64,000 bases of DNA from Macrostomum lignano (Eukaryota), in NCBI GenBank assembly GCA_002269645.1, contig NIVC01001000.1, positions 124,001 through 188,000 of the forward strand, read 5' to 3'. The position numbers and the translations under genes were made by a program. Each line of letters opens with the position of its first letter. The stretch's first letter is position 1. Shown piece by piece: positions 1 through 64,000 of this stretch. A model generated the notes under the pieces. It was not told the DNA's origin, searched no databases, and worked only from the letters and a program-made list of their open reading frames with translations.

Positions 1-268
1 TAACTGCTCATTGAGTGCTGTCACTAACTGGTCATTGAGTGCTGTCACTAACTGGTCATTGAGTGCTGTCACTAACTGGTCATTGAGTGCTGTCACTAAC
101 TGGTCATTGAGTGCTGTCACTAACTGGTCATTGAGTGCTGTCACTAACTGGTCATTGAGTGCTGCCACTAACTGGTCATTGAGTGCTGTCACTAACTGGT
201 CATTGAGTGTTTTCATTAACTGGTCATTAAGTGCTGTCACTAACTGGCCATTAGGTTCTGTCACTAAT
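1..268. repeat. 24-bp minisatellite (AGTGCTGTCACTAACTGGTCATTG)n
   Basis: Direct reading; gives SAVTNWSL / TALNDQLV 8-aa periodic ORFs. Confidence 0.95.
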
Positions 269-506
269 TGGATATCGGATTAGCTTCCGAATGCATCACT
301 TTAAGAGAATTCAACAAAGTCCGAATATCATGAATAAAACGACAAAACAGCTGCTAAAGGATTCCGAGCACACTAAAGACCAAGACCGATTGTGCACGTC
401 GGCAATGACGGAGCGCCGCAAGGGTGAATATTCGCTACAGAAAGTGCAGTCGGAGTGCCACTTAAGATTGTTGACTTGATTGAATTTCTTGCCGCACACT
501 TTGCAC

Positions 507-1613
507 TCAAATGGCTTTTCTTGTGTGGAGCCTTGAGTGCCTGGTAAGATGGCTGCTGTCACTGAATCTCTTGCCGCACACTTTGCACTCAAATGGCTTT
601 TTTTGTCCTGTGTGCAGCCTTGAGTGCTTAGTGAGACAGCTGCTGACACTGAATCTCTTGCCGCACACTTTGCACTCAAACGGCTTTTCTCCTGTATGCT
701 GCCTTAAGTGCCTAGTCAGATGGCTGCTGTCACTGAATCTCTTGCCGCACACTTTGCACTCAAATGGCTTTTCTCCTGTGTGCTGCCTGGAGTGCTTAGT
801 GAGACAGCTGCCGTCACTGAATCTCTTGCCGCACACTTTGCACTCAAATGGCTTTTCTCCTGTATGCAGCCTTGAGTGCCTAGTGAGATGGCTGCTGTCA
901 CTGAATCTCTTGCCGCATACTTTGCACTCAAATGGCTTTTCTCCTGTATGCAGCCGTGAGTGCCTAGTGAGATGGCTGCTGTCACTGAATCTCTTGCCGC
1001 ATACTTTGCACTCAAATGGCTTTTCTCCTGTATGCAGCCTGGAGTGTGTAGTAAGATGACTGCTGACACTGAATATCTTGCCGCACACTTTGCACTCAAA
1101 TGGCTTTTCTCTTGTGTGCAGTCTGGAGTGTGTAGTAAGGCTGCTGCTGTCACTGAATCTCTTGCCGCACAACTTGCACTCAAATGGTCTCTCACCAGTG
1201 TGAGACCGGCTGTGCACGTGCAGATCGGGTTTCGCTGAGGACTTCCCACACCGCTTGCATTTGTGCGGTGTTGCCTTCCTGTGCACCACACTAATGTGAG
1301 CATTGAGATAGCTTCTCCTGGAGAACTTCTTTTGACAAGTGTCGCACTGGAACGGCTTCTGGAGACCCTGAGCACTATTTGTCACTGCACGACCGCCATC
1401 TGCACACGGCTGCATCGCTGACTCATTGCGAGACGCGACCTGCTCGACCGCCGCCGCTCTGCCAGCTTCTGAGTTGGTCGCAGCCGCCTCCTCAGGCTCC
1501 GAGTCGCGGCCAATTCCGTGTGACCGCACATGACGCAAGTACTGCGCCGCTGCCGGTCGGGTGCGGCAGAACCGCCTGGGACAAAACGGGCAGGCGACAG
1601 AGCCCCGGCGCAT
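507..1613 (-). CDS. Single-exon C2H2 zinc-finger protein, 368 aa: N-terminal atypical finger, 2 divergent fingers, 8 homogenised fingers (copy L1)
   Basis: Repeated CxxC-x12-HxxxH with TGEKPF linkers; ends HTRKAI*. No KRAB, SET, BTB or SCAN domain recognisable. Confidence 0.88.
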
Positions 1614-2474
1614 CTCTGAGAAACTGTGGGGCTACAATCCGTGCTGAGATGCCGATGCTCGAAGCCCGTCTCTGCCTTGAGCTGCAATGCGGAGCGATAG
1701 AGACTTCGTCACTTTGTCATCCAAGTTTGAATGACGTTCAAAGATTTTTAATCACGTATTGTCAGAAGATTCCGTTTAATTATAAAGATAGTTGGGTATT
1801 TTAGTATGGAGACAAAATATTTAAGCATTCGATTTGCATCTGAATGCATTGAGGTTCATATTGAAAGAACAAAGGCAATTTTTTTTTTCAATTATTTTTT
1901 CTACCCATGCACCGAATTTCACCAATGTACTTTTTTAAGACATTAGCATGTGAAATTTCTCTTACAATACGTATGAATATACTCGTATTATCATTAGCTG
2001 CAAAATTAACAAGACGAAATTGCTGACCCACGATTATATAACTGTAGTAGTCAGCATAGCAGCAGCAATTAAGCAATCATTTGTCACAAATGAAAAGACA
2101 CGAGACGATTAAAGGATTTGCTGCTATATGCACAAATAAATAACACACATGGATGAGTTTACGTTGCCTATTAAGTCATTAAAAAAGCAATTAAAATATC
2201 CTGGCAAACATTTAAACAAAACAATTAGTAAGGAAAACAAGTAAAATTTGAATGCCACCGGTGTAATTTATAAATACAGGGGAGAAAAGGTTCGATAACA
2301 ACGCTTGATTGCACAAAATTGAAACGCAAGTTAGGGAGTCAAAGGAAAATTTTAAGTGCTAAGTACTTCTACAATAAGCAATGAAATGATTGGGAAACAA
2401 TTGGATACCTTTGGCAGGAAACAAAGTAAAAAGCTGGTCTAGCAGTACAGTGTGCAGTATAATATATGCAGTGC

Positions 2475-2940
2475 CTACTGGTCATTGATTGCTGTCAGTG
2501 TCACTAACTGGTCATTGAGTGCTGTCACTAACTGGTCATTGAGTCCTGTCACTAACTGGTCATTGAGTGCTGTCACTAACTGGTCATTGAGTGCTGTCAC
2601 TAACTGGTCATTGAGTGCTGTCACTAACTGGTCATTGAGTGCTGTCACTAACTGGTCATTGAGTGCTGTCACTACCTGGTCTTTGAGTGCTGTCACTAAC
2701 TGGTCGTTGAGTGCTGTCACTAACTGGTCATTGAGTGCTGTCACTAACTGGTCATTGAGTGCTGTCACTAACTGGTCTTTGAGTGCTGTCACTAACTGGT
2801 CATTGAGTGCTGTCACTAACTGGTCATTGAGTGCTGCCACTAACTGGTCATTGAGTGCTGTCACTAACTGGTCATTGAGTGTTTTCATTAACTGGTCATT
2901 AAGTGCTGTCACTAACTGGCCATTAGGTTCTGTCACTAAT
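2475..2940. repeat. 24-bp minisatellite between ZF copies L1 and L2
   Basis: Same unit as 1-268. Confidence 0.95.
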
Positions 2941-3178
2941 TGGATATCGGATTAGCTTCCGAATGCATCACTTTAAGAGAATTCAACAAAGTCCGAATAT
3001 CATGAATAAAACGACAAAACAGCTGCTAAAGGATTCCGAGCACACTAAAGACCAAGACCGATTGTGCACGTCGGCAATGACGGAGCGCCGCAAGGGTGAA
3101 TATTCGCTACAGAAAGTGCAGTCGGAGTGCCACTTAAGATTGTTGACTTGATTGAATTTCTTGCCGCACACTTTGCAC

Positions 3179-4285
3179 TCAAATGGCTTTTCTTGTGTGG
3201 AGCCTTGAGTGCCTGGTAAGATGGCTGCTGTCACTGAATCTCTTGCCGCACACTTTGCACTCAAATGGCTTTTTTTGTCCTGTGTGCAGCCTTGAGTGCT
3301 TAGTGAGACAGCTGCTGACACTGAATCTCTTGCCGCACACTTTGCACTCAAACGGCTTTTCTCCTGTATGCTGCCTTAAGTGCCTAGTCAGATGGCTGCT
3401 GTCACTGAATCTCTTGCCGCACACTTTGCACTCAAATGGCTTTTCTCCTGTGTGCTGCCTGGAGTGCTTAGTGAGACAGCTGCCGTCACTGAATCTCTTG
3501 CCGCACACTTTGCACTCAAATGGCTTTTCTCCTGTATGCAGCCTTGAGTGCCTAGTGAGATGGCTGCTGTCACTGAATCTCTTGCCGCATACTTTGCACT
3601 CAAATGGCTTTTCTCCTGTATGCAGCCGTGAGTGCCTAGTGAGATGGCTGCTGTCACTGAATCTCTTGCCGCATACTTTGCACTCAAATGGCTTTTCTCC
3701 TGTATGCAGCCTGGAGTGTGTAGTAAGATGACTGCTGACACTGAATATCTTGCCGCACACTTTGCACTCAAATGGCTTTTCTCTTGTGTGCAGTCTGGAG
3801 TGTGTAGTAAGGCTGCTGCTGTCACTGAATCTCTTGCCGCACAACTTGCACTCAAATGGTCTCTCACCAGTGTGAGACCGGCTGTGCACGTGCAGATCGG
3901 GTTTCGCTGAGGACTTCCCACACCGCTTGCATTTGTGCGGTGTTGCCTTCCTGTGCACCACACTAATGTGAGCATTGAGATAGCTTCTCCTGGAGAACTT
4001 CTTTTGACAAGTGTCGCACTGGAACGGCTTCTGGAGACCCTGAGCACTATTTGTCACTGCACGACCGCCATCTGCACACGGCTGCATCGCTGACTCATTG
4101 CGAGACGCGACCTGCTCGACCGCCGCCGCTCTGCCAGCTTCTGAGTTGGTCGCAGCCGCCTCCTCAGGCTCCGAGTCGCGGCCAATTCCGTGTGACCGCA
4201 CATGACGCAAGTACTGCGCCGCTGCCGGTCGGGTGCGGCAGAACCGCCTGGGACAAAACGGGCAGGCGACAGAGCCCCGGCGCAT
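3179..4285 (-). CDS. C2H2 zinc-finger protein, copy L2 (same translation as L1)
   Basis: Identical 368-aa translation at offset 2672. Confidence 0.85.
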
Positions 4286-5146
4286 CTCTGAGAAACTGTG
4301 GGGCTACAATCCGTGCTGAGATGCCGATGCTCGAAGCCCGTCTCTGCCTTGAGCTGCAATGCGGAGCGATAGAGACTTCGTCACTTTGTCATCCAAGTTT
4401 GAATGACGTTCAAAGATTTTTAATCACGTATTGTCAGAAGATTCCGTTTAATTATAAAGATAGTTGGGTATTTTAGTATGGAGACAAAATATTTAAGCAT
4501 TCGATTTGCATCTGAATGCATTGAGGTTCATATTGAAAGAACAAAGGCAATTTTTTTTTTCAATTATTTTTTCTACCCATGCACCGAATTTCACCAATGT
4601 ACTTTTTTAAGACATTAGCATGTGAAATTTCTCTTACAATACGTATGAATATACTCGTATTATCATTAGCTGCAAAATTAACAAGACGAAATTGCTGACC
4701 CACGATTATATAACTGTAGTAGTCAGCATAGCAGCAGCAATTAAGCAATCATTTGTCACAAATGAAAAGACACGAGACGATTAAAGGATTTGCTGCTATA
4801 TGCACAAATAAATAACACACATGGATGAGTTTACGTTGCCTATTAAGTCATTAAAAAAGCAATTAAAATATCCTGGCAAACATTTAAACAAAACAATTAG
4901 TAAGGAAAACAAGTAAAATTTGAATGCCACCGGTGTAATTTATAAATACAGGGGAGAAAAGGTTCGATAACAACGCTTGATTGCACAAAATTGAAACGCA
5001 AGTTAGGGAGTCAAAGGAAAATTTTAAGTGCTAAGTACTTCTACAATAAGCAATGAAATGATTGGGAAACAATTGGATACCTTTGGCAGGAAACAAAGTA
5101 AAAAGCTGGTCTAGCAGTACAGTGTGCAGTATAATATATGCAGTGC

Positions 5147-6075
5147 CTACTGGTCATTGATTGCTGTCAGTGTCACTAACTGGTCATTGAGTGCTGTCAC
5201 TAACTGGTCATTGAGTCCTGTCACTAACTGGTCATTGAGTGCTGTCACTAACTGGTCATTGAGTGCTGTCACTAACTGGTCATTGAGTGCTGTCACTAAC
5301 TGGTCATTGAGTGCTGTCACTAACTGGTCATTGAGTGCTGTCACTACCTGGTCTTTGAGTGCTGTCACTAACTGGTCGTTGAGTGCTGTCACTAACTGGT
5401 CATTGAGTGCTGTCACTAACTGGTCATTGAGTGCTGTCACTAACTGGTCTTTGAGTGCTGTCACTAACTGGTCATTGAGTGCTGTCACTAACTGGTCATT
5501 GAGTGCTGTCACTAACTGGTCATTGAGTGCTGTCACTAACTGGTCATTGAGTGCTGTCACTAACTGGTCATTGAGTCCTGTCACTAAGTGGTAATTGAGT
5601 GCTGTCACTAACTGGTAATTGAGTGCTGTCACTAACTGGTCATTGAGTGCTGTCACTAACTGGTCATTGAGTGCTGTCTATAACTGGTCAATAAGTGCTG
5701 TCACTAACTGGTCATTGAGTGCTGTCACTAACTGGACATTGATTGCTATCCTAACTGGTCATTGAGTGCTGTCACTAACTGGTCATTGAGTGCTGTCACT
5801 AACTGGTCATTGAGTGCTGGCACTAACTGGTCATTGAGTGCTGTCAATAACTGGTCATTAAGTGCTGTCACTAACTGGTCATCAAGTGCTCTCACTAACT
5901 GGTCATTAAGTGCTGTCACTAACTGGTCATTAAGTGCTTTCACTAACTGGTCATCAAGTGCTGTCACTAACTAGTAATTGAGTGCTGTCACTAACTGGTC
6001 GAGTGCTGTCACTAAATGCTGTTACTTTGCACTTAGTAAGTGCTGTCACTAACTGGTCATTAGGTGCTGTCACTA
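5147..6075. repeat. 24-bp minisatellite, longest block
   Basis: Same unit; more degenerate toward 6075. Confidence 0.95.
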
Positions 6076-6093
6076 TATGGTTATTGGATTAGC

Positions 6094-8661
6094 TTACGAA
6101 TGCATCACTTTAAGAGAATTCAACAAAGTCCGAAGATCATGAATAAAACGACAAAAAGCTGCTAAGGGATTGCGAGCAAACACTTGGCGCACAATAAGGA
6201 CCAAGACAGATTGCTCACGTCGGCAATGACGGAGCGCCGCAAAGGTGAATATTCGCGACAGAAAGTGCTGCTCGGAGTGCTTTTTAAGATTGCTGATTTG
6301 ATTGAATCTCTTGCCACACATTTTGCACTAGAATATATAAATCTTTCAGGCTTTCTAGGGCAGAAAGGAGGAGAATCCGAGGGCCGCGAAGCTGGCCTGC
6401 TGGATTTGTATTCCTTCTTGATTTTGCGGGCGGACCGAGAAACGACATTCTTCGGCCCGCAAGTCAAGTCAAACTGCATTCGCTTCAGTCTAAGTTCAGT
6501 GCAAGTCCTGATTCTCGGCCCGCAAGAAAATGGAATTTGTCTATGGTACAAAATGCAAACTGTATTTCATTTTAGCTCGTAGTTCCGAGCCTAAAAGAGC
6601 GACTGACAAAGTATTAATTAGTCTAACTTTTTATTAAAATTTATTTAATTGACTCCTGACCCGAGCGTTCTGAGAAAATGATAGACTACTCCTGTATAGA
6701 AGGACGAGAGATTTCTGGGTTGCAGCGCGAAGAAATCGACTTTGTATGCCAACTCCGTGGCCGTGGGCGAATGTTCAATCGGTACACTGGCTTGCCTGTG
6801 CCTGGAATTGGATTCAGCAAGGCGCTCGAAAACGGCCTGTTGGATGCTCTAGTAAACGATCTTCTGCTGAAGTGAGCAGCGACAATCAACCCCGGAAGCT
6901 AACAAGTGATGAAGTGAGCGCCATTTTGGATGTGGAGAATGCCTCACGCGTCATCTCTACCGAAGCAAAAAGCCTAATCCAATCGTTAAACCAGTCACGA
7001 TCAAGCGATGTCCCACTTCAATCGCCTAGTTTTAGCGTTGAGCGTGGCAACCTAAAAGTATCTGCTGTTGACTGCGAACAAAGGGACTTTAATGGAGTTC
7101 TGCCGACTGCAGTGCTAGAGAAAAATAGATCCCGTGTTCTATTTTTCCTATAAGTGAGTACCTCTGAAAGCCACTTGGGCATTGAACTACCCTATGTACT
7201 GTAAAGACGGAGTGGGTTCCACCACAAGACTATATTAAATCGTTACTGTTGTCCTCTGTGTAATGTTGCGATTTTAACGTTTTAAATACAATCGTTTCGG
7301 CTTCGTCTATGGCCCAGCCCGATATCGGGCAGAGAATAGGCCGTTTCTTAAGCAGTCTTGCCCGCAAAATCAAGCAGGAATGGCTTTTCTCCTGTATGCA
7401 GCATCGAGTGTGTTGCGAGGTTGCTGCTGTCACTGAATCTCTTGCTGCACACTTTAAACTCAAATGGCTTTTCTCCTGTATGCAGCCTTAAGTGCCTAGT
7501 AAGATGGCTGCTGACACTGAATCTCTTGCCGCACACTTTGCACTCAAATGGCTTTTCTCCTGTGTGCAGCCTTGAGTGCCTAGTGAGATGGCTGCTGACA
7601 CTGAATCTCTTGCCGCACACTTTGCACTCAAATGACTTTTCTCCTGTGTGCTGCCTGGAGTGTGTAGTAAGGCTGCTGCTGACACTGAATCTCTTGCCGC
7701 ACACTTTGCACTCAAATGACTTTTCTCCTGTGTGCTGCCTGGAGTGTGTAGTAAGGCTGCTGCTGTCACTGAATCTCTTGCTGCACATTTTGCACTCAAA
7801 TGGCTTTTCTCCTGTGTGCAGCCTTAAGTGCCTAGTAAGATGGCTGCTGACACTGAATCTCTTGCCGCACACTTTGCACTCAAATGGCTTTTCTCCTGTG
7901 TGCAGCCTTGAGTGCCTAGTGAGATGGCTGCTGACACTGAATCTCTTGCCGCACACTTTGCACTCAAATGGCTTTTCTCCTGTATGCAGCCTGGAGTGTG
8001 TAGTAAGGCTGCTGCTGACACTGAATCTCTTGCCGCACACCTTGCACCCAAATGGCTTTTCTCCTGTATGCAGCCTGGAGTGTGTAGTAAGGCTGCTGCT
8101 GTCACTGAATCTCTTGCCGCACACTTTGCACCCAAATGGCTTTTCTCCTGTGTGCAGCCTGGAGTGTGTAGTAAGGCTGCTGCTGACACTGAATCTCTTG
8201 CCGCACACCTTGCACTCAAATGGTCTCTCACCAGTGTGAGACCGGCTGTGCACGTGCAGATCGCGTTTTGCTGAGAAGGACTTTTCACACCGCTTGCATT
8301 TGTGCGGTTTTGCCTTCCTGATGTTCCTGTGCACCACACTAATGTGAGCTTTGAGATAGCTTCTCCTGGAGAACTTCTTTTGACAAGTGTCGCACTGGAA
8401 CGGCTTCTGGAGACCCTGAGCACGATTTGTCACTGCACGACTGCCATCTGCACACGGCTGCATCGCTGACTCATTGCGAGACGCGACCTGCTCGACCGCC
8501 GCCGCTCTGCCAGCTTCTGAGTTGGTCGCAGCCGCCTCCTCAGGCTCCGAGTCGCGGCCAATTCCGTGTCACCGCACATGACGCAAGTACTGCGCCGCTG
8601 CCGGTCGGGTGCGGCAGAACCGCCTGGGACAAAACGGGCAGGCGACAGAGCCCCGGCGCAT
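6094..8661 (-). pseudogene. C2H2 zinc-finger gene copy L3, disrupted
   Basis: ATG at 8661. TCA>TGA at codon 31 (8569-8571). 10 homogenised fingers, the last with C>F (EFKVC). A ~1.05 kb insertion splits the last linker; the terminal finger and tail resume at 6094-6327. Confidence 0.85.
6328..7380 (-). mobile_element. Non-autonomous element with asymmetric inverted repeats (Helentron/Helitron2-like)
   Basis: Interrupts the KPF|ECK junction with no target duplication. A 21-bp inverted repeat (20/21 match) lies at 7360-7380 (terminal) and 6411-6431 (~80 bp internal). 14-bp palindrome GCCCGATATCGGGC at 7317-7330, hairpin at 6351-6367, CTAG at 6328-6331. Absent from the right arm. Confidence 0.55.
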
Positions 8662-9631
8662 CTCTGAGAAACTGTGGGGCTACAATCCGTGCTGAGATGC
8701 CGATGCTCGAAGCCCGTCTCTGCCTTGAGCTGCAATGCGGAGCGATAGAGACTTCGTCACTTTGTCATCCAAGTTTGAATGACGTTCAAAGATTTTTAAT
8801 CACGTATTGTCAGAAGATTCCGTTTAATTATAAAGATAGTTGGGTATTTTAGTATGGAGACAAAATATTTAAGCATTCGATTTGCATCTGAATGCAATGA
8901 GGTTCATATTGAAAGAACAAAGGCAATTTTTTTTTTTCAATTATTTTTTCTACCCATGCACCGAATTTCACCAATGTACTTTTTTAAGACATTAGCATGT
9001 GAAATTTCTCCTACAATACATATGAATATACTCGTATTATCATTTGCTGCAAAATTAACAAGACGAAATTGCTGACCCACGATTATATAACTGTAGTAGT
9101 CAGCATAGCAGCAGCAATTAAGCAATCATTTGTCACAAATGAAAAGACACGAGACGATTAAAGGATTTCCTGTTATATGCACAAAAAAATAACACACATG
9201 GATATGAGCGACAGACACAGACATAAAGTACTACAAACGAAATGAGTCACAAAATTGAAAGCAATTACAAATAACTTAATATTTCCCCACCTAGTCCGAA
9301 TGCGGAAAAGCATCACTTACTACTATCTCTCCGAACTAAGACATAAGTAGCATAGTTGGAGCATGCAGTATGAAAAAAAACGAGAAAAAACAACGAGACA
9401 GATGACACAATCCACCTTATTAACCAGACAAAGAAGTGAAATAAAATTTTGAAATAAACTGTATTATCATTTCGTTTTAATATAATTTTTACATAGAACT
9501 TATAATCGCATCAAATAGAAATCTGCTAGCAAATCAGGAGCTTGTGAATTATATTTAGATCCAACAGTTGATTTTATTATTGTCATTGACTTGTCAGAAA
9601 CTATAAAAACAATAATTAGCCAATAATAAGC

Positions 9632-12600
9632 TCAGGTGAGCTGACCCAATTCAGCCAGCTGTAGCAGGAACTGACACCCGGTCACCAGCTGGGTGCTGCC
9701 GTAGGTGATCCGCCTGCCACCGCCGCCGCTGCCGCCGCCGCCTCCGCCGGCGCCCGTAACGCCGGATGATTTTGAAGTTCGACGCAAATCAACCAGATTC
9801 TGATATTCAATATAGTTGCCGCCGCCAACTACGAATACGATCGCCTCCTGTTTGGTTTTGTTTCGTGGGTGACAAAATATGATACCAACGATATTAGAAC
9901 AGCGGCGGTGTTGAAGATGGAGAGAGGGACTTAGAGAGAGAGGGATATGGAGAGAGAGACGGAGAGAGAGATGGAGACAGAGGGATGGAGAGAGAGAGGT
10001 GGAGAGAGGGAGATGGAGAGAGGCAGATGGAGAGAGGGAGATGGAGAGAGAGAGGGAGTTGGAGAGAGGAGATGGAGAGAGATGGAGTTGGAGAGAGGGA
10101 GATGGAGAGAGGCAGATGGAGAGAGGGAGATGGAGAGAGAGAGGGAGAGAGATGGAGTTGGAGAGAGGAGATGGAGAGAGATGGAGTTGGAGAGAGGGAG
10201 ATGGAGAGAGGGAGATGGAGAGAGAGGGAGTTGGAGAGAGGAGATGGAGAGAGGCAGATGGAGAGAGGGAGATGGAGAGAGAGATGGAGTTGGAGAGAGG
10301 GAGATGGAGAGAGGCAGTTGGAGAGAGAGAGAGGGAGATGGAGAGAGAGATGGAGTTGGAGAGAGGGAGATGGAGAGAGGCAGTTGGAGAGAGAGAGGGA
10401 GATGCAGAGAGGGAGATGGGAGGGAGTGAGGGGGAGAGAGGGAGATGGAGAGAGAGATGGAGTTGGAGAGAGGGAGATGGAGAGAGGGAGATGGAGAGAG
10501 AGAGGGAGTTGGAGAGAGAGAGGGAGATGGGAGGGAGGGAGGGGGAGAGAGGGAACCAAGCAGAATATTGGGAGGGAGTTGGGAGACAGGAAGCAAAAGA
10601 GACAAAAAGAGAGAGATGAAGAGAGGAGATGAGATGAAGAGTAAAAGAACTAGGAGAAGAGGAGAGATGCAGACGGAAATTAGCCAAAAAGAAGGGAGCG
10701 GGAAGTGAAGAGGGGGGGGGGGGTAAATTTCTTACAAAGCAGACACCCGAGCACGACAAACCTGAAACGGCTGCTTCTGCCTAGGAATCTGAGACGGATC
10801 GGTCACCCGGTGCAGTTTCGGATCGAAGTAGCGATACTCTTCAACTTCGGCCTGGCCGGCCCGGTTCTCCATCAAACAGTCGGCAATGCGAGCGGCCGGC
10901 AGGTTGTGCTTCCTCAGCACCAGATTCCTTACGCCCTCCATCAGGAATGAGCCGCCCTTTGATAGGCCGCCTAGCCAGCCGCTGCCGCTGCCGGAAGCGC
11001 CGCTGCCGCCACTTCCGCCGCCAACGTAATAACTGCCGCCGCCGCTGAGAGCGCGCCATTTTCTTAGATAAGCGGCCGCTTTCAACAGACCGGCGCAGTC
11101 CACTAATCCGCCAGATTCGCTGCTCAGTGCGGCAGAAGGCTCGCTGGCTAAACGATTTAATTGGCTTAATAATTCATCCAATTCAGCGCCTGAGGCCTGC
11201 GGACAGTCGCTCAATACTGCTACTAATAGTAGGCGCAGCTTGTCTTCAAAACTGCCAGCCTCTGGATCGGCCAGCACGTCAACTAGGGGCCGATCTAGAC
11301 TCTGCTTAGCCAATAGTTTCTCTTCTAATTCGAATAGCAGATCCAATTGGCGAGCTTTGATTTTCTCTGCTAGACAGGTGGCAACATTAGTGTGCATGTC
11401 TAAACTGCGTTTCATTGCTAGCAGGGCTGGCAGGTCGGACATTGCGCTGTTTAACACGGACATTGTGTCCGTCACTGTTTTGTCATCTAGTTCGGCGTCG
11501 AAACCCATACTGCGTTTTAATCGGCCAACTTTCTCTTCCTCTTGTTTGTACTTTTCTAAATTGCGCTTGACAGCGTCAGCCACCTCGGGGAATGGGGCGC
11601 CGCGTTGGGCGGACCAGAAATTGTCTTCTTCTGCAAGAAGATCGTAGGCTGTTGTTCGTTTCTGTTGTTGCTGCTGGTGAGACGGCGGCCCAGACTGGGG
11701 TAGTTCGACTCGATTGAGGCGGGAGCCAAGTACATCGTGTACTAAAGCCTGGGGGATGAGATGGTAGATGGGGATAGCAGACCGGAAGTATGCAATATTT
11801 ACCAGATATTCAAGTGACTTCTATTGAAGTAGTAAATTAAACAATGAGATTAATCTACTGACTACAGCAAGTGAAATCTACTCGTACTGACGATCGGATG
11901 TGAAATCTACTGACTACCAGAAGTGATATATACTGACCACCGGAAGTGATATCTTCTGTCTACCGGAAGTGATATACCCACTGACTACCGGAAGTGATAT
12001 ACCCACTGACTACCGGAACTGATATACCCACTGACTACCGGAACTGATATACCCACTGACTACCGGAAGTGATATACCCACTGACTACCGGAAGTGTTAT
12101 CTACTGAGCACCGGAAGTGAAATATACCAATCAAAGGAAGTGATATTTACTGACTACCTGAAGTTGATAACTACTGACTACCGGAAGTTGATAACTACTG
12201 ACTACCTGAAGTTGATACCTACTGACTACCGGAAGTTGATAACTACTAACTACCGGAAGTTGATAACTACTAACTACCGGAAGTTGATAACTACTAACTA
12301 CCGAAAGTTGATAACTACTGAATACCGGAACTTGATAACTACTGACTACCGGAAATCGATAACTACTGACTACCGGAAGTTGATAACTACTGACTACCGG
12401 AAGTTGATAACTACTGACTACCGGAAGTTGATAACTACTGACTACCGGAAGTTGATAACTACTGACTACCGGAAGTGAAATCTACTTATCTACCAATCGC
12501 AAACCTGATAAGTCCACGGATGATGCAGCATAGTAGCCAAATCTAAACTGCGATCAAGCAGCAGCAGCAGCGGCCGTTGAAACGAATACTGAGCAGCGGA

Positions 12601-15600
12601 ATCGCCGCCACCAGTGAACAAACTGTTTCGAGCGTCACGCAGATTGTCGCGCAATTTTTTGTCCAACTTCGCCGCGACAGCTTCGGCCGCGTTGCCGGCA
12701 GGACAGCGGATCACCGGCACGGCGCCCAGGGTGACGCAAACGGAGAACAGGCCACCAGCGATCTCGTTGAGCATGGCTTCCATTGCTTCGTCGCTGCTGT
12801 CTGGCCGATTTAAAGCTTTGTAGGAGAGGCTATCGGCCGAGTGGTGACGCAATACGAATAGATCCTCTTCTAGGCAAATGAAATCCGTGTACTGGTCCAC
12901 TACCCGGCTGATTTGACCGACAGCGTTGCCGCCGATTGCCGCCTTGACGAAAGACGATAAATTATTGTTGGGTTTCCTTCACATAGATTCAACTTATTTC
13001 CCATAGAACCCCTTCGCGCATTCATTGGATCCTCTTCCGTATTCAATAGATCCTTTTCACGAATTCATTGGATCCTCTTCCCGTATTCAATAGATCCTTT
13101 TCACGAATTCATTGGATCCTCTTCCGTATTCAATAGATCCTTTTCACGAATTCATTGGATCCTCTTCCGTATTCAATAGATCCTTTTCACGAATTCATTG
13201 GATCCTCTTCCCGTATTCAATAGATCCTTTTCACGAATTCCATAGATCCCCTTCCTGTATCACCTAGATTCACTCCTGTATCCCTTAGATCCACTTCCTG
13301 TATCCCCTAGATTCCCTCCTGTATCCCCTAGATCCCTTCCTGAATTTCTCCTAGATCCCTTTCCTGTATCCCTTGGATCCCTTTCTGTATCCTCTAGATC
13401 CATTTCCTGTATCCTCTAGATCCATTTCCTGTATCCCCTAGATCCATTTCCTGTATCCCCTAGATCCCTACCTGTATCCTCTAGATCCCTTCCTGTATCC
13501 CCTCGATCCCCTTCCTGTATCCCCTAGATCCCTTTCCTGTATCCCCTCGATCCCCTTCCTGTATCCCCTAGATCCCTTTCGTGTATCCCTTAGATCCACT
13601 TCCTGTATCCCCTAGATCCCTTCCTGAATTTCTCCTAGATCCCTTTCCTGTATCCCCTGGGTCCCTTTCTGTATCCTCTAGATCCATTTCCTGTATCCCC
13701 TAGATCCCTTTCCTGTATCCCCTAGATCCATTTCCTGTATCCCCTAGATCCCTACCTGTATCCCCTAGATCCCTTCCTGTATCCTCTAGATCCCTTCCTG
13801 TATCCCCTCGATCCCCTTCCTGTATCCCCTAGATCCCTTTCCTGTATCCCCTCGATCCCCTTCCTGTATCCCCTAGATCCCTTTCGTGTATCCCTTAGAT
13901 CCACTTCCTGTATCCCCTAGATTCTCTCCTGTATCCCCTAGATCCCTTCCTGTATTTCTCCTAGATCCCTTTCCTGTATCCCTTGGATCCCTTTCCTGTA
14001 TCCCTTGGATCCCTTTCCTGTATCCCTTGGATCCCTTTCCTGTATCCCCTAGATTCTCTCCTGTATCCCCTAGATTCTCTCCTGTATCCCCTAGATCCCT
14101 TCCTGTATTTCTCCTAGATCCCTTTCCTGTATCCCTTGGATCCCTTTCCTGTATCCCCTAGATCCCTTCCTGTATTTCTCCTAGATCCACTTCCTGTATC
14201 CCCTAGATTCTCTCCTGTATCCCCTAGATCCCTTCCTGTATTTCTCCTAGATCCACTTCCTGTATCCCCTAGATTCTCTCCTGTATTCCCTAGATTCCTT
14301 CCTGTATTTCTCCTAGATCCCTTTCCTGTATCCCCTAGATCCCCTTCCCATATCCCTTAGATCCTCTTCGCGAATTCCATAGATCCCCTTACCCGTATCC
14401 CATAGATCTCCTTACTCGTATCCCATAGATCTCCTTACCCGTATCCCATAGATCCCCTTACCCGTATCCCATAGATCTCCTTACCAGTATCCCTTAGGTC
14501 CTCTTCCCTTATCCCCTAGATCCCAATTCAGTGTATGAGACCACCAACCTGAGCCAGATCCTCCAGCTTGCTCCTGGATATTTGCGATATGAAATTCAAA
14601 TGATAGGACTCGTATAATCCGGCAGCCAGATCGCGTCCCAAGCGTTGCAAATTCTCCTCGCTAGGATTCATAAAATACACGGCGGCAACGTCGGATAGCG
14701 GCTCGCGATCTGAGTGCAACGGCAGGTGCAACGTGACGCCCAGGTCGCGTAGATCTTTCACCGTGAGCAGCGGAGAGATCATGTCTTGACCGCTGCGATC
14801 GTAAATCAACACCTGACAGGTTTGCGGGGGAAATGATCAACAAGTACATTACTGGAATTACTGGAAGACAGGTAATAAAAAAAAATTTTTGGGACCGATT
14901 AAAGGCGATTCTTAAAGCGAGTGTCTCGAGAGGCGATTCTCAATGTGAGAGTCTCGAGAAGCGATTCTCAATGTGAGAGTCTCGAGAAGCGATTCTCAAT
15001 GTGAGAGTCTCGAGAAGCGATTCTCAATGTGAGAGTCTCGAGAAGCGATTCTCAATGTGAGAGTCTCGAGAAGCGATTCTCAATGTGAGAGTCTCGAGAA
15101 GCGATTCTCAATGTGAGAGTCTCGAGAAGCGATTCTCAATGTGAGAGTCTCGAGAAGCGATTCTCAATGTGAGAGTCTCGAGAAGCGATTCTCAATGTGA
15201 GAGTCTCGAGAAGCGATTCTCAATGTGAGAGTCTCGAGAAGCGATTCTCAATGCGAGAGTCTCGAGAAGCGATTCTCAATGTGAGGAGAGTCTCGAGAAG
15301 CGATTCTCAAGGTGAAAGTCTCGAGAAGAGATTCTCAAGTAAAGAGTCTCGAGAAGCGATTCTCAATGCGAGTCTCGAGAAGCGATTCTCAATGTGAGGA
15401 GAGTCTCGAGAAGCGATTCTCAATGTGAGGAGAGTCTCGAGAAGCGATTCTCAAGGTGAGACTAGAGTGCCTCGAGTGGCGATTCTCAAGCCTCAAGGTG
15501 CGTCCTAAATATAAACCTCATCAGTAAATCCAATGAGTCGATTTTTGTTGAAATAAGAGTCCAGAGCAGGTTCTCAAAGTCTCTAGTCTTTTAGGAAGAC

Positions 15601-15799
15601 AGAGATTCGCTGGATAAGAAATCACCTTCCACTGCGGCTCCTCAGAGTCGGTGGGTCCACCAGCTGCCGAGGACAAGCCCGCCGATGTCAGCCTAGCTGT
15701 CGGCGCATTCAAATTCAGCATTCTGCGAATTGATTCAATCTTTCTAGACCGCAAACTGTTGCCGGGACCGGTCCCGGGATTCTGAGATTGCTTCATCAT
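9632..15799 (-). CDS. SCFD1: Sec1/Munc18-family protein Sly1, 5 exons: 15799-15626, 14812-14549, 12942-12505, 11748-10762, 9847-9632 (692 aa)
   Basis: Recognised motifs WKVLIYD, KLDKKLRDNLRDARNSLF, FQRPLLLLLDR, YRYFDPK, EAIVFVVGGGNYIEYQNL. All four introns are GT-AG, phase 0; exon sizes 174+264+438+987+216 keep frame. Confidence 0.95.
9915..10690. repeat. GA-rich polypurine repeat (GGAGAGAGGGAGAT-like) in SCFD1 intron 4
   Basis: Direct reading. Confidence 0.92.
11855..12485. repeat. 23/24-bp minisatellite (CTACTGACTACCGGAAGTTGATAA and ...GTGATAT variant) in SCFD1 intron 3
   Basis: Direct reading; ITTDYRKL periodic ORF. Confidence 0.93.
13010..14525. repeat. ~21-22-bp minisatellite (TTCCTGTATCCCCTAGATCCC) with a 43-44-bp dimer sub-array at ~13018-13240, SCFD1 intron 2
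   Basis: Direct reading. Confidence 0.93.
14920..15495. repeat. 28-bp minisatellite (GAGAGTCTCGAGAAGCGATTCTCAATGT) in SCFD1 intron 1
   Basis: Direct reading. Confidence 0.93.
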
Positions 15800-15899
15800 T
15801 TTATTAGTCTAGTCGGGACCACGGAGCCTGATTGCAGACATAAAAATGACACGAATAATTTTAATAAGTATCAAACACAGAAATATTTACACTGTTAGC

Positions 15900-16180
15900 T
15901 ACTGACTACCGGATGTGATATATTCGCTGACTACCGGAAGTGATATCTACTGAGTACCGGATGTGATACATCCACCGACTACCGGAAGTGATATCTACTA
16001 ACTACCGGAAATGACATACCTAGTGACTACCGGAAGTGATATATCCTGCGACTACCGGAATTGATATATCCTGCGACTACCGGAAGTGATATCTACTGAC
16101 TACCGGATGAGATATATCCACTGACTACCGGAAGTGATATATCCATTGGCTACCGGAAGTGATATTTATTGACTACTCGA
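15900..16180. repeat. Degenerate 23-25-bp ACCGGAAGT-containing minisatellite between the MED19 stop and SCFD1 start
   Basis: Same family as the SCFD1 intron 3 repeat. Confidence 0.88.
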
Positions 16181-16261
16181 AGTAAACTTTTTTCCTTGAT
16201 GACTTTCTTGACTGGGGGGGGAGGGTTGACCTTTTTGGGAGCAGTTCCCCAAATGAATGCG

Positions 16262-16340
16262 GCTACACACGGGAATCGAACCCACTTGATCTGTTGCGAG
16301 AATCAGACGCATTTACCAGGATATGTCAATCGTTAGTAGC
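16262..16340 (-). pseudogene. Degenerate tRNA-like sequence or SINE head (anticodon loop TTCTCGC, possibly Glu-CTC)
   Basis: B-box GGTTCGATTCC; GCTAC...GTAGC termini 79 nt apart; TCTG/CAGA anticodon stem. D arm and acceptor stem pair poorly. Confidence 0.35.
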
Positions 16341-16515
16341 TTCAATTTAAATGATATAAAAAACTTGAAAACTATATTATCACCAGCAGTAATAGGTACC
16401 AACGGTGCAAGGTTTATTAATAACAATTTTATACTTTCACTATGTACAGAATGCAGATTAGCAGTCGCTAATTCAATTTATTAGGATTAAAAAAACGAGA
16501 GTCATTGATCGATTT

Positions 16516-18791
16516 TCAAGTCCTCTCTTTTGTCTTTCGTTTTTTCTCCTTTTTTCGTTTCCTTTCGGCTTTCCGTTCGGCTTTATCAAATTTAGCGGCG
16601 GCGGCGGAAGCAGAGTTCAAGCACTGTCCAGCGGCCGCTGGTGACGAGGAAAATGCTGCTGTCGGCATGGCTGAAGACGCCGAAGCAGCGGAAGCAGCAG
16701 CAGCAGCAGCAACAACAGAAGCGGCAGCAGAGCTGGCCGATGGCAAAGGCTGCGGAGGCGGCAGCGGTGGAACGCCGGCGGCAAACCTGCTGATAGCCGG
16801 AGCGCCAGAAGCGACGCTCACGTGAGCAGCAGCGCTAGGAGCAGAAACTGGCTGAGCACTGGTCACGCCAACGCTACTAGAAGCAGCAGTTGATTGAGAA
16901 GCAGCAATAGTATTAGAGCTGGCACTGGTATTATCGCCTGGATTAGATTCGTTATGACTGCTGCCAATCAAATCTGTGATGACGGCTTCGTGACGACGCT
17001 TCCTAGTTCGACCTGGAGGCTGCTGAGACTGCTGAGACGATTGGGGAGTAGGTGGCTGCGGCTGCTGCTGTTGCTGCTGCTGGGGCGGCGGCTTGTTAAA
17101 CAACTGAGCCAGCTCAGGCGGCACGGGACCCTCGTGTAGACGAAAAGCGGACATGGCATTGGCCGATAGTGGGGCCAAATCTTTGCCAGTAACTGGCGGT
17201 CGCTCGATCATCTCGGACAGGGATGAGCCGTCTTCGAATCTGAAGAGAGATTTTAATGCAAATATAATATATTGAGTTGACAGTCCAACACCCATAAGTC
17301 ATTAGACACATGCATTAGCAATCAGCCTGACCCATTAATAATCAGTTTGACCCATTAAAAATCAGTCTGACCCATCAATAATCAGTTTGACCCACTAATC
17401 ATCAGTCTGACCCATTAATAATCAGTTTGATCCACTAATTATCAGTCTGGCCCATTAATAATCAGTCTGATCCACTAATTATCAGTCTGGCCCATTAATA
17501 ATCAGTTTGACCCATTAATAATAAGTCTGACACATGAACCAGTCTGACCCAATAATCAGTCTGACATATTAACCAGTCTGACCCAATTATCAGTCTGACC
17601 CATTAATCATCAGTCTGACCCACTAATCATCAGTCTGACCCACTAATCATCAGTCTGACCCATTAATAATCAGTCTGACCCATTAATAACCAGTCTGATC
17701 CACTAATCATCAGTCTGACCCATTAATAATCAGTCTGACCCATTAATAATCAGTCTGACCCACTAATCATCAGTCTGACCCATTAATAATCAGTCTGACC
17801 CATTAGTAACCAGTTTGACCCATTAATAATCAGTCTGACACATTAACCAGTCTGACCCAATAATCAGCCTGACCCATTAATTATCAGACTGACCCATTAA
17901 TAATCAGCCTGACCTATTAGCAATCAGCCTGACCTATTAGCAATCAGCCTGACCTATTAGCAATCAGCCTGACCTATTAGCAATCAGCCTGACCTGTTAG
18001 CAATCAGCCTGACCTGTTAGCAATCAGCCTGACCTGTTAGCAATCAGCCTTACCTATTAGCAATCAGCCTGACCTGTTAGCAATCAGCCTGACCTGTTAG
18101 CAATCAGCCTGACCTGTTAGCAATCAGCCTTACCTATTAGCAATCAGCCTGACCTATTAGCAATCAGCCTGACCTATTAGCAATCAGCCTGACCTATTAG
18201 CAATCAGCCTGACCTATTAGCAATCAGCCTGACCTGTTAGCAATCAGCCTGACCTGTTAGCAATCAGCCTTACCTATTAGCAATCAGCCTGACCTGTTAG
18301 CAATCAGCCTGACCTATTAGCAATCAGCCTGACCTGTTAGCAATCAGCCTGACCTGTTAGCAATCAGCCTGACCTGTTAGCAATCAGCCTGACCTATTAG
18401 CAATCAGCCTGACCTGTTAGCAATCAGCCTGACCTGTTAGCAATCAGCCTGACCTGTTAGCAATCAGCCTGACCTATTAGCAATCAGCCTGTGCCAAGAC
18501 TCACCCATTAGTATCAATCTGCCCAGGTAACCGAGGCAGAAAACACGACAGCTCCTCACGCAAACGCCTGGTACAGTACATAGAATAAGCCTGCTCAAGA
18601 TCGTGATGCTTGATCAAATTGGAAGCTCCAGTCAATGGCGCCTCCTGTGGCGGCTCCTTGCTCATGAGGTAGAATGGGTTACAGTGCGTGACAGAGGGCT
18701 TTTCGCCCAGCACAATTTTTATTCTAGGCGAAACAGATGCCTGAAGTTGCGCATTGGGAGGTTGCTGTTGTGGTTGTTGTTGTGCCTTCAT
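16516..18791 (-). CDS. MED19: Mediator subunit 19, 2 exons: 18791-18505, 17239-16516 (336 aa)
   Basis: PFYLM...LTGASNLIKHHDLEQAY...FLPxLPG and SSLSEMIERPP...AFRLHEGP match the Med19 core; Lys-rich tail; GT-AG phase-2 intron. Confidence 0.92.
17320..18492. repeat. Two related 20-bp minisatellites (CATTAATAATCAGTCTGACC; TATTAGCAATCAGCCTGACC) filling the MED19 intron
   Basis: Direct reading. Confidence 0.93.
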
Positions 18792-21700
18792 GATTGATTG
18801 ATTGATTAGCAAGTGACCTAAGGCAATACAATAATAACAAGTGGTGCTCTGTTGAATATAGGCACCTGAAATTTATTAATAATGATTATCAGGTACTGAC
18901 TACACTTGGCAATGGCAATATTTAAAACTAAATTTAAAGCCTATATCTATAATACATATTACAGTCTAGGTTTGTTAGCTCATAGACCCATAGGGTAAGT
19001 CACAAATGACATATTAAATTTAATTTGACATCCTTGATTCGGACCCAGGATGCAAAAATGACATTGACATCCTATTGTTTCAAGCCTATTCATATTTGAT
19101 ATTTTTATAGTTTATATTTCATTTGAAGTATTAATAATCTCATAATTATTTGGATTCTTAAGGATTTCAGACACCTACCAATTGCAAAATAGAATTAATC
19201 TATACACATGAAGCCTGCAAACTTCTACAACTAATCAGAAAGGATTAGCAATGCAAAGGATAGGGTAGAGATATTGGTAGCTTCAAGTAGGCATTGGCAT
19301 TTGCTAGAACTTTATTATATATTTTCAATTTCTAAGAGACAATATAAGTTGGACTAAACATTTTTAATCTTAGCTAAAATTAGTTAGACTAAGGGTATAA
19401 AACATGTTCAATAGGTAATCTTTGTATACAATATATATTTTTGGAAGATATACGGATTGTTATATTAGGCAAGAGAAAAAGAAATCAATGAAATTATCTT
19501 TCCAATGATGCATAAGCAACCTTATGAGCACTATATTATATATAGCAACTAGCTTAATTATGAAAATAGATTTTTATATTGTATGAGAATTGTATAAGCA
19601 CAATTAATAAAATTCTGATATATGCAGATAATAACTATATGTATAGTGAAATTTCAGTTATCATATATCTTTATTCAAATCTTATATTAGACAAAAAGCA
19701 TATAAAAATGGATATTAATGGCTACCTACAAAGGAGACTATTTTGTATTTATAGTTCTAAGTTCATTAACATGCATATTTGGTGTGTTTGAGTCTTAAAA
19801 AGTATATATATGAATAAATAAATATGTATATATATATATATATATATATATTAATTGAATGTGATAGTGTTTTTAAAGGGTTTAAGTATTAGAACTTTGT
19901 GATGGCAAGTTGTTATTAAGTAATAGATACAACACTTATTTTGTTATAGTGTACATGTAAACATTAAACCTAACAATAGAAAAGGTCCTTGATTGTTGGA
20001 ATGTAAAAAGGATCATTTATCTTTATTCTCATAGGGCAAAGTAAGGTTGCATCATTTTGAAATTTTGGTATACATGACAGTCACATTTCTAATTTTTGGC
20101 ATTATTGGTATATAACTTTCAATTTTGCCTAAAAAACTCTGGCATACACTGAACACTTTCTTGGCAATGGTGCAAAATGATAGCAATTTTATTAGATCTT
20201 ATTGTTTTAGATATTTATCAAGTATTCATAATTCATTCAATTATTGCAATAGCAAGTTATCTATTCATACTAACATTTTATTGTAGCTATAATCAAAGTT
20301 GGCATTGCCCTAATATTACCATTTTATAATCTAGTTTATTTTATAAGCACTCAATTTAATCATGTATTGGTGTAGCCATGAAGCAATGGTCATTTTTCCT
20401 GTTGTCTATAGTACAAACTAGGGGCAAACTAGGTCATTTAATCTGCTATCAGTTTGTCTACTGGAGATCCATGCTAAGGTGGACAGTTCATCTGCTGTGC
20501 TATTGTGTCCAATGAAAACAATACCTAGCAATGAAGCAGCAAAGCATATATTAGTGTAAAGAGCAGTATTTGCAGCAAATAAGCAAATAAGCAGATGAAT
20601 GATCAGTAGTTGAAGTTTTGAATTTACATTTTGGGAGAAATTTTGCACAAAGTTTAAAGCTCATTGGTTTTTAGAGTCAAAATAAGAGTTCATAGTGAAA
20701 AAATAGGAGATGGGATAACTGCAACTAAATTCATAGGAAATATGTTAAAATCACAATTTAAATATAAAAATCAAAGTTTAAAATCACAGTTAAAAATGAA
20801 AGCTAAATTACATAGTGTCATCTCTTTAAATTATATTAAGCAGTGTATAAATAAACTATAATAATTTGTTTTTTGCTTTGAATATTGATGGCTAAATTAT
20901 ACCTGAATTAATTGACTAATCATACAATATATAGTATTTATGTCATATAATTGTGGCAGTTAGGTGCACTGGTCTGAATTTTAATTAACTGTTTTATTTT
21001 TTAATAGCCTTCAAACTGCTCACAAAAGAGTTAATTTTTTCTTGTCTGTTTGCTAATAATTTTTTCTCATGTTCTTTTGATTGGAGATCTAGCAAGTGTT
21101 TTGTCATCCCATTCTATGAAAAAAAGAGTTTTCCCCTGCTGGAATTTTGCTTAAATTTTTTGTTTTATTTTCTCAATTTGCATGTCAATAAAGCTGTTCC
21201 ATCTGTTGTGTCCACGTCAAGATTTTGGTCTACTAGTGTGACCAGTGGCAGCCACACTCATTGACTGCAGCCTCTCCATTAATATTTATATAGCCCATGA
21301 TGTGCCACTTTAGGTTCATGCGTTTCTTCTCCTCCTTCACTTCAGTTTTCTTTTGCCAAGTTTAGTTCAATTTTACTTTCTTAACTCGTTTTGCGCACTG
21401 GCGCCCACAATCATTGTCGTCATAATAAATTAAATGCAAAGCTCAGTAATTGTCCTAATTATAAATAGCATTAGTAACTTTTTTATTAAGCCTGCTAAAT
21501 AATAAATGAAACTTAATAAACATAAACACCACATTTATCTGTTGACATAAGCCATAGTATTGCTTGAGTCATTTGCCTATGGGGCATAAAAAAACCAAAG
21601 TTCTCATCTCAAAGAAAGCTCTAAGACTTAATTTGTTCCAAAATATTTAAATTATAGTGGTGGCAGCAACTACCCTACCAAAAGTAACCAGCCCAGCAAA

Positions 21701-23593
21701 TTAACACATTAATTTTATGACGCCAAAATCTCTAGTGTATTATTGTTTGAACGACCGTGCCGCTACAAGACTGCTCCGCTATGATTACGACTACCCTCCC
21801 CCCAGAATTTGAGGACCCCGGCTGTTGAAATAAAACAGGAGAAAGCAATTTGTTGTGATTCGTCTGCACCATTTCTGTATTCATTTGTGCAAACTCAATG
21901 CCAATCAGTTACAAGGAAAATCCAAATCCAAATTTTTTTATTTTCTTTCTTAACCCCTACCTCATAATTATACTAAACAAACAATAAACATACCCACCAC
22001 TAAAAACTCATTTTATCTGCTAGCAAATTAACTGACAATAGACAAAGTAATATATCCTAGCAAACTAACCACAAACAATTTGATCCTAGCTAGGCCTACT
22101 AGCCTATAGTATAAGTGCACACAGCATATTATTGCCAAAACTTTTTAATAGGCCTATAATTGTATAAATATGAAATGTCTAGGTCTAATTATAACAAATT
22201 AATTAATAGGCCTATTTATTAGGCCTACTACTTTAATAATTACTACTTTGTCTTTACTTCTTAACATAAAAAGCTAGGCTAGACCAGCACTACCTAGGCC
22301 TATAAATTCTCAATCTCATTTGTACTATTTTGTTTCAAATCTAAAAGGGAATATTATAGATGGCCATGGCCTTATCATAAGGCCATATAGGCCTATGGGT
22401 TAAGCCTATGACATTAGGCCTAGCTTTGGCCTTTGGGTTATTGATATTTTATACAATACTAGCTGCAATTTTAGCTCTCACAAATATTGCCAATGCTTAA
22501 CTTTTTTGAGTTCTGCTCATTGTTAAATTTGCCTAGGCCATTGCTATGTACTCTTAATTTAATTTAGGCCCCTACTCAACAAAAATTAAGCCTAGGATAG
22601 CACTTTAATGGGCCTACCAATGCTTTCAGGAATATAGATCTAAATTAAATATAAATTAGGTAGGTAATACATAATATTTTATAAAAATTATAGGCCTTCT
22701 AATGTCAATGAAAAATTAACATATGTTTAACGTCATACGACATAAGCCATATCGCCCATATGTGTCCTGATGATCCAGTCTGACACTAACTACTGAAGCA
22801 GTTGAGTATTAAGCAGTTGAGGACCTGCTTATTCAACGTCATATTGATGCGATTTATACGTTGACCATTTAAACAAATATATGGTAAAATTTTAAGATAG
22901 CAAACTTTTTTACTAAATACAGTTAGTGTATTACATTATTGTATATGGAACATAAAAATTTTTGAAAATTTTATTGCTTTTGAATCGCTCCCTGTAGTGT
23001 GGGCCTAGTATACAATGAAACAACATGCCAAACCCTGTGATTTTTTTACCCATTCTACCATTGTGCAAAAAATACACCTGCGTAGATTCCGAAATAGAAT
23101 AAATACTCTTGTGTGTATTCTGTTGGGAAATTTCGATGAAAATACTACCAGTGCACGGGCGCGCTCTTTAATTGAGGATCTAATATATGAATGATTTCTT
23201 GTTACACAGTCCTGATCGAGTGGACCTCGTTGAATTTTTATTCAATTACATACATGTAAAGTGCCGTTATTAACATATTAAACGTACATGTAAACCAAAT
23301 GAACAGTCTAAAAACAAATTTGGTTTGTCGGCCCGCAACCTACACTATTACTGTTACGTACATGTAGCTCCCTTCGCGGCACGACAGGTTTACATGTAAC
23401 AACTAATTCTGCATCCCTATAGCGATTTCATCTGCATATGGTGCCCCAGCATTTCATGGAATGGATAACATATCATTATTATACTACTAGTATTAGCACC
23501 GTTGAAATATTTGCATACATGTACAGCAGGTGTACTAAAAATATAGTACCTAGTAATACAACCGGTAGCATATGCATGCATCATATACATTTT

Positions 23594-25420
23594 TAGGGCG
23601 CACACAGTAGACCCCTAGCGCGTAAGCGCTCGCAGAACAGGCAGGAGGAGCAGGCAGCTGCCTGAGGGGTCAGTGCAAGCGCCTGCAAGTCAGCAATGAG
23701 GCAGTCCGTCAGAGTGGCAGTGTGGGCCGGGCCGCGGCGCAGTTGCTCGGTTGACCGTTGCAGCAGAGCCTGAAGGACGGGCGCACCTACGGGCCCAGGG
23801 TTCGTAGGCAGTGGTGGCCCAGCAGCATCTGACGGCGCCAGCGGAGGGTAGCGCTGATAGGCGGGCGCTCCGGGTAGCGCACGCCCAGTGCGTAGCGCAG
23901 CAGCGATCGGTAAAGCGCGTCCAGGGCTCGCTCTCGCGTCTTGGTCAGCGGCACAGCCTCCATGCCGTACAGGAGGATCGGCTCGACGGCCACGCGGAAC
24001 AGACGCACCTTCAGGTCGTCTGTGGCAGCTGAATTGAAGACGTTCCTTTGCAGGTGCGCGGCGCGCCAGGCCTGGTTGCTCCTTGTCGGAGACAATCGCA
24101 TCGGGGTTCATAATAAGGGCACCGAGGTTCCGGAAGTCCTCGTGCACCGCGATGCGGTCTCCATTGGGCTGGGGTGGTATTCGTGCCCACGTGCAGCGCC
24201 TCCGTCTTGCGAGCGTTCACCAGCAGCCCAACGCGGGCACCCTCGTCGCAGAGCCTTGTGAGAGCGCACTGGGCTGCAGCAGGTTCGCGGCAAAGCAGCG
24301 CGATATCCTCAGCATATGCGAGAGCGGGAAGCGAAACAGCAGGGTGTCTGGAGCTTCGGCGTGAGACCAGCAAGTAGCTGTCGTCCTCGCAGAGGGACCG
24401 ACGGAGCACGTAATCCACAACCACGAGAAAGAGCAGAGGAGCCAGTGTGTCACCCTGAAGTACGCCTGAGCTGGTGCCGAACTCTTCTGTGGGGTCATCG
24501 CGCGAGATTACAAAAGCCCTGGAGTCGCGGTAGAGGTCCATCACAGTGATCACCAGCGCAGCAGGTACACCATAGTGAGATAAAAGCCACGCGATCGCAG
24601 GCCTGGACACCGAGTCAATCGCCTTACGAAAGTCGACGAAGATGATTGACACGGAGCGCTGGCGGCCGTCTTGCAGGCCTCGATGACAGAGCGGATGGTG
24701 GCAACCTGCTCGGTGGTGGACCTGCCCGGACGGAAGCCACTTTGGAGGCTCAGCAGCAGTGGGTTGAGGCCGGGCTAGGAGGCAGTTGATCAGAATTGTG
24801 TTCAGTGCAGCTTCGGCTTTGTGCATTCCAGAGCGATGCCCCGCTGGTTGTCCAGGCTGGTGGAGGCGCCTTTCTTCAGGATGAAGACAATCTTGGAGGT
24901 GCACATTGCTGAGGAGCTGAAGCGGTCTCGTTGCCTTCAAGGCTGCAGTGCTTTTTCAGCAGGCTGGTAATGATTGGGGTGAGCTCGGACAGCTTCAGGA
25001 CCCTGGGAGGGATGGCGTCCACCCCAGCGGCGGCGTCAGCTCGCATGATCTTCAGTGCTCGGCCAACCTCGCCCGAAGTGATGGGCCGGTGTTGAAGGCG
25101 CCTGGCTGGGCTGGAGCGAAGAGTCTGGGATTGGCAGAAGAGGCGCAGCTATAACGGGCGCGTTGAGCACCTCGCGGTAGTGAGTGGCCAGCAGGGCCTT
25201 GTGGTGCTCGTGGAATCAGCGCCGACGATGGTGTTGGGCTTGGGCTTCCTGCCAGTCAGCTGGTTGATGGCCGTCCTATGGCAGCACTATGGCGGCAGTT
25301 GTCAGTGGCAAGCGAGTTGGATTTCGCCCACAGCCTCTTCGATGAAGGCTTCAGTCCGCTGGGCGTGGATGCGCTGCAGCTCGTCCCTGGCAGCACTGGC
25401 CTGGTTGCTGTCATGGCTGT
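23594..25420 (-). mobile_element. 5'-truncated, frameshifted RTE/RTEX-like non-LTR retrotransposon
   Basis: RT motifs FVDFRKAIDSV, GVLQGDTLAPLLF and LAYAEDIALL (catalytic YADD changed to YAED); C-terminal LKVRLFR..VEPILLYGME segment in another frame; no endonuclease domain visible. Confidence 0.88.
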
Positions 25421-25425
25421 AAGAC

Positions 25426-25526
25426 CCAATGCAAGACAAAAGTACTAACAGTGTACACACTCAAAATGTATACTCAAAATGTACATGCATGTTGTGTACA
25501 CTGTTAGTATTTTAGTCTTGCATTGG
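25426..25526. repeat. ~100-bp fold-back (34-bp near-perfect inverted arms), MITE-like
   Basis: CCAATGCAAGACAAAAGTACTAACAGTGTACACA ... TGTGTACACTGTTAGTATTTTAGTCTTGCATTGG. Confidence 0.7.
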
Positions 25527-26600
25527 TTCTACAGACACTCAGACACTTCAAATTCAAATTCCTGAAGCAAATTTCTTGGGACTATAAAGCATTTGGCATG
25601 TCCCCTCCAAGGACCATTGTGCATGTAGTGTTACCGGTATACACTGGTTTTTGGTCCCCTCCCACAACTTTTAGTGGGGAATATCCCGGCCCGTCCCCCT
25701 TGGCGACGTCCCTGTGTAGCATGGCGTACATTTTGATGAGAACACGCGGGCGCGGTGTAAGTACCTGTACTGTATACGTAAGGTCCTAAGCAACGCACAG
25801 CACATCAGAAGATTTTTTACATTTAAATTATTCACACAGCTAGTGAGGTATGATACAATGCCATGAAGTTAACCAAAAGTATATTGTACTATTTTTAATT
25901 GCCTATTAAAAGTTTGGAACCCCTTAATTCTGTCCTGGTTCTATAGTCTGGCGACTCAAATGAGTAACCAAAAGATTTAAATGCGTACACTTTGTGCACG
26001 ACTCACAAAGAGTTGATAACGGTTGATTTTTGTTATATTTTTACTATTACAGCTAGTAGATTTGAAACAGATGGCCCAGAAGAATTTCAGCATCAGTATA
26101 TAGAAGTTGATTTTGTCATGAATGAATATTGAGGTCTGAAGAAAGGAAAGTTGCATAAATTAAAAAATTGACAGTGATGTTGTTTAATTTGGTGCGGGGG
26201 TAAAATAATAAGGGTGCGTCGAGTGCGATAAAACAGACGCAAATAAAACTGACAGGCTGTTTATAGCTAGGACATTTAACGAAATCAGAATTTAATAAGT
26301 ACACAGAGAAATGAATTACATACAAGATAAAAAAGTGGCAAATAATATAGACATACAATATGTAGTCAAACAAGTTTGTACGCAAACAAAAATTTAATAT
26401 AGCTTGCCAATCTACACAGCTAACAACAACTCGCATTTTAAACTGTAGTTTGAAGGCAACGCTTGACTTTCATGTTTGTTATAGATATCGATCGCTAAAC
26501 GAACCATATTATTAGTTAGTTTTATAGTCCCCGATTGCATGCAAAAGTGAAACGCTCGATCTGCATGTCAATTTTCGGTCAGGGAGATACTGAGAGTCTC

Positions 26601-28093
26601 TCAACCAATCAGCGAGCCGTCAATCTTTCGCTTCTGCTTCTTGGGATTCTTAGACCGGCTCTTGGCTTTGCAGAGCGGGCAGATTGGCGCATTCCGGTGA
26701 ATCTGCTGGTGGCAGGAGGTGCAAGCTTTCATCGGCGGCGGTTGCTGTCGAAAGGCGGCGGCGGCCGTGGCCGTGGCACAGACTTGCGGCATCGGCTGCT
26801 GCATGGAGACGCCAGCCGATGGGCAGGACGAGGAAGTTGTTGACAGAGCTGCCGGCTGGTGCAGGGCGGCGTTTGAGCTGCCCGGCCTCGGGGTCAGGGA
26901 GTGCGGGTGAGGAGGAGGGTAGAGCCGGCCGCACAGGCTGCTCGACGAAGAGCTGACGGCGGCTGCGCGGCGGCTGCTACAGCGGCGGCAGCGGCTGCTG
27001 CTGCCGCGGACATCGGCGGTGGAGGCGGTGGCAGCGACTGTTGCTGCTGCTGATTATGCTGATGCTGATGATGCTGCTGGTGCTGATGCTGGAGATGATG
27101 ATAGACGGCAGATCCGGGAGGCGGCGGCAGGAATGCTCCGCCACCACCGCCGCCGCCGACGCCGCCAAAATTCGGCAGGAACGGCGTACCGAAACCCAGC
27201 AGGTGCCGGCTCATGAAGTCCAAAGCGGCTGCCGCGGCCGCGGCTGACCCATTGTTGCCCATCGGGATCTGACCGCATTTGTTCGCGATGCTGGATGCAA
27301 TTCGGGATTAGGGGTGGTTAAAACCGGAGGAGTACTTTTTTTGAAATCATGACATAATAACCAACTCCACTGCTCGCAAGCTCGCACAACACGTGTCAAT
27401 GTACGGGAATATTTTTAAAGACTTGCCACTACATGTACTTTGAATTATGTTTGAGAGACAGGAATTTTATTCTGCAAAGTAAGCCCTGAACTTTTGAAGC
27501 TACAGTATTCGTAGTTATGCTAAAAATACAGCTTAAAAATACATCATTGAGAAGCGGAATTGCTCAAGATACGGCTTTTTGTCTAAACGGATTTCGAAAA
27601 GATTTGACTGGGGATTTTTACTCGTCGAAAAATATCCACGTTTCGAGCTATAAGACTTCACATATAAAAGTACATTAGGAACTTTGCTTGCTTCCGTTAC
27701 TGTCTTTGGTTGCACTTTTTGCATATAATAAAGAAAATAGCTTAATAAAAAATTAATTTAATGCTACGGCTCGTAAAAAACTTCTTAACTGAAATCGAAC
27801 TCAAACTTTATTGCTGCATTTAAACCGGTTCCTACTTGAATTTCAATATTTTAGTCAATTAGACTAGCAATCAAACCCCCCTAGGGGCTCCAGATAATCC
27901 CATGGTGTGGCATGCATCAACTCACTCGACATTGAGTCGCCAGTGTTCCGAAAGTCCTGCAGAGGCTCGAGGCCGCATTTCATTCGCAGTCGATTCACCT
28001 GACCTAGCAACAGGCCGTAGGTGTCCAACAGGCAGCGGAGGCGTTGCAACTCGCGGACTGTTCGCTTTCGGAGCGCTTCAAGTTGGATTCCAG
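26601..28093 (-). pseudogene. ZC4H2: Orphan 3' half of ZC4H2 (exons 28093-27926 and 27290-26601), frameshifted in this assembly
   Basis: [39 protein letters not shown] is the ZC4H2 C-terminus. One extra 1-nt deletion in each exon relative to the right arm. No 5' exons before the gap. Confidence 0.75.
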
Positions 28094-28164
28094 CTGTGGG
28101 GACAGGACACGGCTTGTTAAAATTACATTGCGTAATATCAACGGATAACGAATTATGACTTACT

Positions 28165-28420
28165 AATCTCTCTATCTCACTCAACACTCTCTCCATATCT
28201 TCTCCATATCTCACTCAACGCTCTCTCCATATCTCACTCAGCACTCTCTCCATCTCACTCAATGCTCTCTCCATATCTCACTCAGCACTCTCTCCATCTC
28301 ACTCAATGCTCTCTCCATATCTCACTCAGCACTCTCTACATATCTCACTCAGCACTCTCTCCATATCTCACTCAGCACTCCGTATCTCACTCAGTAGTCT
28401 CTCCATATCTCACTCAATAC
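28165..28420. repeat. ~21-23-bp minisatellite (CTCTCCATATCTCACTCAGCACT) next to ZC4H2 exon 3
   Basis: Direct reading. Confidence 0.9.
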
Positions 28421-29721
28421 TCTTTCTGTCTTCAGCCTGTTTTAACATCCTATATACATGTAATTCAATACTCGTAGTTATCAAAACAATATAAACAAAC
28501 AATAGATGCATATTATGCACAATTTTAGAAAACCATCGAGAGTTGTCCAACCCTCTTGCAGCATTCCTCAGACCAGCAGACGGAAAACCGGCCACCTAAG
28601 TTGCTGAGGAATTCAAAGACCGCATTGCAAGTTTGCCAGACTTTGGGAATCGAATTCTTCTTTTTTACATTTGGCCAGCGATCGTGACAGACAGCTGACA
28701 TCTCCTATTCACGCGGCTCTCGGCATTCTCCGCTATTTTCCGCACAAGAAAAAAAATTAGCCATTTTTTGCCAAGAGAAAAAAATCTATTCGATAAGGTT
28801 TAGCCGGACACCCACACTGCGCAGGAGTGTGCAAACAATTTGATCCTCAAGCCTGCATCCCTGTCTTATAGGTGTTTATTATTGCAGTCCTCCCCAAACC
28901 GAAACACCTTTGTTTTTTGGGGATTTTCGGGGAACCGTCGGCTGGCTTAGAACTCTCGGATTGCCTTGTTTGTCCAGCTTTTCTCCATACTTTCTCGGGC
29001 CCGCCGCCTCCCAATTTCAACGGTCAGGCACCGCCAAGTATAAAAGCCAAGTTGCTGGTCTGTTTGCTATATTTTTCCTAAAGACCTCCATGCGCATATA
29101 CGTATAGGGCCTCGATCGCAGTGGGTCAAGAATGAAACTGAAGATGCCAATCCCTGCACTCAGGCACTAATATGTGTGTAAAGCGAGCTTCAAGGGGGTT
29201 TCTATTGCTTATACAGAACTCAAAGACTGGAGATCATCAAGTCACTTTCTCAATATCGCTTCAAAAACCCTTTCAGACTTGAGACTGACTGACTCTCTTC
29301 GGAACTCCCCAGAACGTGTTGACACAGCGTAAACCAAGCTTATACCGCCGACTCAAGCCTTCTTCTCAACCTGATTAAACGATTCAGCTTTCTAATGGGA
29401 TTTACCGTATAATAGGAGTCTGAAACGATGATGAAGAAGAGATTCTGGACCTCCCCTCTTTTCTCCCACTCCTCGTTCTGTCTACAATATGGACCTGAGT
29501 GAGTTGAGCTCTTGAAACAATACTTGCTCACTGTCAAAGTTGACCTGTTTAAACAGATCGTTAAAAACTATAGCTAGAAATTGCTAGCAAAAATTTCACT
29601 ATTAAATAATGAGATGAAGATCTGGAGAAAGGGGAGCTGGAGGGGAACTGGAGAAATGAGGAACAGCGTTGGTGAGAGAAAAATGACTGACACAACTACA
29701 CAGTGTAGACACTTCTTACTG

Positions 29722-30583
29722 NNNNNNNNNNNNNNNNNNNNNNNNNNNNNNNNNNNNNNNNNNNNNNNNNNNNNNNNNNNNNNNNNNNNNNNNNNNNNNN
29801 NNNNNNNNNNNNNNNNNNNNNNNNNNNNNNNNNNNNNNNNNNNNNNNNNNNNNNNNNNNNNNNNNNNNNNNNNNNNNNNNNNNNNNNNNNNNNNNNNNNN
29901 NNNNNNNNNNNNNNNNNNNNNNNNNNNNNNNNNNNNNNNNNNNNNNNNNNNNNNNNNNNNNNNNNNNNNNNNNNNNNNNNNNNNNNNNNNNNNNNNNNNN
30001 NNNNNNNNNNNNNNNNNNNNNNNNNNNNNNNNNNNNNNNNNNNNNNNNNNNNNNNNNNNNNNNNNNNNNNNNNNNNNNNNNNNNNNNNNNNNNNNNNNNN
30101 NNNNNNNNNNNNNNNNNNNNNNNNNNNNNNNNNNNNNNNNNNNNNNNNNNNNNNNNNNNNNNNNNNNNNNNNNNNNNNNNNNNNNNNNNNNNNNNNNNNN
30201 NNNNNNNNNNNNNNNNNNNNNNNNNNNNNNNNNNNNNNNNNNNNNNNNNNNNNNNNNNNNNNNNNNNNNNNNNNNNNNNNNNNNNNNNNNNNNNNNNNNN
30301 NNNNNNNNNNNNNNNNNNNNNNNNNNNNNNNNNNNNNNNNNNNNNNNNNNNNNNNNNNNNNNNNNNNNNNNNNNNNNNNNNNNNNNNNNNNNNNNNNNNN
30401 NNNNNNNNNNNNNNNNNNNNNNNNNNNNNNNNNNNNNNNNNNNNNNNNNNNNNNNNNNNNNNNNNNNNNNNNNNNNNNNNNNNNNNNNNNNNNNNNNNNN
30501 NNNNNNNNNNNNNNNNNNNNNNNNNNNNNNNNNNNNNNNNNNNNNNNNNNNNNNNNNNNNNNNNNNNNNNNNNNNNNNNNNNN
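29722..30583. other. Assembly gap (862 N)
   Basis: Run of N directly at the inner end of the left arm. Confidence 1.
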
Positions 30584-31134
30584 CATGCAGTGCGTATTGA
30601 GCGAAACTGACAATTATGGAGGATTTTGAGTTTTTTTCTGCATCGTGTGCAGCTTTCTCTCAGTGCAGCTTCTCAATGAGGATCGAGTGCATTGGTATAA
30701 TAGATGATTGATCAGCTAATGACGATATAATTGCTCTTGCTCAAGGAGGCTCAAACATCTTCTTCACGTTTGACTCGAATTGTTGTCAATCTTCACTTTT
30801 TGACCGAGGCTCAGCAATATAACTCTGATGATGGATGATGAGAATTGAAGAGCAGGTGCTCAGAGCGAAGACAGACTTGTTTACAGTAGCTCTGAAGATA
30901 TGCACTCAATGCCTATTGGAGATGAGTAGATGGCGGCACCTGACCCCCTAGAATTGAGACGCGGAGGATAACGCCTCCTTCAAAAAAGCGCTCAGCTGCA
31001 GTGGGGAAGTTCCAGTCAAAATTTCATTTGTTTAAAGCTTTTAAAAACCACATGCAGTCCGAGGAGCCTCTCTATCAGGCCCTCGGGTCCTTTAAAACTT
31101 CACAATAGCAATCCGCCCCTACTCAGCTCCGCCC

Positions 31135-31905
31135 CTACTTGTGTCTCTACTCAGCTCTCTTCTCTTTTCTCGCCTCTTCAATCCCTTCTCTCTCCGATCT
31201 CTCTCTCCTCTCGTCTCTCGTCTCTCCTCTCCAGTTTCGCCTATCCTCTCTCCTCTCATCTCTCCTCTCCAGTTTCGCCTATCCTCTCTCCTCTCTCCTC
31301 TGTCCTCTCCTCTCTAGTTTCGCCTATCCTCTCTCTCTCTCATCTCTCCTCTCCAGTTTCGCCTATCCTCTCTCCTCTCTCCTCTGTCCTCTCCTCTCCA
31401 GTTTCGCCTATCCTCTCTCCTCTCATCTCTCCTCTCCAGTTTCGCCTATCCCTCTCCTCTCTCCTCTCTCCTCTCTCCTCTCTCCTCTCTCCTCTCTCCT
31501 CTCTCCTTTCTCCTTTCTCCTCTCTCCTCTCTCCTCTCTCCTTTCTCCTCTCTCCTCTCTCCTCTCTCCTCTCTCCCCTCTTCTCTCTCCCTCTCCTCTT
31601 CCCTCTTTCGTATCCTCTCTCCTCTCTCCTTCTCCTCTCTCCTCTCTCCTCTCTCCTCTCTCCCTCTTTCGTATCCTCTCTCCTCTCTCCTCTCTCCCCT
31701 CTTTCGTATCCTCTCTCCTCTCTCCTCTCTCTCTTATCTCTCCTCTCTCCTCTCTCCTCTGTCCTCTCTCCTCTCTCCCCTCTCTCTCTCTCTCTCTCTC
31801 GTCTCTCCCCTACTTCGTATCCTCTCTCTTCTCTTCTCTTTTATCCACTCGCCTCTCCTTTCTCCTATCTCTCTTCTCTCTTCCCTTCTTCCCTCTCGCT
31901 CTTCT
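31135..31905. repeat. CT-rich polypyrimidine simple repeat
   Basis: Direct reading. Confidence 0.93.
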
Positions 31906-32050
31906 CTCCCTTCGGGCCCGCAGTGATGTGCTAGATTCTTTATCCGGCCTTTGAGGTAAAGATTTTGCCGACCCCTGCTGTTACTCAAATAAAAATATCA
32001 AAGAAACTTCTCTGTAAAAATGAACTTTTTTGTATTTTTGCATCTTTCAG

Positions 32051-35000
32051 CGACTTAACGGGCTCATTGACTCGAGCCCGCTCGGATCTCGAAGTCGCAG
32101 TCAGGCACTGCGAGGAACAAAGTCGACGAGTAGATCGGTACGGTCGCGAGCTCGAATCTCTGCAACAGGAGCGCCTGGCCCAGGTGGAGCAGCTCCGACA
32201 GTTGCACGTGGAAATTTCCAGCGTAAGCAATGACTCTATTTGTACTAGTAAGCAGCACTTCGCTTGAAACTCGTACAAATATGCTTCTCTGTCTTTGGGG
32301 AAATTTTTCACAGGTCAATATATATTTAAATTTGATATAATCGCCCACAAAGTCACAGAATCGCTCACAGAAACCCCATACAACATAGAATCACCCACAG
32401 AACCATAGAATTGCCCACAGAACTATAAATTCGCCCACAGAACCATAGAATCACCTACAGAACCATAGAATCACCACAAACCATAGAATCACCCACAGAA
32501 CCATAGAATCACCGACAGAACCATAGAATCACCCACAGAACGATAGAATTGCCCACAGAACCATAGAATCGCCCACAGAACCATAGAATTGCCCACAGAA
32601 CTATAAATTCGCCCACAGAACCATAGAATCACCCACAGAACCATAGAATCACCACAAAACCATAGAATCACCCACAGAACGATAGAATTGCCCACAGAAC
32701 CATAGAATCACCCACAGAACGATAGAATCACCCACAGAACCATAGAATCGTCCACAGAACCATAGAATCACCCACAAAACCATAGAATCACCCACAGAAC
32801 AATAGAATCACCCACAGAACCATAGAACCACCCACAGAACGATAGAATCGCCTACAGAACCATAGAATCGTCCACAGAACGATAGAATCGCCCACAGAAC
32901 CATAGAATCGTCCACAGAACAATAGAATCACCCACAGAACCATAGAATCGCCCACAGAACCATAGAATCGCCCACAGAACCATAGAATCGCCCACAGAAC
33001 GATAGAATCACCCACAGAACCATAGAATCGCCCACAGAACCATAGAATCGCCCACAGAACAATAGAATCGCCCCTAAAGCTCCATATCGGATAACCAAAA
33101 CAATTATCATGGTCACGTAGAATCATTGCTTCCGTTTCAGCGAGCGGTTGACATTTCAATTATAATTCTACAATTATATTGGAGACTTGCTTCGTTGCTA
33201 AAACACATTCACTTCCATATAGCCTGCATATGAAGATTACGTAATCCATTAGCACTTGGTGCTGCTTGAAGTTCCATGTTCAATCTTTTTAAGCACCCAT
33301 CTAGCGATACAGATCTATCTCTTATTCTGCATCTTCCCTTGACATATTTCGTGCTGGTCAGTAAGGGCTATCATGTCTAGAAATTTGAAGATTTTTTCAA
33401 AGCATTAACATTTTTGTTGTCTTCTTTTGCAACATGTCAATCGGAAGATATGTTAGTGTTTGTCAGTAGAAACAAAAAACATTTGCTGTTTCTGCAAAAA
33501 GGAGAAGAGAGATCAGATACAGAAATCTCCAGTGCCCCAAAGTATTTGACCCCTGAACTGAACTGATGGGAGCTGTGTGCATGGAATATCTCACAAGCCC
33601 AAAACTTCATATAGGCTTTGTACGGAATTTCCCATTGTCAAAAAACTCTTGCTAACTAATTCCGCTAGCTTAACAACTTAAACTAATTTGACAATGTGAA
33701 ATTTCGAGCTTGTGAAGAATCGAGCTTGTGAAGGATCAAGCTTGTGAAGAATCGAGTCTGTGAAGAATCGAGTCTGTGAAGAATCGAGTGTGTGAGGAAT
33801 CGAGTGTGTGAAGAATCGAGTGTGTGAAGAATCGAGTGTGTGAAGAATCGAGCTTGTGAAGAATCGAGTCTGTGAAGAATCGAGCTTGTGAAGAATCGAG
33901 TCTGTGAAGAATCGAGTTTGTGAAGAATCGAGTTTGTGAAGAATCGAGTTTGTGAAGAATCGAGTGTGTGAAGAATCGAGTTTGTGAAGAATCGAGTGTG
34001 TGAAGAATCGAGCTTGTGAAGGATCGAGTCTGTGAAGAATCGAGCTTGTGAAGAATCGAGTCTGTGACGAATCGAGCTTGTGAAGAATCGAGTTTGTGAA
34101 GAATCGAGTTTGTGAAGAATCGAGTGTGTGAAGAATCGAGTTTGTGAAGAATCGAGCTTGTGAAGAATCGAGCTTGTGAAGAATCGAGTCTGTGAAGAAT
34201 CGAGCTTGTGAAGAATCGAGTCTGTGAAGAATCGAGTTTGTGAAGAATCGAGTTTGTGAAGAATCGAGTCTGTGAAGAATCGAGTTTGTGAAGAATCGAG
34301 CTTCGAACTTTTCTGTCTTCCTCTGAAAACAAGATCTTTCAAGATGGCTTGGAAGAATGAAAGAAGGGTCGCACGGTTCCGAAGCCATTTGAACTGAGAG
34401 GCAGAAAATTAAGGAAGCGATTTAAAAGATAAGAAGATATACATGTGTCTAACAAAAATGACGACTTTATTAAAACGCTAATAATTGTATTGTTCCAATT
34501 ATTTTATACACTTTAAGACCCGGAAAATCTAGTCAATAACTCTATTAGCAATAGTTTGCATTCGATTTCTGCCGATCAATATCGATAGCTGATATTGCTA
34601 AGAGTAAGGATTGCTGGGAGTTCACACCACCTGCTGTGTTTGCCCAATTAGTGTCAATAACCAATCAGAGATGCTAAGAGTTTGCACAGTTCAGTTCAGT
34701 AAGAAGTGTCTACACTGTGTAGTTGTGTCAGTCATTTTTCTCTCACCACGCTGTTCCTCATTTCTCCAGTTCCCCTCCAGCTCCCCTTTCTCCAGATCTT
34801 CATCTCATTATTTAATAGTGAAATTTTTGCTAGCAATTTCTAGCTATAGTTTTTAACGATCTGTTTAAACAGGTCAACTTTGACAGTGAGCAAGTATTGT
34901 TTCAAGAGCTCAACTCACTCAGGTCCATATTGTAGACAGAACGAGGAGTGGGAGAAAAGAGGGGAGAGGTCCAGAATCTCTTCTTCATCATCGTTTCAGA

Positions 35001-37820
35001 CTCCTATTATACGGTAAATCCCATTAGAAAGCTGAATCGTTTAATCAGGTTGAGAGAAGGCTTGAGTCGGCGGTATAAGCTTGGTTTACGCTGTGTCAAC
35101 ACGTTCTGGGGAGTTCCGAAGAGAGTCAGTCAGTCTCAAGTCTGAAAGGGTTTTTGAAGCGATATTGAGAAAGTGACTGATGATCTCCAGTCTTTGAGTT
35201 CTGTATAAGCAATAGAAACCCCCCTTGAAGCTCGCTTTACACACATATTAGTGCCTGAGTGCAGGGATTGGCATCTTCAGTTTCATTCTTGACCCACTGC
35301 GATCGAGGCCCTATACGTATATGCGCATGGAGGTCTTTAGGAAAAATATAGCAAACAGACCAGCAACTTGGCTTTTATACTTGGCGGTGCCTGACCGTTG
35401 AAATTGGGAGGCGGCGGGCCCGAGAAAGTATGGAGAAAAGCTGGACAAACAAGGCAATCCGAGAGTTCTAAGCCAGCCGACGGTTCCCCGAAAATCCCCA
35501 AAAAACAAAGGTGTTTCGGTTTGGGGAGGACTGCAATAATAAACACCTATAAGACAGGGATGCAGGCTTGAGGATCAAATTGTTTGCACACTCCTGCGCA
35601 GTGTGGGTGTCCGGCTAAACCTTATCGAATAGATTTTTTTCTCTTGGCAAAAAATGGCTAATTTTTTTTCTTGTGCGGAAAATAGCGGAGAATGCCGAGA
35701 GCCGCGTGAATAGGAGATGTCAGCTGTCTGTCACGATCGCTGGCCAAATGTAAAAAAGAAGAATTCGATTCCCAAAGTCTGGCAAACTTGCAATGCGGTC
35801 TTTGAATTCCTCAGCAACTTAGGTGGCCGGTTTTCCGTCTGCTGGTCTGAGGAATGCTGCAAGAGGGTTGGACAACTCTCGATGGTTTTCTAAAATTGTG
35901 CATAATATGCATCTATTGTTTGTTTATATTGTTTTGATAACTACGAGTATTGAATTACATGTATATAGGATGTTAAAACAGGCTGAAGACAGAAAGAGTA
36001 TTGAGTGAGATATGGAGAGACTACTGAGTGAGATACGGAGTGCTGAGTGAGATATGGAGAGAGTGCTGAGTGAGATATGTAGAGAGTGCTGAGTGAGATA
36101 TGGAGAGAGCATTGAGTGAGATGGAGAGAGTGCTGAGTGAGATATGGAGAGAGCATTGAGTGAGATGGAGAGAGTGCTGAGTGAGATATGGAGAGAGCGT
36201 TGAGTGAGATATGGAGAAGATATGGAGAGAGTGTTGAGTGAGATAGAGAGATTAGTAAGTCATAATTCGTTATCCGTTGATATTACGCAATGTAATTTTA
36301 ACAAGCCGTGTCCTGTCCCCACAGCTGGAATCCAACTTGAAGCGCTCCGAAAGCGAACAGTCCGCGAGTTGCAACGCCTCCGCTGCCTGTTGGACACCTA
36401 CGGCCTGTTGCTAGGTCAGGTGAATCGACTGCGAATGAAATGCGGCCTCGAGCCTCTGCAGGACTTTCGGAACACTGGCGGACTCAATGTCGAGTGAGTT
36501 GATGCATGCCACACCATGGGATTATCTGGAGCCCCCTAGGGGGTTTGATTGCTAGTCTAATTGACTAAAATATTGAAATTCAAGTAGGAACCGGTTTAAA
36601 TGCAGCAATAAAGTTTGAGTTCGATTTCAGTTAAGAAGTTTTTTACGAGCCGTAGCATTAAATTAATTTTTTATTAAGCTATTTTCTTTATTATATGCAA
36701 AAAGTGCAACCAAAGACAGTAACGGAAGCAAGCAAAGTTCCTAATGTACTTTTATATGTGAAGTCTTATAGCTCGAAACGTGGATATTTTTCGACCGAGT
36801 AAAAATCCCCAGTCAAATCTTTTCGAAATCCGTTTAGACAAAAAGCCGTATCTTGAGCAATTCCGCTTCTCAATGATGTATTTTTAAGCTGTATTTTTAG
36901 CATAACTACGAATACTGTAGCTTCAAAAGTTCAGGGCTTACTTTGCAGAATAAAATTCCTGTCTCTCAAACATAATTCAAAGTACATGTAGTGGCAAGTC
37001 TTTAAAAATATTCCCGTACATTGACACGTGTTGTGCGAGCTTGCGAGCAGTGGAGTTGGTTATTATGTCATGATTTCAAAAAAAGTACTCCTCCGGTTTT
37101 AACCACCCCTAATCCCGAATTGCATCCAGCATCGCGAACAAATGCGGTCAGATCCCGATGGGCAACAATGGGTCAGCCGCGGCCGCGGCAGCCGCTTTGG
37201 ACTTCATGAGCCGGCACCTGCTGGGTTTCGGTACGCCGTTCCTGCCGAATTTTGGCGGCGTCGGCGGCGGCGGTGGTGGCGGAGCATTCCTGCCGTCGCC
37301 TCCCGGATCTGCCGTCTATCATCATCTCCAGCATCAGCACCAGCAGCATCATCAGCATCAGCATAATCAGCAGCAGCAACAGTCGCTGCCACCGCCTCCA
37401 CCGCCGATGTCCGCGGCAGCAGCAGCCGCTGCCGCCGCTGTAGCAGCCGCCGCCGCAGCCGCCGTCAGCTCTTCGTCGAGCAGCCTGTGCGGCCGGCTCT
37501 ACCCTCCTCCTCACCCGCACTCCCTGACCCCGAGGCCGGGCAGCTCAAACGCCGCCCTGCACCAGCCGGCAGCTCTGTCAACAACTTCCTCGTCCTGCCC
37601 ATCGGCTGGCGTCTCCATGCAGCAGCCGATGCCGCAAGTCTGTGCCACGGCCACGGCCGCCGCCGCCTTTCGACAGCAACCGCCGCCGATGAAAGCTTGC
37701 ACCTCCTGCCACCAGCAGATTCACCGGAATGCGCCAATCTGCCCGCTCTGCAAAGCCAAGAGCCGGTCTAAGAATCCCAAGAAGCAGAAGCGAAAGATTG
37801 ACGGCTCGCTGATTGGTTGA
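32051..37820 (+). CDS. ZC4H2: Zinc finger C4H2 domain protein: exons 32051-32222, 36325 (or 36306)-36493, 37130-37820; first coding exon not located
   Basis: Exon 32051-32222 ([20 protein letters not shown]) aligns with the human coiled coil ([20 protein letters not shown], recalled). Exon 3 gives [11 protein letters not shown]...[11 protein letters not shown]. The last exon ends in the C4H2 finger. GT-AG sites with phases 2/0/2. One apparent 1-nt frameshift in exon 3. Confidence 0.8.
32345..33075. repeat. 20-bp minisatellite (CCCACAGAACCATAGAATCG) in ZC4H2 intron, spacer-specific
   Basis: Direct reading. Confidence 0.93.
33700..34305. repeat. 16-bp minisatellite (TGTGAAGAATCGAGTY) in ZC4H2 intron, spacer-specific
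   Basis: Direct reading; stop-free in all three minus-strand frames. Confidence 0.93.
36000..36250. repeat. ~21-23-bp minisatellite, mirror of 28165-28420
   Basis: Direct reading. Confidence 0.9.
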
Positions 37821-38895
37821 GAGACTCTCAGTATCTCCCTGACCGAAAATTGACATGCAGATCGAGCGTTTCACTTTTGCATGCAATCGGGGACTATAAA
37901 ACTAACTAATAATATGGTTCGTTTAGCGATCGATATCTATAACAAACATGAAAGTCAAGCGTTGCCTTCAAACTACAGTTTAAAATGCGAGTTGTTGTTA
38001 GCTGTGTAGATTGGCAAGCTATATTAAATTTTTGTTTGCGTACAAACTTGTTTGACTACATATTGTATGTCTATATTATTTGCCACTTTTTTTATCTTGT
38101 ATGTAATTCATTTCTCTGTGTACTTATTAAATTCTGATTTCGTTAAATGTCCTAGCTATAAACAGCCTGTCAGTTTTATTTGCGTCTGTTTTATCGCACT
38201 CGACGCACCCTTATTATTTTACCCCCGCACCAAATTAAACAACATCACTGTCAATTTTTTAATTTATGCAACTTTCCTTTCTTCAGACCTCAATATTCAT
38301 TCATGACAAAATCAACTTCTATATACTGATGCTGAAATTCTTCTGGGCCATCTGTTTCAAATCTACTAGCTGTAATAGTAAAAATATAACAAAAATCAAC
38401 CGTTATCAACTCTTTGTGAGTCGTGCACAAAGTGTACGCATTTAAATCTTTTGGTTACTCATTTGAGTCGCCAGACTATAGAACCAGGACAGAATTAAGG
38501 GGTTCCAAACTTTTAATAGGCAATTAAAAATAGTACAATATACTTTTGGTTAACTTCATGGCATTGTATCATACCTCACTAGCTGTGTGAATAATTTAAA
38601 TGTAAAAAATCTTCTGATGTGCTGTGCGTTGCTTAGGACCTTACGTATACAGTACAGGTACTTACACCGCGCCCGCGTGTTCTCATCAAAATGTACGCCA
38701 TGCTACACAGGGACGTCGCCAAGGGGGACGGGCCGGGATATTCCCCACTAAAAGTTGTGGGAGGGGACCAAAAACCAGTGTATACCGGTAACACTACATG
38801 CACAATGGTCCTTGGAGGGGACATGCCAAATGCTTTATAGTCCCAAGAAATTTGCTTCAGGAATTTGAATTTGAAGTGTCTGAGTGTCTGTAGAA

Positions 38896-38996
38896 CCAAT
38901 GCAAGACTAAAATACTAACAGTGTACACAACATGCATGTACATTTTGAGTATACATTTTGAGTGTGTACACTGTTAGTACTTTTGTCTTGCATTGG
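38896..38996. repeat. ~100-bp fold-back, mirror of 25426-25526
   Basis: Same inverted arms. Confidence 0.7.
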
Positions 38997-39002
38997 GTCT
39001 TA

Positions 39003-40864
39003 CAGCCATGACAGCAACCAGGCCAGTGCTGCCAGGGACGAGCTGCAGCGCATCCACGCCCAGCGGACTGAAGCCTTCATCGAAGAGGCTGTGGGCGAAA
39101 TCCAACTCGCTTGCCACTGACAACTGCCGCCATAGTTCTGCCATAGGACGGCCATCAACCAGCTGACTGGCAGGAAGCCCAAGCCCAACACCATCGTCGG
39201 CGCTGATTCCACCGAGCACCACAAGGCCCTGCTGGCCACTCACTACTGCGAGGTGCTCAACGCGCCCGTTATAGCTGCGCCTCTTCTGCCAATCCCAGAC
39301 TCTTCGCTCCAGCCCAGCCAGGCGCCTTCAACACCGGCCCCATCACTTCGGGCGAGGTTGGCCGAGCACTGAAGATCATGCGAGCTGACGCCGCCGCTGG
39401 GGTGGACGCCATCCCTCCCAGGGTCCTGAAGCTGTCCGAGCTCACCCCAATCATTACCAGCCTGCTGAAAAAGCACTGCAGCCTTGAAGGCAACGAGACC
39501 GCTTCAGCTCCTCAGCAATGTGCACCTCCAAGATTGTCTTCATCCTGAAGAAAGGCGCCTCCACCAGCCTGGACAACCAGCGGGGCATCGCTCTGGAATG
39601 CACAAAGCCGAAGCTGCACTGAACACAATTCTGCTCAACTGCCTCCTAGCCCGGCCTCAACCCACTGCTGCTGAGCCTCCTAGCCCGGCCTCAACCCACT
39701 GCTGCTGAGCCTCCAAAGTGGCTTCCGTCCGGGCAGGTCCACCACCGAGCAGGTTGCCACCATCCGCTCTGTCATCGAGGCCTGCAAGACGGCCGCCAGC
39801 GCTCCGTGTCAATCATCTTCGTCGACTTTCGTAAGGCGATTGACTCGGTGTCCAGGCCTGCGATCGCGTGGCTTTTATCTCACTATGGTGTACCTGCTGC
39901 GCTGGTGATCACTGTGATGGACCTCTACCGCGACTCCAGGGCTTTTGTAATCTCGCGCGATGACCCCACAGAAGAGTTCGGCACCAGCTCAGGCGTACTT
40001 CAGGGTGACACACTGGCTCCTCTGCTCTTTCTCGTGGTTGTGGATTACGTGCTCCGTCGGTCCCTCTGCGAGGACGACAGCTACTTGCTGGTCTCACGCC
40101 GAAGCTCCAGACACCCTGCTGTTTCGCTTCCCGCTCTCGCATATGCTGAGGATATCGCGCTGCTTTGCCGCGAACCTGCTGCAGCCCAGTGCGCTCTCAC
40201 AAGGCTCTGCGACGAGGGTGCCCGCGTTGGGCTGCTGGTGAACGCTCGCAAGACGGAGGCGCTGCACGTGGGCACGAATACCACCCCAGCCCAATGGAGA
40301 CCGCATCGCGGTGCACGAGGACTTCCGGAACCTCGGTGCCCTTATTATGAACCCCGATGCGATTGTCTCCGACAAGGAGCAACCAGGCCTGGCGCGCCGC
40401 GCACCTGCAAAGGAACGTCTTCAATTCAGCTGCCACAGACGACCTGAAGGTGCGTCTGTTCCGCGTGGCCGTCGAGCCGATCCTCCTGTACGGCATGGAG
40501 GCTGTGCCGCTGACCAAGACGCGAGAGCGAGCCCTGGACGCGCTTTACCGATCGCTGCTGCGCTACGCACTGGGCGTGCGCTACCCGGAGCGCCCGCCTA
40601 TCAGCGCTACCCTCCGCTGGCGCCGTCAGATGCTGCTGGGCCACCACTGCCTACGAACCCTGGGCCCGTAGGTGCGCCCGTCCTTCAGGCTCTGCTGCAA
40701 CGGTCAACCGAGCAACTGCGCCGCGGCCCGGCCCACACTGCCACTCTGACGGACTGCCTCATTGCTGACTTGCAGGCGCTTGCACTGACCCCTCAGGCAG
40801 CTGCCTGCTCCTCCTGCCTGTTCTGCGAGCGCTTACGCGCTAGGGGTCTACTGTGTGCGCCCTA
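39003..40864 (+). mobile_element. 5'-truncated dead RTE/RTEX-like LINE, mirror copy
   Basis: Same RT motifs (YAED at 40142-40153); carries a 34-bp tandem duplication at ~39643-39710. Confidence 0.88.
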
Positions 40865-43800
40865 AAAATGTATATGATGCATGCATATGCTACCGGTTGT
40901 ATTACTAGGTACTATATTTTTAGTACACCTGCTGTACATGTATGCAAATATTTCAACGGTGCTAATACTAGTAGTATAATAATGATATGTTATCCATTCC
41001 ATGAAATGCTGGGGCACCATATGCAGATGAAATCGCTATAGGGATGCAGAATTAGTTGTTACATGTAAACCTGTCGTGCCGCGAAGGGAGCTACATGTAC
41101 GTAACAGTAATAGTGTAGGTTGCGGGCCGACAAACCAAATTTGTTTTTAGACTGTTCATTTGGTTTACATGTACGTTTAATATGTTAATAACGGCACTTT
41201 ACATGTATGTAATTGAATAAAAATTCAACGAGGTCCACTCGATCAGGACTGTGTAACAAGAAATCATTCATATATTAGATCCTCAATTAAAGAGCGCGCC
41301 CGTGCACTGGTAGTATTTTCATCGAAATTTCCCAACAGAATACACACAAGAGTATTTATTCTATTTCGGAATCTACGCAGGTGTATTTTTTGCACAATGG
41401 TAGAATGGGTAAAAAAATCACAGGGTTTGGCATGTTGTTTCATTGTATACTAGGCCCACACTACAGGGAGCGATTCAAAAGCAATAAAATTTTCAAAAAT
41501 TTTTATGTTCCATATACAATAATGTAATACACTAACTGTATTTAGTAAAAAAGTTTGCTATCTTAAAATTTTACCATATATTTGTTTAAATGGTCAACGT
41601 ATAAATCGCATCAATATGACGTTGAATAAGCAGGTCCTCAATCTGCTTAGTACTCAACTGCTTCAGTAGTTAGTGTCAGACTGGATCATCAGGACACATA
41701 TGGGCGATATGGCTTATGTCGTATGACGTTAAACATATGTTAATTTTTCATTGACATTAGAAGGCCTATAATTTTTATAAAATATTATGTATTACCTACC
41801 TAATTTATATTTAATTTAGATCTATATTCCTGAAAGCATTGGTAGGCCCATTAAAGTGCTATCCTAGGCTTAATTTTTGTTGAGTAGGGGCCTAAATTAA
41901 ATTAAGAGTACATAGCAATGGCCTAGGCAAATTTAACAATGAGCAGAACTCAAAAAAGTTAAGCATTGGCAATATTTGTGAGAGCTAAAATTGCAGCTAG
42001 TATTGTATAAAATATCAATAACCCAAAGGCCAAAGCTAGGCCTAATGTCATAGGCTTAACCCATAGGCCTATATGGCCTTATGATAAGGCCATGGCCATC
42101 TATAATATTCCCTTTTAGATTTGAAACAAAATAGTACAAATGAGATTGAGAATTTATAGGCCTAGGTAGTGCTGGTGACTGGTCTAGCCTAGCTTTTTAT
42201 GTTAAGAAGTAAAGACAAAGTAGTAATTATTAAAGTAGTAGGCCTAATAAATAGGCCTATTAATTAATTTGTTATAATTAGACCTAGACATTTCATATTT
42301 ATACAATTATATAGGCCTATTAAAAAGTTTTGGCAATAATATGCTGTGTGCACTTATACTATAGGCTAGTAGGCCTAGCTAGGATCAAATTGTTTGTGGT
42401 TAGTTTGCTAGGATATATTACTTTGTCTATTGTCAGTTAATTTGCTAGCAGATAAAATGAGTTTTTAGTGGTGGGTATGTTTATTGTTTGTTTAGTATAA
42501 TTATGAGGTAGGGGTTAAGAAAGAAAATAAAAAAAATTTGGATTTGGATTTTCCTTGTAACTGATTGGCATTGAGTTTGCACAAATGAATACAGAAATGG
42601 TGCAGACGAATCACAACAAATTGCTTTCTCCTGTTTTATTTCAACAGCCGGGGTCCTCAAATTCTGGGGGGAGGGTAGTCGTAATCATAGCGGAGCAGTC
42701 TTGTAGTGGCACGGTCATTCAAACAATAATACACTAGAGATTTTGGCGTCATAAAATTAATGTGTTAATTTGCTGAGCTGGTTACTTTTGGTAGGGTAGT
42801 TGCTGCCACCACTATAATTTAAATATTTTGGAACAAATTAAGTCTTAGAGCTTTCTTTGAGATGAGAACTTTGGTTTTTTTATGCCCCATAGGCAAATGA
42901 CTCAAGCAATACTATGGCTTATGTCAACAGATAAATGTGGTGTTTATGTTTATTAAGTTTCATTTATTATTTAGCAGGCTTAATAAAAAAGTTACTAATG
43001 CTATTTATAATTAGGACAATTACTGAGCTTTGCATTTAATTTATTATGACGACAATGATTGTGGGCGCCAGTGCGCAAAACGAGTTAAGAAAGTAAAATT
43101 GAACTAAACTTGGCAAAAGAAAACTGAAGTGAAGGAGGAGAAGAAATGCATGAACCTAAGGTGGCACGTCATAGGCTGTATAAATATTAATGGGGAGGCC
43201 ACAGTCAATGAGTGGGGCTGCCACTGGTTGCACTGGTGGACCAAAATCCTAGACGTGGACACAACAGATGGAACAGCTTTAATGACATGCAAATTGAGAA
43301 AATAAAACAAAAAATTTAAGCAAAATTCCAGCAGGGGAAAACTGTTTTTTTCATAGAATGGGATGACAAAACACTTGCTAGATCTCTAATCAAAGGAACA
43401 TGAGAAAAAATGATTAGCAAACAGACAAGAAAAAATTAACTCTTTTGTGAGCAGTTTGAAAGGCTATTAAAAAATAAAACAGTTAATTAAAATTCAGACC
43501 AGTTGCACCCAACTGCCACAATTATATGACATAAATACTATATATTGTATGATTAGTTAATTAATTCAGGTATAATTTAGCCATCAATATTCAAAGCAAA
43601 AAACAAATTATTATAGTTTATTTATACACTGCATAATATAATTTAAAGAGATGACACTATGTAATTTAGCTTTCATTTTTAACTGTGATTTTAATCTTTG
43701 ATTTTTATATTTTAATTATGATTTTGTAACCTATTTCCTATGAATTTAGTTGTAGTTATCCCATCTCCTATTTTTTCACTATGAACTCTTTTTTTTACTC

Positions 43801-45785
43801 TAAAGAAAAAACCACATGAGCTTTAAACTTTGTGCAAAATTTCTCCCAAAATGTAAATTGAAAACTTCCAACTGCTGATCATTCATCTGCTTATTTGCTT
43901 ATTTGCTGCAAATACTGCTCTTTACACTAATATATGCTTTGCTGCTTCATTGCTAGGTATTGTTTTCATTGGACACAATAGCATAGCAGATGAACTGTCC
44001 ACCTTAGCATGGATCTCCAGTAGACAAACTGATAGCAGATTAAATGACCTAGTTTGCCCCTAGTTTGTACTATAGACAACAGGAAAAATGACCATTGCTT
44101 CATGGCTACACCAATACATGATTAAATTGAGTGCTTATAAAATAAACTAGATTATAAAATGGTAATATTAGGGCAATGCCAACTTTGATTATAGCTACAA
44201 TAAAATGTTAGTATGAATAGATAACTTGCTATTGCAATAATTGAATGAATTATGAATACTTGATAAATATCTAAAACAATAAGATCTAATAAAATTGCTA
44301 TCATTTTGCACCATTGCCAAGAAAGTGTTCAGTGTATGCCAGAGTTTTTTAGGCAAAATTGAAAGTGATATACCAAGTATGCCAAAAATTAGAAATGTGA
44401 CTGTCATGTATACCAAAATTTCAAAATGATGCAACCTTACTTTGCCCTATGAGAATAAAGATAAATGATCCTTTTTACATTCCAACAATCAAGGACCTTT
44501 TCTATTGTTAGGTTTAATGTTTACATGTACACTATAACAAAATAAGTGTTGTATCTATTACTTAATAACAACTTGCCATCACAAAGTTCTAATACTTAAA
44601 CCCTTTAAAAACACTATCACATTCAATTAGTATATATATTTTTATTCACACTCCTATCCCCTCTTAACTGCTACCTTTTTCTTCAAAATTTTCTATTAAA
44701 TTTTAGAAATTGGAAGACACTTGTACCTATTTTCAAATAGCTTTGTATACCACCTTGCATACCAAATACAACTTTTTAAGATTCAAACACACCAAATATG
44801 CATGCCAATGAACTTAGAACTATAAATACAAAATAGTCTCCTTTGTAGGTATCCATTATTATCCATTTTTATATGCTTTTTGTCTATTATAAGATTTGAA
44901 TAAAGATATATGATAACTATGAAATTTCACTATACATATAGTCATTATCTGCATAATAACAGAATTTTATAAATTGTGCTTATACAATTCTCATACAATA
45001 TAAAAATCTATTGTCATAATTAGAGCTAGTTGCTATATATAATATAGTGCTCATAAGGTTGCTTATGCATCATTGGAAAGATAATTTCATTGATTTCTTT
45101 TTCTCTTGCCTAATATAACAATCCGTATATCTTCCAAAAATATATATTGTATACAAAGATTACCTATTGAACATGTTTTATACCCTTAGTCTAACTAATT
45201 TTAGCTAAGATTAAAAATGTTTAGTCCAACTTATATTGTCTCTTAGAAATTGAAAATATATAATAGAGTTCTAGCAAATGCCAATGCCTACTTGAAGCTA
45301 CCAATATCTCTACCCTATCCTTTGCATTGCTAATCCTTTCTGATTAGTTGTAGAAGTTTGCAGGCTTCATGTGTATAGATTAATTCTATTTTGCAATTGG
45401 TAGGTGTCTGAAATCCTTAAGAATCCAAATAATTATGAGACTATTAATAATTCACATGAAATATAAACTATAAAAATATCAAATATGAATAGGCTTGAAA
45501 CAATAGGATGTCAATGTCATTTTTGCATCCTGGGTCCGAATCAAGGATTTCAAATTAAAGTTAATATGTCATTTGTGACATACCCTATGGGTCTATGAGC
45601 CAACAAACCTAGACTGTAATATGTATTATAGATAAAGGCTTTAAATTTAGTTTTAAATATTGCTATTGCCAAGTGTAGTCAGTACCTAATATTCATTATT
45701 AATAAATTTCAGGTGCCTATATTCAACAGAGCACCACTTGTTATTATTGTATTGCCTAGGTCACTTGCTAATCAATCAATCAATC

Positions 45786-47984
45786 ATGAAGGCACAACAA
45801 CAACAACAACAGCAACCTCCCAATGCGCAACTTCAAGCATCTGTTTCGCCTAGAATAAAAATTGTGCTGGGCGAAAAGCCCTCTGTCACGCACTGTAACC
45901 CATTCTACCTCATGAGCAAGGAGCCGCCGCAGGAGGCGCCATTGACTGGAGCTTCCAATTTGATCAAGCATCACGATCTTGAGCAGGCTTATTCTATGTA
46001 CTGTACCAGGCGTTTGCGTGAGGAGCTGTCGTGTTTTCTGCCTGGGTTACCTGGGCAGATTGATACTAATGGGTGAGTCTTGGCACAGGCTGATTGCTAA
46101 TAGGTAAGGCTGATTGCTAATAGGTAAGGCTGATTGCTAACAGGTCAGGCTGATTGCTAACAGGTCAGGCTGATTGCTAACAGGTCAGGCTGATTGCTAA
46201 CAGGTCAGGCTGATTGCTAACAGGTCAGGCTGATTGCTAACAGGTCAGGCTGATTGCTAACAGGTCAGGCTGATTGCTAACAGGTCAGGCTGATTGCTAA
46301 CAGGTCAGGCTGATTGCTAACAGGTCAGGCTGATTGCTAATAGGTCAGGCTGATTGCTAACAGGTCAGGCTGATTGCTAACAGGTCAGGCTGATTGCTAA
46401 CAGGTCAGGCTGATTGCTAATAGGTCAGGCTGATTGCTAACAGGTAAGGCTGATTGCTAACAGGTAAGGCTGATTGCTAACAGGTCAGGCTGATTGCTAA
46501 TAGGTCAGGCTGATTGCTAACAGGTCAGGCTGATTGCTAATAGGTCAGGCTGATTGCTAACAGGTCAGGCTGATTGCTAATAGGTCAGGCTGATTGCTAA
46601 TAGGTCAGGCTGATTGCTAATAGGTCAGGCTGATTATTAATGGGTCAGTCTGATAATTAATGGGTCAGGCTGATTATTGGGTCAGACTGGTTAATGTGTC
46701 AGACTGATTATTAATGGGTCAAACTGGTTACTAATGGGTCAGACTGATTATTAATGGGTCAGACTGATGATTAGTGGGTCAGACTGATTATTAATGGGTC
46801 AGACTGATTATTAATGGGTCAGACTGATGATTAGTGGGTCAGACTGATGATTAGTGGGTCAGACTGATGATTAATGGGTCAGACTGATAATTGGGTCAGA
46901 CTGGTTAATATGTCAGACTGATTATTGGGTCAGACTGGTTAATGTGTCAGACTTATTATTAATGGGTCAAACTGATTATTAATGGGCCAGACTGATAATT
47001 AGTGGATCAGACTGATTATTAATGGGCCAGACTGATAATTAGTGGATCAAACTGATTATTAATGGGTCAGACTGATGATTAGTGGGTCAAACTGATTATT
47101 GATGGGTCAGACTGATTATTTATGAGTCAGACTGATTTTTAATGGGTCAAACTGATTATTAATGGGTCAGGCTGATTGCTAATGCATGTGTCTAATGACT
47201 TATGGGTGTTGGACTGTCAACTCAATATATTATATTTGCATTAAAATCTCTCTTCAGATTCGAAGACGGCTCATCCCTGTCCGAGATGATCGAGCGACCG
47301 CCAGTTACTGGCAAAGATTTGGCCCCACTATCGGCCAATGCCATGTCCGCTTTTCGTCTACACGAGGGTCCCGTGCCGCCTGAGCTGGCTCAGTTGTTTA
47401 ACAAGCCGCCGCCCCAGCAGCAGCAACAGCAGCAGCCGCAGCCACCTACTCCCCAATCGTCTCAGCAGTCTCAGCAGCCTCCAGGTCGAACTAGGAAGCG
47501 TCGTCACGAAGCCGTCATCACAGATTTGATTGGCAGCAGTCATAACGAATCTAATCCAGGCGATAATACCAGTGCCAGCTCTAATACTATTGCTGCTTCT
47601 CAATCAACTGCTGCTTCTAGTAGCGTTGGCGTGACCAGTGCTCAGCCAGTTTCTGCTCCTAGCGCTGCTGCTCACGTGAGCGTCGCTTCTGGCGCTCCGG
47701 CTATCAGCAGGTTTGCCGCCGGCGTTCCACCGCTGCCGCCTCCGCAGCCTTTGCCATCGGCCAGCTCTGCTGCCGCTTCTGTTGTTGCTGCTGCTGCTGC
47801 TGCTTCCGCTGCTTCGGCGTCTTCAGCCATGCCGACAGCAGCATTTTCCTCGTCACCAGCGGCCGCTGGACAGTGCTTGAACTCTGCTTCCGCCGCCGCC
47901 GCCGCTAAATTTGATAAAGCCGAACGGAAAGCCGAAAGGAAACGAAAAAAGGAGAAGAAACGAAAGACAAAAGAGAGGACTTGA
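45786..47984 (+). CDS. MED19: Mediator subunit 19, exons 45786-46072, 47258-47984 (337 aa)
   Basis: As for the left copy; intact frame, GT-AG intron. Confidence 0.92.
46088..47180. repeat. 20-bp minisatellites in the MED19 intron
   Basis: Mirror of 17320-18492, different copy number. Confidence 0.93.
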
Positions 47985-48159
47985 AAATCGATCAATGACT
48001 CTCGTTTTTTTAATCCTAATAAATTGAATTAGCGACTGCTAATCTGCATTCTGTACATATTGAAAGTATAAAATTGTTATTAATAAACCTTGTACCGTTG
48101 GTACCTATTACTGCTGGTGATAGTATAGTTTTCAAGTTTTTTATATCATTTAAATTGAA

Positions 48160-48238
48160 GCTACTAACGATTGACATATCCTGGTAAATGTGTCTGATTC
48201 TCGCAACAGATCAAGTGGGTTCGATTCCCGTGTGTAGC
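48160..48238 (+). pseudogene. Degenerate tRNA-like sequence or SINE head, mirror copy
   Basis: B-box GGTTCGATTCC at 48218-48228. Confidence 0.35.
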
Positions 48239-48319
48239 CGCATTCATTTGGGGAAGTGCTCCCAAAAAGGCCAACCCTCCCCCCAGTCAAGAAAGTCATC
48301 AAGGAAAAAAGTTTACTTC

Positions 48320-48680
48320 GAGTAGTCAATAGATATCACTTCCGGTAGTCAGTATATATCACTTTTGGTAGTCAGTAGATATTACTTCTGGTAGGCAGTA
48401 GATATTACTTCTGGTAGTCAATGGATATATTACTTCCGGTAGTCAGTGGATATCACTTCCGGTAGTCAGTAGATATCACTTTTGGTAGTCAGTAGATATT
48501 ACTTCTGCTAGTCAATTGATATATTACTTACGGTAGTCAGTGGATATCACTTCCGGTATTCAGTAGATATCACATCTGGTAGACAGTAGATATCACTTCC
48601 GGTAGTCATTAGATATCACTTCCGGTAGTCATTAGATATCTCTTCCGGTAGTCAGCGAATATATCACATCCGGTAGTCAG
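48320..48680. repeat. ACTTCCGGT-containing 23-25-bp minisatellite upstream of SCFD1
   Basis: Mirror of 15900-16180. Confidence 0.88.
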
Positions 48681-48788
48681 TAGCTAACAGTGTAAATATT
48701 TCTAATAAAATTATAAAATTATTATAAAATTATTCGCGTCATTTTTATGTCTGCAATCAGGCTCCTTGGTACCGACTAGACTAATAAA

Positions 48789-51700
48789 ATGATGAAGCAA
48801 TCTCAGAATCCCGGGACCGGTCCTGGCAACAGTTTGCGGTCTAGAAAGATTGAATCAATGCGCAGAATGCTGAATTTGAATGCGCCGTCAGCTAGGCTGA
48901 CATCGGCGGGCTTGTCCTCGGCAGCTGGCGGACCCGCCGACTCTGAGGAGCCGCAGTGGAAGGTGATCTCTTATCCAGCGAATCTCTGTCTTCCTAAAAG
49001 ACAATAGAGACTTTAAGAACCTGCTCTGGACTCTTAATTCAACAAAAATCGACTCATTGGATTTACTGATGAGGTTTATATTTAGGACGCACCTTGAGGC
49101 TTGAGAATCGCCACTCGAGGCACTCCAGTCTTACCTTGAGAATCGCTTCTCGAGACTCTCACCTTAAGAATCGCTTCTTGAGACTCTCACCTTGAGAATC
49201 CCTTTTTAAGACTCTAACTTTGAGAATCGCTTTTAGGACTCTAACTTTAAGAATCCCTTTTTAAGACTCTAACTTTGAGAATCGCTTTTAAGACTCTCAC
49301 CTTGAGAATCACTTCTTGAGACTCTCACATTGAGAATCGCTTCTCGAGACTCTCACATTGAGAATCGCTTCTCGAGACTCTCACATTGAGAATCGCTTCT
49401 TGAGACTCTCACATTGAGAATCGCTTCTCGAGACTCTCACATTGAGAATCGCTTCTCGAGACTCTCACATTGAGAATCGCTTCTCGAGACTCTCACATTG
49501 AGAATCGCTTCTTGAGACTCTCACATTGAGAATCGCTTCTCGAGACTCTCACATTGAGAATCGCTTCTCAAGACTCACACCTTGAGAATCGCTTCTCGAA
49601 ACTCTCACCTTAAGAATCGCTTCTCAAGACTCACACCTTGAGAATCGCTTCTCGAAACTCTCACCTTAAGAATCGCTTCTCGAGACTCTCACCTTGAGAT
49701 TCGCTTCTCGAGACTCTCACATTGAGAATCGCTTCTTGAGACTCTCACATTGAGAATCGCTTCTCGAGACTCTCACCTTAAGAATCGCTTCTCAAGACTC
49801 ACACCTTGAGAATCGCTTCTCGAAACTCTCACCTTAAGAATCGCTTCTCGAGACTCTCACCTTGAGATTCGCTTCTCGAGACTCTCACATTGAGAATCGC
49901 TTCTTGAGACTCTCACATTGAGAATCGCTTCTCGAGACTCTCACATTGAGAATCGCTTCTCAAGACTCACACCTTGAGAATCGCTTCTCGAAACTCTCAC
50001 CTTAAGAATCGCTTCTCAAGACTCACACCTTGAGAATCGCTTCTCGAAACTCTCACCTTAAGAATCGCTTCTCGAGACTCTCACCTTGAGATTCGCTTCT
50101 CGAGACTCTCACATTGAGAATCACTTCTTGAGACTCTCACTTTGAGAATCGCGCCTCGAGACTCACCTTAAGAATCGCCTCTCAAGACACTCGCTTTAAG
50201 AATCGCCTTTAATCGGTCCCAAAAATATTCTTTTTTTATTACCTGTCTTCCAGTAATTCCAGTGAAGTACTTGTTGATCATTTCCCCCGCAAACCTGTCA
50301 GGTGTTGATTTACGATCGCAGCGGTCAAGACATGATCTCTCCGCTGCTCACGGTGAAAGACCTACGCGACCTGGGCGTCACGTTGCACCTGCCGTTGCAC
50401 TCAGATCGCGAGCCGCTATCCGATGTTGCCGCCGTGTATTTTATGAATCCTAGCGAGGAGAATTTGCAACGCTTGGGACGCGATCTGGCTGCCGGATTAT
50501 ACGAGTCCTATCATTTGAATTTCATATCGCCAATATCCAGGAGCAAGTTGGAAGATCTGGCTCAGGTTGGTGGTCTCATACACTGAATTGGGATCTAGGG
50601 GATAAGGGGAGAGGGCCTAGGGGATACGGGTTAGGAGATCTATGGGATACGGGTAAGGGGATCTATGGAATTCGTGAAGAGGATATGAGAAGGGGATCTA
50701 GGGGATACAGGAAGTGGATCTAGAGGATACAGGAAAGGGGATCTAGGTGATACAGGAGGGAATCTAGGTGATACAGGAAAGGGATCTAAGGGATACAGGA
50801 AAGGATCTAGGTGATACAGAAAAGGGATCTAGGACTAGGTGATACAGAAAAAGGATCTAGAACTAGGTGATACAGGAGGGAATCTAGGTGATACAGGAAA
50901 GGGATCTAAGGGATACAGGAAAGGGTCTAGGTGATACAGGAAAGGGATCTAGGGGATACAGGAAGGGATCTAGGTGATACAGGAAAGGGATCTAGGTGAT
51001 ACAGGAAAAGGATCTAGGGGATACAGGAAGTGGATCTAAGGGATACAGGAAAGGGATCAGGAGAAATACAAGAAGGGATCTAGGGGATACAGGAGAGAAT
51101 CTAGGGGATAGAGGAAGTGGATCTAAGGGATACAGGAAATGATCTAGGTAATACAGGAAAGGGATCTAGGTGATACAGGAAAGGGATCTAGGGGATACAG
51201 GAAAGGGATCTAGGGGATACAGGAAAGGGATCTAGGGGATACAGGAAAGGGATCTAGAGGATGCAGGAAAGGGATCTAGGGGATACAGGAAAGGGATCTA
51301 GGGGATACAGGAAAGGGATCTAGAGGATACAGGAAAGGGATCTAGGTGATACAGGAAAGGGATCTAGGGGATACAGGAAAGGGATCTAGGGGATACAGGA
51401 AAGGGATCTAGGGGATACAGGAAAGGGATCTAGGGGATACAGGAAAGGGATCTAGGTGATACAGGAAGTGGATCGAGGGGATACAGGAAGGGATCTAGAG
51501 GATACAGGTACGAGCTAGGGATCTAGGTGATACAGGAAAGGGATCTAGGGGATACAGGAAAGGGATCTAGGGGATACAGGAAAGGGATCTAGGGGATACA
51601 GGAGGGAATCTAGGGGATAGAGGAAGTGGATCTAAGGGATACAGGAAAGGGATCTAGGGGATACAGGAAGGGGATCGAGGGGATACAGAAAGGAATCCAG

Positions 51701-54700
51701 TGAATACAGAAAGGGATCCAGGGGATACAGGAAAGGATCTAGGAGAAATACAGGAAGGTATCTAGGGGATACAGGAAAGGATCTAGGTGATACAGGAGGT
51801 GGATCTAAGGGATACAGGAAGGGATCTAGGGGATACAGGAGGGAATCTAGGTGATACAGGAAGGGGATCTAGGTGATACAGGAAGGGGATCTAGGTGATA
51901 CAGGAAGGGGATCTATGGAATTCGTGAAAAGGATCTATTGAATACGGGAAGAGAATCCAATGAATGCGCGAAGGGGTTCTATGGGAAATAAGTTGAATCT
52001 ATGTGAAGGAAAGCCAACAATAATTTATCGTCTTTCGTCAAGGCGGCAATCGGCGGCAACGCTGTCGGTCAAATCAGCCGGGTAGTGGACCAGTACACGG
52101 ATTTCATTTGCCTAGAAGAGGATCTATTCGTATTGCGTCACCACTCGGCCGATAGCCTCTCCTACAAAGCTTTAAATCGGCCAGACAGCAGCGACGAAGC
52201 AATGGAAGCCATGCTCAACGAAATCGCTGGTGGCCTGTTCTCCGTCTGCGTCACCCTGGGCGCCGTGCCGGTGATCCGCTGTCCTGCCGGCAACGCGGCC
52301 GAAGCTGTCGCGGCGAAGTTGGACAAAAAATTGCGCGACAATCTGCGCGACGCTCGAAACAGTTTGTTCACTGGAAGCGGCGATTCCGCTGCTCAGTATT
52401 CGTTTCAACGGCCTCTGCTGCTGCTGCTTGATCGCAGTTTAGATTTGGCTACTATGCTGCATCATCCGTGGACTTATCAGGTTTGCGATTGGTAGATAAG
52501 TAGATATCACTTCCAGTAGTCAGTAGGTATCAACTTCCGGTAGTCAGTAGTTATCAACTTCCGGTAGTCAGTAGTTATCAACTTCCGGTAGTCAGTAGTT
52601 ATCAACTTCCGGTAGTCAGTATTTATCAACTTCCGGTAGTCAGTATTTATCAACTTCCGGTAGTCAGTAGTTATCAACTTCCGGTAGTCAGTATTTATCA
52701 ACTTCCGGTAGTCAGTAGTTATCAACTTCCGGTAGTCAGTATTTATCAACTTCCGGTAGTCAGTATTTATCAACTTCCGGTAGTCAGTAGTTATCAACTT
52801 CCGGTAGTCAGTATTTATCAACTTACGGTAGTCAGTAGTTATCAACTTACGGTAGTCAGAAGGTATCAACTTCCGGTAGTCAGAAGGTATTAACTTCCGG
52901 TAGTCAGTATTTATCAACTTCCGGTAGTCAGTATTTATCAACTTCCGGTAGTCAATAGGTATTAATTTCCGGTAGTCAGTAGGTATTAACTTCCCGTGGT
53001 CAGTAGTTATCAACTTCCGGTAGTCAGTAGGTATCAACTTCCGGTAGTCAGTAGTTATCAACTTTCGGTAGTCAGTAGGTATCAACTTCCGGTAGTCAAT
53101 AGGTATTAACTTCCGGTAGTCAGTAGGTATTAACTTCCCGTGGTCAGTAGTTATCAACTTCCGGTAGTCAGTAGTTATCAAATTCCGGTAGTCAGTAGTT
53201 ATCAACTTCCGGTAGTCAGTAGTTATCAACTTCCGGTAGTCAGTAGGTATCAACTTCCGGTAGTCAGTATTTATCAACTTCCGGTAGTCAGTAGTTATCA
53301 ACTTCCGGTAGTCAGTAGGTATCAACTTCCGGTAGTCAGTAGTTATCAACTTCCGGTAGTCAGTAGGTATCAACTTCCTGTAGTCAGTAGATTAATCTCA
53401 TTGTTTAATTTACTTCTTCAATTGAAGTCACTTGAATATCTGGTAAATATTGCATACTTCCGGTCTGCTATCCCCATCTACCATCTCACCCCCCAGGCTT
53501 TAGTACACGATGTACTTGGCTCCCGCCTCAATCGAGTCGAACTACCCCAGTCCGGGCCGCCGTCTCAGCAGCAGCAACAACAGAAACGAACAACAGCCTA
53601 CGATCTTCTTGCAGAAGAAGACAATTTCTGGTCCGCCCAACGCGGCGCCCCATTCCCCGAGGTGGCCGACGCTGTCAAGCGCAATTTAGAAAAGTACAAG
53701 CAAGAGGAAGAGAAAGTTAGCCGATTAAAACGCAGTATGGGTTTCGACGCCGAACTAGATGACAAAACAGTGACGGACACAATGTCCGTGTTAAACAGCG
53801 CAATGTCCGACCTGCCAGCCCTGCTAGCAATGAAACGCAGTTTAGACATGCACACTAATGTTGCCACCTGTCTAGCAGAGAAAATCAAAGCTCGCCAATT
53901 GGATCTGCTATTCGAATTAGAGGAGAAACTATTGGCTAAGCAGAGTCTAGATCGGCCCCTAGTTGACGTGCTGGCCGATCCAGAGGCTGGCAGTTTTGAA
54001 GACAAGCTGCGCCTACTATTAGTAGCAGTATTGAGCGACTGTCCGCAGGCCTCAGGCGCTGAATTGGATGAATTATTAAGCCAATTAAATCGTTTAGCCA
54101 GCGAGCCTTCTGCCGCACTGAGCAGCGAATCTGGCGGATTAGTGGACTGCGCCGGTCTGTTGAAAGCGGCCGCTTATCTAAGAAAATGGCGCGCTCTCAG
54201 CGGCGGCGGCAGTTATTACGTTGGCGGCGGAAGTGGCGGCAGCGGCGCTTCCGGCAGCGGCAGCGGCTGGCTAGGCGGCCTATCAAAGGGCGGCTCATTC
54301 CTGATGGAGGGCGTAAGGAATCTGGTGCTGAGGAAGCACAACCTGCCGGCCGCTCGCATTGCCGACTGTTTGATGGAGAACCGGGCCGGCCAGGCCGAAG
54401 TTGAAGAGTATCGCTACTTCGATCCGAAACTGCACCGGGTGACCGATCCGTCTCAGATTCCTAGGCAGAAGCAGCCGTTTCAGGTTTGTCGTGCTCGGGT
54501 GTCTGCTTTGTAAGAAATTTACCCCCCCCCCCTCTTCACTTCCCGCTCCCTTCTTTTTGGCTAATTTCCGTCTGCATCTCTCCTCTTCTCCTAGTTCTTT
54601 TACTCTTCATCTCATCTCCTCTCTTCATCTCTCTCTTTTTGTCTCTTTTGCTTCCTGTCTCCCAACTCCCTCCCAATATTCTGCTTGGTTCCCTCTCTCC

Positions 54701-55612
54701 CCCTCCCTCCCTCCCATCTCCCTCTCTCTCTCCAACTCCCTCTCTCTCTCCATCTCCCTCTCTCCATCTCCCTCTCTCCAACTCCATCTCTCTCTCCATC
54801 TCCCTCTCTCCCCCTCACTCCCTCCCATCTCCCTCTCTGCATCTCCCTCTCTCTCTCCAACTGCCTCTCTCCATCTCCCTCTCTCCAACTCCATCTCTCT
54901 CTCCATCTCCCTCTCTCTCTCTCCAACTGCCTCTCTCCATCTCCCTCTCTCCAACTCCATCTCTCTCTCCATCTCCCTCTCTCCATCTGCCTCTCTCCAT
55001 CTCCTCTCTCCAACTCCCTCTCTCTCCATCTCCCTGTCTCCATCTCCCTCTCTCCAACTCCATCTCTCTCCATCTCCTCTCTCCAACTCCATCTCTCTCC
55101 CTCTCTCTCTCCATCTCCCTCTCTCCATCTGCCTCTCTCCATCTCCCTCTCTCCAACTCCATCTCTCTCCATCTCCTCTCTCCAACTCCCTCTCTCTCTC
55201 CATCTCCCTCTCTCCATCTGCCTCTCTCCATCTCCCTCTCTCCACCTCTCTCTCTCCATCCCTCTGTCTCCATCTCTCTCTCCGTCTCTCTCTCCATATC
55301 CCTCTCTCTCTAAGTCCCTCTCTCCATCTTCAACACCGCCGCTGTTCTAATATCGTTGGTATCATATTTTGTCACCCACGAAACAAAACCAAACAGGAGG
55401 CGATCGTATTCGTAGTTGGCGGCGGCAACTATATTGAATATCAGAATCTGGTTGATTTGCGTCGAACTTCAAAATCATCCGGCGTTACGGGCGCCGGCGG
55501 AGGCGGCGGCGGCAGCGGCGGCGGTGGCAGGCGGATCACCTACGGCAGCACCCAGCTGGTGACCGGGTGTCAGTTCCTGCTACAGCTGGCTGAATTGGGT
55601 CAGCTCACCTGA
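48789..55612 (+). CDS. SCFD1: Sly1/SCFD1, exons 48789-48962, 50302-50565, 52043-52480, 53497-54483, 55397-55612 (692 aa)
   Basis: Same exon sizes and motifs as the left copy; about 7 amino-acid differences by eye. Confidence 0.95.
49095..50200. repeat. 28-bp minisatellite, SCFD1 intron 1
   Basis: Mirror of 14920-15495, about twice as long. Confidence 0.93.
50590..51960. repeat. ~21-22-bp minisatellite, SCFD1 intron 2
   Basis: Mirror family of 13010-14525. Confidence 0.93.
52500..53390. repeat. 24-bp minisatellite, SCFD1 intron 3
   Basis: Mirror family of 11855-12485. Confidence 0.93.
54555..55330. repeat. CT-rich repeat, SCFD1 intron 4
   Basis: Near-identical mirror of 9915-10690. Confidence 0.92.
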
Positions 55613-56561
55613 GCTTATTATTGGCTAATTATTGTTTTTATAGTTTCTGACAAGTCAATGACAATAATAAAATCAACTGTTGGATCTAAATATAATTCAC
55701 AAGCTCCTGATTTGCTAGCAGATTTCTATTTGATGCGATTATAAGTTCTATGTAAAAATTATATTAAAACGAAATGATAATACAGTTTATTTCAAAATTT
55801 TATTTCACTTCTTTGTCTGGTTAATAAGGTGGATTGTGTCATCTGTCTCGTTGTTTTTTCTCGTTTTTTTTCATACTGCATGCTCCAACTATGCTACTTA
55901 TGTCTTAGTTCGGAGAGATAGTAGTAAGTGATGCTTTTCCGCATTCGGCCTAGGTGGGGAAATATTAAGTTATTTGTAATTGCTTTCAATTTTGTGACTC
56001 ATTTCGTTTGTAGTACTTTATGTCTGTGTCTGTCGCTCATATCCATGTGTGTTATTTTTTTGTGCATATAACAGGAAATCCTTTAATCGTCCCGGGTGTT
56101 TTCATTTCTGACAAATAATTGCTTAGTTGCTGCTGCTATGCTGACTACAGTATACTCGTTGGGTCAGCAATTTCGTCTTGTTAATTTTGCAGCAAACGAT
56201 AATATATTCATATGTATTGTAAGAGAAATTTCACATGCTAATGTCTTAAAAAAGTAAATTGGTGAAATTCAGTGCATGGGTAGAAAAAAAAAGAAAAAAT
56301 AGTTTTGCCTTTATTCTTTCAATATGAACCTCAATGCATTCAGATGCAAATTGAATGCTTGAATATTTTGTCTCCATACTAAAATATCTTTATCATTAAA
56401 CGGAATCTTCTGACAATACGTGTTTAAAAATCTTTTAACGTCATTCAAACTTGGATGACAAAGTGACGAAGTCTCTATCGCTCCGCATTGCAGCTCAAGG
56501 CAGAGACGGGCTTCGAGCATCGGCATCTCAGCACGGATTGTAGCCCCACAGTTTCTCAGAG

Positions 56562-57668
56562 ATGCGCCGGGGCTCTGTCGCCTGCCCGTTTTGTCCCAGG
56601 CGGTTCTGCCGCACCCGACCGGCAGCGGCGCAGTACTTGCGTCATGTGCGGTCACACGGAATTGGCCGCGACTCGGAGCCTGAGGAGGCGGCTGCGACCA
56701 ACTCAGAAGCTGGCAGAGCGGCGGCGGTCGAGCAGGTCGCGTCTCGCAATGAGTCAGCGATGAAGCCGTGTGCAGATGGCGGTCGTGCAGTGACAAATAG
56801 TGCTCAGGGTCTCCAGAAGCCGTTCCAGTGCGACACTTGTCAAAAGAAGTTCTCCAGGAGAAGCTATCTCAATGCTCACATTAGTGTGGTGCACAGGAAG
56901 GCAAAACCGCACAAATGCAAGCGGTGTGGGAAGTCCTTCTCAGCAAAACACGATCTGCACGTGCACAGCCGGTCTCACACTGGTGAGAGACCGTTTGAGT
57001 GCAAGGTGTGCGGCAAGAGATTCAGTATCAGCAGCAGCCTTACTACACACTCCAGGCAGCATACAGGAGAAAAGCCATTTGAGTGCAAGGTGTGCGGCAA
57101 GAGATTCAGTGACAGCAGCAATCTCACAACGCACTCAAGGCTGCACACAGGAGAAAAGCCATTTGAGTGCAAAGTGTGCGGCAAGAAATTCAGTTTCAGC
57201 AGCAGCCTTACTACACACTCCAGGCAGCACACAGGAGAAAAGCCATTTGAGTGCAAAGTGTGCGGCAAGAGATTCAGTGTCAGCAGCAGCCTTACTACAC
57301 ACTCCAGGCAGCACACAGGAGAAAAGCCATATGAGTGCAAAGTGTGCGGCAAGAGATTCAGTGTCAGCAGCCATCTCACTAGGCACTCAAGGCTGCACCC
57401 AGGAGAAAAGCCATTTGAGTGCAAAGTATGCGGCAAGAGATTCAGTGTCAGCAGCAGCCTTACTAGACACTCCAGGCAGCACACAGGAGAAAAGCTATTT
57501 GAGTGCAAAGCGTGCGGCAAGAGATTCAGTGTCAGCAGCCATCTCACTAGGCACTCAAGGCTGCACACAGGAGAAAAGCCATTTGAGTGCAAAGTGTGCG
57601 GCAAGAGATTCAGTGACAGCAGCCATCTTACTAGGCACTCAAGGCTCCACACAAGAAAAGCCATTTGA
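56562..57668 (+). CDS. C2H2 zinc-finger protein copy R1, 368 aa, 8 homogenised fingers
   Basis: Intact ORF ending HTRKAI*. Confidence 0.88.
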   Translation: MRRGSVACPFCPRRFCRTRPAAAQYLRHVRSHGIGRDSEPEEAAATNSEAGRAAAVEQVASRNESAMKPCADGGRAVTNSAQGLQKPFQCDTCQKKFSRRSYLNAHISVVHRKAKPHKCKRCGKSFSAKHDLHVHSRSHTGERPFECKVCGKRFSISSSLTTHSRQHTGEKPFECKVCGKRFSDSSNLTTHSRLHTGEKPFECKVCGKKFSFSSSLTTHSRQHTGEKPFECKVCGKRFSVSSSLTTHSRQHTGEKPYECKVCGKRFSVSSHLTRHSRLHPGEKPFECKVCGKRFSVSSSLTRHSRQHTGEKLFECKACGKRFSVSSHLTRHSRLHTGEKPFECKVCGKRFSDSSHLTRHSRLHTRKAI

Positions 57669-57914
57669 GTGCAAAGTGTGCGGCAAGAAATTCAATCAAG
57701 TCAAGAATCTTAAGTAGCACTCCGACTGCACTTTCTGTAGCGAATATTCACCCTTGCGGCGCTCCGTCATTGCCGACGTGCACAATCGGTCTTGGTCTTT
57801 AGTGTGCTCGCAATCCTTTAGCAGCTGTTTTGTCGTTTTATTCATGATCTTCGGACTTTGTTGAATTCTCTTAAAGCATTCGGAAGCTAATCCAATATCC
57901 AATTAAAGACAGCA

Positions 57915-58391
57915 CCTAATGGCCAGTTAGTGACAGCACTTAATGACCAGTCAGTGAGAGCACTCAATGACCAGTTAGTGACAGCACTCAATGACCAGTT
58001 AGTGACAGCACTCAATGAGCAGCCAGTGAGAGCACTCAATGACCAGTTAGTGACAGCACTCAATGACCAGTTAGTGACAGCACTCAATGACCAGTTAGTG
58101 ACAGCACTCAATGACCAGTTAGAGACAGCACTCAATGACTAGTTAGTGACAGCACTCAACGACCAGTTAGTGACAGCTTTTAATGACCAGTTAGTGACAG
58201 CATTTAATGACCAGTTAGTGACAGCACTCAATGACCAGTTAGTGACAGCACTCAATCACCAGTTAGTGACAGCACTCAATGACCAGTTAGAGACAGCACT
58301 CAATGACCAGTTATTGACAGCACTCAACGACCAGTTAGTGACAGCACTCAACGACCAGTTAGTGACACTGACAGCAATCAATGACCAGTAG
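57915..58391. repeat. 24-bp minisatellite
   Basis: TALNDQLV periodicity. Confidence 0.95.
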
Positions 58392-59259
58392 GCACTGAAT
58401 ACACTATACCGCACTGTACTGCTAGACCAGCTTTTTACTTTGTTTTCCTGCTAAAGGTTTCCAATTGTTTCCGAATCATTTCATTAGTTGCTGTAGAAGT
58501 ACTTAGCACTTAAACTTTTTCTTTGACCCCTAACTTGCTTTTCAATTTTGTTCAATCAAGCGTTATTATCGAACCTTTTCTCCCCTGTATTTATAAATTA
58601 CGCCGGTGGCATTCAAACTTTACTTGTTTTCCTTACTATTGCAATAATTGGTTTGTTTAAATGTTTGCCAGGATATTTTAATTGCTTTTTTAATGACTTA
58701 ATAGGCAACGTAAACTCATCCATGTGTGTTTTTTATTTGTGCATATAACAGCAAATCGTTTAATCGCTCCGTGTGTTTTCATTTCTGACAAATAATTGCT
58801 TAATTGCTGCTGCTATGCTGACTACAGTATACTCGTTGGGTCAGCAATTTCGTCTTGTTAATTTTGCAGCAAACGATAATACGAGTATATTCATAAGATC
58901 GTATGTATTGTAAGAGAAATTTCACATGCTAATCTCTTAAAAAAGTAAATTGGTGAAATTCGGTGCACGGGTAGCAACAAAAAACAAGTTTAAAAAATAG
59001 TTATGCCTTTATTCTTTAAATATGAACCTCAATGCGTTCAGATGCAAATTGAATGCTTGAATCTTTTGTCTCCATACTAAAATATCTTTGTCATTAAACG
59101 GAATCTTCTGACAATACGTGTTTAAAAATCTTTGAACGTCATTCAAACTTGGATGACAAAGTGACGAAGTCTCTATCGCTCCGCATTGCAGCTCAAGGCA
59201 GAGACGGGCTTCGAGCATCGGCATCTCAGCACGGATTGTAGCCCCACAGTTTCTCAGAG

Positions 59260-59946
59260 ATGCGCCGGGGCTCTGTCGCCTGCCCGTTTTGTCCCAGGCG
59301 GTTCTGCCGCACCCGAACGACAGCGGCGCAGTACTTGCGTCATGTGCGGTCACACGGAATTGGCCGCGACTCGGAGCCTGAGGAGGCGGCTGCGACCAAC
59401 TCAGAAGCTGGCAGAGCGGCGGCGGTCGAGCAGGTCGCGTCTCGCAATGGGTCAGCGATGCAGCCGTGTGCAGATGGCAGTCGTGCAGTGACAAATAGTG
59501 CTCAGGGTCTCCAGAAGCCGTTCCAGTGCGACACTTGTCAAAAGAAGTTCTCCTGGAGAAGCCGTCTCAATGCTCACATTAGTGTGGTGCACAGGAAGGC
59601 AAAACCGCACAAATGCAAGCGGTGTGAAAAGTCCTTCTCAGCAAAACACGATCTGCACGTGCACAGCCGGTCTCACACTGGTGAGAGACCGTTTGAGTGC
59701 AAGGTGTGCGGCAAGAGATTCAGTGTCAGCAGCAGCCTTACTACACACTCCAGGCAGCACACAGGAGAAAAGCCATTTGAGTGCAAAGTGTGCGGCAAGA
59801 GATTCAGTGACAGCAGCCATCTCACTAGGCACTTAAGGCTGCACACAGGAGAAAAGCCATTTGAGTGCAAAGTGTGCAGCAAGAGATTCAGTATCAGCAG
59901 CCATCTTACTAGGCACTCAAGGCTCCACACAAGAAAAGCCATTTGA
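59260..59946 (+). CDS. C2H2 zinc-finger copy R2, 228 aa; ends after 3 homogenised fingers, with 3 out-of-frame fingers following to 60199
   Basis: HTRKAI* terminator occurs twice (ends at 59946 and 60199). Confidence 0.7.
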
Positions 59947-60444
59947 GTGCAAAGTGTGCGGCAAGAGATTCAGTGTCAGCAGCAGCCATCTCACTAGGCA
60001 CTTCAGGCTGCACACAGGAGAAAAGCCATTTGAGTGCAAAGTGTGCGGCAAGAGATTCAGTGACAGCAGCCATCTCACTAGGCACTTCAGGCTGCACACA
60101 GGAGAAAAGCCATTTGAGTGCAAAGTGTGCGGCAAGAGATTCAGTGTCAGCAGCCATTTTACTAGGCACTCAAGGCTCCACACAAGAAAAGCCATTTGAG
60201 TGCAAAGTGTGCGGCAAGAAATTCTATCAAGTCAAGAATCTTAAGTGGCACTCCGACTGCACTTTCTGTAACGAATATTCACCCTTGCGGCGCTCCGTCA
60301 TTGCCGACGTGCACAATCGGTCTTGGTCTTTAGTGTGCTCGCAATCCTTTAGCAGCTGTTTTGTCGTTTTATTCATGATCTTCGGACTTTGTTGAATTCT
60401 CTTAAGGCATTCGGAAGCTAATCCAATATCCAATTAAAGACAGC

Positions 60445-60778
60445 ACCTAATGGCCAGTTAGTGACAGCACTTAATGACCAGTCAGTGAGAGCACTCAATG
60501 ACCAGTTAGTGACAGCACTCAATGACCAGTTAGTGACAGCACTCAATGAGCAGCCAGTGAGAGCACTCAATGACCAGTTAGTGACAGCACTCAATGACCA
60601 GTTAGTGACAGCGCTCAATGACCAGTTAGTGACAGCACTCAATGAGCAGTTAGTGACAGCACTCAATGACCAGTTAGTGACAGCACTCAACGACCAGTTA
60701 GTGACATCACTCAATGACCAGTTAGTGACAGCACTCAATGACCAGTTAGTGACACTGACAGCAATCAATGACCAGTAG
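60445..60778. repeat. 24-bp minisatellite
   Basis: Direct reading. Confidence 0.95.
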
Positions 60779-61620
60779 GCACTGCATATACTATACTGCA
60801 CTGTACTGCTAGATCAGCTTTTTACTTTGTTTTCCTGCTAAAGGTTTCCAATTGTTTCCGAATCATTTCATTACTTACTGTAGAAGTGCTTAGCACTTGA
60901 ACTTTTCCTTTGACTCCCTAGCTTGCGTTTCGATTTTGTTCAATAAAGCGTTATTATCGAACCTTTTCTCCCCTGTATTTATAAATTACACCGGTGGCAT
61001 TTAAATTTTACTTGTTTTCTTTACTAATTGTTTTGTTTAAATGTTTGCCAGGATATTTTAATTGCTTTTTTAATGACTTGATAGGCAACGTAAACCCATC
61101 CACCTGTGCTTTTTATTTGTGCATATAACAGCAAATCCTTTAATCGTCCCGGGTGTTTTCATTTCTGACAAATAATTGCGTAATTGCTGCTGCTATGCTG
61201 ACTACTACAGTTATATAATCGTGGGTCAGCAATTTCGTCTTGTTAATTTTGCAGCAAATGATAATAAGAGTATATTCATACGTATTCTAAGAGAAATTTC
61301 ATAAAAAGTACATAAGTGAAATTCGGTGCACGGGTAGCTACAAAAAACAAGTTTAAAAATATTTTTGCCTTTATTCATTAAAATGAACCTCAATGCATTC
61401 AGATGCAAATTGAATGCTTGAATATTTTGTCTCCATACTAAAATATCTTTGTCATTAAACGGAATCTTCTGACAATACGTGATTAAAAATCTTTTAACGT
61501 CATTCAAACTTGGATGACAAAGTGACGAAGTCTCTATCGCTCCGCATTGCAGCTCAAGGCAGAGACGGGCTTCGAGCATCGGCATCTCAGCACGGATTGT
61601 AGCCCCACAGTTTCTCAGAG

Positions 61621-62730
61621 ATGCGCCGGGGCTCTGTCGCCTGCCCGTTTTGTCCCAGGCGGTTCTGCCGCACCCGACCGACAGCGGCGCAGTACTTGCG
61701 TCATGTGCGGTCACACGGAATTGGCCGCGACTCGGAGCCTGAGGAGGCGGCTGCGACCAACTCAGAAGCTGGCAGAGCGGCGGCGGTCGAGCAGGTCGCG
61801 TCTCGCAATGGGTCAGCGATGCAGCCGTGTGCAGATGGCAGTCGTGCAGTGACAAATAGTGCTCAGGGTCTCCAGAAGCCGTTCCAGTGCGACACTTGTC
61901 AAAAGAAGTTCTCCTGGAGAAGCTATCTCAATGCTCACATTAGTGTGGTGCACAGGAAGGCAAAACCGCGCAAATGCAAGCGGTGTTGGAAGTCCTTCTC
62001 AGCAAAACACGATCTGCACGTGCACAGCCGGTCTCACACTGGTGAAAGACCGTTTGAGTGCAAGGTGTGCGGCAAGAGATTCAGTGTCAGCAGCAGCCTT
62101 ACTACACACTCCAGGCTGCACACAGGAGAAAAGCCATTTGAGTGCAAAGTGTGCGGCAAGAGATTCAGTGTCAGCAGCCATCTCACTAGGCACTCCAGGC
62201 TGCACACAGGAGAAAAGCCATTTGAGTGCAAAGTGTGCGGCAAGAGATTCAGTGTCAACAGCAGCCTTACTACACACTCCAGGCTGCACACAGGAGAAAA
62301 GCCATTTTAGTGCAAAGTGTGCAGCAAGAGATTCAGTGACAGCAGCAGCCTTACTACACACTCCAGGCTGCACACAGGAGAAAAGCCATTTGAGTGCAAG
62401 GTGTGCGGCAAGAGATTCAGTATCAGCAGCCATCTCACTAGGCACTCCAGGCTGCACACAGGAGAAAAGCCATTTGAGTGCAAAGTGTGCGGCAAGAGAT
62501 TCAGTGTCAGCAGCAGCCATCTCACTAGGCACTTCAGGCTGCACACAGGAGAAAAGCCATTTGAGTGCAAAGCGTGCGGCAAGAGATTCAGTGACAGCAG
62601 CCATCTCACTAGGCACTTCAGGCTGCACACAGGAGAAAAGCCATTTGAGTGCAAAGTGTGCGGCAAGAGATTCAGTGTCAGCAGCCATTTTACTAGGCAC
62701 TCAAGGCTCCACACAAGAAAAGCCATTTGA
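61621..62730 (+). pseudogene. C2H2 zinc-finger copy R3: 8-finger array with one internal nonsense codon (GAG>TAG, 62308-62310)
   Basis: ORFs 61621-62310 and 62317-62730 are in the same frame; may still encode a 229-aa truncated protein. Confidence 0.75.
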
Positions 62731-62974
62731 GTGCAAAGTGTGCGGCAAGAAATTCTATCAAGTCAAGAATCTTAAGTGGCACTCCGACTGCACTTTCTGT
62801 AACGAATATTCACCCTTGCGGCGCTCCGTCATTGCCGACGTGCACAATCGGTCTTGGTCTTTAGTGTGCTCGCAATCCTTTAGCAGCTGTTTTGTCGTTT
62901 TATTCATGATCTTCGGACTTTGTTGAATTCTCTTAAGGCATTCGGAAGCTAATCCAATATCCAATTAAAGACAG

Positions 62975-63333
62975 CACCTAATGGCCAGTTAGTGACAGCA
63001 CTTAATGACCAGTCAGTGAGAGCACTCAATGACCAGTTAGTGACAGCACTCAATGACCAGTTAGTGACAGCACTCAATGACCAGTTAGTGACAGCACTCA
63101 ATGAGCAGCCAGTGAGAGCACTCAATGACCAGTTAGTGACAGCACTCAATGACCAGTTAGTGACAGCGCTCAATGACCAGTTAGTGACAGCACTCAATGA
63201 GCAGTTAGTGACAGCACTCAATGACCAGTTAGTGACAGCACTCAACGACCAGTTAGTGACATCACTCAATGACCAGTTAGTGACAGCACTCAATGACCAG
63301 TTAGTGACACTTACAGCAATCAATGACCAGTAG
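62975..63333. repeat. 24-bp minisatellite
   Basis: Direct reading. Confidence 0.95.
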
Positions 63334-64000
63334 GCACTGCATATACTATACTGCACTGTACTGCTAGATCAGCTTTTTACTTTGTTTTCCTGCTAAAGGT
63401 TTCCAATTGTTTCCGAATCATTTCATTACTTACTGTAGAAGTGCTTAGCACTTGAACTTTTCCTTTGACTCCCTAGCTTGCGTTTCGATTTTGTTCAATA
63501 AAGCGTTATTATCGAACCTTTTCTCCCCTGTATTTATAAATTACACCGGTGGCATTCAAATTTTACTTGTTTTCTTTACTAATTGTTTTGTTTAAATGTT
63601 TGCCAGGATATTTTAATTGCTTTTTTAATGACTTGATAGGCAACGTAAACCCATCCACCTGTGCTTTTTATTTGTGCATATAACAGCAAATCCTTTAATC
63701 GCCCCGGGTGTTTTCATTTCTGACAAATAATTGCTTAATTGCTGCTGCTATGCTGACTACTACAGTTATATAATCGTGGGTCAGCAATTTCGTCTTGTTA
63801 ATTTTGCAGCAAATGATAATAAGAGTATATTCATACGTATTCTAAGAGAAATTTCATAAAAAGTACATAAGTGAAATTCGGTGCACGGGTAGCTACAAAA
63901 AACAAGTTTAAAAATATTTTTGCCTTTATTCATTAAAATGAACCTCAATGCATTCAGATGCAAATTGAATGCTTGAATCTTTTGTCTCCATACTAAAATA

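Follow-up and report, generated by a model that had tools for sequence, protein, structure and literature searches.

A palindromic cluster of zinc finger gene copies

Six zinc finger gene copies carrying 84-bp finger repeats lie in the window, the 64,000-nucleotide stretch of Macrostomum lignano DNA analyzed here (Table 1). The window as a whole forms a single large palindrome with three copies on each of its mirror arms (L1 to L3 and R1 to R3), each copy within a tandem repeat unit of 2.4 to 4.4 kb. The initial annotation had placed six copies at these positions, which we confirmed by ORF calls and by the presence of period-84 arrays. The count, however, needed revision, since the left and right sets are the arms of a palindrome, and L1 and L2 are the same sequence twice, leaving five distinct genes. 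The repeated unit spans 2672 bp and is 100% identical over 2730 bp (0 mismatches between positions 107-2836 and their counterparts at a 2672-bp shift). None of the ORFs in the window is recorded as a called gene, exact-protein look-ups of L1 and R1 in public assemblies returned no match, and an Rfam scan of the whole window gave nothing at gathering thresholds. A Sec1-family exon is a neighbor of the cluster.

TABLE 1 Features of the locus, in window coordinates, with array fingers given as residues at helix positions -1, +3, and +6
Feature	Position	Strand	Description
L1	507-1613	-	Intact single-exon ORF, 368 aa
L1 coding minisatellite	510-1184	-	8 x 84 bp: DST, VHT, DHR, DHR, DCK, DHR, VCK, DHR
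Decayed extra finger	445-511	-	19 residues, out of frame 3' of the L1 stop
L2	3179-4285	-	Exact duplicate of L1
L3	7348-8661	-	10 array fingers, one 4-unit block duplicated: VST, DST, VST, VHR, VHR, DST, VST, VHR, VHR, DNT
L3 stop	8569-8571		TGA at codon 31
L3 relic finger	6265-6333
Single-occurrence segment	6330-7378		Between L3 array and L3 relic finger
R1	56562-57668	+	Intact 368-aa ORF, mirror partner of L3: IST, DNT, FST, VST, VHR, VSR, VHR, DHR
R2	59260-59946	+	228-aa ORF, stopped by a terminal-type unit within the array: VST, DHR, IHR, break, VHR, DHR, VHR
R2 further fingers	59942-60196		Three, out of frame
R3	61621-62730	+	Array otherwise continuous: VST, VHR, VST, break, DST, IHR, VHR, DHR, VHR
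R3 stop	62308-62310		TAG in array finger 4
24-bp minisatellite	1-271; 2499-2943; 5171-6085; 57908-58367; 60439-60754; 62970-63309		After each gene unit
Palindrome left arm	7518-29721		Mirrors 57694-34697
Palindrome right arm	34697-57694
Scaffold gap	29722-30583		862 N, at the inner end of the left arm

In L1, an atypical finger at the N terminus is followed by an acidic linker, then 2 anchor fingers, and finally 8 array fingers. The last of these ends with an HTRKAI* stop created by a 2-nt deletion in its linker. The relic finger that follows this stop is likewise present after L2, R1, R2, and R3. In L1 and L2, a 3-bp deletion has removed the conserved core Phe of anchor finger 2. Half of the six copies are truncated. 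L3 carries an in-frame stop that leaves a 371-aa ORF starting at Met67; its 3' end is unlike that of the other copies and is without the HTRKAI stop, and the adjacent single-occurrence segment has no Pfam match. The breaks marked in the initial annotation of the R2 and R3 arrays have different origins: that of R3 is a TAG stop and not a frameshift, whereas that of R2 is an internal terminal unit with the 2-nt linker deletion, which gives the R2 ORF a C terminus that is normal for the family. An extra Ser codon occurs in R3 finger 6 and in R2 finger 4. R1 is 99% identical to the M. lignano protein A0A1I8HQT3 in UniProt.

The 24-bp minisatellite was considered as a gene-specific partner repeat. 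This idea was dropped because the minisatellite was not found beside the four paralogue clusters described below, where other minisatellites occupy its place.

Architecture of the encoded proteins

From N to C terminus, each gene product comprises the atypical finger, ~50 disordered acidic residues, a pair of fixed anchor fingers, and an array of 3 to 10 near-identical fingers encoded by the 84-bp coding minisatellite. The fingers have the C-x2-C-x12-H-x3-H spacing and the TGEKP-like linkers of Krueppel-type tandem C2H2 proteins, and 46 of them are listed in the window. Pfam matched L1 with zf-C2H2 (2.4e-52) and zf-H2C2_2 (2.7e-69) and returned C2H2-type models only, consistent with the earlier proposal that the genes lack a recognizable effector domain. 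We found no match to a SET or PR domain at an E value of ≤1 in L1, R1, or the N-terminal 86 aa, none to the KRAB A-box (PF01352) in L1, R1, or the N terminus, and no Pfam match to SSXRD or zf-AD (PF07776). The KRAB A-box recruits TRIM28, and zf-AD is a C4 zinc-binding fold. An AlphaFold model predicted an atypical beta-beta-alpha finger at residues 1 to 33 and disorder at residues 35 to 84, with no ZAD fold, and its confident parts were ordinary zinc fingers only. The genes are single exon, and an in-frame TAG lies 7 codons 5' of the ATG, so an upstream coding exon is impossible and a hidden KRAB exon could be ruled out.

Variation is concentrated at DNA-contact positions

Tandem Repeats Finder detected period-84 arrays with 89 to 92% matches. 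When the 40 distinct 84-bp units were compared, variability was highest at the codons of helix positions +3, -1, and +6 (amino acid entropy of 1.44, 1.43, and 1.22 bits, respectively), followed by +8 (0.92) and +10 (0.77). For 28 codons, the probability that precisely the canonical contact codons would rank as the top 3 by chance is 1/3276. The residue strings initially read at these positions were all reproduced exactly for the six copies, and an excess of nonsynonymous change was present, with a diversity per site of 0.315 at contact codons versus 0.035 elsewhere. Positions -1, +2, +3, and +6 accounted for 0.39 to 0.52 of the amino acid diversity of each array, compared with 0.14 if diversity were uniform. 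The description of the arrays as PRDM9-style coding minisatellites was thus well founded.

Positions -2 and +2 were invariant, and +1, +4, and +5 nearly so (Ser in 38/40, Leu in 38/40, and Thr in 39/40 units, respectively). The near fixation reported for -2, +2, +4, and +5 therefore held, but +8 and +10 vary in addition to the contact positions. The ratio of contact-site pN to neighboring pS was only 1.2 to 1.6. At -1, V, I, or F predominated, and these residues read bases poorly. Rare unit variants affected structural residues (C3F, E2*, F1Y, and the extra helix Ser).

Arrays change by reshuffling of a few unit types

The mirror partners L3 and R1 differed by 0.8 to 0.9% (0.85%) in their flanks, 2.1% in the 5' coding region, and 8.6% in the array, showing that the array changes ~10 times faster than the flanks. 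Synonymous divergence was raised too, with a pS of 0.17 in the array versus 0.0085 in the flanks, so the change comes from recombination that reshuffles a small number of old unit types and not from fresh point mutation, and we rejected classical positive selection at contact sites as its main driver. The arrays are thus fast evolving, as the initial annotation had claimed, but mostly through the shuffling of existing units rather than through new contact-site mutations.

Four unit types (VHR, DHR, VST, and DST) dominated the diversity and were separated by multinucleotide codon differences with linked synonymous differences. The same unit was found at different array positions (L3.7 = R1.4, L3.1 = R3.1, R2.4 = R3.6, R2.6 = R3.8, and L3.4 = L3.8), and Tandem Repeats Finder also gave higher-order periods of 252/253 bp. 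Together, these results demonstrate that the arrays change as their units undergo unequal exchange and gene conversion, both within and between copies. They also show that new copies arise by tandem duplication and that copies are lost to stops and deletions. As the unit types differ mainly at -1, +3, and +6, every rearrangement alters the predicted DNA target of the encoded protein.

Relatives in M. lignano

When the 86-aa N terminus, which has no effector domain in Pfam, was searched exhaustively with phmmer, all matches were M. lignano proteins apart from two spurious repeat proteins. A word-indexed homologue search with the same sequence gave no match, although the paralogues clearly have this N terminus. 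The nearest proteins were M. lignano BOX15_Mlig models (70 to 75% identity), and the first 143 aa were 77 to 84% identical to BOX15_Mlig034400g1, 007302g21, 011269g1, and 014837g1, with invariant columns in a 45-residue N-terminal sequence and then in a 10-residue anchor-finger sequence. Judged by this similarity, the local genes belong to the unnamed M. lignano family of these four proteins.

Twenty further N termini, 84 to 92% identical to the local one, were arranged head to tail in four Mlig_3_7 loci (L001 to L004), with 2 to 8 copies per locus on one strand each, and the family appears small, with tens of copies. One paralogue, L001_10064, ends with HRRKAI* followed by the relic finger, while others end with HIV* or HTNI*; a paralogue with five identical fingers in succession was also found. 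The dN/dS between this cluster and the others was 0.35 to 0.5, implying that the family is under constraint in the long term.

Comparison with known systems

The local genes resemble PRDM9 of vertebrates and cnidarians in having 84-bp units that are ~90% identical, in the concentration of diversity at -1, +3, and +6, and in the formation of new arrays through unit reshuffling and changes in unit number. PRDM9 is a PR/SET methyltransferase with catalytic tyrosines and N-terminal KRAB and SSXRD domains, is expressed in meiocytes, and controls recombination hotspots. In contrast, the local genes have no PR/SET, KRAB, or SSXRD domain, keep position +2 invariant, and form a multicopy tandem family with pseudogenes instead of a single gene. 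They share with tetrapod KRAB zinc finger clusters the tandem organization, lineage-specific expansion, birth-and-death turnover, and TGEKP-linked arrays with variable contact residues, but they lack KRAB, are single exon, and have far more homogenized arrays.

Like FiNZ genes of cyprinid fish (Wells et al. 2023, PMC10547256) and insect ZAD genes, they combine a clade-restricted N terminus with tandem fingers in many clustered copies, so that an identical mode of evolution is seen in a separate animal lineage. Their N terminus is nonetheless unrelated, with an atypical finger and disorder in place of a folded effector and with matches in M. lignano only; the distinction from FiNZ was drawn by phmmer with the 86-aa N terminus. 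Finally, ORF-carrying macrosatellites such as D4Z4/DUX4 are also built of kilobase-scale tandem units with a complete intronless transcription factor ORF and undergo concerted evolution, but the local units are few (at least 3 per arm), encode another class of protein, and add an internal coding minisatellite and the noncoding 24-bp minisatellite.

Interpretation of the locus

We consider that the locus is probably a tandem cluster of compact single-exon C2H2 genes, from a family found so far only in M. lignano, carried by each of the two arms of an inverted duplication. It is a lineage-specific birth-and-death zinc finger cluster with a PRDM9-like coding minisatellite, of a kind already known, and its members are neither PRDM9 nor KRAB genes.

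A less probable but serious alternative is that the locus is a decaying macrosatellite of pseudogenes, whose pattern at -1, +3, and +6 goes back to a formerly functional ancestor and is now only being shuffled through neutral dynamics of the repeats. Outside the arrays, the local copies showed a pN/pS of ~1 (~16 nonsynonymous versus 4 synonymous variable codons), a measure that has little power at the 1 to 3% divergence among them. The stops in L3 and R3, the loss of the core Phe in L1 and L2, the rare variants at structural residues, the truncation of about half of the paralogues elsewhere, and the lack of a called gene at the locus all fit such decay. However, 368-aa ORFs are kept in L1, L2, and R1, R2 has a normal C terminus, and the dN/dS between clusters indicates a constrained family. 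The gene models of the paralogues are moreover transcript based, as the Mlig_3_7 models in GenBank derive from RNA-seq transcript assembly (PMC5730564). Given the truncation of three copies out of six and the damage to anchor finger 2 in L1 and L2, this particular cluster may still be largely nonfunctional.

It is rather unlikely that part of the arrangement is an assembly artifact, in which the palindrome and the perfect L1/L2 duplicate would stem from the joining of near-identical haplotypes or homeologues, during assembly or scaffolding, in a genome with high redundancy, and the real loci would be fewer. The scaffold gap coincides exactly with the inner end of the left arm, L1 and L2 are identical over 2.7 kb, and A0A1I8HQT3 joins L1-type and R1-type N termini on one strand, unlike this window. 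Mlig_3_7 holds 180 Mb of duplicated nonrepetitive blocks and represents a line with extra chromosomes (PMC5730564). Yet the arms differ in array content, in minisatellite lengths, and at 0.8 to 5% of bases, so they are not a single folded-back read set, and the stops are substitutions while frame-changing indels are common to several copies, unlike random long-read errors. The finger-level observations are in any case independent of the arrangement of the copies.

That the genes are PRDM9-like designators of meiotic recombination sites, as the 84-bp coding minisatellite and a contact-diversity proportion within the range of full-length PRDM9 (0.29 to 1.0; preprint 10.64898/2026.09.07.749791) might suggest, is highly improbable because SET, KRAB, and SSXRD are all absent, an upstream exon is impossible, the family is multicopy with many pseudogenes, and partial PRDM9, which is not thought to direct hotspots, reaches similar values of up to 0.52 to 0.78 (same preprint).

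Possible function and significance

The intact proteins of the cluster would be sequence-specific DNA binders, with the acidic or atypical-finger N terminus as their protein interaction end. By analogy with the KRAB, FiNZ, and ZAD families, repeat targeting is the most likely role, and the targets would be repeated DNA, such as transposons or the very abundant minisatellites of M. lignano. A crude recognition-code target for L1, a (GGC)n-like pattern, matched only coding GGC/GCN triplet runs, one of them in the Sec1-family exon; we do not take it as a target prediction, as it is a trivial effect of a degenerate, G-rich pattern.

It is conceivable, though improbable, that Macrostomum independently evolved a repeat-silencing zinc finger system parallel to tetrapod KRAB and cyprinid FiNZ. 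In that case, the atypical finger at the N terminus, together with the acidic tail, would be a novel module for effector function or recruitment, the PRDM9-like coding minisatellite would enable retargeting to newly arrived transposons or satellites in very few generations, and M. lignano, in which transgenesis and RNAi are feasible, would offer a tractable invertebrate model of the arms race between zinc fingers and repeats.

The practical value of the finding is moderate, and the pattern is expected from known metazoan zinc finger genes. Much is known of fast-evolving tandem zinc finger families in vertebrates and insects, but those of flatworms have hardly been studied, and here PRDM9-style array evolution occurs in a multicopy family without an effector domain. 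The palindrome serves as an internal clock: for one gene pair, divergence is <1% across the flanks and nearly 9% within the array, a direct measure of the speed of reshuffling relative to point mutation. Because M. lignano is a laboratory model whose genome is very rich in repeats, it could serve to test whether such families police repeats.

Six zinc-finger gene copies in a palindrome

Open reading frame (ORF) listing and six-frame translation bore out the six gene copies with 84-bp finger repeats of the initial annotation, L1 to L3 at the left end of the window and R1 to R3 at the right end. A palindrome with arms of ∼22 to 30 kb takes up the whole window, so that each arm carries three of the six copies, pairing as L3/R1, L2/R2, and L1/R3. 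Arm-to-arm identity was 99.6 to 100% near the center (100% over several kb) and 94 to 99% further out, and the 4.1-kb spacer is not self-complementary. This symmetry may stem from a genuine inverted duplication or from a join made in scaffolding. The L1 and L2 units matched without a single mismatch over 2,730 bp (a 2,672-bp shift), their sole difference being the copy number of a 24-bp minisatellite, which reflects a tandem duplication that happened very recently or else a duplication introduced during assembly.

Features of the window (window positions)
Feature	Position	Strand	Evidence or remark
L1	507-1613	-	ORF listing, six-frame translation
L2	3179-4285	-	ORF listing, six-frame translation
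L3	7348-8661	-	ORF listing, six-frame translation
R1	56562-57668	+	ORF listing, six-frame translation
R2	from 59260	+	ORF listing, six-frame translation
R3	from 61621	+	ORF listing, six-frame translation
Decayed fingers	445-511, 6265-6333	-	Out of frame 3' of each gene's stop; also after R1, R2, R3
First 47 codons	1473-1613	-	Same part of other copies
L1/L2 duplicate units	107-2836, 2779-5508		100% identical
Single-occurrence segment	6330-7378		1,049 bp
Palindrome, left arm	7518-29721		Mirrors 57694-34697
Palindrome, right arm	34697-57694
Scaffold gap	29722-30583		862 N, exactly at left arm's inner end
Spacer	30584-34696
Sec1-family gene, last exon	9632-10000	-	Pfam Sec1, 5e-10; mirrored on right arm
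Med19 exon	16516-17295	-	Pfam, 3.4e-12; mirrored on right arm
Retroelement reverse-transcriptase ORF	24011-24940	-	RVT_1, 2.8e-11; mirrored on right arm
Minisatellites, first five	9915-10554, 11885-12476, 13013-14524, 14905-15461, 15899-16176
Minisatellites, other five	17313-18491, 28201-28423, 31155-31908, 32384-33073, 33704-34300
L1-pattern exact matches	9725-9748	-	GGC-rich poly-Gly run, neighboring Sec1-family exon
	55496-55519	+	As above

Among the six copies, the 368-amino-acid (aa) ORF is complete only in L1, L2, and R1. In L3, codon 31 is a TGA and the 3' end is aberrant; array finger 4 of R3 holds a TAG; and R2 stops after three array fingers because of a terminal-type unit inside its array. 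The second of the two fixed anchor fingers that precede the array lacks the conserved Phe in L1 and L2. The normal stop, HTRKAI*, results from a 2-nucleotide deletion in a TGEKP linker. A diverged paralogue at another genomic locus (L001) has the same linker-deletion ending, as HRRKAI*, so this is an old, genuine C terminus. The single-occurrence segment separates the L3 array from the relic finger of L3, in place of L3's normal 3' end; its ORFs, searched against Pfam, gave no match.

Gene anatomy and a family restricted to M. lignano

The description of the genes as KRAB-less, with no recognizable effector domain, was correct. Only C2H2-type Pfam models were matched, and the best match of the N-terminal 86 aa was a weak zf-C2H2_4 (E = 0.007). 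In an AlphaFold model built from a seven-sequence alignment (mean pLDDT, 58), residues 1 to 33 form a beta-beta-alpha finger (pLDDT, 67 to 79) and residues 35 to 84 are disordered, followed by the two anchor fingers. An in-frame TAG lies seven codons 5' of the ATG, just downstream of an acceptor-like site (ttgcag); a hidden upstream exon therefore cannot add an effector domain and was ruled out.

When the 86-aa N terminus was run exhaustively with phmmer against 1.84 billion representative proteins, eight matched: six from M. lignano and two unrelated repetitive proteins. Thus, the N terminus is known only from M. lignano. Among the six, UniProt entry A0A1I8HQT3 is 99% identical and has the R1 array. 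The nearest database proteins are M. lignano hypothetical proteins (70 to 75% identity). The M. lignano family to which the genes belong has no name, and databases list its members as hypothetical proteins; no paper describing it turned up in our literature search. Via paralogues we retrieved four loci of the Mlig_3_7 assembly (L001 to L004), which contained 20 further N termini, always head to tail on one strand; about half of these copies are truncated, and one paralogue has five consecutive identical fingers. Near-identical copies of one paralogue cluster, including identical 415-aa ORFs, lie on NIVC01004840.1 (L002) and NIVC01002369.1 (L003), illustrating the redundancy of Mlig_3_7. Since its GenBank gene models were built from RNA-seq transcript assembly (PMC5730564), the paralogues are transcribed; unlike them, the six window copies had nothing on record in a database look-up. 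Wells et al. 2023, in a supplementary table, list Mlig_3_7 with counts of 362 and 9962, presumably of zinc-finger and transposon ORFs, respectively.

Altogether, this is a family of lineage-restricted, tandemly clustered, single-exon zinc-finger genes in which gene death is frequent. Comparison of this cluster with the others gave a dN/dS of 0.35 to 0.5 at a dS of 0.25 to 0.39, so the family has experienced weak purifying selection over the long term. In the non-array part of the local copies, pN/pS was near 1 (∼16 nonsynonymous versus 4 synonymous variable codons); this lack of detectable constraint fits birth-and-death turnover, with low power at 1 to 3% divergence. The possible pseudogene status of the local cluster is one main caveat. 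The other concerns the palindrome and the perfect duplication of L1 and L2, each of which may be real or may have arisen when a highly redundant genome was assembled. The first 47 codons are conserved between clusters at the nucleotide level (dS, 0.06 to 0.15), in contrast to the whole 5' part (dS, 0.25 to 0.39) and to upstream DNA (∼25% diverged), and could represent a gene-conversion tract or constraint on the nucleotides themselves.

Array units differ at DNA-contact positions

Tandem Repeats Finder detected period-84 arrays in every copy (89 to 92% matches), with extra periods of 252/253 bp, and a regular-expression finger scan reproduced all of the (-1,+3,+6) residue strings read initially. 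The alignment comprised the 40 distinct 84-bp units; L2, as a duplicate, was excluded. Four types, named by these residues (VHR, DHR, VST, and DST), account for 30 of the 40. Helix positions -2 and +2 are invariant, and +1, +4, and +5 almost so. Ranked by entropy and by nonsynonymous diversity, the most variable codons were +3, -1, and +6, with +8 and +10 next; the probability that exactly -1/+3/+6 form the top three of 28 codons by chance is 1/3276. At these three contact codons, nonsynonymous diversity was ninefold higher than elsewhere (0.315 versus 0.035 per site), and positions -1/+2/+3/+6 hold 0.39 to 0.52 of the amino acid diversity per array (0.14 expected if uniform). The ratio of contact-site pN to neighboring or pooled pS, 1.2 to 1.6, is suggestive of diversity-favoring selection but not decisive.

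Arrays change by replacement of preexisting units

We used the mirror pair L3/R1 as an internal control for array change. Mismatch between the arms was 0.8 to 0.9% in the unique, single-copy flanks, 4.6% in the upstream part of the unit, 2.1% in the 5' coding part, and 8.6% in the eight in-register fingers. Synonymous divergence in the array was also very high (pS, 0.17), and selection fixing new mutations therefore does not account for the array excess, which consists of preexisting units swapped in for others. Identical units occupy different positions across genes (L3.7 = R1.4, L3.1 = R3.1, R2.4 = R3.6, and R2.6 = R3.8, numbered by unit) and within L3 (L3.4 = L3.8), whose array contains a duplicated four-unit block, and the mid-array terminal unit of R2 points to reshuffling. 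S..T and H..R helices are set apart by codon changes of several nucleotides (AGC/CAT, ACA/AGG), to which synonymous differences (CTT/CTC, TCC/TCA) are linked; these unit types are old. The arrays are coding minisatellites, reshuffled ∼10 times faster than the flanks diverge, whose unit types vary mainly at the canonical base-contacting positions.

Other content of the window

Minisatellites with periods of 14 to 44 bp are unusually dense and diverse, and most are mirrored on the opposite arm with differing copy numbers. Tandem repeats are reported to make up ∼15% of the M. lignano genome, and the density here agrees with that share. The recognition code, applied crudely to the L1 array, gives a (GGC)n-like pattern; its exact matches at the Sec1-family exon are probably trivial, as so degenerate and G-rich a pattern would yield them readily.

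Likely function

The lack of SET, KRAB, and SSXRD domains and the multicopy nature of the family make a PRDM9-like role very unlikely. The array architecture works like the PRDM9 minisatellite, and the genomic behavior of the family resembles that of KRAB, FiNZ, and ZAD clusters, but the M. lignano genes are members of none of these groups. The contrast between flanks and array inside the palindrome is the most useful new point. From what is established for C2H2 fingers, every reshuffling would alter the DNA target, and by likeness to KRAB zinc-finger proteins, FiNZ (PMC10547256), and ZAD, the predicted targets would be repeats.
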